From NCBI GenBank assembly GCA_014729085.1, contig WJKM01000014.1, positions 1 to 60,731 of the forward strand: DNA of 60,731 nucleotides, given 5' to 3'. Of the stretch, positions 1 to 60,731 are shown piece by piece. A program made the translations under genes and the position numbers. This stretch comes from Candidatus Dojkabacteria bacterium (GTDB lineage Bacteria; Patescibacteriota; Dojkabacteria; B142; WJKM01). The notes below the pieces were generated by a model. The model saw only the letters and a list, made by a program, of their open reading frames with translations. It did no database searches and was not told where the DNA came from. The number at the start of each line of letters is the position of its first letter. Positions within the stretch are counted from its first letter, which is position 1.

Positions 1-13
1 AGTCAGGAATGAC
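1..13. repeat. Truncated right end of a GTCATTCC/GGAATGAC palindromic repeat
   Basis: AGTCAGGAATGAC is identical to 218-230; cut by the window edge. Confidence 0.7.
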
Positions 14-140
14 AAAAAGAGGCAAACTCTCTATTCTTAATCCTCTTCGAAATAGTATAAAAGAATAAACGATAAGACTCGAAAGTGCTAACCCCTTCTA
101 GAATCTTCCAAAATAATACGGAATGGCCTCTTCTTCCCTA

Positions 141-231
141 TGTCATTCCTGCGAAAGCAGGAATCTCGTCTTTTTATCTTCACTCCGTCCGTATATTTTA
201 CGCAAGATTCCTGATCAAGTCAGGAATGACA
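141..231. repeat. REP/dRS3-like paired palindromic element
   Basis: TGTCATTCCTGCGAAAGCAGGAATCT (141-166) and AGATTCCTGATCAAGTCAGGAATGACA (205-231) are two hairpins in inverted orientation with TGTCATTCCTG/CAGGAATGACA outer ends. Confidence 0.8.
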
Positions 232-352
232 TAAAACACTAGATTTCTAGTCATAGGGGATACTAGACTCCAATTCTTGAGTATTTGAAAAACACATGTT
301 TTCAATACCAAAAATTTTAATGTATTATAAATTAATTATAAAATTCAACATC

Positions 353-823
353 ATGTTTAACAAAAGCTCCCTTTGTAAATTTCTGGTAGAAGCTAAAAAA
401 GCAACCTATGCCTCTGGTAATCAATCAATAAAAAAAATCAACCCTGACAAATCAACTACAATAGTTTATAAAATTGGAGACTGGAAATATCACGACAACT
501 ACTTTGGAGGAGAACCTTACGGGGGTAGAGAAGTCGTTTTTTATAAAAACAATCCTCTTTATATCATGACTTATTATGGATCAGTAGACTCAAAAGTCAA
601 AAACATAGATAACATATACACTGTATTAATGAATGCTCTAAAACTCATTCCATTAGAACATCCCTTTAGAGGTCCGAAAAAATATACAGAAGATGAATAT
701 GTTTACACCAATAAATTTAAAGGAAAAGTAGATAAATTCTCTGGTAATGAAAAGATCTCAAAGAATGGAGCTATTCTTTACAAAGCCTCATACATGGGGG
801 GATTAGTAAACCAAAGAAAATGA
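353..823 (+). CDS. DUF5680-like conserved hypothetical protein
   Basis: FLVEAKKATYA...YHDNYFGGEPYGGREVV...PFRGP...Y.GG pattern; ATG at 353 preferred over 296. Confidence 0.7.
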   Translation: MFNKSSLCKFLVEAKKATYASGNQSIKKINPDKSTTIVYKIGDWKYHDNYFGGEPYGGREVVFYKNNPLYIMTYYGSVDSKVKNIDNIYTVLMNALKLIPLEHPFRGPKKYTEDEYVYTNKFKGKVDKFSGNEKISKNGAILYKASYMGGLVNQRK

Positions 824-859
824 GATAAGTGAAAAATATAAGTATAATATCTTTTTAAT

Positions 860-888
860 TTGACACTCCAGTAAACTCTTAATATAAT
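860..888 (+). promoter_or_regulatory. sigma70 promoter, perfect consensus
   Basis: TTGACA(860-865)-N17-TATAAT(883-888). Confidence 0.8.
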
Positions 889-915
889 TCCACATCAAAA
901 CACAAATAACAAATT

Positions 916-956
916 TATAGACTTCATTTAACACCAAATAAATGAGGTCTATATTT
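916..956 (+). terminator. 15-bp hairpin (terminator or attenuator candidate) in the PRTase leader
   Basis: TATAGACTTCATTTA / TAAATGAGGTCTATA, one G-U pair, 8-nt loop, short T tract. Confidence 0.5.
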
Positions 957-1091
957 ACAATAAAACAAGATACCATTGATTAGTAAATAAAAAAATTTAA
1001 TTAATCAATCAATCCTATCTTAAACGAATCGTTAGAACAAAACGAAAACGAGCCGTTAAAAAGGTATTACTCATTCAAAGAGATAGAGGAC

Positions 1092-1499
1092 ATGTGTTGG
1101 AAGCTAGGGGAGGAGTTAACAGATCTTGAATTTGATGGAATAGTTACAATGCCTTTGGGTGGGATGGTCCCGGCCTGTTTTCTGGGAAAGATTCTTCAAA
1201 TAAAAAATATTATCACTTTAAATACCAATTACTACGATGGAGAAGAGCGGCTCGATACTCTTCTAATACTTGACGATCCCGATATACTCCCCAGAGAGAA
1301 GAAATTACTTTTAGTTGATGACATAGTTGATTCTGGAACAACGATGAGAACCGTTTTGGGAATGCTTGAAGAAAGAGGCAACAGCGTAACTTCAGCAGCT
1401 CTTCATTACAAACCTTCAAAATCCAAAAACATGAAACCAGACTTTTACGGCGAAGCTGTAGATGAGTGGATAGTGTATCCGTGGGAGATTAATGAATGA
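1092..1499 (+). CDS. Type I phosphoribosyltransferase (xanthine/hypoxanthine-guanine PRT-like)
   Basis: PRPP-binding motif LLVDDIVDSGTT and C-terminal WIVYPWE; true start probably upstream of 1092. Confidence 0.85.
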   Translation: MCWKLGEELTDLEFDGIVTMPLGGMVPACFLGKILQIKNIITLNTNYYDGEERLDTLLILDDPDILPREKKLLLVDDIVDSGTTMRTVLGMLEERGNSVTSAALHYKPSKSKNMKPDFYGEAVDEWIVYPWEINE

Positions 1500-1654
1500 T
1501 TCAATTAAAACCTTTCCAGCATCTGAATGTTCTTTTCAAATTAGAAACAATCAATTACAGGAAACACTTATCAATTTGCACATTCTTAATTTTTTCGTCC
1601 ATTCTTGTATCACCTGTCCGCCTCTGGAGGAAGACAAAAATGGACATAATCTTT

Positions 1655-2146
1655 TTACTCAATTAATTCAAGAATACATAACTTCCTTTCATATTCCTTG
1701 ATCTTATCTAAATTTCTACCACAAACCCCGAGTTTATATATCTTAATCAAATCCTCTAAAATTACTGTTTTTATTTCTGTTTCACTAATTATGAATTTCT
1801 TTAATCTCCCCATTCTAATTCCATGATCTTTAAAATAATATTCAAAAGAATCAAAGGATATATCAAAAGGTTTACCATCATTCATCTTAATATTAAGATG
1901 ATTTGCATGTAGATTATGCTTTGTGCGAAAAAATTTGTAAGGTAGTTCAAAATTATCAAATATCTCCATTATCTTATCAAAGTCCTTTTCTTTGACAATA
2001 ATATCTATATCATTAATCTCTGCTTGCTCATCCCTGGTATATAAAAAATAGGCTACGGAGCCATATAGTAAATACTTAATATCTTTAAGGCTTAATTTGT
2101 TTGATATCTCTGCAAACAATTTAATTGCTGTCTTTATATTCTCCAT
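1655..2146 (-). CDS. Nucleotidyltransferase-fold protein
   Basis: LLYGSVA...DIDIIV (hG[GS]...DxD) motif and a later acidic residue in FDISFD. Confidence 0.7.
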   Translation of the reverse strand: MENIKTAIKLFAEISNKLSLKDIKYLLYGSVAYFLYTRDEQAEINDIDIIVKEKDFDKIMEIFDNFELPYKFFRTKHNLHANHLNIKMNDGKPFDISFDSFEYYFKDHGIRMGRLKKFIISETEIKTVILEDLIKIYKLGVCGRNLDKIKEYERKLCILELIE

Positions 2147-2209
2147 AATTAAATTTCTAGTAAATTATGCTAAAATTCTTGTGATCTACATATTTTACTA
2201 TTTCATTTT

Positions 2210-2458
2210 ATGGAAACATGTCCATTAGTTCAACAAGAAATAGCATGTATTTCCGACCCCGAAATAGTAGCTTCTGGAGACTCAAAATATAAAATGTTCT
2301 CTATTGTTCCAATTCCCCCTCATGTTGGTGCCGAACAGCCGACGTGTCCAGATAGTTGCCCACATCTTCTTGCATCTGAATGTACCAGTATAAGGCAAAA
2401 CCCACAATTCCCTAAAACTTTATCTGCAACTTTAACCCTTCCCGTAGAGAACAAATAA
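2210..2458 (+). CDS. Small Cys-rich hypothetical protein
   Basis: 82-aa ORF, higher GC than its flanks, 5 Cys including CPDSCPH. Confidence 0.5.
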   Translation: METCPLVQQEIACISDPEIVASGDSKYKMFSIVPIPPHVGAEQPTCPDSCPHLLASECTSIRQNPQFPKTLSATLTLPVENK

Positions 2459-2671
2459 ACAAACTAGAGATTAACTACTCGTATGTTTAGGAAATCAACT
2501 CGGTTCTAGTTATTATTTGGGAAAAATCCACAAAAATTGTTCCCATATTTTCTTTCAATCATTTTAAAGCCTAATCTTAAATGCATTACTAATTTGAAAA
2601 AGGGGAATAAAAGTTATAAACATAATTTCATCCTGATATAATTAAATTCAATATATATTTAATAAGAGATA

Positions 2672-3145
2672 ATGCAAGATGCTTTTCCAATAAACGTAGT
2701 TCTCGATGATATCCGATCCGCACTAAATGTAGGTGCGATTTTTCGGACATGCGAAGCGACAAATATAGACACTTTATACCTAACAGGAATAACGCCATAT
2801 CCACCGCACAATAAAATACCTAAGACTGCTCTTGGTGCAGTCGCAAATGTTAATTGGATACATAATAAAAATAGATTACAAGTACTTAATAAACTGAAGA
2901 AAAAGAATAACAGAATCATATCGGTTGAAATTACAAACAACTCAAAGGATTTGTACCAATTTGATTTTCAGTCCCCCTCAGCCCTCGTTTTTGGGCACGA
3001 AGTCAATGGTGTGGACAACAAAATTCTGGAAATTTCTAATGATATAGTACATATCCCTATGTTTGGTAAAAAAGAATCATTAAATGTAGCAACTAGCTGC
3101 GGTATAGTTTTATATGAAATAATCAGGCAATTAAAATATAGTTAA
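2672..3145 (+). CDS. SpoU/TrmH-family RNA 2'-O-methyltransferase
   Basis: NVGAIFRT, VFGHEVNG and IPMFGKKESLNVA SPOUT motifs. Confidence 0.92.
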   Translation: MQDAFPINVVLDDIRSALNVGAIFRTCEATNIDTLYLTGITPYPPHNKIPKTALGAVANVNWIHNKNRLQVLNKLKKKNNRIISVEITNNSKDLYQFDFQSPSALVFGHEVNGVDNKILEISNDIVHIPMFGKKESLNVATSCGIVLYEIIRQLKYS

Positions 3146-3712
3146 ATGATAAGAATTACTGCAGGAAAACTAAAAAATAGAAAACTTGAAGTTCCAAATG
3201 CAGCACGTCCGTTAACGGACCGTATCAGATTATCTGTTTTTGACCTGCTTAGTGATTTCACAGAAGATGCCAAAGTTCTTGATCTTTACGCTGGGAGCGG
3301 AGTAACCGGACTGGAGGCAATAAGTAGAGGAGCAAATAGCTGTACATTTATAGATAAAGATGAAAAAGCAGTCAAAATAATCAAAGCCAACTTAAAACAT
3401 TGTAATTTAAATGATAAGTCTCGATTTAGTGTACTCAAATCTTCGGCTAGAAGATATCTGCAAAATACAAAGGAAAAATTTGATTTAATCTTTCTTGACC
3501 CACCTTTTAATCAAATCAATAGAGTAGACTTAGATCTTATTTCAAATACACTGACCTCTAACGGTATTATAACTGCAAGGCTTCCAAGTAACTTTACAAC
3601 AGAAAGAAAAAAAGATATTAAAATGGACACAATAGAAGAGGTCTACAAGAAAAAATATGGTTCCTCTGAAGTTGCTTTCTATCGTCCGAAAAGTGCAACT
3701 CAAACAAAATAG
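3146..3712 (+). CDS. rsmD: 16S rRNA m2G966 methyltransferase
   Basis: MIRITAGK, LDLYAGSG, EAISRGA, DLIFLDPPF. Confidence 0.92.
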   Translation: MIRITAGKLKNRKLEVPNAARPLTDRIRLSVFDLLSDFTEDAKVLDLYAGSGVTGLEAISRGANSCTFIDKDEKAVKIIKANLKHCNLNDKSRFSVLKSSARRYLQNTKEKFDLIFLDPPFNQINRVDLDLISNTLTSNGIITARLPSNFTTERKKDIKMDTIEEVYKKKYGSSEVAFYRPKSATQTK

Positions 3713-3861
3713 GGTTTTTCGACCTTTACACTTTCTGATAAACATATTAATATGATAAAATTAACAAGCAAAATTCAAATAGTAAGATAGTAAAGACCTG
3801 TCTATTACATTGAAACTTGCAGAATCGTTAATTGTATATAGTTAATTGTTAATTCTTTATA

Positions 3862-4044
3862 ATGGGAGCACATCCAAAGCGAAAATTACATAGAAAATAC
3901 ACAAGAAGATCACACTTGAGTCTTAAATGGCCTAGCTTTACAAAAGACCCTGATACAGGAAAATTAATTCTTTCACATAGAGTTTCACCTTATACAGGGA
4001 AATACAATGGGAAACAGATCGTTGCTGTAAAAGACGAAGCATAA
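3862..4044 (+). CDS. rpmF: 50S ribosomal protein bL32 (Cys-free form)
   Basis: AHPKRK...RRSH...HRV...G.YNGK. Confidence 0.88.
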   Translation: MGAHPKRKLHRKYTRRSHLSLKWPSFTKDPDTGKLILSHRVSPYTGKYNGKQIVAVKDEA

Positions 4045-4071
4045 ATAAGATTATACCTTTTCATACATTCT

Positions 4072-4099
4072 AAAAAAGCCTTAACTATTGAGGCTTTTT
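4072..4099 (+). terminator. Intrinsic terminator after rpmF
   Basis: AAAAAAGCCTTAA-CTA-TTGAGGCTTTTT. Confidence 0.75.
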
Positions 4100-4116
4100 A
4101 ATTCAAATTTAGGACC

Positions 4117-4599
4117 ATGAAAAATCGAAAAGATCCACGGCACTTGGCACGTCAACTAGCTCTACAAAAACTTTTCACCTATGATTTTTTTCAAAAAGAT
4201 GAAAATAAAGATTTTGGTTTTTCTTTAGAAGAATTAAAGGAGATAAATTCTAGTGCAAATATTGACCTTGATTCGGAGTTTATCGGCAAATTAATTGAAG
4301 GAGTTCTGCAATTTAAAGAACCAATGAATGAGATTATTATAGAACTAGCTCCTGAAAGACCAATTAAAGATATGGCAAAGGTTGACCTGCAAATTCTATA
4401 TTTAGCAATATATGAAGGTCTTATTGCAAAGCTAACACCCATTAAGGTTGTAATAGACGAAGCCATTGAGTTAGCAAAAGAATTCGGTGGAGATAAAAGT
4501 GGAAAGTTTGTGAATGGTGTTCTTGGCAATCTAATAAAAAATAAAAAACTAACAAAGAAACTCGAAAAATCATGCAAAAACAAGAAGAAAAAAAGTTAA
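4117..4599 (+). CDS. nusB: Transcription antitermination factor NusB
   Basis: [31 protein letters not shown]. Confidence 0.95.
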
Positions 4600-5315
4600 A
4601 AAAATTAGAGCAAAGTCTTGAGATAGAATTCAAAGATATAAAACTCTTGAAAAACGCACTTATACATAGATCCTACTTGAATGAGGCTAACCAAAAGGAT
4701 GAACTATCAAATAATGAAAGGCTTGAATTCTTAGGAGATGCCGTACTTGAACTTATCGTTACGGAATATTTATTCATTCAGTATCCAAAGCGACCTGAAG
4801 GAGACCTAACAAGCTTCAGAGCTGCCACTGTTAAAACTGAAACACTAGCTCAAGTATCAAGAGAACTAGACTTAGGAAAATATTTATATATTAGTAAAGG
4901 TGAAGATCTAACCCATGGAAGATCAAAGCCTTATATACTTGCAAATACATTTGAGGCACTTCTTGGAGCTATCTATGAAGATCAGGGATATGAAAAAGCC
5001 AAAGAGTTTGTTTATAATAAATTAATACCAAAAATTAAAAATATTGTTAAATATAGATTGGACATAGATAATAAATCAAAATTGCAAGAAATATCCCAGG
5101 AGATCCTGCATATTACCCCTGTTTATAAACTTGTTAAAGCAGAAGGGCCCGACCATAATAAAACTTTTGTTATGAAAATTGTAATAGGGGAGAGAACGTT
5201 TGAAAAGGGGACTGGGAAAAGCAAACAAGAAGCCGAACAAGATGCTGCAAAATCCGCTTTGAAAAACTGGGATAAGATTGTAGATGAATTTAAAACAAAT
5301 GCCGATAAACAATAA
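4572..5315 (+). CDS. rnc: Ribonuclease III
   Basis: [12 protein letters not shown] signature and C-terminal dsRBD. Confidence 0.97.
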
Positions 5316-5388
5316 ATATGATAAAATCATCAAAGAATAATACAAACGTATTATCTTTAAAATTAGTTAATTTTTAACAAATAGTATT

Positions 5389-6006
5389 GTGGTTAAATTA
5401 AGATTAAAAAGACTTGGTAAAAGAAACCAACCTCACTTTAGAATAATTGCTGTACAAGCAAGGACTAAAAGAGATGGAAAATCTTTAGAGGATCTAGGAC
5501 ATTATTCCCCAGTATCCAAGAAATATAAAATTAATAAAGAAAGGGTAGAATATTGGCTCTCTCAGGGCGCCCAACCAACAGAAACAGTCGAAAACCTTTT
5601 GATAAAAGAAAAAATATTACCTGAAAAAAAATATAAAAAAGAGTATAAAAAACCTCCAAAGAGAAAAGCACAGGAAAGGGCTAAAAAAGAAAAGACAGAT
5701 GCTAAGGAAGATAAAGAAAAACCTGAAAAAAGTGTAGAGGAAGAAGAGAAACAAAAAAATGAAAATAAAGATAAACAGGAAAAGAAAGAAAAGGAGGAAA
5801 CTAAGGAAAAATCTGAAAAAAGTGCAGAGGGAGAAGAGAAACAAAAAGATGAAAATAAAGACAAACAGGAAAAGAAAGAAAAAGAGGATAGTGCGAAAAA
5901 TAAAGAAAAACCTGAAAATAGTGCAGAAGGGGAAGATAAACAGAAAGATGAAGCTAAAGACAAGAAAGATACTAAGGAAACTAAGGATGCAGAAGAAAAG
6001 GAATAA
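5389..6006 (+). CDS. rpsP: 30S ribosomal protein bS16 with long repetitive K/E tail
   Basis: VKLRLKRLG...RDGK...LGHY...WLSQGAQPTETV; GTG start. Confidence 0.95.
   Translation: MVKLRLKRLGKRNQPHFRIIAVQARTKRDGKSLEDLGHYSPVSKKYKINKERVEYWLSQGAQPTETVENLLIKEKILPEKKYKKEYKKPPKRKAQERAKKEKTDAKEDKEKPEKSVEEEEKQKNENKDKQEKKEKEETKEKSEKSAEGEEKQKDENKDKQEKKEKEDSAKNKEKPENSAEGEDKQKDEAKDKKDTKETKDAEEKE
5713..5970 (+). repeat. About three imperfect 90-99-bp coding tandem repeats in the rpsP tail
   Basis: Units begin at 5713, 5803 and 5902 (KEKPEKSVEEEEKQKNENKDK / KEKSEKSAEGEEKQKDENKDK / KEKPENSAEGEDKQKDEAKDK). Confidence 0.85.
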
Positions 6007-6050
6007 TGCAAACCTTGAAATTTTAGACTTTATACTTTAAAACCGAAATT

Positions 6051-6284
6051 ATGAAAGAAACATTAATGTTTATCCTAAAAACAATTTTGGGTGAAGATAA
6101 AAATATTGAATTATCTGAAGAAACCGAATCTAGTGGTACAATAAACTATAATATAGAAGTAAGTGATGACCTAAAACCTCGCCTAATTGGAAAAGGGGGG
6201 AGAACAATATCAGCTGTATATCACCTACTTAATATTCAGGCTAAAAGGGAGAATACAAGAATTCATCTTAAAATTAAAGACTAA
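6051..6284 (+). CDS. khpA: KH-domain RNA-binding protein
   Basis: RLIGKGGRTI GxxG loop; usual position after rpsP. Confidence 0.85.
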   Translation: MKETLMFILKTILGEDKNIELSEETESSGTINYNIEVSDDLKPRLIGKGGRTISAVYHLLNIQAKRENTRIHLKIKD

Positions 6285-6370
6285 ACCTTTCTATTGAAAC
6301 TTAATCCCGCAAACAAAGAGCAAGCTCTGAGGATCCTATTCTTATCTTCCTGTCTCATCGAATAATGGAA

Positions 6371-7237
6371 TTAAAATCCGCTATCACTTGGTCTTTCATC
6401 AGTAACTTCATATTCTTCCTCAACGGTATCAAAATGTGTTGTGGTATCTGATTTTCTCTCAATAAAATCAATTACTACTTCATCAAGTTTTTCCTTATAG
6501 GAAACTGAATCTAAAAGCTGTCTTTCTTTTTCCCCATCTTCAATTGGTAAATATTGATACTTAGACAATGCAATTTCCATTTTAGAATTTCCCTCTAATT
6601 GGTTCTCCAACTCCATTTCAGTAATGACAATAAAGTCACTTCCTGTATATATCGCAGAAAGAAAATCCCTGAAATTTTGCAACGGAGCCGTCAAACTTAA
6701 TTCTGTTGCGATCTGTACTAACTTCAGCTGAGGTTTTCCTTGACTAGTTTCTCCATCAGGGGATACCTCTGGTTCATTCTCCAGGATTCTTTCCCCTGTA
6801 ATCAGTTCTGGAAGATCTACAATAGTTTCAAATCCAATTTGCCTTAATTTTTCTTCAAAAGAGACGACCTCTGTTTTGGAGGTAGGAATGATCAAGTTCA
6901 ATCTATCAAGCAATTCCGAGTTTAATTGATTAGATTCACGTAACTGTTGTAATTCCGTTAATTCCACTTTTGCCTGTTGTAGTTCTGCTTCAACCTTTTC
7001 TTTATCTTCCAAACTCTTATACATTTCCTTAATTTGAGGAATTGTTGCGTAGAAAAGTATAGCGGCAAAAATTATTAGTGAAAAAATTGGCACATAATAC
7101 AGCTTAATCTTCCTCTCCAAAGACTCAGATTCCATTTTTTGCTGTTGTTTTTTGCGCAGATTATCTTCGATCTGACTCTTGTCTTGCTTTTTTATTTTTG
7201 CCTTTGGAGTATTTTTTTGATTATTCTGTTCGGCCAT
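6371..7237 (-). CDS. PilO-like type IV pilus alignment protein
   Basis: TM segment, coiled coil and ferredoxin-like tail; third gene after pilM. Confidence 0.65.
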   Translation of the reverse strand: MAEQNNQKNTPKAKIKKQDKSQIEDNLRKKQQQKMESESLERKIKLYYVPIFSLIIFAAILFYATIPQIKEMYKSLEDKEKVEAELQQAKVELTELQQLRESNQLNSELLDRLNLIIPTSKTEVVSFEEKLRQIGFETIVDLPELITGERILENEPEVSPDGETSQGKPQLKLVQIATELSLTAPLQNFRDFLSAIYTGSDFIVITEMELENQLEGNSKMEIALSKYQYLPIEDGEKERQLLDSVSYKEKLDEVVIDFIERKSDTTTHFDTVEEEYEVTDERPSDSGF

Positions 7238-7242
7238 TTGAT

Positions 7243-7794
7243 TTAGTCTAGAAGATTAAATGTAATTTGAAATTCTATCGCTCCAGAATTTTCCTCGTTT
7301 TGTAAATATGACAATTCAACATCCAAAATTTCTTCATTATTTCTAAATATTCTATTAATTGAAGCTACAGAAGAAGGAGAGTCGGCAATTGCTTTTATAA
7401 AAAACTTACCAGTTTTCTCACGCCCATATGTTGTAATATGTATATCTAAATTCGAGTCTTTAATAACTCTCTGGACAATGTTAAAAAACTTCTCCGGATT
7501 AACATCCCTAATCACAATATCTTTTAGGACTCTAGTTTTTAAAATTAAAAGGGCTTTCTTATCTTTATCAGATTGATATTCAAGCATTTCTCGCTCAACC
7601 TGACTGATTTCATTTCTAATATTTTTAATACTTCTTTCTACCGAATAATTTAAAAACATAAAAATAATCCATCCAAGTACGGCAACAAAGGGGAGAACTG
7701 CAGCAAACATAGAAGTATTTTCTACAGCGGTTTTAGTCTTTTGCCTTTGTTCAAAAACTTCCTTTGGAAGCAAATTAAAACCTTTGTTTTCCAT
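7243..7794 (-). CDS. PilN-like protein
   Basis: N-terminal FNLLP PilM-binding motif, TM segment, coiled coil. Confidence 0.75.
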   Translation of the reverse strand: MENKGFNLLPKEVFEQRQKTKTAVENTSMFAAVLPFVAVLGWIIFMFLNYSVERSIKNIRNEISQVEREMLEYQSDKDKKALLILKTRVLKDIVIRDVNPEKFFNIVQRVIKDSNLDIHITTYGREKTGKFFIKAIADSPSSVASINRIFRNNEEILDVELSYLQNEENSGAIEFQITFNLLD

Positions 7795-7821
7795 TTCCAA
7801 TTATTATTAATAAATTTTTAA

Positions 7822-8889
7822 TTATTCCTGTTTAAGTCCCAAACCTATTGCTACAGTATAACCTGCTGGAACAACCTCGTTTTTAATGTTGGAAAGTCCA
7901 CCTGTTAACTTTAAATTTGCCATAGGATCAAAAATACTTGTATTTACTCCAAGAGCTGTTTGTATATATTGAGCTAATCCAGGCATCATTGAGCCATTAC
8001 CTGTCAATAATATTTGTTGTGGTTTTCCATATTGAAGTCTGGTTTCGACAAACCCATTTATCTTATGTAATTCATTCACAACAACATCAAGAACAGGTTT
8101 AATTGAATTGTAAATTTTTCCTCCATCCGCTTGATTAGGAAGAACACCGTACGCAGTTTTATATTGTTCAGCTTGACTAGGCTGAATACCAAAATCGGTT
8201 GAAATGGCTTTGGTGAACATAGCTGATCCATTTCGTATACTTTGAGAAAAAATAACTTTTCCGTTATACACAACACAAGCATTAGTAGTATCAGCTCCAA
8301 AATCTATCATCATTGTAAGAGGTTGATTCCCTTGATAAGTGAAAGAAAAAGCCCGAGCAATTGCTACAGACTCTACTTCTAGTGCTACCAATTCTAATTC
8401 TGCCCGGTGGCAAAGTTCTAGATATCCTTCAACCATACTTCTTGGCGCAGCAATAACCATTGCCGAAACAGCATTTGTTCCATCTGAATTTTTCTTCCGT
8501 TCAATTTCTATCCAATCCACCTGGGCTTCTTCAAGAGGAATTGGTAAAACCTGTTTGGCTTCCCAATATATCATTTCCTCTAGTTTTGCTTGATCTACAA
8601 GTGGTAAATTAGGTAACAGCTTTGTAAAAATTGTGCTTTCAGGCATAGAGGTTACAACCTGTTTTAACTTAACACCTGATGATTGAATTAAAGTTTTTAA
8701 TGTCGATACCATCAGTTCTAATTTTTCAGGTTCCTCCTTAGATGGAATTACAGTTTCAAGATCATTTGGGAAATTGATACTCCCAATTGCCTTAAGTCTA
8801 GCAGAATTTGAACCTTTTCTATCAATCTGTACTAATTTTATCGAACTCTGTCCAATATCAAGAGCAAAAAATGGTGTTCCAGAAGCCAT
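7822..8889 (-). CDS. pilM: Type IV pilus assembly protein PilM
   Basis: ALDIGQSSIKLV, IDFGADTT, LLTGNGS, VAIGLGLK actin-like motifs. Confidence 0.93.
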   Translation of the reverse strand: MASGTPFFALDIGQSSIKLVQIDRKGSNSARLKAIGSINFPNDLETVIPSKEEPEKLELMVSTLKTLIQSSGVKLKQVVTSMPESTIFTKLLPNLPLVDQAKLEEMIYWEAKQVLPIPLEEAQVDWIEIERKKNSDGTNAVSAMVIAAPRSMVEGYLELCHRAELELVALEVESVAIARAFSFTYQGNQPLTMMIDFGADTTNACVVYNGKVIFSQSIRNGSAMFTKAISTDFGIQPSQAEQYKTAYGVLPNQADGGKIYNSIKPVLDVVVNELHKINGFVETRLQYGKPQQILLTGNGSMMPGLAQYIQTALGVNTSIFDPMANLKLTGGLSNIKNEVVPAGYTVAIGLGLKQE

Positions 8890-9021
8890 ATTCAATTTAT
8901 AATAAATATTACTCTTATATTTTGTACTATTTAATACAAAAAATCAATTAATCTATAAAAGAAATATTGATAAATATAATTCTAGTTGCTAATCTATTAC
9001 TGATAAAATCAATAAATAATT

Positions 9022-9168
9022 GTGACAAATAAAAATCTTGAATTTAGAAGAAATGTTGGTTTGCGAAACAATATTCAACCTGCAGAAATTATACTTTACG
9101 ATCCTAGGTATATTATTCTATTCGAAGATATTTTAGGATATAGTCTATTAACTGTTAGAGAAAAGTAA
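9022..9168 (+). pseudogene. Isolated 3' end of an adhesin gene (possible 48-aa GTG-start mini-ORF)
   Basis: Encodes EFRRNVGLRNNIQPAEIILYDPRYIILFEDILGYSLLTVREK*, identical to the C-terminus of 9193..11976. Confidence 0.75.
9038..9168 (+). repeat. 131-bp direct repeat, copy 1
   Basis: Matches 11846..11976 with 2 mismatches. Confidence 0.95.
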
Positions 9169-9192
9169 TTAATATTATACAAGCATTACTCT

Positions 9193-11976
9193 ATGAAAGA
9201 TCTATTTTATCTCTATAAGAAGACTAAATATATATCTATTCTAATATTAATAATTATTCTGTTTGTCATCATACAAACCAGAAGTATATATGCCCAAGAA
9301 TGTCATGATGGAAATTATAAAAATGTTGGTTGTAATAATTGTGGAGGGGATTGTACTTATCAATATTGTGTAGGGGGTACGTGGATAGATCAACATGCAA
9401 CCTGTAATGATGATAAACCAGAGCCAGGTTGTCAGGGTAAGTGTGGTGGTGGTGGCAGTACACCTAGTTGCGGAGATGGCAGTGTTAATCAAGGATCTGA
9501 AGAATGCGACGATGGAAATACTAATAATGGTGATGGGTGTGATAGTAAATGTAAACTGGAATGCGGAAATATTACAATAAACACAGATGATCAAATGACA
9601 AGATTATCAGGAACACAGCCTTTAGCACTTTCATGGGACTATAATCAAACTAGTACTGACCCTAGATGCAATCCTACTTCCTATACTGTTCACTATGTCG
9701 AAAAACCAAGTTTTGATGTCGCAGATAAATCAGACTGCTTCAAAGATGCAGATGGTAATGATATTACAGGAACAGAAATTATTGTAAACGATACAAGTAA
9801 GACAAACGTAACCGTAGAAATTAATAATGGAACAAATAATATTGACTGGCAAAAACCCTATTGCTGGAAGGTTCAAGTAAATAAAGAAGCTGAGAAGACA
9901 GTAGAAGCCGGACCAAATAGTTTTAGAACAAATTATGCTCCGATTTTTTCAAGAGCAGGTATTCAATTTGTAGATAACACAAGAACTCAATTAGATCAAC
10001 AAACACAGCCCTGGGGTATTGATCCAGTTAATTCTGGCAACCCCGTCTGTTCATCTGGTTGGGATGTCTCCTGTAATACAATTACTAATGATACGGACTT
10101 AAATCTTGGGGGGGAGAATGTCTGTTGGTTAGCGGGGCACGATCCAGTAGATGCTCCAGGACAAGACCATACTATTTACCTTTGGTTCGAATATTTCGAC
10201 CCAGATAACGAACCAGTATCTCAAGAACCTAACGAATCTCAAAGACATCGACTTGCTTTTGTAGAAAAAGATTTTTTTAATCCCATAGAGTCAGCCTCAA
10301 ATATCCAAAATGCAGGGAATGTAAGTTCGGGAAATACATTATTCTACTCACACTTTGCAAACTTATTAAGCACAGAAACGCCTAGCATTACTACCCAAGA
10401 GGGGAATACCAACATTTCCATAGTTGAATCAAAAAGACTCCATTTTAATAATAACAAAGTCCGAATTATATATAAAATTCGATTTAATAGAGACGTATCT
10501 TATACTGGACATTATGATATTTATGAGATGATGGAACATAATGTAGATGATCCAAACATTGGTTTTACAGGAGAAAATTTAGGTGACCACTTTACCGGAA
10601 TTGATCCTTCTACAGGCAAACAATATCAAAAAATAGGTACTTTCAGTATTGATAATGAAGAACCCGAAGTTGGTGTAAACCCTCCTATTATTAACGGATA
10701 TCATTCATTCAATCTTACATGGCTGGACCAAACCGGTACTCAAGGATCTGATCTTAAAACTTTTAAAGGATATTGCTATTCGGACAACAGCCCAAGTTTC
10801 AACCTTATATATCTTGGCCCTTACAGTCCAAATCCAGAAACTAAAACTTTAGACGTTATTGACATAAACAGGGTACCAGCAGGATATAATGAATGCCTTC
10901 CACTTACTGCAAAAATTGAGGTAATTGCAAATGGAACCGCTACAACTAATTATAGTTTTGAAAATAACCTACATTCTTACCGAAGATTTGATGACTTAGT
11001 TATTTCTACCATAGATGCAGAAGACAAAGCTTGTAATGTGAATAATGATCCTTATATTGATCCACAAAAATTATTCGACCCTTGGATAACTACACGACAA
11101 GGAACTGTACATTCTGATGGGAGCATTGATATCAATACACCTTTTGAAGTTGACAGCTCAATTAGAACAGATAATTCTCTGTATTATGGACAATGGCCAT
11201 TTTACAACAACACCCCTCCGGAATTAATTAGGATCTCATCTAATATGTTGAGTAGTCAAGTTGCTACTCTAACTAATCAGTCTTTAAACAATCAGAAAAT
11301 AACAAATTATTTTGATCTGAATTATACACCAAAATTCGGACCTGTTGCCGATAATTGGTATGATTATTTCAAAGGTTTTCTGGAAAATGCAGGACTAAGT
11401 TCAAGTATGAAACAAATAAGTGGGGATAAAAGTATAAATAGTATATCAAGTCTAAACCCATCATGTACGAACCATAGATGCTTTTATGAAATTAATGGGA
11501 ACCTTACTATTGGGCCAGCAAATCCCTCTCGTTGCGACAAACAAAGTTTGATATTTATACAAGGAAATCTTACAATAATTGATGATTTTACTAACAATGG
11601 AAGTCCAAATAATGCTTGTATATTTATTGTAAAAGGAAATATAACATTTGAAAATGGAAGTCAACCTCTAGATGCCGATCCCTCAATGGGCGGAAATACA
11701 GCTCCATACAATGGGGTAGCCGGCTTCTTTATTTCGGACTCAAGTATAGATAAAACAATAAAAGTTAAAAAAGATGCCCAAATGGTAACTGGTAGTCCAT
11801 ATGCTGATGCATTGGTAATTAGAGGTGGACTTGTTTCAGACAATGTTGAATTTAGAAGAAACGTTGGTTTGCGAAACAATATTCAACCTGCAGAAATTAT
11901 ACTTTATGATCCTAGGTATATTATTCTATTCGAAGATATTTTAGGATATAGTCTATTAACTGTTAGAGAAAAGTAA
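9193..11976 (+). CDS. Large secreted Cys-rich pilus-associated adhesin-like protein (paralog A)
   Basis: Signal peptide (..IYA|Q), DUF4215/Myxococcus Cys-rich repeat [16 protein letters not shown], Fn3-like YCWKV segment, C-terminal GNLTI repeats; lies inside the T4P locus. Confidence 0.75.
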   Translation: MKDLFYLYKKTKYISILILIIILFVIIQTRSIYAQECHDGNYKNVGCNNCGGDCTYQYCVGGTWIDQHATCNDDKPEPGCQGKCGGGGSTPSCGDGSVNQGSEECDDGNTNNGDGCDSKCKLECGNITINTDDQMTRLSGTQPLALSWDYNQTSTDPRCNPTSYTVHYVEKPSFDVADKSDCFKDADGNDITGTEIIVNDTSKTNVTVEINNGTNNIDWQKPYCWKVQVNKEAEKTVEAGPNSFRTNYAPIFSRAGIQFVDNTRTQLDQQTQPWGIDPVNSGNPVCSSGWDVSCNTITNDTDLNLGGENVCWLAGHDPVDAPGQDHTIYLWFEYFDPDNEPVSQEPNESQRHRLAFVEKDFFNPIESASNIQNAGNVSSGNTLFYSHFANLLSTETPSITTQEGNTNISIVESKRLHFNNNKVRIIYKIRFNRDVSYTGHYDIYEMMEHNVDDPNIGFTGENLGDHFTGIDPSTGKQYQKIGTFSIDNEEPEVGVNPPIINGYHSFNLTWLDQTGTQGSDLKTFKGYCYSDNSPSFNLIYLGPYSPNPETKTLDVIDINRVPAGYNECLPLTAKIEVIANGTATTNYSFENNLHSYRRFDDLVISTIDAEDKACNVNNDPYIDPQKLFDPWITTRQGTVHSDGSIDINTPFEVDSSIRTDNSLYYGQWPFYNNTPPELIRISSNMLSSQVATLTNQSLNNQKITNYFDLNYTPKFGPVADNWYDYFKGFLENAGLSSSMKQISGDKSINSISSLNPSCTNHRCFYEINGNLTIGPANPSRCDKQSLIFIQGNLTIIDDFTNNGSPNNACIFIVKGNITFENGSQPLDADPSMGGNTAPYNGVAGFFISDSSIDKTIKVKKDAQMVTGSPYADALVIRGGLVSDNVEFRRNVGLRNNIQPAEIILYDPRYIILFEDILGYSLLTVREK
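11846..11976 (+). repeat. 131-bp direct repeat, copy 2 (3' end of paralog A)
   Basis: Matches 9038..9168. Confidence 0.95.
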
Positions 11977-11998
11977 AACTTTTAATTCTTTTTATATA

Positions 11999-14821
11999 AT
12001 GCTACGAAAAACTAAAATAAAGCAGTCAATCATATTTATTCTTATAATAACTCCAGTATTATTATTCATAAGTAGTTTCTTTATATCAAGAATAGTATAT
12101 GCAGGTTGTTGGACTGGATCATGTTCGGCAGGTGGTTGCAGTTCAGGATCAAGTGATGGTGATTACTGTGAATGTCCACATAAAGATGACTGCTGTTCTG
12201 GAAAATGTAGAGATGGAGATGGACTTCCCGGAGCTGAACACTGTCATTGTGGATCTTCTCCTCCTGCAAAAAAATGTGGGGATGGAGATGTAAACAGGGA
12301 TCCAGAAGAATGTGACGATGGAAATACCAATAATGGTGATGGGTGCGATAGTAATTGTAAACATGAATGCGGAGATATAACTTTAAATACCAATGATGAA
12401 TTGACTAGACTATCGGCGACTGAACCTCTTACTTTAAGCTGGACCTATAACCAAACTAAATCCCATGCAGATTGTAATCCTACTTCCTATACATTATGGT
12501 ACGTCGAAAAACCAAGTTTTGATGTCGCAGATAAATCAGACTGCTTTAAAGACGCTGATGGGAACGATATTACCGGTACTGAAATTACTGTAAATAAAAC
12601 AGGTACAACAAACGTAACTAAAATTATCAATAATGGTAGTAATAATATTGATTGGCAAAAGCCTTATTGCTGGAAAGTAAGAGTAAATAAAGATGCAAGT
12701 AAGGAAATAGGTGCCGGCCCCAACTCATTTAGGACAAATTATGCTCCAGTTTTTTCAAGAGCAGGTATTCAATTTGTAGATGCGGGAAAAACAGATATGA
12801 CAGATTCAAGTAATGGTTGGGGAATCAATCCTGTCAATTCTGGAAACCCTGTCTGTTCATCTGGTTGGGATGCAACATGTAATACAGTTACAAATAACTC
12901 AGATTTAAATTTGGGAGGGGATACAGATTGCTGGATAGCTGGTTATGATACAGATGACGCTTCAGGGCAGGACCATACTATTTACCTTTGGTTCGAATAT
13001 TCGGATCCCGATAACGAACTTGTTGCACAAGAACCAAACGAATCACAAAGACATCGCCTTGCCTTTGTGAAAAAAAATTTCTTTAATCCAATCGAAACAG
13101 CATCAAATATACAAAACATGAGTCACTTAAATACAGGAAACACATTGTTCTACACCTATTTTTCTAACCTATTAAATAGCCAAACGCCAACTCTTAGCAA
13201 CCAAGAAGGTAATTTATATGTTCATATCGAAGAGTATAACCGAATCCTTTTTGATAATAATAAAGTCCGCATTATATACAAAATAAAATTTGATCGCCCT
13301 AACCCGAATGCATGGTGGATCTTGCCATACAGCGGGACTTTCGATATCTACACAATGATGGAACATAATGTCGATGATCCAAATCTTGGATTTACTGGAG
13401 AAAATATGGCTGATCATTTTGGAGGAAATGATCCAACTACCGGAAAAAGATATCAAAAAATTGGCAGTATAAGTATAGACACAGAAGAACCTGAGGTAGG
13501 AGTCGAGCCTCCAATTATTGATGGATATCACTCTTTTGATTTAACTTGGAGTGATCAAACAATAACACAAGGATCTGGGCTAAAAAATTTTGAAAGCTAT
13601 TGTTATTCGGACAACCCTCCAAGTTTCGATCTGATTTACCTCGGCCCATATGGTACATTTCCTCAAACCAAAACAATTGAAACTATTGATATAGGAGCTA
13701 TTCCTACTGGTTATAATGAATGTATTCCCCAAGAAGCAAAGACTGAAGTTATCAACAATGGCTCTGCAATAACCGAACACAGTTTTGGAAATGATTTAGC
13801 TTCATACAGAAGATTTGACGATCTTGTTGTAGCTACAATTAATGCAGAAGACAATGCATGTAATAAAAAAGATGATCCATTTACAGATCCTCAACAACTC
13901 TTCAATCCTTGGATTACAACCAGACAGGGGACTGTTCATTCTGATGGAAATATAGACATTAACACTCCTTTTGAGGTCGACAGCTCAATTAGAACAGATA
14001 ACTCCCTTTATTATCATCAATGGGCATTCTATAACAATACACCACCAGTATTAATGCGTATCTCATCAAATATGTTGAGTAGTCAAGATGCAACTTTAAC
14101 AAACCTTTCTCTCAATAATCAAAAACTTCCAGGTTACTATGATCTTAACAATATACCCAGATTCGGTCCAGTCGCCGATAGCTGGTATGATTACTTTAAA
14201 GGCGTTTTGATTAACTCTGGTAATGCCTCAGCTATTTATACGATTACAAACAATCTCTCTATTACGAATATTTCAGAAATTGATGGAAATACATGTTTAG
14301 GCCCAAGATGCTTCTATGAAATAATTGGGAACTTAACAATTGGACCTGCAGATCCTCCGGCTCAATGCAATCGACAAGCATTAATTTTTGTTGATGGTAA
14401 TTTAACAATTATTGAAGATTTTACAAATGGAGGAGATCCTAATAACGGTTGTATATTTATTGTAAAAGGAAATATTTTATTTACAAATGACACAAATACA
14501 GCCCCTCTAGATGCCGACTCTACAATGGCACCTGGATCAAATACAGCCCCTTATAACGGAGTTGCTGGTTTCTTTATCTCAGAAACAAATTCAAATCATA
14601 CAATTAAAGTAAAAAAGGATGTCCAAATAATAAGCAATGTACCGTATGGAGATGGTTTTGTATTAAGAGGGGGTTTGATAGCAGATAATTACGATTTTAG
14701 AAGAAACGTAGGGTTGAGAAATAATATCCAACCTGCAGAAATACTACTTTATGACCCTAGATACATCATTCTTTTTGATGATCTATTTACTTACAGTATG
14801 TTAAATATTAGAGACAAATAA
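11999..14821 (+). CDS. Large secreted Cys-rich pilus-associated adhesin-like protein (paralog B)
   Basis: Colinear with paralog A over most of its length; different N-terminal Cys module. Confidence 0.75.
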   Translation: MLRKTKIKQSIIFILIITPVLLFISSFFISRIVYAGCWTGSCSAGGCSSGSSDGDYCECPHKDDCCSGKCRDGDGLPGAEHCHCGSSPPAKKCGDGDVNRDPEECDDGNTNNGDGCDSNCKHECGDITLNTNDELTRLSATEPLTLSWTYNQTKSHADCNPTSYTLWYVEKPSFDVADKSDCFKDADGNDITGTEITVNKTGTTNVTKIINNGSNNIDWQKPYCWKVRVNKDASKEIGAGPNSFRTNYAPVFSRAGIQFVDAGKTDMTDSSNGWGINPVNSGNPVCSSGWDATCNTVTNNSDLNLGGDTDCWIAGYDTDDASGQDHTIYLWFEYSDPDNELVAQEPNESQRHRLAFVKKNFFNPIETASNIQNMSHLNTGNTLFYTYFSNLLNSQTPTLSNQEGNLYVHIEEYNRILFDNNKVRIIYKIKFDRPNPNAWWILPYSGTFDIYTMMEHNVDDPNLGFTGENMADHFGGNDPTTGKRYQKIGSISIDTEEPEVGVEPPIIDGYHSFDLTWSDQTITQGSGLKNFESYCYSDNPPSFDLIYLGPYGTFPQTKTIETIDIGAIPTGYNECIPQEAKTEVINNGSAITEHSFGNDLASYRRFDDLVVATINAEDNACNKKDDPFTDPQQLFNPWITTRQGTVHSDGNIDINTPFEVDSSIRTDNSLYYHQWAFYNNTPPVLMRISSNMLSSQDATLTNLSLNNQKLPGYYDLNNIPRFGPVADSWYDYFKGVLINSGNASAIYTITNNLSITNISEIDGNTCLGPRCFYEIIGNLTIGPADPPAQCNRQALIFVDGNLTIIEDFTNGGDPNNGCIFIVKGNILFTNDTNTAPLDADSTMAPGSNTAPYNGVAGFFISETNSNHTIKVKKDVQIISNVPYGDGFVLRGGLIADNYDFRRNVGLRNNIQPAEILLYDPRYIILFDDLFTYSMLNIRDK

Positions 14822-14822
14822 A

Positions 14823-15923
14823 ATGGAAAACTTATTTAAAAAAATAAATCATAATTTAAAAGGACAAATACTAGTTATAATCTTGATTGTAATGCTTGTT
14901 TTAGGAATTACAGTTATCACAGTCACCAATAATGTCATTCGGGATATTTCCCAAAGCAAACAAAATACTCAGTATGAATCCTTATATTCAACAGCCGAAA
15001 AACATGTTTTAAATATTGCCCAAAGTCTTCCTTCTGATAATGTAACCCCTACAAATGTACAAACAACTCTTGAAGATTCAGGATTTGATGATGTGTCTTG
15101 CGATACAGCAGACGACGACTCACCAGATAGTCCCTCTGTAATATGTAGTGTTACAGACCCAACAAATCCGGTAGACGATGCCGAACTTCAAATTAAAGTC
15201 AAGGATAGTCCGCATATCATAAGAGCGGTACTTGCAAAAGACGAAATCATAGCATTTAAATTAAATGGTGACCTTGAAGGACATGGACAAACACTGGATG
15301 TAACCATGGAAGGAGAAGGGGACATTGCAATAGAAGTAATACTTGATTTTAAATACAATGGTGCAAGTGAATACAATGCTGTTAGAGGCGTTTATGATAG
15401 GAATTTATCTGTATTCACTAATCTGCAAGATAATGTCTTTGATATGCCTATAACGGGTACTGGCGATGGATTTTATATTGACTATGATTCATTAAAATCA
15501 AATATAGCTTCGAGTTACTTAGCCAATTTTACAACTGGTGATCCTGGAGATATTGAATTATTACAATTTAGATTCAGACCAATTATAAAAACAGGTGATC
15601 CAAATTCAATGCCTACTATTTATTTGTCTGTAATTAACAGTGATACAAACTTTAATCAAGCTATCATGCAAAGTAGGGTATTTGATGCGACCTCATATGT
15701 AATGAAAGATGGAAAAATCTTCGGTTCCCAAGCTTTTGCAACAGCAAGCCTTCCTTTACATAAATATCCAAGTATTTTAGACTACGTTCTTAGAAGCCAC
15801 TCAGATTTAACTCACTTCCAGGATTGCATTCCAACCGGAAATACTTGTGGTGATGAAGCATCTGAATGTTGTTCAGGTGTGTGTCAAGTTATACTAACTA
15901 CAGCTGTTTGCGTTAATAGTTAA
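14823..15923 (+). CDS. PilX-like minor pilin with C-terminal Cys-knot-like tail
   Basis: KG|QILVIILIVML class III leader lacking Glu5, as in PilX/GspK. Confidence 0.7.
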   Translation: MENLFKKINHNLKGQILVIILIVMLVLGITVITVTNNVIRDISQSKQNTQYESLYSTAEKHVLNIAQSLPSDNVTPTNVQTTLEDSGFDDVSCDTADDDSPDSPSVICSVTDPTNPVDDAELQIKVKDSPHIIRAVLAKDEIIAFKLNGDLEGHGQTLDVTMEGEGDIAIEVILDFKYNGASEYNAVRGVYDRNLSVFTNLQDNVFDMPITGTGDGFYIDYDSLKSNIASSYLANFTTGDPGDIELLQFRFRPIIKTGDPNSMPTIYLSVINSDTNFNQAIMQSRVFDATSYVMKDGKIFGSQAFATASLPLHKYPSILDYVLRSHSDLTHFQDCIPTGNTCGDEASECCSGVCQVILTTAVCVNS

Positions 15924-15937
15924 TAACAGATATTAAT

Positions 15938-16504
15938 ATGATTAAAATCTTTAAGTCATTAAAAAAAATAAATCATTTAAAAGCGTATTCATTATTAGAA
16001 GTATTAGTTACACTCCTTATCGTAAACATAATTCTCCTAATGGTATCTCAAATTCTAGTAATTTCTCTCCGCCTATCTGTACAAGCACAAGAAAGATCAT
16101 TTGCACGAGAGGAGTTAACCAATATCATTAATTTGATTAAAGCAGACATAAGAAATGCAGATAATTTAATGAATGATTGTACAAATAGCAATAGCTGTAC
16201 TCTAATGAAAACAAGTGCAGAAATTATGTGGCATCTTTGTGATGCAAACAACGACGGTGTTGATGACCAAATATGTAAAGATAACATTACAAGTGGTAAT
16301 ACCGAGTATATTAGCAATGAAAAGCTTATTATCGATCCAAACACTTTTTCTTTCTTGGAAGTGTCTTCTGGAGGAGCTGGTGGTAATATCAGAGACAGAA
16401 TTTCTATACTGATTACAATATCAGCTGACCACAGAAACGAGGATCTTGAAATAACAAATCTCTATAGACAGGTAATAATTTCTACAAGAAACTTCTACAT
16501 CTAA
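15938..16504 (+). CDS. PilW/GspJ-like minor pilin
   Basis: KA|YSLLEVLV prepilin motif; IKADIRNA helix. Confidence 0.75.
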   Translation: MIKIFKSLKKINHLKAYSLLEVLVTLLIVNIILLMVSQILVISLRLSVQAQERSFAREELTNIINLIKADIRNADNLMNDCTNSNSCTLMKTSAEIMWHLCDANNDGVDDQICKDNITSGNTEYISNEKLIIDPNTFSFLEVSSGGAGGNIRDRISILITISADHRNEDLEITNLYRQVIISTRNFYI

Positions 16505-16507
16505 ATT

Positions 16508-17062
16508 TTAGGAGAGAGGAAGCTGTCTATAAGTATCAACTCTTTCAACCTGTGGATCATCCTCATTTTGTATATAATACACCACAATGGATGTAATTCT
16601 AATTTTATCACTCATAATATCTGAACCTGCATTTGCACCAGCTGTTACATTCGTAAAGATAATCTGATTACATATATTTACCCCAGGTGTATTTGTAAGC
16701 AGATACGAACTATTATCTAAACAATCAGAAATTATATCCGGATTATTCATATCTACACCACTACATGTCGAATCCACTAATATTAAGTCATTATTATCAT
16801 CAAGTTTATAACAATAAGTTTGGTCCTGTTGACTAAAATCTGCATTCACTAGAGTAGAGGGAAGATCCAACTGGTTATATTCTAACGCCCTAAGCATTAC
16901 ACCTGCTGCCGTATCTCTTATCTCATTATCTTTAGTAGATCTAACCCCAATGGAAACTGTCCTAATTGCTAAAATCATAGTAGAAGCAACCAAAAGTAAG
17001 GCAATTAGAGCCTCTACTAACCCAAAACCTTTTTTAATCGATTTCTCTGAATATATTCCCAT
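16508..17062 (-). CDS. PilV-like minor pilin
   Basis: KKG|FGLVEALIAL; ATG at 17062 preferred. Confidence 0.75.
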   Translation of the reverse strand: MGIYSEKSIKKGFGLVEALIALLLVASTMILAIRTVSIGVRSTKDNEIRDTAAGVMLRALEYNQLDLPSTLVNADFSQQDQTYCYKLDDNNDLILVDSTCSGVDMNNPDIISDCLDNSSYLLTNTPGVNICNQIIFTNVTAGANAGSDIMSDKIRITSIVVYYIQNEDDPQVERVDTYRQLPLS

Positions 17063-17684
17063 CTGTTTCAAATTTATAATTATGTACTCGTCCTGAAGAA
17101 CCTTTTTGAACGTGACTGACTTCCACATCACATTCAGACCCTGTTAAATTAGATGAAGGATTGATTTGATTTAAAGAACTTGGACTAGAAATCCCCGTCA
17201 AAATATTCATTCTACCAGTCTTGTTTTCGTATAAAATTCCATTACATGCCACACTTCCCGTAGACCCTCCTGGAGAATTAAAATTCACACTTTCTATTGG
17301 CTGACTTTGCAAAGGCTCTACCGTTGAACAATCATACCATCCTTCAACACCTACTCCTGATAATCTTTTGCAACTTCTTACTTCATAGGAATTACCACTA
17401 AAATATATTAAGTATCCATGTATTTGGGTATTAAAAATTTCTTCTGAGGTACTTCCGACTCCTTCGGGATTGGCACGGCTGACAACATTATTTCTTGCAT
17501 TATTCTGTACAGTCTTCACCATATTTTCAAATTGTGCAGAACCTGAAGCAAGTTCCGATCCTACCTTAAAATTATTAATTGCACTAAAACCTATTGATGC
17601 AATCACCATAAATATAAGCATAACCACAAGTATCTCGATGATAGTCATACCTTTATTTAATTTTATTCCATTCTTTCCGTTCAT
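17034..17684 (-). CDS. FimT/FimU-like minor pilin
   Basis: NKG|MTIIEILVVM; VQNNA helix. Confidence 0.75.
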   Translation of the reverse strand: MNGKNGIKLNKGMTIIEILVVMLIFMVIASIGFSAINNFKVGSELASGSAQFENMVKTVQNNARNNVVSRANPEGVGSTSEEIFNTQIHGYLIYFSGNSYEVRSCKRLSGVGVEGWYDCSTVEPLQSQPIESVNFNSPGGSTGSVACNGILYENKTGRMNILTGISSPSSLNQINPSSNLTGSECDVEVSHVQKGSSGRVHNYKFETDGNIFREID

Positions 17685-17698
17685 TTATGAAGGACAGG

Positions 17699-18520
17699 TT
17701 ATAAATAAGGAAACAACATATTGAAAACAATCTGATGTTCAAAGTATGCAATTATAAACCCTAAACTAATAAAAGGAATAAATTGAATCATTGTTCCTTT
17801 TATCTTCTGATTAACAAAAATGGCCTTTAATAGTCCTATTAAGGAACCAACAACCGTTGATAAAAAGAATACAACAATTAAACCTTTCCATCCTAAGATA
17901 AAACCTACAAGCCCAAAAATCCATGCGTCTCCGAAACCAAGCCCCCTTCCTTTGGAGAGTGCTATCAATGCTACAATTACAGAAACACCTGTAATTCCTG
18001 ATAAAAAATATTCAACAATTTTTATTAACTCTATCTTACCAAAAAAATATAAAAAAATATAACTTACGGAAAACACAATAAATGCAAAAAGAATCAAATA
18101 TACAGGGACTTCCCAGTATAAATAATCAAAGTAACCTAGATAAATAAAGAAAAAACTAAGCAATAGCCCCACCAAAACAAATTCTAGGGTATATTGCTGA
18201 AATTGAAAAAACAAATAGAAGGGGATAAAGAAAGTAAAACCAGAAATAATCTCAAGCCAGAATAATGACATATTGATTTTTGATTTGCATTTTGTACACT
18301 TACCTTTCTGGAAAATATATGATAATAATGGAATTAATTCTACTGGTTTCAGAATCTTCCCACAATTATCGCAACGTGACCTTGTTAAAAATATTTTAGG
18401 AAATGAGATATTTGACTTTTTTTTTGGATTAAGTCTAGAAGCAATAGCTCCAATAAAACTTCCGATAGAAGCACCAAGGAAGAATATTATTATATAAAGC
18501 GCAAGATACAATATCACCAA
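17699..18520 (-). CDS. pilD: Prepilin peptidase (A24)
   Basis: RSRCDNC, GKCTKC, GLGFGD, FIPFI. Confidence 0.93.
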   Translation of the reverse strand: MVILYLALYIIIFFLGASIGSFIGAIASRLNPKKKSNISFPKIFLTRSRCDNCGKILKPVELIPLLSYIFQKGKCTKCKSKINMSLFWLEIISGFTFFIPFYLFFQFQQYTLEFVLVGLLLSFFFIYLGYFDYLYWEVPVYLILFAFIVFSVSYIFLYFFGKIELIKIVEYFLSGITGVSVIVALIALSKGRGLGFGDAWIFGLVGFILGWKGLIVVFFLSTVVGSLIGLLKAIFVNQKIKGTMIQFIPFISLGFIIAYFEHQIVFNMLFPYL

Positions 18521-18614
18521 ATATTTACTTAAAACTAAGATAATTTAAGTTTCACACATGTTTCAAAGATATAAATTCCTGTTTCACAAACTATTTCAAA
18601 AAAAATATATGAAA

Positions 18615-19841
18615 CTAAGACATATTTTGTCCAATACTATAAATCGGCAGGTAGATACCAACAGCAAGTAAGGCAACAATTCCTCCAACAATGACCAATA
18701 TTAAAGGCTCCATTAACTTACTTAAATTTTCACTGATTTCGTTTACTTCATCTTCAAAGAACTGTGCCATATCAGAAAGTATTTGATCAAGTTTTCCTGT
18801 TTCTTCTCCAATTGCGACCATTCTAACAATCAAAGGAGGGAATACCTCGTAACGTGATAAGGGTACGGCCAAGGGCGCCCCACTTGAAATATCTTCGATT
18901 GAATCTAGAAGTGCATTTTTAAAAAGAACATTGTCTAAAGAAGTCGAAACAATATTCAAAGTTTCTATTATCGATATTCCACTTCTCATAAGCATGGAAA
19001 CTAATCTGCAAAATTGTGTTATCTGAATTTTAGTGATTAGATTTCCAAAAACAGGCAATTTTAAGATTAATTTATCTGTTGTTAGCCTTCCTCCAGTTGT
19101 AGATCTGTAATACCTGAAACCTAAAATCACACTTGCCAATACAATTATCATAATTGTTGCTCCGACCGGATTAGTCATAAAATTACTGATATTAACGAGA
19201 GTTTTAGTCACAAAAGGCAGATCATCGGCTGTCATGCCAAAGTCCTCATAAAGTTTCTCTACAGCTGGAATCATTGTTGTCATCATTACAACCATGACAA
19301 TACCAATAACTATAAATATTATTACTGGATAAATCATTGCGCTCTTAATCTTTGAAGTCAGTTGTTTAGTCTTATCTAAATCTTCAGCAACTTTAGTTAA
19401 AATGTCATTTAAATTTCCACTTGCTTCACCAGCTCTAATTAAACTTATCTGGACCTCGTTAAACATTTTGGTATGTTCTTCCATTGCATCAGATAAAGGA
19501 ACTCCATTCTTTTGAATATCTTCTAAAACAGCTTCCATATTCTTTTGTAAAGCTTTATCTTGCGTCTGTTGAATAATAATCTCCAATGCTTGAATAATTG
19601 GCAAACCTGCTCCAAGCATAGTTGCAATTTGTTTTGCAAATATTACTTTATTCTTAAGAGAAACTTTTGGGGTTCCACCAGTAAAAATAGTTTCCATATA
19701 ATCTATCTTCTCTTCAATACTCACAATGACTAAGTTTTGCTGATGAAGAAATGTAGCTACGGCATCTCTTGAATTTCCCTCTTGGACTCCTGTAATCTTT
19801 TTTCCATTTGGATTTATGGCTACGTATTTATATTCTGCCAT
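18615..19841 (-). CDS. pilC: Type IV pilus platform protein (T2SS F family)
   Basis: Two GspF domains: AGEASGNL, AMIYP, IGEETGKL, LMEP. Confidence 0.95.
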   Translation of the reverse strand: MAEYKYVAINPNGKKITGVQEGNSRDAVATFLHQQNLVIVSIEEKIDYMETIFTGGTPKVSLKNKVIFAKQIATMLGAGLPIIQALEIIIQQTQDKALQKNMEAVLEDIQKNGVPLSDAMEEHTKMFNEVQISLIRAGEASGNLNDILTKVAEDLDKTKQLTSKIKSAMIYPVIIFIVIGIVMVVMMTTMIPAVEKLYEDFGMTADDLPFVTKTLVNISNFMTNPVGATIMIIVLASVILGFRYYRSTTGGRLTTDKLILKLPVFGNLITKIQITQFCRLVSMLMRSGISIIETLNIVSTSLDNVLFKNALLDSIEDISSGAPLAVPLSRYEVFPPLIVRMVAIGEETGKLDQILSDMAQFFEDEVNEISENLSKLMEPLILVIVGGIVALLAVGIYLPIYSIGQNMS

Positions 19842-19871
19842 TACAGTCTCTTACTAAAAAATATCAATAAA

Positions 19872-21320
19872 TTAATTACTACCAATTAAGTTTTTTAATT
19901 CTGATGGTTTATTTGTATACTCTAAAGCTGCTTCGGAAGTAATTTCACCATTTCTAACGAGTTCAGCTAAAGGTTTCTCGATCAAAAACATACCCGCATC
20001 TGCACTTGTTTGGATGATATTGTCGATCTGGTAAGTCTTTCCTTCACGAATAGCATTTCGAACAGCAGCAGTACCAATTAAAATTTCATGAACTGCTTTT
20101 CGGCCACCTCCAATTAAAGGTACCAGTCGCTGGGAAACTACGGCCTGCAAAACAACTGCTAACTGAGCCCTAACCTGATCCTGTTGATGTTCTGGAAAAA
20201 CGTCAATAATACGATCAATCGTTTGTGCTGCCGAGTTAGTATGTAATGTAGCAAAAACTAAGTGTCCTGTTTCAGCTACTGTTATTGTAGACGAAATTGT
20301 TTCGAAATCACGCATCTCTCCAACTAATACAACATCCGGGTCTTGTCGCAAAAGATACTTTAAGGCATTTTTCCAGGACATTGAATCTTTTCCTATTTCT
20401 CTCTGGTCTACCAAAGCTTGCCCCTTACCATACAAATATTCAATCGGATCTTCAATAGTAATAATATGTTTAGGATAAGTTAAATTTATTTCATTTAATA
20501 CAGCTGCCAATGTTGTACTTTTACCACTACCAGTAGGTCCAGTAACTAATACTAATCCATGAGGTAATTTAGTAAAAGATTCAATTACATCAGGAAGTCC
20601 TAATTCAGTAATAGTCCTTATTCGAGCCGGAATTAAACGAAAGGCCCCAGCCATATTTCCCCTTTCAAAGTATAAATTTACACGAAATCTAGATCCTGAA
20701 GTATGCTGATAAGAAAAATCCAACTCTTTATCTTCATGATATCTCTTTAACTGTTTCTTATCTATTATTGAAACAAACAATTCTTCTGACTTTTCCTGTG
20801 TTATAGGTTCAGAACCAACTCTTTCCAACTTACCATCCACCCTTAAGAGGGGAGGATAGCCAACAGTAAAATGAAGGTCAGAAGCATTCCTAGTCTCACA
20901 TAAATCTAAAAATGTACCTATATTAGCATTTTGCACAGATAAAGTTTGTTGAACATTAATATTAGGCTGTTGGGTATTTCCAGAATTAACAACTGGCTGA
21001 TTCTGGGGATTCTGCTGTTGTGCATTAACCATTCCCGCGGGATTATTCATCTGTTGTGTCTGTATATTTGCTGGCGGATTATTCGAATTAAAATCAGGAC
21101 CTTTAACTTCAACCACTTCACCACCTTGTTGTTGATTATTTTGATTCTGTACTGTTGTTTGTTGCTGGGCCTGATTAGTCTGAGTTTGTTGAGATGGAGC
21201 ATTCTGAGCAGATTGCTGAGATGTATTTGGTTGAGGTTGAGCAGAGGCAGATTGTCCATTCTGCTGAACTTGCGAAGATTGCTTGTTTTGGTTTTCATCT
21301 CCAATATTAACAAGGGGCAT
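19872..21320 (-). CDS. pilT: Retraction ATPase PilT with Q/N-rich N-terminal extension
   Basis: ASDLH, GPTGSGKST, TIEDPIE, LRQDPD, AETGHLVFATLHTN, AVRNAIRE. Confidence 0.95.
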   Translation of the reverse strand: MPLVNIGDENQNKQSSQVQQNGQSASAQPQPNTSQQSAQNAPSQQTQTNQAQQQTTVQNQNNQQQGGEVVEVKGPDFNSNNPPANIQTQQMNNPAGMVNAQQQNPQNQPVVNSGNTQQPNINVQQTLSVQNANIGTFLDLCETRNASDLHFTVGYPPLLRVDGKLERVGSEPITQEKSEELFVSIIDKKQLKRYHEDKELDFSYQHTSGSRFRVNLYFERGNMAGAFRLIPARIRTITELGLPDVIESFTKLPHGLVLVTGPTGSGKSTTLAAVLNEINLTYPKHIITIEDPIEYLYGKGQALVDQREIGKDSMSWKNALKYLLRQDPDVVLVGEMRDFETISSTITVAETGHLVFATLHTNSAAQTIDRIIDVFPEHQQDQVRAQLAVVLQAVVSQRLVPLIGGGRKAVHEILIGTAAVRNAIREGKTYQIDNIIQTSADAGMFLIEKPLAELVRNGEITSEAALEYTNKPSELKNLIGSN

Positions 21321-21412
21321 GTCAATCTACCTGTTATTAAAATAAATGAATAAATTATTCCAATTAAATATTAGTCTAATTTTGTAATAAATACAAATAA
21401 TAAACCTCTTTC

Positions 21413-23257
21413 TTATGCTACAACTCTTAGTACCTCAGCTAATGTAGTAACACCTTCCAAAGCCTTTAAAAAACCGTCTTGAATCATGGTTATCATGCCA
21501 TCTTCGATTGCCTGTTTGCCAATTTCATGAGCCGACCTTTGTTGCATGATTAATTGGCCAATTTTTTCAGTAGCTTTTAAAACCTCCATTATACCTGTAC
21601 GACCTGAATACCCTGACCCGTTACATTCAGTACATCCTTTACCTTTATACAGTATTACTTTGTCCTTCTTTTCTGCTGGAATAATATTTCCTTGGGAATC
21701 TCTTCTTGGAGGATACGAATATAAATCAAAACCTTTCAAGCCATCTAGGACTTTATGTAATTTTTCTATTTCCTCTTGACTGGCCTCATAAGCTTCTTTA
21801 CATTTCGGACATATCTTTCGAACCAATCTCTGAGCTAAAACTACATTCATAGTAGATGAAAGCAAAAAGGCTTCAATTCCCATGTCCATCAATCTTGGTA
21901 TTGCTCCTGCAGCACTATTGGTATGTAAGGTAGCAAGCACCAAGTGTCCAGTTAATGCAGCTTCAACTGCTAGCTTAGCTGTTTCTCCATCCCTAATCTC
22001 CCCAACCATAATAACATCAGGGTCTTGTCTTAAAAAAGATCGCAAACCAGCAGCAAAAGTCAACCCAATGTCCGGATTTACTTGAACTTGTGTTATACCT
22101 TCCATTCTTATTTCAACAGGATTTTCAAGTGTAAGAACATTTACTTCCGGTTTACTAATAATTTTTAAAGAACTTGCTAATGTGTGAGTTTTTCCGCTTC
22201 CAGTAGGTCCAGTAACTAGTATAATACCTTCAGTTTTTTGTAACCCTTCTTCCAAAAAAGTTTTATACGCATGTCCTCGTAATCCAGTATCTTTCAGATC
22301 CATCTCACCCCCTCCTTGTTCTAAAAGCCTCATTACTACCTTTTCTCCATATACACAAGGCATAATAGATACACGGATATCAAACATTTTATTTCCGGAT
22401 TTAATTTGGAATCGACCATCCTGGGGTAGCCTATGTTCATCTATTTTCAAATTTGAAAGAATTTTAACCCTTGCTACCACTGGTAAACTTAACTTCTTTG
22501 GGAGAGTAAGTTTTTCTACCATCACGCCACTTATTCTAAATCTAACTACAACTTTATTTTCCCATGGCTCAATATGAACATCAGAAGCTTTATACTTAAC
22601 AGCATATTCCATAATCATATTTAATATTCTTGAAACCGGGGCAGAGTCGATTTCTTTTTCGGAAACATCCTCTGCTTTCATTGCAGTTGCGGAAGAATCC
22701 AATTCAACAATATCCTCCTGATCTTCTAAAGCTTCATCTACTTCCTTGGATATACTTCCACCATATTGCCTGTCAATTACTGCTTTAATCTGCGAAGGGG
22801 AGGACATATATAATTCAAGGGGTTTTCCAGCAACTACCTGTAAAAATTTCACTTTCTGTAAGTCTCCAGGATCTGCTAATGCAACTTGAATTTTACCCTG
22901 AGCTTCTCCAAATGGTACAGCCAAATTTTTTTCAGCAACATCTTTATTAATTTTACCTAAGAGGTCCAAAGGTATTTGTTTATTTGCAACATTAATATAT
23001 TTATATCCATGTACCTCGGCTTTGGCTTTATAAAGTTCTTCCTCCTGAATTTTCTTCTGCTCTATCAAAACTTGCTCAATAGGCTTATTTGTATTCATTG
23101 CAGTTGTTTTAGCCTCGTTTACATCCGACTGGCTCACTAAACCTTTAGTCAATAAATGCATAATCAAATTCTGGATCCCACTGCCTCCAACAGCAGAAGC
23201 AGAACTCTGCATTACATTGGTCTGTGAATTTACTTGTTGTGTTGGAAGTTGAGTCAT
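21413..23257 (-). CDS. pilB: Extension ATPase PilB/GspE
   Basis: GPTGSGKT, RQDPD, CPKC...CTEC zinc motif, GRTG. Confidence 0.95.
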   Translation of the reverse strand: MTQLPTQQVNSQTNVMQSSASAVGGSGIQNLIMHLLTKGLVSQSDVNEAKTTAMNTNKPIEQVLIEQKKIQEEELYKAKAEVHGYKYINVANKQIPLDLLGKINKDVAEKNLAVPFGEAQGKIQVALADPGDLQKVKFLQVVAGKPLELYMSSPSQIKAVIDRQYGGSISKEVDEALEDQEDIVELDSSATAMKAEDVSEKEIDSAPVSRILNMIMEYAVKYKASDVHIEPWENKVVVRFRISGVMVEKLTLPKKLSLPVVARVKILSNLKIDEHRLPQDGRFQIKSGNKMFDIRVSIMPCVYGEKVVMRLLEQGGGEMDLKDTGLRGHAYKTFLEEGLQKTEGIILVTGPTGSGKTHTLASSLKIISKPEVNVLTLENPVEIRMEGITQVQVNPDIGLTFAAGLRSFLRQDPDVIMVGEIRDGETAKLAVEAALTGHLVLATLHTNSAAGAIPRLMDMGIEAFLLSSTMNVVLAQRLVRKICPKCKEAYEASQEEIEKLHKVLDGLKGFDLYSYPPRRDSQGNIIPAEKKDKVILYKGKGCTECNGSGYSGRTGIMEVLKATEKIGQLIMQQRSAHEIGKQAIEDGMITMIQDGFLKALEGVTTLAEVLRVVA

Positions 23258-23517
23258 TAAACGGGCAGTACCAAAATTATTAACTCCAGAACTTAAATAT
23301 TAATTTTTTAGATAAAGTATACATGAATATTATAATAAGCAATAGACATGAATACCATAAAATAGTATACACCAATTAGATTATTTTTATAATACTGTCC
23401 AATTTGAATAAACATTCAATATGACTTTAGGAGTTTTCTTCTAATCTTTACCTATATTTATTAAATTTAATGATAGAATATAGTTATACAAATCTCATTT
23501 TCATTTATACACTATAT

Positions 23518-24234
23518 ATGTATTATCAAAGTATAATTTTAGTTGGCAATAAAAAAGTAATCAGAAAAAGAATACGAAATATTGCTACAAAACTCATAAA
23601 AGTACAAGGAGAAGAATATAGAAATAGCCCAGACTATATAGAGATTACTGAAAAAGAAAAAAAATCAATCGGCATTGATTTAATTCGAGAACTCATTTAT
23701 AGACTACAATCCAAGCCCTATCAAAGTAAAAATCAATTAGCTGTAATTAAAGGGGCTGAAAAACTTACGCTTCAAGCACAGAACTCTTTATTAAAAATAT
23801 TAGAAGAACCCCCAAAAAAAACGCAGATAATACTAACAAGCAGTCATACTGCGAATTTTCTACCCACAGTTCTTTCAAGATGTAAAGCTGTAGTCCTTGG
23901 AAATTCCCAAGAAGACGCAAGATCAATTTTTAAAGAAATTGATGATATAATTGATATTAATGATTTTCTTCAAAAAGATATTCTAGATAAATTTGCAATT
24001 ATTAGTAACTTAACAAAAATAAAACCTCCTTTAAAAAGAGAAAGTATTACTAACAAGCTTTTACTAGAATTGTATAATGAGTTCAGTTCTAAATTAAAGC
24101 AGACTGAATCAAATTCATTTTCAGATGGAGAAAAATTCTTAAATGTATTAAAATTAATTAACCAAACCCACAAAAAATTAAAAGCAAACACTAATTACCG
24201 TTTGACACTCGAACATTTAGTGACTCAACTTTAA
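23518..24234 (+). CDS. holB: DNA polymerase III delta' subunit (reduced form)
   Basis: IGIDLIR, AQNSLLKILEEPP, LPTVLSRC (SRC motif). Confidence 0.8.
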   Translation: MYYQSIILVGNKKVIRKRIRNIATKLIKVQGEEYRNSPDYIEITEKEKKSIGIDLIRELIYRLQSKPYQSKNQLAVIKGAEKLTLQAQNSLLKILEEPPKKTQIILTSSHTANFLPTVLSRCKAVVLGNSQEDARSIFKEIDDIIDINDFLQKDILDKFAIISNLTKIKPPLKRESITNKLLLELYNEFSSKLKQTESNSFSDGEKFLNVLKLINQTHKKLKANTNYRLTLEHLVTQL

Positions 24235-24249
24235 TTTATTTATTACTTA

Positions 24250-25107
24250 ATGATTATGGCTGAATTTCTAACCTGTCTATCCGGTGGAGGTTTTATTGTG
24301 ATAATTATACTGTTAATAGTAATACTCCCAGCCTCAATAAAACAAATCAACCAATATGAAAGGGGAATTTTATTCGCCTTTGGTAAATATATAAAAACAC
24401 TAGGCCCTGGATGGAAAATTGTTATACCAATAATTCAATCCCTGAAAAAAGTAGATATCAGAACGAAAACGATAGATTTATCCGATCAGGAGGCTATCAC
24501 AAAAGATAATGTATCTACAAAACTGAGTGCAGTTTTATACTTTAAAGTGGTGGATGCAGCAAAATCATTATTAGATGTAGAAAATTTTGTATGGGCAACC
24601 TCTCAACTAGCAGAGACTACTATGAGAACTGTTGTTGGAGAATTCTCTTTAGACGAACTCCTTACACATCGAGATAATGTTGCTCAAAATATTGAATCAA
24701 AAGTAGAAAAAACATCTCAAGAATGGGGAGTAGAAATAATAGGTGTTGAACTAAAAGATGTGATTCTACCAGAAAGCATGAAAAGAACTATGGCAAAACA
24801 AGCTGAGGCAGAAAGAGAAAAAAGAGCAACTATAATAAATTCAGAAGGAGAAGTCGTAGCAGCAAAGAATCTTTCAAAAGCAGCTCAAATGATGTCAGAA
24901 AGACCCGGCGCACTACATTTAAGAACATTGAATTCAATTAATGATATTTCTTCAGACCAAAGTAATACCATTGTATTTATGGTCCCAATGGAAATGCTAA
25001 GGGCAATAGAAGCAGTTGGAAATAATTATGGAGCAACTCAAAGTCCTTTATCTAATATTCTCAATGCTGTAAAAAAGAAGAACCCAAATAAAGATAGTAC
25101 AACTTAA
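24250..25107 (+). CDS. SPFH/stomatin (slipin) family protein
   Basis: QYERG, ITKDNV, AETTMR, MAKQAEAEREKRA. Confidence 0.93.
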   Translation: MIMAEFLTCLSGGGFIVIIILLIVILPASIKQINQYERGILFAFGKYIKTLGPGWKIVIPIIQSLKKVDIRTKTIDLSDQEAITKDNVSTKLSAVLYFKVVDAAKSLLDVENFVWATSQLAETTMRTVVGEFSLDELLTHRDNVAQNIESKVEKTSQEWGVEIIGVELKDVILPESMKRTMAKQAEAEREKRATIINSEGEVVAAKNLSKAAQMMSERPGALHLRTLNSINDISSDQSNTIVFMVPMEMLRAIEAVGNNYGATQSPLSNILNAVKKKNPNKDSTT

Positions 25108-25145
25108 GATATAGGAAATAATAGTTTGGTTAAAAACCAGCTAAA

Positions 25146-25174
25146 ACAAGCAATTTCAATCAGAAATTGCTTGT
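25146..25174. terminator. Hairpin between the SPFH gene and gyrB
   Basis: ACAAGCAATTTC-AATCA-GAAATTGCTTGT perfect 12-bp stem. Confidence 0.6.
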
Positions 25175-25289
25175 ATGTTGAAAAGGACTTGCCTTATTAA
25201 CAAAATTTCATGATATTATTAAAAGTCAAATTTATCTTGAATCTTTTGAAATATTGACCTAATACTTTAATATATTTAATTCGAACAAA

Positions 25290-27242
25290 ATGACTAAGAA
25301 AAAGAAAAACGATTATTCAGCTGATAAAATTACCATATTGAAAGGTGTAGAAGCTGTAAGAAAGAGGCCAGCTATGTATATTGGCGATTCAAGTACCGCA
25401 GGTCTCCATCATCTAATCTATGAAATTGTAGATAACGCAATAGATGAAGCATTAGCTGGATATGCAAAAAAAGTGTCTATTAAACTTGAAAAAGATGGCG
25501 CAGTAAGAATCGAGGATGATGGAAGGGGAATTCCAACAGATATTCATAAAGAAACCGGAAAAAGTGCACTAGAAACAATTATGACTACTCTACACTCAGG
25601 AGGGAAATTCGATCATGAAGCTTACAAGGTTTCATCAGGTCTTCACGGAGTTGGCGCTTCAGTCGTAAATGCGTTGAGTAAGAAAACAATAATAGAAATT
25701 CATAGAGACGGGGAGGTATTTAAACAAGAATATGAAGAAGGAAAACCAAAAAAAGATGTTGAAGTGGTAGGTAAAACAGATCGAACAGGAACTATCATTA
25801 CTTTTAAGCCAGACCCTAAAATTTTTGATACCACGAAATTCAATCTAAAAACTCTATACACTCGTTTCAGACAACAGGCGTATCTAACAGCAGGGTTAAC
25901 CATTCGTATTATAGATGAAAGAAAAGAAGAAGAGCGTACTGAGCAAGAAAAAAAGATTCCAAGGGATTACTCCTTTCATTTTGAAAATGGAGTACGGGCA
26001 TATATAACCCAAATTAACAAAAGTCATAAACCAATACATAAAAATATATTCTATGTGAGAGATGAGATAGATGAAATTGAAGTAGAAGTTGCGTTGCAAT
26101 ACTCAGACGATATTCAGGAAAAAGTTATGGTATTTGCAAATAATGTTCACAATCCCGAAGGTGGAACTCATCTATCTGGATTTAGAACAGCTCTTACTAA
26201 AACTTTAAACGACTATCTTGACGAGCATGGGTCCGAAAAAGAAAAAGAATATAGACTAGCAGGACAAGACTCTAGAGAAGGATTAACAGCTATAGTATCT
26301 GTAAAATTAAATGATCCTCAATTTGAAGGACAAACTAAAATCAAACTCAATAACCCGGAAGTTCTTGGAGTTGTCAGGAAAGTTGTAGAGAAAGATTTAA
26401 ATACTTTTCTGGAAGAACACCCTAAAGATGCAAAATCAATCCTATCCCGTGCCTTGCTTTCCTTTAAAGCAAGAAAAGCCGCAAAAGCAGCCAGGGAAGC
26501 TGTAGTACGAAAAGGAGCTATGGGTGGAGGAACCTTACCAGGAAAACTTTCTGATTGTTCCTCTAGGATACCTGAAGAATGTGAATTATATATAGTAGAG
26601 GGAGACTCTGCTGGAGGTTCGGCAAAACAGGGTAGAGACAGAAAAAAACAAGCAATACTACCTCTATCTGGAAAACCAATTAATAGCGAAAAATATAGAA
26701 TAGATAGGGTACTTGGTAATGAAAAACTAAAAGACATAGTAATTGCGCTTGGAACTGGGATAGGAGAAACCTTCCAGGAAGAAAAGTTACGATACCACAA
26801 AATCATTATCATGAATGACGCTGATGTTGATGGAGAACATATTACAACTTTAGTACTCACATTTTTCTTTAGACATTTTAGACCCCTTATAGAAAAAGGA
26901 TATTTGTATGTTGCACAACCACCATTGTTTAAAATTGAATTAGAAAGAAGTGGTGGAAGTTTTTATATAAAGGACGAAGGCCAAAAAGAAAAAAGGGTAG
27001 AAGAGTTGAAAAAAGAAGGGAAGAAGATTAAACATATTCAAAGATTCAAGGGTCTTGGTGAAATGAACCCCGAACAGCTTTGGGAAACAACCATGAACCC
27101 AGAAAACAGAACCTTAAAACAAATTACAATTACTGATGCAGAAGAAGCTGATAGAGTATTTGAAATGCTTATGGGAACCGAGGTTAAACCTCGAAGACAA
27201 TTTATTCAAAGATATAGTCAGGAAGCTGAAATAGATATTTAA
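25290..27242 (+). CDS. gyrB: DNA gyrase subunit B
   Basis: VRKRPAMYIG, EIVDNAIDE, GLHGVG, EGDSAGG, DADVDG, RFKGLGEMN. Confidence 0.97.
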   Translation: MTKKKKNDYSADKITILKGVEAVRKRPAMYIGDSSTAGLHHLIYEIVDNAIDEALAGYAKKVSIKLEKDGAVRIEDDGRGIPTDIHKETGKSALETIMTTLHSGGKFDHEAYKVSSGLHGVGASVVNALSKKTIIEIHRDGEVFKQEYEEGKPKKDVEVVGKTDRTGTIITFKPDPKIFDTTKFNLKTLYTRFRQQAYLTAGLTIRIIDERKEEERTEQEKKIPRDYSFHFENGVRAYITQINKSHKPIHKNIFYVRDEIDEIEVEVALQYSDDIQEKVMVFANNVHNPEGGTHLSGFRTALTKTLNDYLDEHGSEKEKEYRLAGQDSREGLTAIVSVKLNDPQFEGQTKIKLNNPEVLGVVRKVVEKDLNTFLEEHPKDAKSILSRALLSFKARKAAKAAREAVVRKGAMGGGTLPGKLSDCSSRIPEECELYIVEGDSAGGSAKQGRDRKKQAILPLSGKPINSEKYRIDRVLGNEKLKDIVIALGTGIGETFQEEKLRYHKIIIMNDADVDGEHITTLVLTFFFRHFRPLIEKGYLYVAQPPLFKIELERSGGSFYIKDEGQKEKRVEELKKEGKKIKHIQRFKGLGEMNPEQLWETTMNPENRTLKQITITDAEEADRVFEMLMGTEVKPRRQFIQRYSQEAEIDI

Positions 27243-27277
27243 ACCAATAACTTTTATAAACTTAAATAATCAAAATT

Positions 27278-29899
27278 ATGAATAAAGAAAAAACGGATAA
27301 TAAAAAGAATAGAAATCAACTTGGAATAAAACATCAGGAGATAACCGAGGAAATGAAAGGCAGTTACTTAAATTACGCTATGTCTGTCATTGTTTCGCGT
27401 GCTCTGCCAGATGCGAAAGATGGTCTCAAACCGGTTCAAAGACGCATACTTTATGCAATGAATAAACAGGGTTTTTTGCATAATAAACCCTACAAAAAAT
27501 CTGCAAGAACGGTTGGAGAAGTGATCGGTAAATATCATCCACATGGAGATGTGGCTGTATATGACGCCATGGTAAGACTTACTCAGGATTTTAACGTGAG
27601 ATATCCTTTAGTGGATGGACAGGGAAATTTTGGATCAATTGATGGAGATAATGCTGCTGCGATGAGATACACAGAGGCAAGATTACAACAAATCTCCAAG
27701 GAAATACTTGAAGGAATTAACAATAATACAGTTGATTACAGACCAAACTATGATGGAAGCACCGAAGAACCAGAAGTGTTGCCTTCGAAACTACCTCTAT
27801 TACTCCTAAATGGAGCTGATGGAATTGCCGTAGGTATGGCAACTAAAATTCCCCCACATAATTTAACAGAAGTTAGCGATGCAATAATCGAACTCATAAA
27901 TAATGGAAATAAAGCAGACAAAATAATTCAATCAATACCAAACTATAAAGAGATAATTCAAAACGAAGAAGATTTAAAGAAACTAAATAAGGATAGATTC
28001 CATACATTTGAAACTGATTATACTGTCAATGATTTAATTGAGATAGTTCAAGGTCCTGATTTCCCAACAGGTGGAGAAATATACGATCAAAGCGAAACAA
28101 TCAATGCATACGAAACTGGGAAAGGAAGAATTGTTATGAGGGCCATTGCAGAAATCAAAGATGCAAAAAGAGGAAAATATCAAATAATTGTGACAGAAAT
28201 TCCTTATCAAGTAAATAAAGCGAGATTAGTAAGTAAAATTGCGCAACTTGTAAAAGATGACAAAGTAGACGGTATTTCTGACATCCGAGATGAATCCAGT
28301 AAAGAAGGACTGCGAATTGTAATTGATATAAAACGAGATGGAAAACCAAAGTCTATACTCAACAGACTTTACAAGTATACTGAAATGCAGAAATCGTTTA
28401 ATGCAAATATGCTTGCTCTTGTCGATAACGAACCTCAGGTAATTACCTTAAAAAAGGCGTTGGAACTATTTATTGAACATAGACAAGAGGTTATTGTCAG
28501 AAGAACTGAATATGAATTAGCAAAATCCAGAGAAAGAGAACATATTCTCGAAGGTTTGATGATTGCTCTAGAAAACCTAGATGAAGTCATAAAAACTATT
28601 CGGGAATCTAAAGATGCTGATATTGCAAAAACTGAACTGATCAAGAAATTTAAACTTAGTGAAATTCAAGCCCAAGCAATTTTAGATATGCAGCTTAGAA
28701 GACTTGCTGCGCTAGAAAGACAAAAAATTGAGGATGAATATAAAGAAATTAAAAAGACCATAAAAGATTTATTATTAACACTTTCTAATCCTGAAAAAGT
28801 TCTTGAAATTATTAAGAAGGAAACCGAAGAGATTAAAGAAAAATATGGAGATGAAAGAAGAACAAAAGTAAATAAACAAAAAATAGGCGAAATTTCTGAA
28901 GAAGATCTTGTTCCAAGTGAAGATGTAATCGTAACTGTTAGCCAGCAAGGATATATCAAAAGGATCAAACAAAATTCCTACCAAGTACAAAAACGAGGCG
29001 GAGTTGGGAAGAAATTCATGACAACTAAAGACGATGATAGCGTCAGCCATGTATTCTCCTGCAATACCCATGATGATATATTGTTTTTCACAAATAAAGG
29101 TAAAGTCTATCAAGTAAAAGTATATGATGTCCCAGAATATAGCAGGAGAGCCAAAGGGCAGCCGATCATCAATATAATTAATATTGACCAAGATGAAATT
29201 ATCACAAGTATTCTTACAAGAAGTAAGGAAGGACATTTAATAGATGAAGATGTCCTACAAGAAGAAGAAGTGGATTCGGAACATGAAGGAGCAGCCTATA
29301 AATACCTTATGATGGCTACAGAAAAAGGTACTGTGAAAAAAACAAAAATATCAAAATTTGAAAATATACAAAGCAATGGTTTAATAGCTATTAAATTATC
29401 CAAAGGAGATAAGTTAGCCTGGGTAAAACCAACAACAGGCGACAACGAAATTGTTCTAGTAAGTAAATATGGTAGATCTATAAGATTTCACGAAACTGAC
29501 GTAAGAGATACTGGAAGAGCTACAATGGGAGTAATTGGTATTAAATTTAAAGATCCGAATGACGAAATTATTGTAATGGATTTAGTTAGACATGATGAAT
29601 TTTTAATGCTTTCAATATCCGAAAATGGATATGGAAAAGTCACTACATTAGAGGAATATCCGTTACAAAAAAGAGCGGGACAAGGAGTCTACACTGCCAA
29701 AATCACTAAAAAAACAGGAAATCTTGCAGCCGCCCGAATCCTTGACCATCCTAAAAAAGAATTATTAATAATGTCTGAAAACGGACAGGCTGTTAAAATT
29801 CCTACTGAGGATTTACCTAAAAGACAGAGACAGACACTTGGAGTTAGATTAATTCGTTTAAAAAAGGATGATACTGTAGCTGCAATAGCTATCATTTGA
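27278..29899 (+). CDS. gyrA: DNA gyrase subunit A
   Basis: [16 protein letters not shown], GyrA-box QKRGGVG. Confidence 0.97.
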
Positions 29900-29925
29900 C
29901 AAAAATATAGGTTTTTGAATATACT
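29896..29925 (+). promoter_or_regulatory. sigma70-like promoter overlapping the gyrA stop
   Basis: TTGACA-N18-TATACT. Confidence 0.55.
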
Positions 29926-29974
29926 AAAAAGACAAAATTTTTGTAATGAAATTTCAAATATTTAGTTTCTTATA

Positions 29975-30095
29975 TAAATGAAGGGTACCAAAATAAAAAA
30001 ACAAACAAATTATTCAACACGCCATAATGTCTATATTAAGGCATTTATGGGCATGGATAAGACACCTTTCATTAATCTTATCCATCGTTGTTGAG
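29975..30095 (+). promoter_or_regulatory. Candidate structured leader RNA / 38-aa leader ORF upstream of the gre gene
   Basis: Several stems, a perfect 10-bp ATGGATAAGA/TCTTATCCAT stem and a uORF at 29978..30094. Confidence 0.5.
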
Positions 30096-30122
30096 AGTTT
30101 ATTGAATCCACTAGATACTAAT

Positions 30123-30152
30123 AACCTCTCAAAAAAAATGAGAGGTTTTTTT
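30123..30152 (+). terminator. Intrinsic terminator inside the gre leader
   Basis: AACCTCTCA-A7-TGAGAGGTTTTTTT. Confidence 0.8.
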
Positions 30153-30185
30153 ATTTAAACTAATTTAAAATATTATTAAAGAACA

Positions 30186-30617
30186 ATGGAAATAATTGTT
30201 AAAAGACTTAGAGAACAGATACAGCAGATCAAGGTAGACATTAAAGAAATCACAAACGAAATTGAAACGTATAGAAAAGAGGGGGAAACTGAAGATTCAG
30301 GTGTAACCAGAGAATTTCTTGATAAACTTGAATTTCTAACAGACAAGGTAGCAACTCTAAAGAAAAACTTAAGTATTTATGAGAATGCTAAAAGAACAAA
30401 CTTTGCAGACATTGGCAAGACTGTAGAATTATCTTCAGGTCAAAAAGCCACAAAAGTTTTAACCATAGTACTTCCTGAGGATGCAAATCCGCAAGAAGGA
30501 TTTATATCTGCAGAATCGCCTATTGGAAAAGCTGTATTAAATAAAAAAGAAGGAGAAACTGTTGCTTTTGAAACACCCATGGGATCAAGAGAACTTAAAA
30601 TTTCTAAAATTCAATAA
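30186..30617 (+). CDS. GreA/GreB-family elongation factor (divergent)
   Basis: N-terminal coiled coil; ISAESPIGKAVLNKKEGETV..ETPMG C-terminal signature. Confidence 0.85.
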   Translation: MEIIVKRLREQIQQIKVDIKEITNEIETYRKEGETEDSGVTREFLDKLEFLTDKVATLKKNLSIYENAKRTNFADIGKTVELSSGQKATKVLTIVLPEDANPQEGFISAESPIGKAVLNKKEGETVAFETPMGSRELKISKIQ

Positions 30618-30695
30618 TAAATAGAAATTTAAGCAATCTTCTTCTATTTCAAATTTATCAAAATCCATGACATCCTAATTTTGATTTGAATAAGT

Positions 30696-30716
30696 GAGTA
30701 GGGGAGTACCCTACTC
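30696..30716. terminator. Hairpin between the convergent gre and xer genes
   Basis: GAGTAGGG-GAGTA-CCCTACTC. Confidence 0.55.
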
Positions 30717-30730
30717 TCATTATCAAAAAA

Positions 30731-31870
30731 TTAATCCTCACCTAAAGGATGGAATTTATGATGTGATTTTTCTGCGAATTTATCTGAAGAATGTACATAA
30801 CGGGTTGTTGTTTGTAAAGATTCATGGCCTAACAGACGCTGTATAGCTGCAGGATTTGCGCCCTTTTCCGCCAAATAGGTTGCGAAACCATGCCTAAGAC
30901 TATGTGGTGTAGTAGGAATTAATATTCCAAGAAGCTTTCTATAGCGCTTAATCATGCTTTGCACATATCTCTGGGAAATACGTACTGATGCTGGTTCATC
31001 TTCAGCTTTTCTAGAGCCTCTATAAGGAATAAATAACGCAGGGAAATCATCTTCTCTAATCTTTAAATATCTTTGAAGATAATTTATACATCTATCTGTT
31101 AAGTAAACATATCTCTGTTTCTTTCCCTTTCCCAATACATATATTTTATTATCTAAAATAGCATTCCGTTCTGGATCATACTTTAAGTCATCTATATCCA
31201 AACTCACTAATTCTGATATACGCATTCCAGTTGAAAATAATAGTTCCAAAATTGCTCTATTACGATATCTTATCTTTTTCCTGCTTTCATATTGTTCCGG
31301 AGCCTCAATTAATTCAACAAGCTGGTCAAACTCTGCGACCTGAGATTCCCGTTTCTCAGTTTTTACTAATTTTATCGATTCTGGAGCAATGGGAACTTTT
31401 TCATCCATATCTATCAAAAAAGCTAAATATGACCTAATCGCTGATAACATACGGTTAATACTACTACCTTTGAGTCCTGCATGATGCTTCGAATGCGTCC
31501 TAGACCCCTTAGAGCGCGTTTTTCTCAAAACATCTGTACCTAAAGCCTTTTCAAGTACTATATTTTCTTTCCCGGTAAATTCTACTTTTTTATCCTGCTC
31601 GGGCAAATCCTCCGAAATAGCCTTTGTCTTCTGTCTTTCAAGAGCTTTTAACCCATCTAAGTCTTCAAGATGCTGGGCATTTCTAAGGTATCCTTTATAC
31701 TCATTAATATTGAGTTTTGAGAGTTTTTGAAATGGAATTTCATATCTTTGTAAAAAAAGTTCAAATATCAATAAATCTCTAGCATATCCTTCAAGGGTAC
31801 GTTGACTGTAATTATTATTTACTAAATTTAATAAAAATTCTTTTTTTTGGGGTAGGGTGAATTTCGTCAA
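30731..31870 (-). CDS. Xer-family tyrosine recombinase
   Basis: Complete catalytic set: GMRISE, GKGKK, HSLRH, LLGH, TTRY; N-terminal YSQRTLEGYARDL. Confidence 0.93.
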   Translation of the reverse strand: MTKFTLPQKKEFLLNLVNNNYSQRTLEGYARDLLIFELFLQRYEIPFQKLSKLNINEYKGYLRNAQHLEDLDGLKALERQKTKAISEDLPEQDKKVEFTGKENIVLEKALGTDVLRKTRSKGSRTHSKHHAGLKGSSINRMLSAIRSYLAFLIDMDEKVPIAPESIKLVKTEKRESQVAEFDQLVELIEAPEQYESRKKIRYRNRAILELLFSTGMRISELVSLDIDDLKYDPERNAILDNKIYVLGKGKKQRYVYLTDRCINYLQRYLKIREDDFPALFIPYRGSRKAEDEPASVRISQRYVQSMIKRYRKLLGILIPTTPHSLRHGFATYLAEKGANPAAIQRLLGHESLQTTTRYVHSSDKFAEKSHHKFHPLGED

Positions 31871-32023
31871 AATATATGAAAATTATAAAAAATGATTTAA
31901 TAATACAAAAGAGTTGATTTATAAATTTTATGATTATTAAGTATCTAAAAGACTAATATATAATAATACAAATTACTAATTAAATAATAAAGTTAACGAG
32001 CTCCCCTCACTTGCTCTACTGTT

Positions 32024-32055
32024 TAATTACGCATAAGGACGATTATACGCAGTTA
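32024..32055. other. dif-like Xer recombination site
   Basis: TAATTACGCATAA-GGACGA-TTATACGCAGTTA: inverted arms around a 6-bp spacer, both resembling the XerC arm GGTGCGCATAA. Confidence 0.65.
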
Positions 32056-32211
32056 TTTAATGTTATATTTTATATGATTTTCCCAAAAAGAGCAATAGTC
32101 AATACAGATAAGGCTTTCCTCAACTATAGTGGGTACTTTTCTCTTTATAAATTACTATTATTATTCTTGCTTTGTTCTTCTAACTACTAGTGTTCTATCT
32201 CTACCAATAAG

Positions 32212-32220
32212 TTATCCACA
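32212..32220 (+). promoter_or_regulatory. Consensus DnaA box
   Basis: TTATCCACA in a 630-bp intergenic region. Confidence 0.45.
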
Positions 32221-32500
32221 AAAATACCCTATAATAATAATTTTATACCTATAGTATTTTATAACCCTATAGTTTTACTCCTCTACCCCCTCTCCTCTTT
32301 ATATCTTTATACTCACAATTGGCCTATTCAAAATTCCAAAAAAAAATAATTTCAGGAATCATTAATGAATTAATCTAAAACTCTCCTATAAAAGATAAGC
32401 AAAACTACCTATCCCCCAAAAAATCAAATTTTACCTTTTCTGGTTTATATGAAATATTGTATAATTCAAAGACCAATTTCTTTATTATTTGTATTGTATT

Positions 32501-32830
32501 ATGAAAAAAGGCATTCATCCACAACTTAAAATGTGTACTTTTACAGATATTAGCTCTGGTAAAAAGTTTGTAATCGGCTCAACAGCCGACGATATGAAGG
32601 TTGAAATCTCCTCTGCATCACATCCATTCTATACTGGAGAAGCAAAAATAATTGATACAGAAAACCGAGTAGATTCATTCACTCGAAAACAAACCGCTGC
32701 AGCTAAAATGAGTGATAAGGTAAAGAAAAAGAAAAAGAAAAAAGAAGACAGAAAGAAAAAAGGCAAAGTATCCAAAATCAAAGGTAAAAAAGCACTCACT
32801 CTTAGAGATATGCTCAAAGATCTTCAATAA
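32501..32830 (+). CDS. rpmE: 50S ribosomal protein bL31 (no zinc ribbon, basic C-terminal extension)
   Basis: MKKGIHP...VEISSASHPFYTG...RVDSF. Confidence 0.92.
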   Translation: MKKGIHPQLKMCTFTDISSGKKFVIGSTADDMKVEISSASHPFYTGEAKIIDTENRVDSFTRKQTAAAKMSDKVKKKKKKKEDRKKKGKVSKIKGKKALTLRDMLKDLQ

Positions 32831-32914
32831 CTACTTTTATATTTCTTTTAACACCATACTTTTAGTAGATGTATAATTGTATTGCTGGAATCTATTTTTA
32901 AGTTTATTTTTATT

Positions 32915-33988
32915 ATGTCTCTCCAAGAAGTCATTAATGAAATAAAGGAAGAGTATAAAGAGCTTAACGAAAAGCTTGCAGACCCTAATTCTATTCAAAA
33001 CGCTAGTAAATTTAAATTTTATTCTTCGAGATTATCACAGTTAAGACCTGTGTTCGAAGTCATTAAAACATATGACAAAGTTAACCACGATATAGAAGGG
33101 GCAAAAAACATCATTGAAGAGGAATCTTCAGTCGAATTACAAGATCTTGCGGAACAGGAAATGAAAACATTAGAAGACAAGAAAAAGGAAATAATAAAAG
33201 AAATCCGAGAATTACTTACCAAATCAGATCCGAATGATGCACGAGATGGAATACTAGAAATAAGAGCAGGTACGGGAGGTGAAGAGGCTGCCTTATTTGC
33301 TGGAGAACTCTTTCGTATGTATCACAGATTTGCAGAGAATAAAGGATGGAAATTTACTCAATTATCCACTAATAAAACTGGTAGTGGAGGATATAAAGAA
33401 GCTATTGCACATATTTCAGGAGAAAGTGTGTTTGGTACTTTAAAATATGAGAACGGAGTCCATAGAGTCCAGAGAGTCCCCTCAACTGAAAGTTCAGGCA
33501 GGATACACACATCAGCCGTATCAGTAGTCATTCTACCTGAAGTAGACGATGTTAATATAGAAATTAGAAACGAAGACTTAAAAATTGATGCTTACAGATC
33601 CTCAGGTCCGGGTGGCCAAAGTGTAAACACAACAGATTCAGCAATCAGAATTACGCATATACCTACAGATATTGTAGTTACCTGCCAGGACGAAAAATCA
33701 CAACATAAAAACAAATCAAGAGCGTTAAGTATACTAAAAAGCAAATTATATGAACTAGAACAAGAAAAAATCGAATCCAAACAAAGCGATAGAAGAAGAA
33801 ATGCTATAAAAGGAGGAGATCGGTCAGCAAAAATCAGAACATACAATTTCCCACAAAACAGAGTTACCGATCATCGAATAAAAAAATCATGGTACAATCT
33901 CTCCTCCATTCTGGATGGAGATATTCAAGAAATAATTGATGTAACCCATCGCTTGTTAACAAAAAAATACGAGGATTTGTCTATATGA
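32915..33988 (+). CDS. prfA: Peptide chain release factor 1
   Basis: GVHRVQRVPSTE (PxT), GPGGQSVN, RTYNFPQNR. Confidence 0.96.
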   Translation: MSLQEVINEIKEEYKELNEKLADPNSIQNASKFKFYSSRLSQLRPVFEVIKTYDKVNHDIEGAKNIIEEESSVELQDLAEQEMKTLEDKKKEIIKEIRELLTKSDPNDARDGILEIRAGTGGEEAALFAGELFRMYHRFAENKGWKFTQLSTNKTGSGGYKEAIAHISGESVFGTLKYENGVHRVQRVPSTESSGRIHTSAVSVVILPEVDDVNIEIRNEDLKIDAYRSSGPGGQSVNTTDSAIRITHIPTDIVVTCQDEKSQHKNKSRALSILKSKLYELEQEKIESKQSDRRRNAIKGGDRSAKIRTYNFPQNRVTDHRIKKSWYNLSSILDGDIQEIIDVTHRLLTKKYEDLSI

Positions 33989-34962
33989 AGTTATCCCAAT
34001 TTACAAAACAAGCCCTACCCCTTCTAAAAAGGACCTCCCCTACTCCCTCTCAAGATATTGAGTTATTATTATGTTACGCTCTAAACAAGCCTAAAGAATG
34101 GGTTTTACTGAATCAGGAATACGAAATTCCTCAAAACACAGAAAAAAGATTAAAGAAATATATCCAAGAAAGACTGGACTATACCCCCTTAGAATACATT
34201 ACAAAAGAAAAATATTTTTATTCCAATCTTTTTTACCTCACAAATAATACTTTAATTCCAAGACCAGAAACGGAAATACTTGTAGATGAAAGTATTAAAG
34301 AAATTAATACCCTCCTTAAACAAAAAAATATAGTTCATATCCTTGAAATTGGGACAGGTACTGCCTGCATCCCAATTAGTATAATTCAAGAGATTAAGAA
34401 AGGAATAAAACTCTTTCGAGAAGGAAATTTTAAAATAAACATCACTTCAACGGAGTTATCAAAAAAAGCTCTTCAAGTAGCTTTCAACAATGCAAATCGA
34501 ATATTGAAAGGCTTTTCTACCGTTCAAAAAACCTCCGATTTACTAATCAAGAAGTTTTCAACTAAATCATTTACTTTGAATTTTAATATTGTACATGCTG
34601 ACATCCACATACCCTTTAATAAGAGTAATTTTAAAATTAGCCCTTCAAATATGAACTTCGATCTTTTCATATCTAATCCACCATATATACCTACCCTAGA
34701 AATGAAGAATTTAGATGCTTTTGTACAAAAGGAACCTCCTGAAGCACTAAACGGAGGGAAACAAGGTATTCAAATTATTCAGAAAATTTTTTCAAAAACT
34801 ATTAAACAAAGAGCTGAAAATGCTGTATTTCTGATTGAGATCCATCCCCCCAATGCTCAAATTTTAAAGAAATATATTGAAAAAAATTACGAAATAAGAA
34901 CCTTAAGTTGGATTAAAGATTTGTCTGGCAAGAAAAGATTTATACGAGTAGAGACTATCTAG
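33985..34962 (+). CDS. prmC: Release factor glutamine methyltransferase
   Basis: LIPRPETE, EIGTGT, SNPPY; follows prfA. Confidence 0.9.
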   Translation: MKLSQFTKQALPLLKRTSPTPSQDIELLLCYALNKPKEWVLLNQEYEIPQNTEKRLKKYIQERLDYTPLEYITKEKYFYSNLFYLTNNTLIPRPETEILVDESIKEINTLLKQKNIVHILEIGTGTACIPISIIQEIKKGIKLFREGNFKINITSTELSKKALQVAFNNANRILKGFSTVQKTSDLLIKKFSTKSFTLNFNIVHADIHIPFNKSNFKISPSNMNFDLFISNPPYIPTLEMKNLDAFVQKEPPEALNGGKQGIQIIQKIFSKTIKQRAENAVFLIEIHPPNAQILKKYIEKNYEIRTLSWIKDLSGKKRFIRVETI

Positions 34963-36239
34963 TTTGCACCTTTTTCTTCTTTCACTACCTCAATAGCTTT
35001 GTCCATTTGAGGATCACGTTTCGCATTAAAATCTTCGGTAGTATATTCGACTTTAATATCGGGCTTTATAGGCTCCTCAAATGAAATTGCCCTACCTTCT
35101 GGTGTAAACCATCTTTTAAAAACCAAATGTAAGGATGAACCATCACTTAACATTATCACTTTTTGTTCAACACCTTTTCCAACACTATCCTGCCCTATTA
35201 TTTTTGCTCTATTATGATCTTGCAAAGCTCCAGCAACTATTTCTGAGGCTGATGCACTTCCTCTATTCATTAGCACTACCATGGGTATTCCGCTAAATCG
35301 CCCCTTTCTTCTCGTAAAACGCTCTATCTCAGCATCCTCCCTATTCTTCTCTATCATTACTTTTGTATCATATGGTAAAAACTCTTCTAATACGTGTACC
35401 GCACCTTCTACAAATCCTCCAGGGTTATTTCGTAAATCTAGGATTATACCTTTTGGTTCCTGCTTGTCTATCTCTTTCACAATTTCATCCCAACTTTGTT
35501 CAAATTCTGCAAGGGAACCTTCTGTAAATTTATACAACTTTATCTGATAAATTCCATCGCCCAGATCTTCATAAACTATATTGTCGATATCTATAATACC
35601 CCTTGTGACCTCTATTTCATATATCTTCTCGTCAGCTTCTCGGAATATTGTTAATAATACGTTAGTTCCAGCTTTACCTTTTATCTGTTCTGCAACAAAA
35701 TAAGGTCTTTTTTTTGTCATATCTTCCTCCCCAACCTTCAAAATAATGTCTCCGGGAAGCAAACCTGCCTTTTGAGCTGGAAAACCATCTATTGGACTCT
35801 CTATTTCAGTATAATCCCCATTATATCTCAGTGTAACCCCAATGCCCTGAAATATTCCTGCATTCTTCTCACCTACCTTCTCAGTCTCGTCTGGATCATA
35901 AAAAGCACTATAGTAGTCCCCTAATGAATCAATAAATCCCCTAATACTGCCATAGATCATCTCTTCTTCATCCAAATCCTTTTCTACATATTGACTATCT
36001 ACTTTATTCCAGACTTCATAAAACAAAGTCATATCCTTTGAGTCCTTAAGCTCTTGCTGTTTTACGAGTTCATTTAAACTAACATTGGAATATTGTTCGC
36101 TTCGAATTTCTCTAATCTTTATTCCAACATAAAATCCTCCACAAAAAAATAAGGCTAAAAGGAAAAAATTCAATAAAATATTTATCTTCCTGGGTTTTTC
36201 AATCTTTTTATTATCTGATTTGCCAAAAAAGGGCTTCAT
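34959..36239 (-). CDS. S41 C-terminal processing protease with PDZ domain
   Basis: DLRNNPGG, SASASEIVAGALQD, GKG. Confidence 0.93.
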   Translation of the reverse strand: MKPFFGKSDNKKIEKPRKINILLNFFLLALFFCGGFYVGIKIREIRSEQYSNVSLNELVKQQELKDSKDMTLFYEVWNKVDSQYVEKDLDEEEMIYGSIRGFIDSLGDYYSAFYDPDETEKVGEKNAGIFQGIGVTLRYNGDYTEIESPIDGFPAQKAGLLPGDIILKVGEEDMTKKRPYFVAEQIKGKAGTNVLLTIFREADEKIYEIEVTRGIIDIDNIVYEDLGDGIYQIKLYKFTEGSLAEFEQSWDEIVKEIDKQEPKGIILDLRNNPGGFVEGAVHVLEEFLPYDTKVMIEKNREDAEIERFTRRKGRFSGIPMVVLMNRGSASASEIVAGALQDHNRAKIIGQDSVGKGVEQKVIMLSDGSSLHLVFKRWFTPEGRAISFEEPIKPDIKVEYTTEDFNAKRDPQMDKAIEVVKEEKGAN

Positions 36240-36345
36240 ATATTTAATACAATTGGTAAATATTAAACTTCAATTAATAATCCTGCAATCTAAGGATATT
36301 GGATACCTAATCATCATACCATTTGATTTGAATATTAGACAAATA

Positions 36346-36372
36346 AAAACCCCGCTTTATATGCGGGGTTTT
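36346..36372 (-). terminator. Intrinsic terminator after rpsR
   Basis: AAAACCCCGC-N7-GCGGGGTTTT. Confidence 0.8.
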
Positions 36373-36394
36373 CAATTCAATAATATTGCTGACC

Positions 36395-36634
36395 TTATAT
36401 TAGTTGATTATATGGTAATAAAGCCATATATCTAGCTCTTTTAATAGCTTTGGAAAGCTTTCGCTGGCATCTGTGAGAAACTCCAGTTCTAGAGCTTGGT
36501 ATTATCCTTCCTCTGGTTGTAATATATTTCTTTAAAGTATGCACATCTTTATAATCAATCCTTGAAGGATCATTATTAAATGGACAACTTAAATTCTTTA
36601 CAACTCTACGTCTTCTTTTTCTCTTTTTTCCCAT
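36395..36634 (-). CDS. rpsR: 30S ribosomal protein bS18
   Basis: IDYKD...GRIIP.RTG...[17 protein letters not shown]. Confidence 0.96.
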
Positions 36635-36655
36635 AATATAAATCAAAAAATATAA

Positions 36656-37129
36656 CTAAAATAATTCGTCTGCCTCTTCTTTAACACTACTTGAAACCTC
36701 CTCCTCTTCATCCTCGTCCACCGGTTCATCATCTTCATCTGTATCTTCCTCCCCTAGCTTAAATGCCTCATCGATTCCAATACCCTGCTTATCCTTTGAA
36801 TCAAGAAGCTTCATGTCGTTAATTTTAATATCTGTCCTATATCTCTTTTTTCCATTATCTTCCCAAACACGAGTTCTAAGCTCGCCTTCCAAATAAACAA
36901 GCATGCTTGTATTTAAAATTTGGGCGCAGATTTCGGCTAGTTTGTTCCATGATACAATATTGTGAAATTCTGCTCTCTCTTTAGGATTGCCGTCTGAATC
37001 CTTCCAAGTAGTATTGGTTGCAACACCAAAAGTACCAACAACCGCTCCATTTGTTGTTTTCTTCAAAACAGGTGGCCTTGTTAGGTTGCCGATAATCATG
37101 ACTTTATTGAGTGATCTTGCTGTAGTCAT
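36656..37129 (-). CDS. ssb: Single-stranded DNA-binding protein
   Basis: SLNKVMIIGNL, EG.LRTR.W, acidic tail. Confidence 0.95.
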   Translation of the reverse strand: MTTARSLNKVMIIGNLTRPPVLKKTTNGAVVGTFGVATNTTWKDSDGNPKERAEFHNIVSWNKLAEICAQILNTSMLVYLEGELRTRVWEDNGKKRYRTDIKINDMKLLDSKDKQGIGIDEAFKLGEEDTDEDDEPVDEDEEEEVSSSVKEEADELF

Positions 37130-37180
37130 TCCTTTAAATTAATATATAAAATAAATTATCCGAATAACAAGTTTATCTTG

Positions 37181-37462
37181 TTAATCTCTCTTAACTCGTA
37201 AAAATCTTAATACCCCATTTATTAAACCAAGTTCACTATCAAACTCCTTAACATTGTCTGTTGGCATTTGCATTTCATATAAAACGTAATAACCTTCATC
37301 ATGTTTCTTAATAGGGTAAGCAAGATGTTTTTTACCCCAGACATCATTTGAAACGATTTCTCCCTGATTTTCTTTTATTAAACCTTCAATTTTGTTTATT
37401 ATTTTGGATTTAATATCCTCAGGTAACAATGGTTTTAAAATAATCATTAATTCGTATTTCAT
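37181..37462 (-). CDS. rpsF: 30S ribosomal protein bS6
   Basis: KYELMIIL, WGKKHLAYPIKK, VLRFL. Confidence 0.95.
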   Translation of the reverse strand: MKYELMIILKPLLPEDIKSKIINKIEGLIKENQGEIVSNDVWGKKHLAYPIKKHDEGYYVLYEMQMPTDNVKEFDSELGLINGVLRFLRVKRD

Positions 37463-37549
37463 ATCCAATTTATACAAAGCTAAAATTAATAGAACTTTTA
37501 GATAATACCATAAATACAGGAAAAAATCATCCTTCCAAGGTAATTAAAC

Positions 37550-38617
37550 TTAGTTATGTTTAAAGATAATTATATCGTTTTCTTGGACTGAATATCCTCT
37601 TCCCTCTAATCTAATTTTACCAGCTTCTCTTGCTCCATTCCAACCCCCATTCTCAATAAAATCATCAAGACTGACCACTTCAGCTGCAATAAAATTCTTC
37701 TGGAAGTCAGAATGAATCACACCTGCCGCTACTTCTACAGACACTCCACGTTTTACTGTCCAAGCCCTGACTTCTTTTTCACCCGCGGTATAAAATGAAA
37801 TCAAATTTAATAGTGAATAACACTTTTGAATCAATTTATTAATCCCGCTAGTTTGAAGTCCCAATTCATCAATATAGTCAGACCGCTCATCTGCCGGTAA
37901 TTCAGATAATTCTTGTTCTAACTTAATATTCAAAGTAAGTATTTTTTCCTGTTCAATACCCAAATTATCTATATTATTGTTACTATCATTTGTATTTAAA
38001 AGATAAAGAAAAGGCTTGTCGGTCAATAAAAATAAGGATTTTCTTAAAAGTTGGAAATCCTCTTCCTTAGATTCTGGGAAATTGGTGGCCAATTGACCTT
38101 CACTTAAAAAGGATTCTAACTCTTCCAACCATTTTAAAGTATCTTTATATTCTTGTACTGATAATTTTTGTTGTTTTAAGTTTTCAATTCTTTTATTGAT
38201 TGTTGCTATATCCTTAATAATTAATTCAGTTTCAATCGTTTCTATATCTGAATTAGGATTAATACGACCTTCAACGTGTACAACCTGCGAATCTTGAAAT
38301 TGTCTTATTACATGAACAATAGCTGCAACTTCGCGAATATGAGACAGGAACTGATTTCCAAGACCTGCTCCTTTCGAAGCTCCTTTGACTAAACCGGCTA
38401 TATCTACAAATTCTACAACAGCTGGGACAACGTTAGCAGAGTTAACAATATTATTAATTTTATCTAAGTTATCATCCGGAACTTTAACTATACCCTTATT
38501 GGGTTCAATAGTACAAAATGGATAATTTGAGGAATCAACTGATAAATTAGTTAATGCATTAAATAGTGTGGATTTTCCGACATTCGGAAGACCAATGATT
38601 CCGATTGATATATTCAC
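37550..38617 (-). CDS. ychF: Ribosome-binding ATPase YchF
   Basis: GLPNVGKSTLFN, YPFCTIEPN, DIAGLV; GTG start preferred. Confidence 0.96.
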   Translation of the reverse strand: MNISIGIIGLPNVGKSTLFNALTNLSVDSSNYPFCTIEPNKGIVKVPDDNLDKINNIVNSANVVPAVVEFVDIAGLVKGASKGAGLGNQFLSHIREVAAIVHVIRQFQDSQVVHVEGRINPNSDIETIETELIIKDIATINKRIENLKQQKLSVQEYKDTLKWLEELESFLSEGQLATNFPESKEEDFQLLRKSLFLLTDKPFLYLLNTNDSNNNIDNLGIEQEKILTLNIKLEQELSELPADERSDYIDELGLQTSGINKLIQKCYSLLNLISFYTAGEKEVRAWTVKRGVSVEVAAGVIHSDFQKNFIAAEVVSLDDFIENGGWNGAREAGKIRLEGRGYSVQENDIIIFKHN

Positions 38618-39490
38618 ATACAAAATAATAAAAAATAAATTCAAAAGTTCTAACTATGGTATCAAAATTTGATTCATTTTAAAATAGAAAACGTTTCACG
38701 GCAATACTCAATAATGCTAATAAATAAAAAACAAGAATTTTGGTTGGTGGTTTAGTACAGATCTCATCGGAAAAGAAAACTTAAATTCAATTTTACTTAA
38801 AATCTAAAATTATTTGCATTGGTGGAAAAATTTAAAAAAACATATAAGCTTTAGATTAATTACTAATATAATGAGTATTTTATTTTCAATAATATATTTA
38901 TAGCAATGAAATATATAGTGAAAAACACAAGCTTATAATTTTGATAAGTTTCAGAAATTAAATTGGAAAAATTATAATAATTAACAAAAATACAAATAAA
39001 AAATCTAATATATAAATTTATTAATTACAAAAGACTAAATAAGACGAATAAAAATATAGGAATATTAATAATAGAAAATCTGAGCAAAAGATAAAAGTTT
39101 ACTTACTTATATATACGTATTAGATATAAATCGAAAAAACGTGAATTAATTATTTATTAAATATTAAATATAAGTTTTAAGAATAAATTTAAGAACAATA
39201 ATCACAAGACAGATAAAAGTATAAAACATAAAGGACGAGAGCATGGTGAAAATAGATTAAAACGTAACAAACTTAAAAAAATAGAAATAAATCATTTTGA
39301 AGAAAAAGTATGATATGATAAATTAGAAATATTTACCTAAGGACAACGAGTTAAAACAGTAGTTAATTGTTAAAGTATTATGCACAAAAAAAGCAAAACC
39401 TTTTATAGTAAAGAAAGTTGCAGGAACTAATTTTTCGTTATTCACTAAAAATATACTAATTTGTACGTTAAAATAAATTACACATAGCAT

Positions 39491-40855
39491 ATGAATAGTT
39501 TATCAATTAAATTTCTAGGTGCAGCACAAACAGTTACAGGATCCTGTTTTTTGCTTAAATCTAAAGGAAAACAATATATAATTGATTGTGGAATGTTCCA
39601 AGGACCTGATGTATATAAAAGGAACTATTTGGATTTTGACTTTAAACCTTCAGAGATAGACTCTGTATTCATTACACATTCACACCTAGATCATTGTGGC
39701 CTTCTTCCTAAACTTGTAAAGCAGGGTTACGAAGGCAACATATATTGTACGCAGCCTACAACCCCTTTATTAGTCGAAATACTTACTGATTCAGCAAAAG
39801 TACAGAAGAATAACTACAAATACAGAGGTGTCGTTCCCTTGTACGATTCTTCTGATACTCAAAATACCCTAAATAGAGTTAGGTCTACTAAGTTTAACGA
39901 CGCGATAAACATTCATGATATAAATGTAACATTTCGAAAGGCATCACATATTCTAGGTGCCTCCTCAATAGAGATTAGCACAGGATCAGAAAACGTAATT
40001 TTTTCTGGTGATCTTGGAAGACGTGATCCTAGCATTATCGAAGGTTATGATTCAAATTTTTCGAAGGAACAAAATGTTATAATAATGGAATCATTGTACG
40101 GAAACAAAGAACATGAAAACCGAAAGTATGGGGAGGCCCGCTTGTGCAAAATTATCCAACATACCATCGACCGTAACGGTAATGTTATTATACCCGTGTT
40201 TGCTATTCAAAGACATCAAGAAATTATTTCTCTACTTGTAAAATTAATTAAGCAAGGCAAATTGCCTAATTCTGTTCAAATTTTTTCTGACACTCCTTTA
40301 GGACATAACATATTAGACTCATACACTAATAACTCTTTTTATTTTTCGAAAAAATTCAAACGTAACAAAGACCCTTTCGGTTTTTCAATGAAAAATATCA
40401 ACTTTGTTAATTCAATTTCTCAATCAAGAAGATTAAGAAAAAAGAAAGGAGTTATCATATTAGCTGGAAGTGGGATGCTTGAAGGAGGAAGGATCATTAA
40501 TCATATTAGATCCTTTATGAAAGATCCCAAATCTTCTTTTATTATTGTTGGTTTTCAAGCAGAAGGTACACTAGGTCGTGAAATAATTGATGGAGCAACT
40601 TCTATTACTCTTAACAAAAAACAAATCCCAATCAATGCAAAAATTCATGAAATATACTCATTTTCCGCCCATGCTGATAAAAATGATTTGCTTTGGTGGC
40701 TTAAAAGATATGACACATCTAAGATTTCCTCTATATTTTTAGTCCATTCTAAAAAAGAACAAGCTGATGCTTTTAAAAAACTTGCCACCTCAAAACTACA
40801 AATAAAGAGTAACAAATTTACAATACCTTCTATTGGGCAATTACATGAATTGTAA
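39491..40855 (+). CDS. MBL-fold beta-CASP ribonuclease (YSH1-like)
   Basis: GAAQTVTGS, THSHLDH, SGD, SGMLEGG, FSAHAD. Confidence 0.92.
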   Translation: MNSLSIKFLGAAQTVTGSCFLLKSKGKQYIIDCGMFQGPDVYKRNYLDFDFKPSEIDSVFITHSHLDHCGLLPKLVKQGYEGNIYCTQPTTPLLVEILTDSAKVQKNNYKYRGVVPLYDSSDTQNTLNRVRSTKFNDAINIHDINVTFRKASHILGASSIEISTGSENVIFSGDLGRRDPSIIEGYDSNFSKEQNVIIMESLYGNKEHENRKYGEARLCKIIQHTIDRNGNVIIPVFAIQRHQEIISLLVKLIKQGKLPNSVQIFSDTPLGHNILDSYTNNSFYFSKKFKRNKDPFGFSMKNINFVNSISQSRRLRKKKGVIILAGSGMLEGGRIINHIRSFMKDPKSSFIIVGFQAEGTLGREIIDGATSITLNKKQIPINAKIHEIYSFSAHADKNDLLWWLKRYDTSKISSIFLVHSKKEQADAFKKLATSKLQIKSNKFTIPSIGQLHEL

Positions 40856-41061
40856 TTTGTTTAGAATGATTTTTCCATAACATATACACTAATTTTCTTC
40901 TTTCTTTAATTAGCCCTTCTTTTTTCTGTCTGCAACATTATCTTTATTCTTTTTTAGAGAATAGAAACCAGTCATTTTTCATAAACCTACTCACCTAACC
41001 CACCTTTTACGAATAATATATCCAGATATTACATCCTTTCCCCCATATATTAAAAAACAAT

Positions 41062-41682
41062 CTACGAAATTTGTTTTCTATCCTCCAGGGCATTCTCTAG
41101 TGTTTTAGAATCTGCATATCCAAGATCTGCTCCCGTAGGTAATCCACGTGCTAGTGACGTAAATGTGACGTTCTTTATGTTCCCCAGCCTTTCTTTAATG
41201 TACGTCAAAGTCGCTTCACCAGCTAAATCTGGCGTTGTAGCAAAAATAATTTCAATATTTTGGTATTTCTCTTTCATTAATTCCTTTATTCTTTTCTCCA
41301 ATTCATCTATTGTCAGGTCTTCAGGACCTATTCCCTCTACAGGTGATAATTTACCACCTAATACATGATACATCCCTTTATATATCCCTATTTCTTCGAA
41401 GGCCGCGGTATCTAATGGATCCTCGACAACTAAAATTTCATTCTTTTCTCTCTCCGGATTCTTACATACACTACACATTTCTTCATCTGAAAAATTACAG
41501 CACACTTCACAGGTTTTAATTTCATTCTTTATTTTTAAAAAAATATTTGCAATCTTGTCCAAATCATCTTTCGGAGTTTTTAAAAAATAATAAGTCAGCT
41601 TTGCTGCCGACTTATTTCCAATACCCGGTAATTTTTTTAATTCGGTTATTAGCTCTATTACAACCTTAGGGAAAATATTCAT
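41062..41682 (-). CDS. recR: Recombination protein RecR
   Basis: LPGIG HhH, C4 zinc finger, YHVLGG.LSP..GIGP. Confidence 0.96.
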   Translation of the reverse strand: MNIFPKVVIELITELKKLPGIGNKSAAKLTYYFLKTPKDDLDKIANIFLKIKNEIKTCEVCCNFSDEEMCSVCKNPEREKNEILVVEDPLDTAAFEEIGIYKGMYHVLGGKLSPVEGIGPEDLTIDELEKRIKELMKEKYQNIEIIFATTPDLAGEATLTYIKERLGNIKNVTFTSLARGLPTGADLGYADSKTLENALEDRKQIS

Positions 41683-41737
41683 ATATTTACCATGAAAAAA
41701 ATGTATTAATTTCTAAAATTAATTTTCCAATTCTTAC

Positions 41738-42040
41738 TTATCCTAACATTCCTTTTAGCTGATCTATGTCCATATCTTTACTCATATCTTTTTGTAATTT
41801 TTTCTGGGCATCTTTAAAAGCTTTCTTTAAACCCTTAATCAAGTATTCTTTTTTCGCGGGATCCAATAATTCATCCTCTATCCCAATTTCCAGAATCTCT
41901 TGAGTCCCATCTATTACTACTTCCACATCTTCATTTTTTGAAAAACCTGAAACACTCATTTTCTTCATTTTCTTTTTCATTTTTCGTGCCTCTTTTTGTA
42001 ATTTATAAAGATCACCCATCTGTCCAAATATATTTGCCAT
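41738..42040 (-). CDS. YbaB/EbfC nucleoid-associated protein
   Basis: Size, V.V.IDG motif and position between dnaX and recR. Confidence 0.85.
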   Translation of the reverse strand: MANIFGQMGDLYKLQKEARKMKKKMKKMSVSGFSKNEDVEVVIDGTQEILEIGIEDELLDPAKKEYLIKGLKKAFKDAQKKLQKDMSKDMDIDQLKGMLG

Positions 42041-42086
42041 TTTATTTTTTAAATTTAAAATTTAAACTAAATAATTTATTTTTTTC

Positions 42087-43613
42087 TTATACTTCAAAAA
42101 TCTTTTCAACAATTTCCTTATTATTGGATAATGATTCCGAATCCTGATTAAGATTATCTTCCAAACCTATACATAATGTACTATCCACCCTTACTATGTA
42201 CTTCATTTTAAATCCCCAAACCTTATCCATAGCCTTACGAATAATTGTTTTACTCCTTGATTCTTCTAATTTTTTTCTATGAAACTCGAAGGGGACATGA
42301 ATTAAGAGGCCTTCATTAGTTACCTTCATTGGTTTAGATTTTGTCAAGAATGCAGTTAAATGATGATTGTACTGTTTCAATTCAGATAATAATTTGCTCC
42401 ATTTTTCTTTAACTTGGTTTAAGTTTAATCGCATATTTGAATTTTCCACCTCTTCTAGCAAATCACCCTCCTCTCTGCTACTATTTGCAGATTTTTCTTC
42501 CTGTAAAGACTTACGGGGCTTGTCTCTAACCTTCTCTTTTAAGTCTTCTTTGTTTTTCTGAGGCCGACCTAGCTCCTCTACTTTCTTCTCGTTCTCATCT
42601 TCACTATTTATTTTTGTATTTCCCTGGTCCTTATGCATCAAATTTAACAGAGCTAATTCAAAGGGTAATTCGGGAATAATAGCTGTCTTAATGTTATTGT
42701 CAGCCTCTGATAATTCACGTATTATCCTAGATAATTGTTTAATACTCCAATCATCTCTTCTTTTCTCAACTATGTCAAAAAGTATATTTCGTATCTGCTC
42801 AAGGATTTGATATGAAAATAAAGTTAAAGGAATTCCTTTGATACTCACCTTATGCAATACATCCAATGATTTTGACAAATCTGACTCTTTTAGGGCCTTA
42901 ATAAAACACTCAACAAGTTCGAAATCTGCAAATCCCAAAATTGCCTCTACATCTTCTCTTTTAATACTTTTCTTCGATACCCCCTTTACAACTTTATCCA
43001 AAATACTTTCAGCATCTCTGTAACTACCTTTACCTTGTCTAATAACTATTTTCAACGCATCTTCTTCAAATGAAATTCCCTCTTGGTTCAAAATGAATAG
43101 AAGTTTCTTTTCTATTTCATTATTAGTTGCCAAACGAAAATCAAATCGCATAACTCTTGACAATATAGTCATCGGAACCTTATGTGGTTCAGTGGTTGCT
43201 AGAATAAAAATCACATGTTCTGGAGGTTCTTCCAAAGTTTTGAGCAAGGCATTAAAAGCTTCTTTTGTTAACATGTGTACTTCATCAATTATGTACACTT
43301 TATACTTAACCCCTACTGGAACAAAATTAACTCTTTCTCGTAATTCCCTAATCTCATCTATTCCACGATTGGATGCTGCATCGATTTCAATTATATTCAT
43401 ATTTGATTCCACATCTCCTTTAAGACCATTAGCTTCCTTAGCAAACAATCTTGCTACAGTTGTCTTTCCTGTCCCCCTAGGACCTGCAAATAAGTATGCA
43501 TGCGATACATCCTCCCTTTTTAATTGCTCAGTGAGTACTGACTTAATATTCTGAAGTCCAAATAAATCTTCAAAACTACTAGGTCTATATTTTCTATAAA
43601 ATACTTGAGACAT
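42087..43613 (-). CDS. dnaX: DNA polymerase III subunit gamma/tau
   Basis: YRKYRP, GPRGTGKTT, EIDAASN, IIDEVHML, NALLKTLEEPP. Confidence 0.95.
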   Translation of the reverse strand: MSQVFYRKYRPSSFEDLFGLQNIKSVLTEQLKREDVSHAYLFAGPRGTGKTTVARLFAKEANGLKGDVESNMNIIEIDAASNRGIDEIRELRERVNFVPVGVKYKVYIIDEVHMLTKEAFNALLKTLEEPPEHVIFILATTEPHKVPMTILSRVMRFDFRLATNNEIEKKLLFILNQEGISFEEDALKIVIRQGKGSYRDAESILDKVVKGVSKKSIKREDVEAILGFADFELVECFIKALKESDLSKSLDVLHKVSIKGIPLTLFSYQILEQIRNILFDIVEKRRDDWSIKQLSRIIRELSEADNNIKTAIIPELPFELALLNLMHKDQGNTKINSEDENEKKVEELGRPQKNKEDLKEKVRDKPRKSLQEEKSANSSREEGDLLEEVENSNMRLNLNQVKEKWSKLLSELKQYNHHLTAFLTKSKPMKVTNEGLLIHVPFEFHRKKLEESRSKTIIRKAMDKVWGFKMKYIVRVDSTLCIGLEDNLNQDSESLSNNKEIVEKIFEV

Positions 43614-43758
43614 CTAATTAAATAATCTGATTCTGAGTAAAATTTAAAGATCCATATCAATCAAGGTTTTATATATAATTCAATACATACTCAAAAGTTA
43701 CCATGGATACTATATTATATTATCATGAAAAATTGGATTTGAAACTGAAAAAAACAAG

Positions 43759-43786
43759 AAACCCTTGAGAGTTTTCTCAAGGGTTT
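43759..43786 (-). terminator. Intrinsic terminator after rpsU
   Basis: AAACCCTTGAGA-GTTT-TCTCAAGGGTTT. Confidence 0.8.
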
Positions 43787-43805
43787 TGTTTAATTCACAT
43801 TTATA

Positions 43806-44033
43806 TTAGAAAGTTCTTCTTAATATTCCTTTTCGTCTAATTTTTCTTCTATGTGCCCTTCTCTTTTTTTTAGTTTTTTTCCATAGCTTTTTTTTATTGT
43901 GTTTTTTCTCAGCTTCTTTAATGTAATATTGTGTTTTTCGTATTACATTAGGAATATCTTCTCTAATTGCTTCCCTCCATAGAAGCTTTAACGCCTGATC
44001 TATAGGCATTCCATCTGGTACTACTACTGACAT
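43806..44033 (-). CDS. rpsU: 30S ribosomal protein bS21
   Basis: 75-aa basic protein, V.V..G..IDQALK...R...YY.K pattern. Confidence 0.8.
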   Translation of the reverse strand: MSVVVPDGMPIDQALKLLWREAIREDIPNVIRKTQYYIKEAEKKHNKKKLWKKTKKKRRAHRRKIRRKGILRRTF

Positions 44034-44037
44034 TATT

Positions 44038-44049
44038 TCACCTCCTTTA
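44038..44049 (-). promoter_or_regulatory. Extended Shine-Dalgarno of rpsU
   Basis: Minus strand TAAAGGAGGTGA-AATA-ATG. Confidence 0.85.
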
Positions 44050-44127
44050 AAGAATTGTAACTTAAATGAAAAGAATTATACTATAAAAATCGAATTTTAA
44101 CTACCTTAAATGTATTTTCCCAGCTCT

Positions 44128-45699
44128 TCAACTAAAAAAAACTGTCCATATATCTTTTAATGTAACTAATAAAGATAAACCAATAATAAATACCAACCCA
44201 ATAATATTATAAATTTGTTGAGATCTTTCTGATAAAGGCCTGCCCCTTATTTTTTCAAAAATTAACAATACTACATGTCCTCCATCAACCACTGGTAAAG
44301 GTAATAGATTCATAAATGCTAGAGTCAAACTGATCAATCCTGTTAAATTGATAATATCAATGAAATTATCACCTTTTACTAAAGTGTTAACTTCAGCTCC
44401 TACTCTAATAGGACCAGATACCGTCTCAACAAGTAAACCCGGATCTTTAGTCTCAATGGCGGTCTGGATAAACTCAGATAGGACTCTCACCTGAAACCCG
44501 ATCATATTGACAGAGTGATAAACAGATCCTAATATACTATCCTTATAATTGAGATAATAACTCTCAAAGACATCAAAAGGAACATAATTAACATGTCTTG
44601 TTCCTAATATGGGTTCATCATTTGATTCAGGATCGTTCAATTCTACATCAGTCATATTCAATATTCCTTTATCCTGTCTATATATCTTTATATCAACACT
44701 CTTCCCTTTGAAGTTCTCTAAAACGGACTTTAGATTATCATAATATACTTCTTGGTCATTTACAGACAAAATAATATCTTCTTTTTCTAGACCCCCAATG
44801 CTTGCTGGTTCCTCCTCGAGAACTTCAGTTAAATATGGCCTATCTAGAAGAAAATAATCGGAAAATAGTAAATCTATTGTTTCATTATCAAGGACGATGC
44901 TTTCTTCTTTAAATCTGCCTTCTCTAATCTTAAAAAAAGTTATATGTACCTCTTCGTCTATATTCTGATCAATAATATCTTTCAATTCTTGTAGCTCTGT
45001 TACAAAATGATTATTTATTTTTAATATCAAGGTTTCCTGAAACTTTTCCTTTGGGTTGCTGGCAGGAACATATGTGGTAAGAACAGATCGATAATCTGCG
45101 CCTAAAAAATTATAATCCGCCCATTTGGGTATAACTACTTGCCCACTTACTAAAGAAAGATATATAAAGTATACGAAAATCCCAAGTAAAAAATTCATTA
45201 ATGGTCCCCCACATACAATTATTAAACGACGCCATACAGGCTGATTTGAATATCTTCTTACATCCTCAAGCCTTTCTTTTTTACTCATTTCAATAATCCA
45301 CATCCAATCCTTTTCTTCTTGGGGTATATCCTTAAGTCCTGTAATTTTTTCTTTTAACTTCTCATCATCTTTGATATTTCCAAGTTTGTGTTTTTTAATT
45401 AGCTTGTGAATTTTTTCTTTAAATTTTTTCTCTAATCCCTCAAATTCTTCTAATAAATCTTTATTCTTTAAAATACTTTGCTCCCCAAACAACTTTACAT
45501 ATCCTCCCATAGGAATTAGACTAATTTTATATTTAGTCTCTCCGATTTGTTTTGAAAATAAAGTGGGACCAAAACCAAACGAAAACTCTTGAACCCAAAC
45601 GCCTTGCAATTTGGCTGCAAGAAAATGTCCCAATTCGTGTAGCCCTACTAGTATTCCAAAAATCAAAGTCAAAATAACTATTGTTAAAATCACACTCAT
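44128..45699 (-). CDS. rseP: Site-2 (M50) RIP metalloprotease with PDZ domain
   Basis: HELGH, GFGP, GGYVK, GP..N, NLLPLPVVDGGH. Confidence 0.92.
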   Translation of the reverse strand: MSVILTIVILTLIFGILVGLHELGHFLAAKLQGVWVQEFSFGFGPTLFSKQIGETKYKISLIPMGGYVKLFGEQSILKNKDLLEEFEGLEKKFKEKIHKLIKKHKLGNIKDDEKLKEKITGLKDIPQEEKDWMWIIEMSKKERLEDVRRYSNQPVWRRLIIVCGGPLMNFLLGIFVYFIYLSLVSGQVVIPKWADYNFLGADYRSVLTTYVPASNPKEKFQETLILKINNHFVTELQELKDIIDQNIDEEVHITFFKIREGRFKEESIVLDNETIDLLFSDYFLLDRPYLTEVLEEEPASIGGLEKEDIILSVNDQEVYYDNLKSVLENFKGKSVDIKIYRQDKGILNMTDVELNDPESNDEPILGTRHVNYVPFDVFESYYLNYKDSILGSVYHSVNMIGFQVRVLSEFIQTAIETKDPGLLVETVSGPIRVGAEVNTLVKGDNFIDIINLTGLISLTLAFMNLLPLPVVDGGHVVLLIFEKIRGRPLSERSQQIYNIIGLVFIIGLSLLVTLKDIWTVFFS

Positions 45700-45754
45700 A
45701 ATGATAAATAATAAAATTTATTAAATTTGAAAATATAACTTAAAAGAGGAAGTA

Positions 45755-46312
45755 TTATACTGTCATTAACTCCTTTTCTTTTTTTTCAGCCATTTCATCT
45801 ATTAAGTCGTTGGCCTCGTCAACTTGCTTTTGCAATTCTTTTTGCAAACGTGCATATTCATCTTCAGATATTTCTCCTTCATCTTTTTCATTGTTAATAC
45901 CGACCAACACATCTTTCCTTAAATTCCGGATAACTATCTTAGCTTGCTCGACTTCTTCTTTCATCATCTTTACATATTCTTCTCTTCTCTCTTCCGTCAA
46001 TTGAGGTAAAGGTAACCTTACCATATCACTGTGCGGAACAGGATTAATCCCAATATTTGCCTCTTGAACAGCCTGCACAATAGAATCCAGCAGGGATTTA
46101 TCCCAAGGTTGAATTGTAATCTGCTGTGGGTCAGGAATATTTATAGTAGCTACATTTTTCATAGGTTGTTGTTCACCATACGCTTCAACTTTGATATCCT
46201 CAACCATAGATGGGTGAGCACGTCCGCTCCTAATTTTCAACAAATTATCTTTTAAAACTTTTATTGCTGTAGCTGCTTTTTCTTTGAAATCAGAAAGTTT
46301 TGTTCTTGACAT
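45755..46312 (-). CDS. frr: Ribosome recycling factor
   Basis: IRSGRA, IQPWD, LTEERR, IRNLR. Confidence 0.96.
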   Translation of the reverse strand: MSRTKLSDFKEKAATAIKVLKDNLLKIRSGRAHPSMVEDIKVEAYGEQQPMKNVATINIPDPQQITIQPWDKSLLDSIVQAVQEANIGINPVPHSDMVRLPLPQLTEERREEYVKMMKEEVEQAKIVIRNLRKDVLVGINNEKDEGEISEDEYARLQKELQKQVDEANDLIDEMAEKKEKELMTV

Positions 46313-46402
46313 GGGGTAAAAATAATAATTAATAACAATAATTATCTTATTGTATCAAAAACTTTAAAAATTTACCTGCAAAATTCCAATACTTTAACAA
46401 AA

Positions 46403-46429
46403 AAGCAGATATTGTAATAATATCTGCTT
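46403..46429 (-). terminator. Intrinsic terminator after tsf
   Basis: AAGCAGATATT-N5-AATATCTGCTT with an A tract on the left. Confidence 0.75.
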
Positions 46430-46452
46430 CCTATAATGTATCCATTATTTAG

Positions 46453-47064
46453 CTAGAAACCACACTTTGATGCTGGAGCTGCTATTTTAATTCTTGCAAT
46501 TCTTCCAATCATAATTTTTTCACCTACAGCGGCTACTACTTCATTAATCATATCTTTTACCTTTTTATCTTCGTCTTTTAGGTAAGTTTGCTCCTCAAGT
46601 ACAACCTCTTCATAAAACTTTTTCAGCTTCCCTTCCACAATTTTTTCAATTACATCTTCTGGTTTACCTTTTAATTCTTTTTTAAAGACCTCTTTTTCTT
46701 TTTCAACAACCTCCTCTGGAACATCTTCAATTCGTACATATTGAGGATCATTTGCTGCAACATGCAGAGCTAAATCATGAGCAAATTCTTTTATATGATC
46801 ACTTTTAGCTGCAAAGTCGGTTTCAGTATTTACCTCTACCAAAACTCCCATAGATCCGTTTCCATGTATATAACTAGCTATATGTCCTTGATTTGCAGTT
46901 TTTCCTGCTCTTTTAGCCGCCTTTGCTATACCCTTTTTACGTAAATATAATATTGCCTTATCCATATCTCCATCCGACTCTTCTAAAGCCTCCTTAACAT
47001 GTTTAATTCCAACACCGGTTCGTGATCTTAATTCTTTAATTTGATCTAGACTAATATCGCTCAT
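46453..47064 (-). CDS. tsf: Elongation factor Ts (short form)
   Basis: IKELRSRTG, LVEVNTETDF. Confidence 0.96.
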   Translation of the reverse strand: MSDISLDQIKELRSRTGVGIKHVKEALEESDGDMDKAILYLRKKGIAKAAKRAGKTANQGHIASYIHGNGSMGVLVEVNTETDFAAKSDHIKEFAHDLALHVAANDPQYVRIEDVPEEVVEKEKEVFKKELKGKPEDVIEKIVEGKLKKFYEEVVLEEQTYLKDEDKKVKDMINEVVAAVGEKIMIGRIARIKIAAPASKCGF

Positions 47065-47091
47065 TATTTTTATACTAATATATAAAATTTA

Positions 47092-48285
47092 TTATTCTAA
47101 TACTTCTTCGGCCGATTTTTCCCCAATTCCCTTAATTTCCATCAATTCTTCTTTTGTCATCTTCCGAGCTTTTTCTACACTAATATCTGCATCGTCCAAT
47201 GCATTCTGAACTCTTGAAGAAAGCTTCTTTTCCCCCTTTGTTTTTTTGGAAGTTTTGGTCTTTTCCGCTTTTTTCTTAGCCTCTTTCTCCTGTTTTTTTC
47301 TTTGCTTTTCAGTTTTTTCTTTTTTAGAAGTTTCCTTCTTGCTTGACTTTTCTTTCTTCTTATCAAGCATTTTTTCTTTCTTATCTATTTTATTTGTTTT
47401 GTTACCCTTTTTGATTCTGAATTTACCGACTGTCTTCTTTTCTTGCTCAACTGATTCTTCGTCCTCTTTTTTATCTTCATTTTGCTTCACAATTTTTACT
47501 TCCGTTTCAGAATAATCTTTGAATGTATGTTTCACTCCTTCTCCTCCATTGCCTACCAATACAGCATCTGCAAATAATTTCATAAATAGTCCAACAGACC
47601 CAAGGGCATCATCATTTCCAGGTACAACATAATCAATAACTTCGGGATTGCAATTAGTATCAGTTACTGCAATAATCGGAATATCCAGCCTATTGGCTTC
47701 GACTACCGCCCCTATTTCATACCTTGGATCTATAACAACCAAGGCTGTAGGAAGTCTTTTCATTCCTTTTATTCCACCATATAATCTATCTAATCTACCC
47801 CATTCTATCTTAAGTTTTGAAATTTCATATTTAGTTCTTCCTTCAATACCTTTATCAAATCTTTCTTCTAGTTTATCTAACTTTTTTAAACTCTTCTTAA
47901 TAACTTTGAAATTAGTAAGTAATCCCCCTGCCCATCTATGAATTACATAATATGCGCCCGCCCTTACGGCTTCCTCTTTTACAATTTCTGCGGCTTGTCT
48001 TTTAGTTCCAACAAACATAACTGGACCTTGCCTAGCCGCTTCTGTTAGAAATCTTAAAGCTTTCTTTAGAAGTACAACTGTCTGAGATAAATCAATTATA
48101 TGGATATCCTTTTTAGAAGCAAAAATAAATTTCTCCATTTTTGGATCCCATCTTTTTGTCTCATGACCAAATTGCGCCCCTGCTTTTAAAAAGGTTTGGA
48201 GCTCTGGAATCTCGACTGGATATCCCTTTTTTGACTTTTTGGGAGATGTACCCGAAGATTTATTAGTATCTTTTTTATTACTCAT
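47092..48285 (-). CDS. rpsB: 30S ribosomal protein uS2 with K/E linker and C-terminal HhH domain
   Basis: AGAQFGH, FVGTKRQA, RWAGGLLTNF, DTNCNP, PGNDD. Confidence 0.96.
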   Translation of the reverse strand: MSNKKDTNKSSGTSPKKSKKGYPVEIPELQTFLKAGAQFGHETKRWDPKMEKFIFASKKDIHIIDLSQTVVLLKKALRFLTEAARQGPVMFVGTKRQAAEIVKEEAVRAGAYYVIHRWAGGLLTNFKVIKKSLKKLDKLEERFDKGIEGRTKYEISKLKIEWGRLDRLYGGIKGMKRLPTALVVIDPRYEIGAVVEANRLDIPIIAVTDTNCNPEVIDYVVPGNDDALGSVGLFMKLFADAVLVGNGGEGVKHTFKDYSETEVKIVKQNEDKKEDEESVEQEKKTVGKFRIKKGNKTNKIDKKEKMLDKKKEKSSKKETSKKEKTEKQRKKQEKEAKKKAEKTKTSKKTKGEKKLSSRVQNALDDADISVEKARKMTKEELMEIKGIGEKSAEEVLE

Positions 48286-48310
48286 GTTTGACCTTTAATA
48301 AATAAACTTC

Positions 48311-48358
48311 CCATTATCCATCCCTTCAATACTTTCAGGGACAAGGCTTTGACAATGG
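48311..48358 (-). promoter_or_regulatory. Structured rpsB 5' leader (candidate S2 autoregulatory element)
   Basis: Minus strand nested stems CCATTGTC/GATAATGG and TCCCT/AGGGA. Confidence 0.45.
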
Positions 48359-48397
48359 TGTTGGATTTTGCTCACTATTATATCAAAGTAAATATAT

Positions 48398-51300
48398 TTA
48401 TTCCACAACTTCAACATCATCTGATTGTTCTTCTGCGTATGATTCTACTATTTCATTTGTAGTAGAAGTTTCATCTATTTGTGTCTCCTCATCGCTTTTA
48501 AACAGATTCTTATTTTCGTCTTCAACATCTGAATCGTTTGAAATTACTTCTAATTCTTTCTTTTTGTCAAATATGATTGTTTCAGGCCCAGCTTGAAGAT
48601 TAGATTCCTCTTCTCCTTTTGTTCGTGCATCTAATTCAGATCCGACAGTTGAGCTAGAAGTCTGACTTAATTGTTTATCTGTATCCTGATCCTGTTTTAT
48701 AGTCGTAGTTTCGCTATCTATAATGACAACTTCTTTATTTTCACTACCTGTACTATTTTCCTGATCTGATTCACTATAACTCGTATTTACGCCCCAAGAA
48801 GAAAAGGAATGCCAATTAAACCAAACATCAAATCTATAACTCCTTTCTAATTGAATACTAAAACCATCCTTAGAAATATCTAATACTTTGTATTTACCGA
48901 CGAAATCAATAGGGGTAACTGTAATGATAGGTTCATATACATATTGATTCTGGAATTTAATTTTAATTAACTTATCACCACTTTTAATAACAGCTCTTCC
49001 AACAGTATCTTCGTTAAACAACACTGCACCTTTCATTTCCACATCTCCTTCAAATACAGCATCACCTAAGACTAGAAGTTCCCCTACCGTAATATTTCCT
49101 AAAATGTTTCCTTGAATCTCATCTCCAGATAATGAACCTTGAATGTTATCACCCATAACAGTTGAAACTTGATTCAAAAACCCTATCTCATGCTCTTCTA
49201 GAGCTCCTACATAAGTTAGATTCACAAACATCATAACTCTACCCTCGCCTAAATTAGTTTGCTCTACTTCTTCGATTGGTTTAGTAAGTTGATCTACGAC
49301 CTTTTCAACTTTCTCTATCTCTTCGATATCTTCTTTTATCGTATCATCTACCTTATTGAACCCGTTACCATAAGAATACAAGTTTTCTTGTAATTCGGAA
49401 TTTTTCTGATCCTTCAATTCCTCAATTTCTTCCATTAATATTTTTTCTCTAACTTTGAGTTCAGAACTTACCTCTTCACTGTCACCGCTAGTATTTTCAT
49501 CAAAATCTTCTAGTGCAATACCAATAATAATAGATGGTTTACATGTTTTTTCTCCGCATTGCTTCATTGCATACCCTGCTTTTGAGGAAGGAACTAATCT
49601 ATCACCTTTTTCAATTGGTCCATTTTCTGTAGTTACTTTCACGGGTACCCTACCTGCAAGAGCAACAGGTCTCATCTTGTCAACCTGATCTTCTTCCTCT
49701 ATCAGATCTGACAAGGTAATACCTGGATTACTTGAAACTACACCTATAACACTACTTTGATAACTGTATTTGGTCTTATCAAGTATTATTCCTGAACCAT
49801 AAATTGGAGCAACAACATCACCAGCAGAAATCGAGTCATTCATAACTTTATATTTCTCGGATAGATTCCTATTTCCAATCGTTGTAGAATCTGAGTGATA
49901 CTGATTTGCATATACATTGTTGAAGCTTTTCTCTTTTGAACCAATATTTATACCTCCAACATACTCTCCTTCAGCTTCATCATATTCCGCTATATCAGAA
50001 GGCAAAAGGTCCTGATAAACCATACCGTCATTTGGATCATAAAAAGCTGTTCCTACGAATATCATTACCGTATCATCGCCTTTGTCAGGATCCCATCTTT
50101 CCAAAGCCTTACCTATGACAATTCCAGGTTTATCTGCCTTCATAGCAAAGCCAGATGTATCCGAACTTGTCACATAATCTCCGACCTCAATAGGCTTTGA
50201 ATCCGATACTACCTTTACAGGAACTCTACCAGAAAGAGCAACTAAAACAGGTCTTCCTTCCTTTATGCCTCCATCATTTCCAATAACTTTTGCTGGCTTT
50301 GTAGAAACTACACCTATCAAACTATTCTCATATTCCATTTTACTCTTCCTAACTCCTGCTTCAATTGTTCCATCTATTGCCAAAACATCCCCAGCCTCAA
50401 CACCTTCGTCATTTGTGTAGTAAATTTCAGCTAAATCAGCCCCAGCTGCAAGAACCTTTTGAATTGTTAAAGAGGTCCCGCCTGAAATTGTCGTTAAAAC
50501 ACCTTGCCCTCCACTTTCACGTATTGCTTGTAATCTTATATCATCTCCACTATTTAAATCTAGAACCACCGTCCTTCCGCAACTGTTTTCCCCATTATTA
50601 CCGTCCTCGCTATAGACATAACAAGTAGATGCATCTACATCTGAAAAACCTGTTCCTGTATCTACTTGTAACCATACAGCACCATTTGTTTCTGTATTAC
50701 CACCAGTTTGATCAATACCAAAATCGAAAGTAACTTCATATAAGCCATCTGAGTTAACTGTAACCTCATCATTTGCTAATGTATAGTTTGAGTTACTTTG
50801 TCTCTCTGTATCAATATTTATAACAGTAGGCTGATTATCCAAATCTTGGCCTCCTGCATTATCGTATCCATCCCATACAAACCCTTGCCCAGTTCCGCAC
50901 TGTAAATCCCCATCTGCATCAGAATATATCAGATCACAACTTGCTAAGCTTGTTATTCTTGCATTCCCTTCCACATGCAACTCACTGTTTGGTGTTGTAG
51001 TACCTATACCAAGCTTTCCACTGGAATCTATTACAACTGGACTTGTATCAGAAACTTCGTCATTAAATCTTATACTCCCAGTTCCCTCATTAGTGATTGT
51101 AAAAGAAGGATTATCAACATTATCTAAGGAATAATCAAAGCCTCCGTTATCTGCAATAGTTAAGAAGTCCGTATCATTATCTTGCAAAACAAAATCGCCT
51201 GTTGACTGAAGATCAAATACAACATTACCAGTACTTGAAGATGCAAACTCAAGCCCATCTACATCCTCTATATTCATAACTTTGTCTCCATCGTTGTAGT

Positions 51301-53017
51301 AAACATTATCAAGAGTTGCTTGAGAGGCAAGAGTACTCCCCCCAATTTTTTCTATTTGTGTCCAAGACTGATTGCTAATTGTATTAGCAGCACTTACTCC
51401 AACGTCCTCTCCTTCCCCATTACACATTACTTCATAATATTCGTCTCCTGAAGTTGTTTCGAAAATTAAACTAGTGGAATTTGTAGCCCACTCATCTACA
51501 TTATCAAAAGAAAAAGAATACGAGTCGGATGGAGTAACATAATTTGATCCATTAAGCCTAACTCTACAGCGAATATTTTTCTTCCTATTATTAGATTGAT
51601 TTTCATGGGATATACTATAATCAACTCTATACCAACCAGCTTCATCCATATATACACGAGAATTATTTATAGTATTATTATGAGTAATTCCAGAATCCTT
51701 TCTAACTTCTTGATTCCAAGAAATTGCAACCGGAGTTGCTAAATTTAGATCTTGACCGCCAGCACTATCATAAAACTCACCTAAAACGAAAACTGGAATT
51801 GCCGATGATTTTATGACTTCGGTCCAAATGGCAGAACCCGTTGTATTATCAACAAGAATGAATATTTTATCGTCTAATGTATTCACCCAAACAGTTCCTA
51901 CTGCATAACCATCTCCTGCATCTTCATCTACTGTTGGATCAACAGTTGAATCCACTCTTGAAGTAAAATTAAACCACTCATAAACACTTCCCGGTAACTC
52001 AACACAAATATACCCTTTATCATCTGAAGTATCATAATATTGGCGGCCTACCGTACTTGCATCACAGGTTGGAGCTGCTCCTAAATTCTCAAGCCTAAAC
52101 TGCTCTGCTTCATTATTGTAAAAGACTATATTTCCTCCATCTAGCACAGAAAAGACATCTGTACTATCATCTTGCAGATTTAAAATATTGTTAGAAGTTG
52201 TTCCATTGCTTACATCAAGCGAAGCGTTAGGAGTACTATTTTGAATTCCTACATTTCCGTTATTATCTATAACAAACGGAGTACTATCTAGAGATTCATC
52301 ATCAACCTGCAGACTATTACCACTACCCAAATTTTCCACAAAAACAACATCCCCTGTTGAATCGCCATCCTGTTGCTCTATTGACACTAATGCAGAACTC
52401 ATTATATTTGTAGCATCATTTTGTTGAAGAATCTTTAACACTTCCGAAGTTCTATTCCCCGAAGACAAATCCGACTCAATATTTAAAGTTTGGTCATTTT
52501 GTCCCTCAAAAGTATCACTTTCTTTTGAATGCAAGAAATCACTTTCTTCTAGACCTCCAAGAGACTTTGAATTAAATGAATATGGAACTGCCGAAAAACG
52601 CAGTCTTGGATTATCGAATACCTCTTCAAAAGTACCACCAGTATCATCTGCATCCATTGCAATTTCTAAATACAGACTATCATCATTAAAATCAATTGAA
52701 GTTCCAAATGGATTTGAGCTTCCTAGTTTTACATTAATAATTCCGTTTTGGACAGAAACATTGTTCTGAGTTTCTGACCAAAGCAGGGTCCCCCCAGAGG
52801 ATGCATCATAAATTCTGAAATTAAAATTGCAGGTGTTCCCACAACTTGCCTGAGAATTTGTACCATCAAGTTCCACAATTTTGGCCTGGAAATTAATTGT
52901 TTCATAGATTCCAGTCGCTCCAAATATTGTGAAACGGAAACTTAGAAAAAATAGAATTATGAAAAGAATAGAAAGAATATATTGGTTGTACTGTTTATGA
53001 TGTTTATTCAAAACCAT
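48398..53017 (-). CDS. Giant secreted tail-fibre-like surface protein with C1q/BclA-like and peptidase G2-type chaperone modules
   Basis: Signal/TM segment, FRIYDA..GG..LWSE domain, GNVGI/GKLGIG repeats, ADLAEIY..IGVVST.P..VALSGRVPVKV (twice), acidic tail; ATG at 53017 preferred. Confidence 0.75.
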   Translation of the reverse strand: MVLNKHHKQYNQYILSILFIILFFLSFRFTIFGATGIYETINFQAKIVELDGTNSQASCGNTCNFNFRIYDASSGGTLLWSETQNNVSVQNGIINVKLGSSNPFGTSIDFNDDSLYLEIAMDADDTGGTFEEVFDNPRLRFSAVPYSFNSKSLGGLEESDFLHSKESDTFEGQNDQTLNIESDLSSGNRTSEVLKILQQNDATNIMSSALVSIEQQDGDSTGDVVFVENLGSGNSLQVDDESLDSTPFVIDNNGNVGIQNSTPNASLDVSNGTTSNNILNLQDDSTDVFSVLDGGNIVFYNNEAEQFRLENLGAAPTCDASTVGRQYYDTSDDKGYICVELPGSVYEWFNFTSRVDSTVDPTVDEDAGDGYAVGTVWVNTLDDKIFILVDNTTGSAIWTEVIKSSAIPVFVLGEFYDSAGGQDLNLATPVAISWNQEVRKDSGITHNNTINNSRVYMDEAGWYRVDYSISHENQSNNRKKNIRCRVRLNGSNYVTPSDSYSFSFDNVDEWATNSTSLIFETTSGDEYYEVMCNGEGEDVGVSAANTISNQSWTQIEKIGGSTLASQATLDNVYYNDGDKVMNIEDVDGLEFASSSTGNVVFDLQSTGDFVLQDNDTDFLTIADNGGFDYSLDNVDNPSFTITNEGTGSIRFNDEVSDTSPVVIDSSGKLGIGTTTPNSELHVEGNARITSLASCDLIYSDADGDLQCGTGQGFVWDGYDNAGGQDLDNQPTVINIDTERQSNSNYTLANDEVTVNSDGLYEVTFDFGIDQTGGNTETNGAVWLQVDTGTGFSDVDASTCYVYSEDGNNGENSCGRTVVLDLNSGDDIRLQAIRESGGQGVLTTISGGTSLTIQKVLAAGADLAEIYYTNDEGVEAGDVLAIDGTIEAGVRKSKMEYENSLIGVVSTKPAKVIGNDGGIKEGRPVLVALSGRVPVKVVSDSKPIEVGDYVTSSDTSGFAMKADKPGIVIGKALERWDPDKGDDTVMIFVGTAFYDPNDGMVYQDLLPSDIAEYDEAEGEYVGGINIGSKEKSFNNVYANQYHSDSTTIGNRNLSEKYKVMNDSISAGDVVAPIYGSGIILDKTKYSYQSSVIGVVSSNPGITLSDLIEEEDQVDKMRPVALAGRVPVKVTTENGPIEKGDRLVPSSKAGYAMKQCGEKTCKPSIIIGIALEDFDENTSGDSEEVSSELKVREKILMEEIEELKDQKNSELQENLYSYGNGFNKVDDTIKEDIEEIEKVEKVVDQLTKPIEEVEQTNLGEGRVMMFVNLTYVGALEEHEIGFLNQVSTVMGDNIQGSLSGDEIQGNILGNITVGELLVLGDAVFEGDVEMKGAVLFNEDTVGRAVIKSGDKLIKIKFQNQYVYEPIITVTPIDFVGKYKVLDISKDGFSIQLERSYRFDVWFNWHSFSSWGVNTSYSESDQENSTGSENKEVVIIDSETTTIKQDQDTDKQLSQTSSSTVGSELDARTKGEEESNLQAGPETIIFDKKKELEVISNDSDVEDENKNLFKSDEETQIDETSTTNEIVESYAEEQSDDVEVVE

Positions 53018-53161
53018 TAGTTTTAGTTGCAAACAGTAAAATACTTTAAAAAGTGCATATAATATGCTCTTTAGCATAAAAATTTTTCGAAGAAAAGTCA
53101 AGAGGAATACCAGAATAACAAAATTAGTTCAAGCTTGTTTAACATAATGCACTCATTAAAT

Positions 53162-53190
53162 TTGACACTATAACAAAAAGAATTTATGAT
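53162..53190 (+). promoter_or_regulatory. sigma70-like promoter
   Basis: TTGACA-N17-TATGAT. Confidence 0.65.
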
Positions 53191-53271
53191 AGATTAGTAT
53201 ATATTGTTATGTATAAATATGTTATACGTAATCCAATCCATATTTGCACTTTAAATCTTAACCTACTGCCA

Positions 53272-54324
53272 ATGAAAAAGCATTTCGTAGCAAAAAAAAG
53301 TATTGCAGTTTTTACATGTATAGCAATTTTTGTTATGCCCCTTTTAACAGGCTTTCCCAAACATGCTTATGCTGCAACTTTAACAGATGTGTCTGTATCT
53401 CTTACAAACGAATCTGTTTCATCAACAGATAATATCGTAATTACATTTACTCCAAATACTGCAATTTCAAGTGGTTCAATTTTAGAAATAGCTTACGAAG
53501 AAGATTCAGCAGGTCCTGATGGGTTTGATGGAGGAGCGCAACTAACTAATGGAGATGTAGTAGTGACTGGTACGAATATTACTTCTTCAACAGAATCTGA
53601 CTTTGCAGATGGATATTTTAAAAGTACTATTCAAGCATCTGCTAATGTAACCACTACAGTAACAATTACAATAGACGGTGCTAACGAACTAACAAATCCA
53701 ACTGCTTCAGGAAACTTTAATTTCTCTGTATCTGTAGATATAGGAGGTGCAGGTAGTACATATGATTATGGCGCTGGGCTAGCCTATGTTGGAGACGATA
53801 ATGATGTTGAGATTACAGCTATTGTCCCTCCCGTTATTGATATGGAATTATATCAAACTGGAACAGACTCTGAACTTGTTGATCCAAACACATGCAGCCT
53901 TGGAACTCTTTCTTTGAACCATGTAAAAGACTGTGACTATGATTTGGGATATGCTACAAATAATACAGCTGGATTAACAGTACAAGTAGAAAGAGATGGA
54001 TTATTAGATGACGGGCTAGGAAATGATATTAATAATGTAACAGACGGTGCTGTAACTGCAGGTATTGAAGAATACGGCTTTCAAATTACAGATCCTGGTG
54101 CTGGAAATTGTTACACAACATTAACGTCAAGTTATGATGATGGAAGTGATGAAGAAGTTCCAGCAGGGCCAGCTAATTTCTTTATAACCGATGCAACTTG
54201 TAATGGTACTACAGTTGGACAATCAGCTGAACGGATTGAGGTTTCTCATAGGGCGTCAATGGATACGAATACAATCGTTGGAAGTTATGATCAACTAGTC
54301 ACCTATACTGCCTATACAAATTAG
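53272..54324 (+). CDS. Secreted acidic beta-rich surface protein with WxL-like C-terminal domain
   Basis: Signal peptide AYA|A; ends GSYDQLVTYTAYTN. Confidence 0.6.
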   Translation: MKKHFVAKKSIAVFTCIAIFVMPLLTGFPKHAYAATLTDVSVSLTNESVSSTDNIVITFTPNTAISSGSILEIAYEEDSAGPDGFDGGAQLTNGDVVVTGTNITSSTESDFADGYFKSTIQASANVTTTVTITIDGANELTNPTASGNFNFSVSVDIGGAGSTYDYGAGLAYVGDDNDVEITAIVPPVIDMELYQTGTDSELVDPNTCSLGTLSLNHVKDCDYDLGYATNNTAGLTVQVERDGLLDDGLGNDINNVTDGAVTAGIEEYGFQITDPGAGNCYTTLTSSYDDGSDEEVPAGPANFFITDATCNGTTVGQSAERIEVSHRASMDTNTIVGSYDQLVTYTAYTN

Positions 54325-54340
54325 TACTTAATAATTTTTT

Positions 54341-54374
54341 AAAAAAGAACTCTCGACATTGAGAGTTCTTTTTT
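54341..54374 (+). terminator. Intrinsic terminator
   Basis: AAAAAAGAACTCTC-N6-GAGAGTTCTTTTTT. Confidence 0.85.
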
Positions 54375-54418
54375 ATATATTTTAATATACGTATTTTTAC
54401 TTTTTGATTTCTTTTTTA

Positions 54419-55459
54419 ATGATAAAACGATCTACTAGATATATAATAACCATTTTTACAATCTGTATTTTTTACTTATTCTTACTTATAACAAAAACAT
54501 ATGCCTTACCAATTGGACCTGACAAATACTATATAGATGGAATTTTAGGGGAAACTGTAGAAAAAGAACTAACAATTTATGGAAAACAAGATTTAGATCA
54601 AGAACAAAAATTATATATTTCAGCAGTCGGTATGGAAAAAATTGGAGAAGAACATGAAAGGACCTTTTACTATCCTGACCCAAACGACATGTCTGAGCCT
54701 GCAAATTGGATTACAATAAATAAAACAGAAGGTATTATTAGACCTGGCGATACAATCGTAGTACCATGGAGAATCACAATCCCAGAATCAGTAGGTGAAT
54801 GCGGGACTTCCTTAGCAGCTATAATGGTTTCAAATAAACCAACAGAGGATCAACAAAAAACAAGTAAGATTGATGTGGCCAAAGAAATAATTAGCCAAAT
54901 TCATATAAATCTACCTTCTCAAGAAGGTGAGAATTGCGAGGAAATACTTTCTGTGTTTGACTTCTATGTCAATAAGAAAAGCATACTTGGATTTAAAATT
55001 TTCAACTATGATAACGTCCCTTTTGTTACCAAGCTTGAGAATAACGGCAAAAAACTTGTAAAAGCCCCAAAAGGATATATAGAAATCTTTGGAATTGGTG
55101 ACAGAGAAAGTGTTCCCTTTAATGATGCAGAACTAGATGTATACCCGGAGTCAACAAGGAAATTTGAGAATACTTGGCTAGATGAAGAATATCCTCATGA
55201 CGGCAACTTTTTTAATAAGCTTGGCTACGAATTAACTCATCTAAAAATTGGAAGGTATAAAGCAAGACTTGGTATTACAAAAAATGTTGAAACACAAATT
55301 ATTGCTCATGATACTTTTTGGATTATTCCATGGAGAATTGTGCTATTTATTCTGTTTGTATTTGCAGGAGGCTATGGAATTAGTAAAATCGCAAATAAGA
55401 AAAAAGAATCCAAACTGAAGAAAAAAATTAAAGAGGAGATAAAAGCCAAGAAAAAATAA
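54419..55459 (+). CDS. DUF916/DUF3324-like (WxL-interacting-type) membrane-anchored protein
   Basis: Signal peptide, PANWI, N.G...P.GYI, GRYKA, WIIPW followed by C-terminal TM and Lys tail. Confidence 0.65.
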   Translation: MIKRSTRYIITIFTICIFYLFLLITKTYALPIGPDKYYIDGILGETVEKELTIYGKQDLDQEQKLYISAVGMEKIGEEHERTFYYPDPNDMSEPANWITINKTEGIIRPGDTIVVPWRITIPESVGECGTSLAAIMVSNKPTEDQQKTSKIDVAKEIISQIHINLPSQEGENCEEILSVFDFYVNKKSILGFKIFNYDNVPFVTKLENNGKKLVKAPKGYIEIFGIGDRESVPFNDAELDVYPESTRKFENTWLDEEYPHDGNFFNKLGYELTHLKIGRYKARLGITKNVETQIIAHDTFWIIPWRIVLFILFVFAGGYGISKIANKKKESKLKKKIKEEIKAKKK

Positions 55460-55472
55460 ATTAATACACTTG

Positions 55473-56666
55473 CTAATAAGTTCCAATCAGAGTGAATGTA
55501 AGTTCATCTTTATAATCAGATTCTGATGGAGTATTGGTATCTGATTTTGCTTTAACATATAAAGCCGCCCTACCCTCGTAAACAGGGTTTCCTGAAGTAT
55601 TGTAGATATTTTTAGGAGTAGTTGACAAACCACCAACAATGTCTCCTCCGTTTCCAAAACCAGACTCAACATTTAATGGCCCCAACATTGTTTCGTAAGA
55701 AAGATATTCAACTAATCCAAAACCACTTGCAACAGAAGTCAAATCCACATCCCAAGAAGAAATTGTGTAGTTAGTGGTATTACTTCTAAGTCCATTATAA
55801 TCATCTTCGATTTGTACAAATAAACCACCTTCTGCATTAGTACCAATATCAAGCCAAATTAAATTTCCAGCAGTATTTATTATCCCTGGATTAAGCACCT
55901 TTAAATTTACTGAATAAGGACTCATTGTCTCAACAGAATTACCGGTATTATCGGCGATATCAATATCAAAATAAATTTGTGCATTTGCTGTTGTTGCTGT
56001 TTCTGTGGGACCAGGTGGAGACTGAGTAAAATCACCATGCAAAGCTATAGCTCTAATTTCATAAGATGTATTCATTCTTAACCCTAAGATATTAAAATTA
56101 GAAGCTGTACTTTCCCATGAACTTTCTGTTAAAAAATCATTAATATCGTGGGAACTAATATCTTCAACAATAAAAGTAGAGCCATCAATATAACTCCACT
56201 CTGAGTCTCCGACTTCTTTAATTTGGATTGTATACAAAGTATCTGGTGGATTATTTTGTGTATCTATTTCAAATCTTGCCCTATCATAACAACCGCCTTG
56301 CCCACAAAGCATAACCATGCCATCAGGATTCACATCTACATCTGTACACTGAGTAAATCCATCCGTAACAGTTTCAAAACAAGAAATTATTGGGACATTT
56401 GCAACAAGAACGTTTGGTGCTCCAGGAAGAGCTTTGTAATTCGTAGACTCGAATCTATCATCACTTATTGGCTCACCTGCAAGTCCTAGTAACTTATATT
56501 CATCTCCCCCATCATTAGTACCACTCACTCCTCCTGCTGAGCCAAAACTAACTCCTATCATCTTGTAATTTGAAGATTGTGTTTCTTCGGCAGAAATTTT
56601 AAAAACTGATAGAAAGAAAAAAGTGAAAATAACTATAGCAGCGACTAAATATAGAATTCTTTTCAT
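55473..56666 (-). CDS. Secreted beta-rich surface protein with Fn3-like and WxL-like domains
   Basis: Signal peptide, S.NYK motifs, GL..NTSYEIR, TNA.GG, ends SDYKDELTFTLIGTY. Confidence 0.6.
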   Translation of the reverse strand: MKRILYLVAAIVIFTFFFLSVFKISAEETQSSNYKMIGVSFGSAGGVSGTNDGGDEYKLLGLAGEPISDDRFESTNYKALPGAPNVLVANVPIISCFETVTDGFTQCTDVDVNPDGMVMLCGQGGCYDRARFEIDTQNNPPDTLYTIQIKEVGDSEWSYIDGSTFIVEDISSHDINDFLTESSWESTASNFNILGLRMNTSYEIRAIALHGDFTQSPPGPTETATTANAQIYFDIDIADNTGNSVETMSPYSVNLKVLNPGIINTAGNLIWLDIGTNAEGGLFVQIEDDYNGLRSNTTNYTISSWDVDLTSVASGFGLVEYLSYETMLGPLNVESGFGNGGDIVGGLSTTPKNIYNTSGNPVYEGRAALYVKAKSDTNTPSESDYKDELTFTLIGTY

Positions 56667-56740
56667 TTTCAGAATCAAGTCTGATAATATTAAGATAATT
56701 AAATATAAAATAACAGATTCCAAGATACTAATCAATTACT

Positions 56741-57418
56741 ATGAAATCATCGAATCAACATGTTCTAGATAAAAAATTCAAATTACAAATAATTGGTCTG
56801 TTGTGCACAACAATAATTTCTACAATAGTATCAATTCTTCTTTTCTACAACAAAAAAAGCACTCCAGAAGTTTTGGGAGATATTGCAACCCAGGCTAATG
56901 TTTATGGTTGCCGTCTAGATCTAACAGTTAAACCAGAAAAACGAGAAATAAATAATTGGAGTACAGATCTAGATATTGAAATATACGATGAAACAAATAC
57001 TATTCTTAAAGGTACATATTCAACTACAACAAATAATTTAGGAAAGGATAGTACTAATATTTGCGAAGACCTAATCCCCCCAATCTATTTAGATACTGGA
57101 TACTACTATTTTTATATTAAAGGTAAATCACATATTTCTAAAGAATACTCTCTTGTTTATGCATTCGAAAGAGTACTTACAACAATTGATTTCAGTACAA
57201 ATAATAAACTTTTAATTGCAGGAGATACTAATTCTTCCAGAGACGATGAAATAAACTCACTTGATATTACACATTTAATTAGGACGCTTCATAAAAGAAA
57301 CGGGATAGACCCTGAATATAATGATTCATATGATTTGAATTTAGATGGAATAATTAATTTCGATGATACAAATATTTTAATTGATAACTTTTATCTAGTT
57401 GGACAAAACATACATTAA
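56741..57418 (+). CDS. Membrane-anchored protein with C-terminal dockerin type I domain
   Basis: N-terminal TM; GDTNSSRDDEINSLD...DLNLDGIINFDD duplicated Ca-binding loops. Confidence 0.75.
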   Translation: MKSSNQHVLDKKFKLQIIGLLCTTIISTIVSILLFYNKKSTPEVLGDIATQANVYGCRLDLTVKPEKREINNWSTDLDIEIYDETNTILKGTYSTTTNNLGKDSTNICEDLIPPIYLDTGYYYFYIKGKSHISKEYSLVYAFERVLTTIDFSTNNKLLIAGDTNSSRDDEINSLDITHLIRTLHKRNGIDPEYNDSYDLNLDGIINFDDTNILIDNFYLVGQNIH

Positions 57419-58316
57419 AAAATTATTAAAAATTTTTATAATATCGTTTTGGTTTTTATTAATATCTATTAAATATTCGAACGCTGCTACCTTCGAATTG
57501 GTACCCTCAACCGCTATATTTACTGATTGCACTAATACTATACAATTAATCATTGATTCAACTGAAGAAGATGTGAATGCAGCAGATATTGAAATTTTCT
57601 TTGATCCAAAAAGAGTAAAAATACAGGATAGAAATTACATTAAACCAAAAATTCAAATACAGGAAGGAGATGCATTCGAAACTTATTGGGGAAATAAAAC
57701 TAACAACGAGACAGGACAAATACTACTTGCTGCAGGATCTCTCCCAGATCCATCAATAACTTTATCATCAAGAGTAGTATTTGCTGAAATTACTTTTTCA
57801 TATCGCGGACCTGAGGGACACTCCACAACTTTTGAAATCAGATTTAACGGAATTGGGAATACTATTGATAGTAATATTGCAGATACAACTACTGGTAATG
57901 ATCTTCTCACTTCCGTCCAAAATGGAGTTTATTCATTCGTAACAGGGAATAAATGCTTTGAGGACCACCCACAACTCACTCCCTATCCTTTCGATAATGA
58001 GTATACAAGTTCAACAGTCTCTCCCGAATCTACTACAACTCCCACAACTACAGAAATAAATTGCCCCGAATGTCTTCCATCTATTAGTTCAACACCTCCA
58101 AGTGCAACTGAATATATTCAAACTCAAGAACAAATTACAACTAAATGGTATGAAAAATTAAAAAATAGAATGCTAGAGAGTACTCAAACTTCAGTAATAT
58201 CAATTCTATGTTGCTGCCTTACAATCCAAATACCTTTATTATTGATTGTTATTAAAAGAAGAAATAAACAAAAGGAAAGGAAGATTAATTACCACCTTGC
58301 TTCTGAGATAAAATAG
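57399..58316 (+). CDS. Cohesin-domain protein with S/T/P linker and C-terminal TM
   Basis: Signal peptide, VNAADIEIFFDP, G.I.LAA, FAEITF; TM plus KRRNK. Confidence 0.7.
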   Translation: MDKTYIKKLLKIFIISFWFLLISIKYSNAATFELVPSTAIFTDCTNTIQLIIDSTEEDVNAADIEIFFDPKRVKIQDRNYIKPKIQIQEGDAFETYWGNKTNNETGQILLAAGSLPDPSITLSSRVVFAEITFSYRGPEGHSTTFEIRFNGIGNTIDSNIADTTTGNDLLTSVQNGVYSFVTGNKCFEDHPQLTPYPFDNEYTSSTVSPESTTTPTTTEINCPECLPSISSTPPSATEYIQTQEQITTKWYEKLKNRMLESTQTSVISILCCCLTIQIPLLLIVIKRRNKQKERKINYHLASEIK

Positions 58317-58740
58317 CATTTACTACCTTTGAATCTTTTTGCAAATCCTCAATAAATAAAACATGTTCTAAATTAATTCTCATTTCGTTGGATGGGCCAT
58401 GAACCTCCCTGCCCAAAGCAACCAAGGATAATTTTTCTCCCTCCTTCTCATATTCTTGGAGATTCTGTGTTTTTTTGTCGGCCTGAAGATAGTACACATC
58501 ACGTAAAGTAATGAACGTCGAATCAATTCTCGCAACTTTCCCAAAATAAACTTGATTATTATCCAAAAATACCGCTTGATATTCCGACAAATTATCTGAA
58601 GTTAATCCAAGAACTTTCTTCTGTTTATACTCGATTGTTTTTGAAATACCTACATAACCCAGCAATAATGTAGTAATAACTACAGTAATAATAATTAAAG
58701 CAGGACGAATTTTTTTATTATTATTTTTGTCCGAATCCAA
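58285..58740 (-). CDS. Conserved membrane-anchored hypothetical protein
   Basis: TM then YQAVFLDNNQVYFGK..L.DVYYL..L...G.E.HGP..M.IN..HVLFIE.L..DS.V. Confidence 0.75.
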   Translation of the reverse strand: MDSDKNNNKKIRPALIIITVVITTLLLGYVGISKTIEYKQKKVLGLTSDNLSEYQAVFLDNNQVYFGKVARIDSTFITLRDVYYLQADKKTQNLQEYEKEGEKLSLVALGREVHGPSNEMRINLEHVLFIEDLQKDSKVVNAILSQKQGGN

Positions 58741-58811
58741 AACGAACTTATATAATATATAATTTGAATCTAACTAATATTAGAAAGGATTGTAAAACTT
58801 GTCAATATTAT

Positions 58812-59924
58812 TTATGGAACCTGTTGCGGAGTTGCTTCCGGTATTGGAGTAGGAGTAGGGGTACTACCATAATAATAATCGAAATAACCTAAAGGTTGCG
58901 GAGTCGGGGTTTGAGAATGTAAGCCACCTGTCTGCTCATCATAAAGGAAGTCATTGCCAGTATATGGAAAACCTGGTTGTACTTCTAGGCAATAATATCC
59001 ATCCTCACAACCTACAGACTCGTCATATTCAGGTAGTAAAACCTCATATCCAGATGCCCCTGCATCCCCCCAAACTAAAACAGAAAGAGTAGGATCTGGT
59101 TCACCATCACCATCAGCATCACACGATGCATCTACATTCACAGAAAAGTAACCTTCGTCTGTAAATGAGTATGTATTTTGACATGGGCTAGATGCGTATA
59201 TCATTTCTCCATTAAGGGGAGTATCAATATCCCAATCAAACTCTCCATTGCCATTTGTATCCAAAAAAACATTTCCGGATATATAAATATTCTCCGGAAA
59301 AGGTGTAGGGGTTGATGGTGGTGCACCTGTTGCGGTAGCAATAGGTGTAGGTTCCTCTGTTGGTGTAGCTGTTGGTGGAAGTATCCACTCACAAGTATCA
59401 TTATTACAATTAGGTTCACTATCACATTCTTCCGTGCCTTCCCAAACAAATCCGTCACCGCAAGAAGCTTCAACACACATTAAATCATTTTCTTCGTCTG
59501 TTATACAAGCATCTGTATTTATCCAGTTGCCATCATCACACTCTTCGCCTATTTCCACTTCACCATTTGGGCATTCTGGGGGTACCCACTGCGAAGTAAT
59601 TGAAGGTAAATATAAATAATAAGTCATTGGATTAGTTATAGTTATTGTACCTGAGCTTGCAAGAGATGATGTTGCTTCAATTGTAGGAGGAGTAAACAAA
59701 GGCAGATATTCAATATCCAACTGAGATGCCATATCCCTATATCCTATTTCCTCTAGGTCTTTTACAGGTGGATCCTCATATCCATGAATACTGTTGCTTC
59801 CTGCAAACTCAAAATCTCCAATGCCAACCGTATCGACTAATTCTGGATCCGTACACATATCATCATGTAGAGATGAATTGTATTCTGGGAAAAAGGCATC
59901 AAAGTTTTCCATAGTATTTCTCAT
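58812..59924 (-). CDS. Acidic Cys-rich protein with DUF4215-like repeats, PT linker and SdrD-B-like domain
   Basis: [38 protein letters not shown]. Confidence 0.7.
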
Positions 59925-59935
59925 TAATATATTAA

Positions 59936-59964
59936 ATTTTATCCAAGACTATAAGAGATGTCAA
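59936..59964 (-). promoter_or_regulatory. sigma70-like promoter directly upstream of the 59924 start
   Basis: Minus strand TTGACA-N17-TAAAAT. Confidence 0.6.
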
Positions 59965-60063
59965 CTAAAAATAGAATAGTGCTATTGAATTGTTATATAT
60001 ATCTATAGTCAATATTTATACAAATATTATGGGTTTATACTAAATCTAGATTAATTCATATTT

Positions 60064-60731
60064 TTAATAATCATCAAGCAAATCCCCAGAGGCTGATACT
60101 TGCATCTCCTCCTTATTAGCTGAATCTATTTCAATCAAATCACCTTCTTGAATCTCATTTCTTTCTTCTTCGTCCTTTTCGTCTTCAGTATCCTTCTGCT
60201 GCCTAATACATTCCGGATCCGCTCTATCACACTCCTTAAACACCTCTATCTCCTCTATACTTCCATCACTTATAAATATATTCCCTTCCTCCACACCAAA
60301 TGCATGCCAATTAAACAATATCTCGGCATCTAACTTTCTGTCTATTTCAATTAAAAAGCCACGAGTGGTTTCTTCTGCAATTCTATATTTAAAATCCTCA
60401 TCAAAGACCACATCTCCTTTCGGATTAATTAACACAATCGGCTGGTATTGGTATTCATTCTCAAACTCTACATATACCTCTCTGTCTCCCTTCAGTATCT
60501 TAGCCTGTCCCACTGTGTCTTTGTTGAATGTAACTTGCTCTTCCACTACTATACTTCCTATAAATAATGCATCTCCTGTAACTCGTATGCTGTCTACTTC
60601 TATACCTCCCATCATATAGTAATTCATGTCCATACTCATCAACTTCTCTCCTAATAACTCTTCTCCTTCTCTCTCCTCAAGTATCTCATTTGCTCCTACC
60701 TCTCCACTCATGTCCTCTACTTCCTCTGGAT
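60064..60731 (-). CDS. 3' part of a paralog of the giant surface protein (5'-truncated by the window)
   Basis: Frame stays open to the window end; shares FN.DTVG.A.I..GD....F.N.Y.Y.PI....P...GF.I.....FNWH.F with 48398..53017. Confidence 0.75.
   Translation of the reverse strand, partial: PEEVEDMSGEVGANEILEEREGEELLGEKLMSMDMNYYMMGGIEVDSIRVTGDALFIGSIVVEEQVTFNKDTVGQAKILKGDREVYVEFENEYQYQPIVLINPKGDVVFDEDFKYRIAEETTRGFLIEIDRKLDAEILFNWHAFGVEEGNIFISDGSIEEIEVFKECDRADPECIRQQKDTEDEKDEEERNEIQEGDLIEIDSANKEEMQVSASGDLLDDY

What the first reader, a model, noticed from the sequence alone, without database searches (positions are those of the whole stretch)
9022..11976. Pilus adhesin gene bracketed by a 131-bp direct repeat of its own 3' end: candidate excisable or amplifiable adhesin cassette
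Seen: 9038-9168 equals 11846-11976 except for two synonymous third-position changes (AAT/AAC, TAC/TAT). Both copies end exactly at TAA, 2808 bp apart. Paralog B's 3' end is far more diverged. Inference: recombination between the repeats would pop out paralog A as a 2808-bp circle with an intact ORF and leave paralog B behind the same upstream region, or would amplify A. Alternatively the first copy is the scar of a recently deleted third paralog. Either way it suggests an accordion-type array for swapping pilus-tip adhesins, relevant to host range in an episymbiont. The scar can also be read as a 48-aa GTG-start peptide made only of the conserved C-terminal motif.
Basis: partly seen in the sequence, partly recalled or inferred. 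Interest (0 to 1): 0.8.

Follow-up and report, generated by a model that had tools for sequence, protein, structure and literature searches.

The report
Leftover gene end beside pilus-linked paralogs
A 131-base copy of the end of a large secreted-protein gene sits just upstream of that gene in a type IV pilus cluster of an ultrasmall bacterium, and it is most likely the leftover of a lost third gene copy, not a switching device.

Summary
Window 9038-9168 matches 11846-11976 at 129 of 131 bases. Both differences are synonymous, both copies end at TAA, and they lie 2808 bp apart.

Genes A (927 aa) and B (940 aa) are old tandem paralogs: 69% aa identity, dS about 1.7, dN/dS 0.15. They encode Sec-type secreted proteins, not pilins. 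They occupy a conserved slot between pilM and a minor-pilin pair in the type IV pilus cluster of a Patescibacteria order.

Most relatives carry one gene in this slot. Tandem pairs arose repeatedly, and the pairs group by genome.

The repeat is much younger than the A/B split (dS about 0.08). Its homology ends abruptly on both sides, and the flank shows no further trace of a gene. The best reading is a remnant of a third, A-like tandem copy whose 5' 2.65 kb was deleted.

No recombinase, variant information or population heterogeneity could be shown. No sequencing runs were listed and no near-identical strain was found.

Misassembly is unlikely, because the assembly looks like a k=141 graph and the longest shared exact run is 69 bp. 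Interest is low to modest.

The parts
7822..8895 (-). pilM, divergent from the array; the likely start is the ATG at 8889
   Evidence: Pfam PilM_2 E=3.4e-41; the ATG was read and listed
8890..9037 (.). Intergenic region U between pilM and the fragment; shows no homology to A or B
   Evidence: Local alignments against A, B and downstream DNA score no better than shuffles (best case 5 of 200 shuffles as good, six comparisons). A sigma-70-like site on the minus strand at 9006-8979 faces pilM.
9038..9168 (+). Repeat copy 1 (P1): a 5'-truncated fragment equal to the last 43 codons plus stop of gene A
   Evidence: 129 of 131 identical to 11846-11976; both differences are derived on this copy, because A and B share the other state
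9022..9168 (+). 48-codon GTG ORF: 5 unrelated codons followed by the fragment
   Evidence: ORF list; called as the 48-aa protein P0091 in the public collection; there is no evidence of translation
9169..9192 (+). 24-bp spacer between the fragment's stop and A's ATG
   Evidence: not alignable with the 22-bp A-B spacer beyond a shared TTAAT
9193..11976 (+). Gene A, 927 aa: signal peptide, Cys-rich region with one myxo_disulf_rpt, beta-sandwich domains, C-terminal beta-helix domain
   Evidence: (TIGR02232 38.9 bits, cut-off 20.8)
11846..11976 (+). Repeat copy 2 (P2): the native 3' end of A
11977..11998 (+). 22-bp spacer between A and B
11999..14821 (+). Gene B, 940 aa, an old paralog of A
   Evidence: 69% aa identity (598 of 872); dS 1.67, dN 0.25; its 3' end at 14693-14821 is 77% identical to the repeat
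14823..15923 (+). Conserved 366-aa partner gene with an N-terminal hydrophobic segment and a Cys-rich C-terminal tail
   Evidence: Syntenic next to the A-like gene in 5 relatives: G009, G010, G013, G001 and G011; sequence
15938..16504 (+). Minor pilin, 188 aa
   Evidence: N_methyl E=0.0013; weak PilV and ComGF matches, below cut-off
16508..17684 (-). Two prepilin-type minor pilin genes (207 and 216 aa)
   Evidence: N_methyl and prepilin-domain matches
17699..23257 (-). pilD (17699-18520), pilC (18615-19841), pilT-like ATPase (19872-21320), pilB (21413-23257)
   Evidence: Pfam Peptidase_A24, T2SSF and T2SSE
6371..7800 (-). Genes in the pilN and pilO positions (185 and 288 aa)
   Evidence: Conserved after pilM in relatives; no family match above cut-off

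Best explanation
The 131-bp element is a non-functional remnant of a third, A-like member of a tandem array of T4P-linked secreted-protein genes. The inferred history has three steps. An ancestral single gene between pilM and the minor-pilin pair duplicated long ago to give A and B. The A lineage then duplicated again much more recently, or an older upstream copy was overwritten from A by gene conversion. Finally an illegitimate deletion removed that upstream copy's 5' 2.65 kb, and perhaps part of its upstream region, leaving only its last 43 codons, its stop and the spacer before A. The fragment now lies between the pilM-side intergenic region and A, probably inside A's 5' leader. Because it repeats A's own end, RecA-dependent recombination could occasionally delete or amplify A, as with any direct repeat. 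This is a by-product and not a dedicated mechanism. What is shown: the repeat, its boundaries, its relative age, the array, the conserved T4P context, and recurrent tandem duplication in the family. What is inferred: the order of events, the deletion, and the lack of function.
For: 1. The fragment fits the array's register: same strand, period 2808 bp against 2806-2847 bp for A/B, and gene end, short spacer (24 vs 22 bp), then next start.
2. Homology stops abruptly at 9034-9038 and exactly after TAA, and the 148-bp region upstream shows no residual similarity to A or B.
3. Relative age: fragment vs A has 2 synonymous and 0 non-synonymous differences (dS 0.077), while A vs B has dS 1.67 and dN 0.25.
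4. In the order, 19 of 24 genomes (the window's own included) match the C-terminal domain. In 7 of 11 related loci examined, T4P genes lie beside the A-like gene, and it is divergent from pilM in G009, G010, G013, G011 and G022.
5. The family makes tandem pairs repeatedly, and pairs group by genome: A+B support 100/99, the G011 pair 93/91, P0073+P0074 100/100. P0073 and P0074 share a nearly identical C-terminal stretch of about 700 aa but have unrelated N-terminal parts.
6. The fragment encodes only the C-terminal cap of a confidently modelled beta-helix domain (pLDDT 88.3), so it is not a domain of its own.
7. There is no Rfam match, and the predicted RNA fold is no better than shuffles (z=+0.75).
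Against: No related genome or metagenome contig close enough to show an intact third copy was found, so the lost gene is inferred and not observed. Both differences lie on the fragment's lineage and both are synonymous. This weakly hints at past or present purifying selection on that frame: the chance under neutrality is about 0.05 using all changes (85 of 384 synonymous) or 0.135 using transitions only (47 of 128). With n=2 it is not significant. The right-hand end of homology falls exactly at the stop codon, which needs a fortunate duplication breakpoint. No other fragment of this kind was found beside A-like genes in the 18 related loci examined. That means fragments like this one are not a usual by-product in the family.
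Confidence: 0.65

Rival explanations
1. One-step partial duplication. A template switch during replication or repair copied A's last 131 bp into the site 24 bp upstream of A's start. Under this reading a complete third gene never existed.
For: Only two novel junctions exist, U|P1 and P1|spacer24, which is what a templated insertion would leave. No trace of a third gene's 5' part remains in U. U plus the spacer would give a plausible 172-bp pilM-A intergenic region; relatives range from about 66 bp to about 1.1 kb.
Against: An insertion has no reason to end exactly at the stop codon and thereby reproduce the gene end, short spacer, gene start layout of the array. Tandem duplication of whole genes is documented repeatedly in this family.
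Confidence: 0.12
2. Working accordion. The repeat is used biologically. Subpopulations lose A, so that B becomes the first gene, or amplify A, changing which pilus-associated protein is made and in what amount.
For: The geometry is right. The exact shared runs are 16, 44 and 69 bp. RecA is encoded. The family shows fast turnover of tandem copies.
Against: Loss of A as a non-replicating circle is one-way. No site-specific recombinase was found among the 19 neighbouring genes scanned. The assembly passes through both copies without a break or an alternative contig. No reads could be obtained.
Confidence: 0.08
3. Functional leader. The 48-codon ORF is translated. It either keeps ribosomes terminating 24 nt before A's start (coupling, as A's end may do for B), or it yields a peptide that mimics the family's most conserved C-terminal motif.
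For: The frame is open from GTG 9022. Both changes on the fragment are synonymous. The genome hardly uses Shine-Dalgarno motifs (5 of 50 starts listed), so reinitiation could matter. The fragment covers conserved family positions R889 and P899.
Against: In the searches of 40 relatives and of the order, C-terminal matches in relatives lay in open frames of 201 aa or more; only this window's fragment sat in a 50-aa frame. The piece is only the cap of a larger domain. The synonymous signal rests on n=2. The GTG start may be fortuitous.
Confidence: 0.05
4. Assembly artefact: the U-fragment junction is chimeric.
For: The genome is a 23-contig metagenome-type assembly, and the reads were not available.
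Against: Seven contig-end pairs overlap by exactly 141 bp at 100% identity, the mark of a de Bruijn assembly ending at k=141. That this is MEGAHIT's default is recalled, not tested. The repeat (131-135 bp) is shorter than k, and the copies share at most 69 exact bases, so the two copies form separate paths. Each junction must be spanned by real 141-mers. No other contig of the assembly matches this region.
Confidence: 0.04

Closest known systems
Truncated pseudogene remnants at the edge of tandem gene arrays (birth-and-death evolution of paralog arrays)
   Same: Same orientation and period as the array, abrupt loss of homology, only the 3' end kept, much younger than the older paralog pair.
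   Different: Only two substitutions and no indel or frame disruption yet, so decay cannot be demonstrated. The lost copy is not seen in any relative.
Gene amplification or deletion between flanking direct repeats (RecA-dependent 'accordion' duplications; recalled general knowledge, no paper read here)
   Same: A whole gene is bracketed by direct repeats of 131 bp at 98.5% identity, and RecA is present.
   Different: No copy-number variation has been shown. The repeat is short, and its longest exact run is 69 bp.
Neisseria pilE/pilS silent-cassette antigenic variation (recalled)
   Same: A promoterless, 5'-truncated copy of a pilus-related gene lies near the expressed gene.
   Different: pilS copies carry variant coding sequence that is donated to pilE. 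Here the fragment has no amino-acid difference from A and covers only the conserved end, so it cannot supply variation. A is not a pilin.
PilY1/PilC non-pilin tip-associated proteins of type IVa pili
   Same: A large Sec-type secreted protein encoded with minor pilin genes. It has variable N-terminal parts and a conserved C-terminal domain, and one family member has a VWA domain.
   Different: No PilY1/PilC Pfam match. The C-terminal domain is modelled as a beta-helix rather than a beta-propeller.
ComZ of Thermus thermophilus (PDB 6qvi; mBio 2019, PMC6561018, seen only as a search listing and the start of the abstract)
   Same: A T4P-associated protein with a beta-solenoid. It is the second-ranked fold match to the C-terminal model.
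   Different: The match is not significant (E=0.12, TM 0.27). ComZ is a pilin, and A lacks a prepilin leader.
PilX1/PilX2 lectin-like minor pilins of Nanosynbacter lyticus (bioRxiv 10.64898/2026.10.06.756255, passages read)
   Same: T4P-dependent host-binding proteins in Patescibacteria, with a binding module joined to a pilus-docking part.
   Different: Those are minor pilins with jelly-roll or beta-propeller heads. A and B are not pilins and have a different predicted architecture. No sequence relation was tested.

Membership tests
Remnant (pseudogene fragment) of a tandem paralog | Homology to part of a neighbouring paralog, with abrupt ends and no 5' part or native start of its own | tested here: met
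   129 of 131 identity limited to 9038-9168; the flanks are unrelated
Remnant (pseudogene fragment) of a tandem paralog | Lies in register with the array (same strand and period, followed by a spacer and the next gene) | tested here: met
   Spacing 2808 bp against 2806-2847 bp for A/B; 24-bp and 22-bp spacers
Remnant (pseudogene fragment) of a tandem paralog | Evolves without constraint | tested here: inconclusive
   Only 2 substitutions, both synonymous; too few to judge
Remnant (pseudogene fragment) of a tandem paralog | An intact counterpart exists in related genomes | tested here: not met
   No near relative found. The best A-like protein in genomes is 36% identical. Two metagenome scans and one genome-collection scan with A or the repeat returned nothing.
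Direct-repeat-mediated amplification/deletion ('accordion') | A gene flanked by direct repeats long enough for homologous recombination | tested here: met
   131 bp, with exact runs of 16, 44 and 69 bp
Direct-repeat-mediated amplification/deletion ('accordion') | Recombination machinery present | tested here: met
   RecA PF00154, 449.9 bits, on contig C21
Direct-repeat-mediated amplification/deletion ('accordion') | Copy-number or junction heterogeneity in the population | not testable with these tools
   No sequencing run was listed; the assembly has no alternative contig for this region
Programmed cassette systems (silent-copy gene conversion or site-specific excision) | The silent copy carries variant coding information | tested here: not met
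   0 non-synonymous differences from A within 9038-9168
Programmed cassette systems (silent-copy gene conversion or site-specific excision) | A dedicated recombinase or specific recombination sites nearby | tested here: not met
   None among the 19 neighbouring genes scanned with Pfam; inverted repeats in 7000-16000 are weak, at most 86% over 21 nt
PilY1/PilC tip-associated adhesins | PilY1/PilC-type C-terminal beta-propeller domain | tested here: not met
   No such Pfam match in A, B or the 50 family members scanned; the C-terminal model is a beta-helix
PilY1/PilC tip-associated adhesins | Non-pilin protein encoded with minor pilin genes of a T4P cluster | tested here: met
   Conserved order pilM | A-like, 366-aa gene, minor pilin | minor pilins, pilD, pilC, pilT, pilB in G009, G010, G013, G001 and G011
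PilY1/PilC tip-associated adhesins | Located at the pilus and needed for adhesion | not testable with these tools
   Needs experiments
Type IV (pseudo)pilins, including modular pilins such as ComZ | Prepilin leader with G/A-1 and E+5 (N_methyl motif) | tested here: not met
   No N_methyl match in A or B, unlike the neighbouring genes. The N-terminus reads as a Sec-type signal peptide; this is by inspection, and no predictor was run.
Cysteine-rich acidic repeat proteins (TIGR02232 / DUF4215) | A repeat match above the curated cut-off | tested here: met
   A 38.9 bits and B 33.7 bits, cut-off 20.8, residues 91-125. The Pfam DUF4215 match is below cut-off (22.4 vs 27).

The most novel reading that the evidence does not exclude
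The repeat is a live recombination substrate in the natural population. Cells that have dropped A (placing B first behind the same leader) or that carry extra copies of A coexist with the assembled form. This would give an ultrasmall, probably host-attached bacterium a RecA-driven way to change the dose or identity of a pilus-linked surface protein. The short leader ORF may be kept because it preserves translational coupling into A.
Probability: 0.08. Interest if true: 0.6.

Novelty: new member of a known kind. Interest (0 to 1): 0.25.

Why it matters
On its own the repeat is an ordinary by-product of gene duplication and loss. Its value is as a time stamp. It shows that this T4P-linked gene slot, single-copy in most relatives, has gained and lost copies very recently in this lineage. 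Another relative (P0073/P0074) holds two genes with almost identical bodies but different N-terminal parts. Together these point to fast turnover of a surface-protein family that no domain database describes. Its fixed place in the pilus cluster makes it a candidate host-contact protein in Patescibacteria. If reads ever showed heterogeneity at this repeat, it would be a simple, testable case of copy-number switching in an uncultured symbiont.

Tried and rejected
Coverage, junction reads and circles could therefore not be examined, and read laying was never run.

2. Close strains: protein A found nothing in metagenome contigs or genome contigs. An exact 44-mer of the repeat gave 0 hits in metagenome contigs. 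Records of the window's own genome or a very near one may be left out of these collections.

3. Word-based protein search with A: of the 68 proteins listed, the query itself and B aside, the other 66 cover at most 19% of A and match through the Cys-rich DUF4215 repeat.

4. Residual homology of the upstream region U to A, B or downstream DNA: none beyond shuffles.

5. Similarity between the two spacers: only a shared TTAAT.

6. Promoter and terminator scan of 8600-12300: 24 promoter-like sites against 18.2 expected, and no plus-strand site between pilM and A. This is uninformative in 33% GC DNA.

7. Shine-Dalgarno check for the 48-codon ORF: uninformative, because only 5 of 50 listed starts have any SD-like 4-mer.

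8. RNA element: no Rfam family at gathering score in the window, no tRNA, and the fold of 8990-9230 is no better than shuffles.

9. Fold search with the full-length model returned only generic tandem Ig-like hits with TM at most 0.22. The C-terminal model had 0 matches at E<=0.001. A profile against PDB sequences gave 0 hits.

10. Search for similar fragments beside A-like genes in 18 related loci: the extra short hits turned out to be ends of full-length genes or genes cut by contig ends.

11. Earlier notes of this scan: nothing near this place or by sequence.

12. Literature: no paper held all of 'candidate phyla radiation', 'pilus', 'tandem duplication' and 'adhesin'. None of the 12 papers listed holds both ComZ and Patescibacteria. 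Supplements were not consulted.
Full report
**Observation**

The sequence is as described. Window 9038-9168 and 11846-11976 agree at 129 of 131 positions. The two differences are 9054 T/C (AAT/AAC) and 9099 C/T (TAC/TAT). Both are third-position transitions that keep the amino acid in the gene's frame. BLAST extends the pair by four bases, to 9034-9168 vs 11842-11976 (135 bp, 97.8%), with one extra mismatch at 9037.

Both copies end at TAA and lie 2808 bp apart. The 1.6-Mb assembly holds only three copies of this stretch: these two, and the 77%-identical 3' end of the next gene at 14693-14821. A 44-mer from the repeat occurs twice in the window, and 0 of 100 shuffles gave two matches. Homology ends abruptly on both sides, at 9034-9038 on the left and immediately after the stop codon on the right. 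The 48-codon GTG frame at 9022-9168 exists. It is also present in the public protein collection as a called 48-aa protein on a 60731-bp contig.

**What the genes are**

Gene A (9193-11976, 927 aa) and gene B (11999-14821, 940 aa) are 69% identical at the protein level, 598 of 872 aligned residues. They lie in a type IV pilus cluster:
- pilM, with genes in the pilN and pilO positions, diverges to the left.
- A 366-aa gene and a 188-aa minor pilin follow to the right.
- Beyond these, on the other strand, are two more prepilin-type genes, then pilD, pilC, a pilT-like ATPase and pilB.

A and B have no prepilin motif. Their N-termini read as ordinary Sec-type signal peptides. This is my inspection; no predictor was run. 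Each carries one cysteine-rich acidic repeat above NCBIfam's cut-off (TIGR02232; 38.9 and 33.7 bits against 20.8).

An AlphaFold2 model of A built from 50 family sequences has mean pLDDT 74.2. It shows a disordered Cys-rich region, a run of beta-sandwich domains and a C-terminal domain. Its PDB fold matches are generic tandem Ig-like surface proteins, with TM at most 0.22.

The last 228 residues, modelled from 105 sequences, form a confident beta-helix-like domain (pLDDT 88.3, pTM 0.87). It has no significant PDB neighbour: 0 matches at E<=0.001, and the best are an ice-binding protein and ComZ of Thermus, both at E=0.12. A family profile found no PDB sequence at all.

The repeat encodes residues 885-927, which are the cap of this domain and not a unit of its own. 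It includes conserved family positions R889 and P899.

**Family and context**

An exhaustive HMMER search with A residues 130-927 found 148 cluster representatives at E<=0.001 among 1.84 billion proteins. Of these, 56 were at E<=1e-10 and 12 at E<=1e-30. The shared part is mainly the C-terminal 300 residues or so.

Among the 50 members scanned with Pfam, a few carry binding-type modules: PA14 in 2, CBM60 in 2, fn3 in 2, VWA in 1, SLH in 1. Most have no Pfam match.

In the order to which the genome belongs, 19 of 24 genomes (the window's own included) match the C-terminal domain. I examined 11 related loci for pilus genes, and 7 have them beside the A-like gene. Five show the same order as here: G009, G010, G013, G001 and G011. 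G022 shows pilM, and G031 shows pilC and pilD about 8 kb away. The four without pilus genes are a 9.8-kb contig, a 7.1-kb contig, a 6-kb stretch and G005.

The window's PilB is most similar to named MAGs of Candidatus Dojkabacteria (49%) and other Patescibacteria. An attached lifestyle is therefore plausible but not shown.

'Pilus-associated, possibly adhesive' is a reasonable label by position and architecture. 'Pilus-tip adhesin' remains untested. Published Patescibacteria pilus adhesins, PilX1 and PilX2 of Nanosynbacter, are lectin-like minor pilins, which is a different kind of protein (bioRxiv 10.64898/2026.10.06.756255, passages read).

**History of the array**

Most relatives have one gene in this slot. 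The window's genome has two, G011 has two (868 and 836 aa), and G022 has a second copy running off its contig.

In a tree of the last 330 residues of 26 proteins, the pairs group by genome: A+B at 100/99, the G011 pair at 93/91, and P0073+P0074 at 100/100. So duplication, or homogenisation, happened separately in each lineage.

P0073 and P0074 are each recorded on a single contig of the same length, 76897 bp, so they are probably neighbours. They are almost identical over their last 700 residues or so but unrelated at the N-terminus.

A and B are old paralogs: dS 1.67 (saturated), dN 0.25, dN/dS 0.15, with purifying selection along nearly the whole length. The fragment and A differ by 2 synonymous changes in about 27 synonymous sites (dS 0.077) and by no non-synonymous change. 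At both sites A and B share the same base, so both changes fall on the fragment's lineage.

**Best explanation**

The fragment is what remains of a third, A-like copy at the head of the array. It has the array's strand and period. Like a real array member, it ends with a stop codon followed by a short spacer (24 bp, against 22 bp between A and B) and the next start codon. Upstream of it, the 148-bp region reaching to pilM has no detectable similarity to A, B or the downstream genes.

The simplest history is as follows. A recent duplication of the unit 'spacer plus A' occurred, or an older copy was overwritten from A. An illegitimate deletion then removed about 2.65 kb of that copy.

The weak points are these:
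- No close strain shows the intact copy.
- The right-hand homology limit falls exactly at the stop codon.
- Both substitutions are synonymous. The chance of that under neutrality is about 0.05 using all possible changes (85 of 384 synonymous) or 0.135 using transitions (47 of 128). With two events this is only a hint that the copy was a working gene until recently, or that the short frame still matters.

**Rival explanations**

- One-step templated insertion of A's end upstream of A. It would leave the same two junctions and cannot be excluded. It gives no reason for the boundary at the stop codon.
- Biologically used accordion. It has the right geometry, exact runs of 16, 44 and 69 bp, and a RecA gene. 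But loss of A would be irreversible, and I found no recombinase among the 19 neighbouring genes scanned. The fragment carries no variant information, and the assembly shows no alternative form. Reads could not be obtained.
- Functional leader ORF or peptide. No evidence separates this from chance. The genome hardly uses Shine-Dalgarno motifs (5 of 50 starts), so ribosome-binding signals cannot be judged. In the relatives searched, every match to the C-terminal part lay in an open frame of 201 aa or more, and only this window's fragment sat in a 50-aa frame. The RNA has no notable structure and no Rfam match.
- Assembly artefact. This is unlikely. Seven contig-end pairs overlap by exactly 141 identical bases, the signature of a de Bruijn assembly finishing at k=141. 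That this is MEGAHIT's default is recalled, not tested. The repeat is shorter than k and the copies share at most 69 exact bases, so each junction must rest on real 141-mers.

**Comparison with known systems**

The fragment belongs with truncated copies at the edges of tandem arrays. It also creates the substrate for repeat-mediated deletion or amplification, which is general knowledge recalled here and not read in a paper.

It is not like the silent pilS cassettes of Neisseria, because it carries no alternative coding sequence.

The gene family resembles PilY1/PilC in position and in being non-pilin. It fails their defining C-terminal domain. Its resemblance to ComZ is not significant.

Earlier notes of this scan from other genomes describe Patescibacteria pilus-linked paralog arrays with a C-terminal solenoid. 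They also describe decayed copies, and gene conversion between neighbouring pilus-protein genes. These are unchecked AI notes. My own results agree with the first of them in kind, but I could not compare sequences.

**Verdict**

The cassette or accordion reading is possible in principle but has no evidence. The finding is an ordinary by-product of gene turnover. It sits in a poorly known, pilus-linked surface-protein family that is evolving quickly. Interest is 0.25.

Noticed in passing
Relatives' proteins P0073 (1018 aa) and P0074 (1106 aa), each on a 76897-bp contig: The two family members are almost identical over their last 700 residues or so but have unrelated N-terminal parts of about 300-400 aa; one source names P0074 a fibro-slime domain protein. 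This looks like head swapping, or 3' homogenisation, between probable neighbours. The DNA could not be fetched.
   Followed up: partly
window 15824-15923 (C-terminus of the 366-aa gene at 14823-15923): The conserved partner protein ends in a short Cys-rich stretch with a weak, below-cut-off Pfam Conotoxin match (E=0.0018, 19.7 bits vs 25.1). It may be a small disulfide knot on a minor-pilin-like protein.
   Followed up: no
Whole assembly G000 (contig ends): Seven contig-end pairs overlap by exactly 141 identical bases, and four more by 139. Several contigs could probably be joined, and this points to a k=141 de Bruijn assembly.
   Followed up: partly
G000:C23:115203-115384 and 118343-118523 (outside the window): A 182-bp direct repeat at 97.8% identity lies in two intergenic regions flanking a three-gene block on the minus strand. 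tRNA-Gly and tRNA-Val genes lie near the second copy.
   Followed up: partly
G000: C8:301301-301452, C20:5527-5672, C17:2475-2603, C23:60320-60455, C13:102696-102828, C14:9149-9272, C4:32785-32923: A dispersed repeat of about 130-150 bp at 90-95% identity, on several contigs and both strands. Five copies were scanned for tRNAs and none was found. Its nature is unknown.
   Followed up: partly
window-wide gene starts: Only 5 of 50 listed gene starts have any Shine-Dalgarno-like 4-mer within 25 nt upstream, and window GC is 33%.
   Followed up: no
L035 3743-4866 (G011): In G011, two small ORFs (194 and 180 aa) with no NCBIfam match lie between pilM and the first A-like gene. They have no counterpart at this position in the window.
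   Followed up: no
window 16508-17684 (-): The two minor-pilin ORFs overlap by 98 bp as listed (16508-17131 and 17034-17684). The downstream one probably starts later than its listed GTG start codon.
   Followed up: no
window 48398-53101 (-): A 1567-aa ORF, the largest in the window, was not examined.
   Followed up: no
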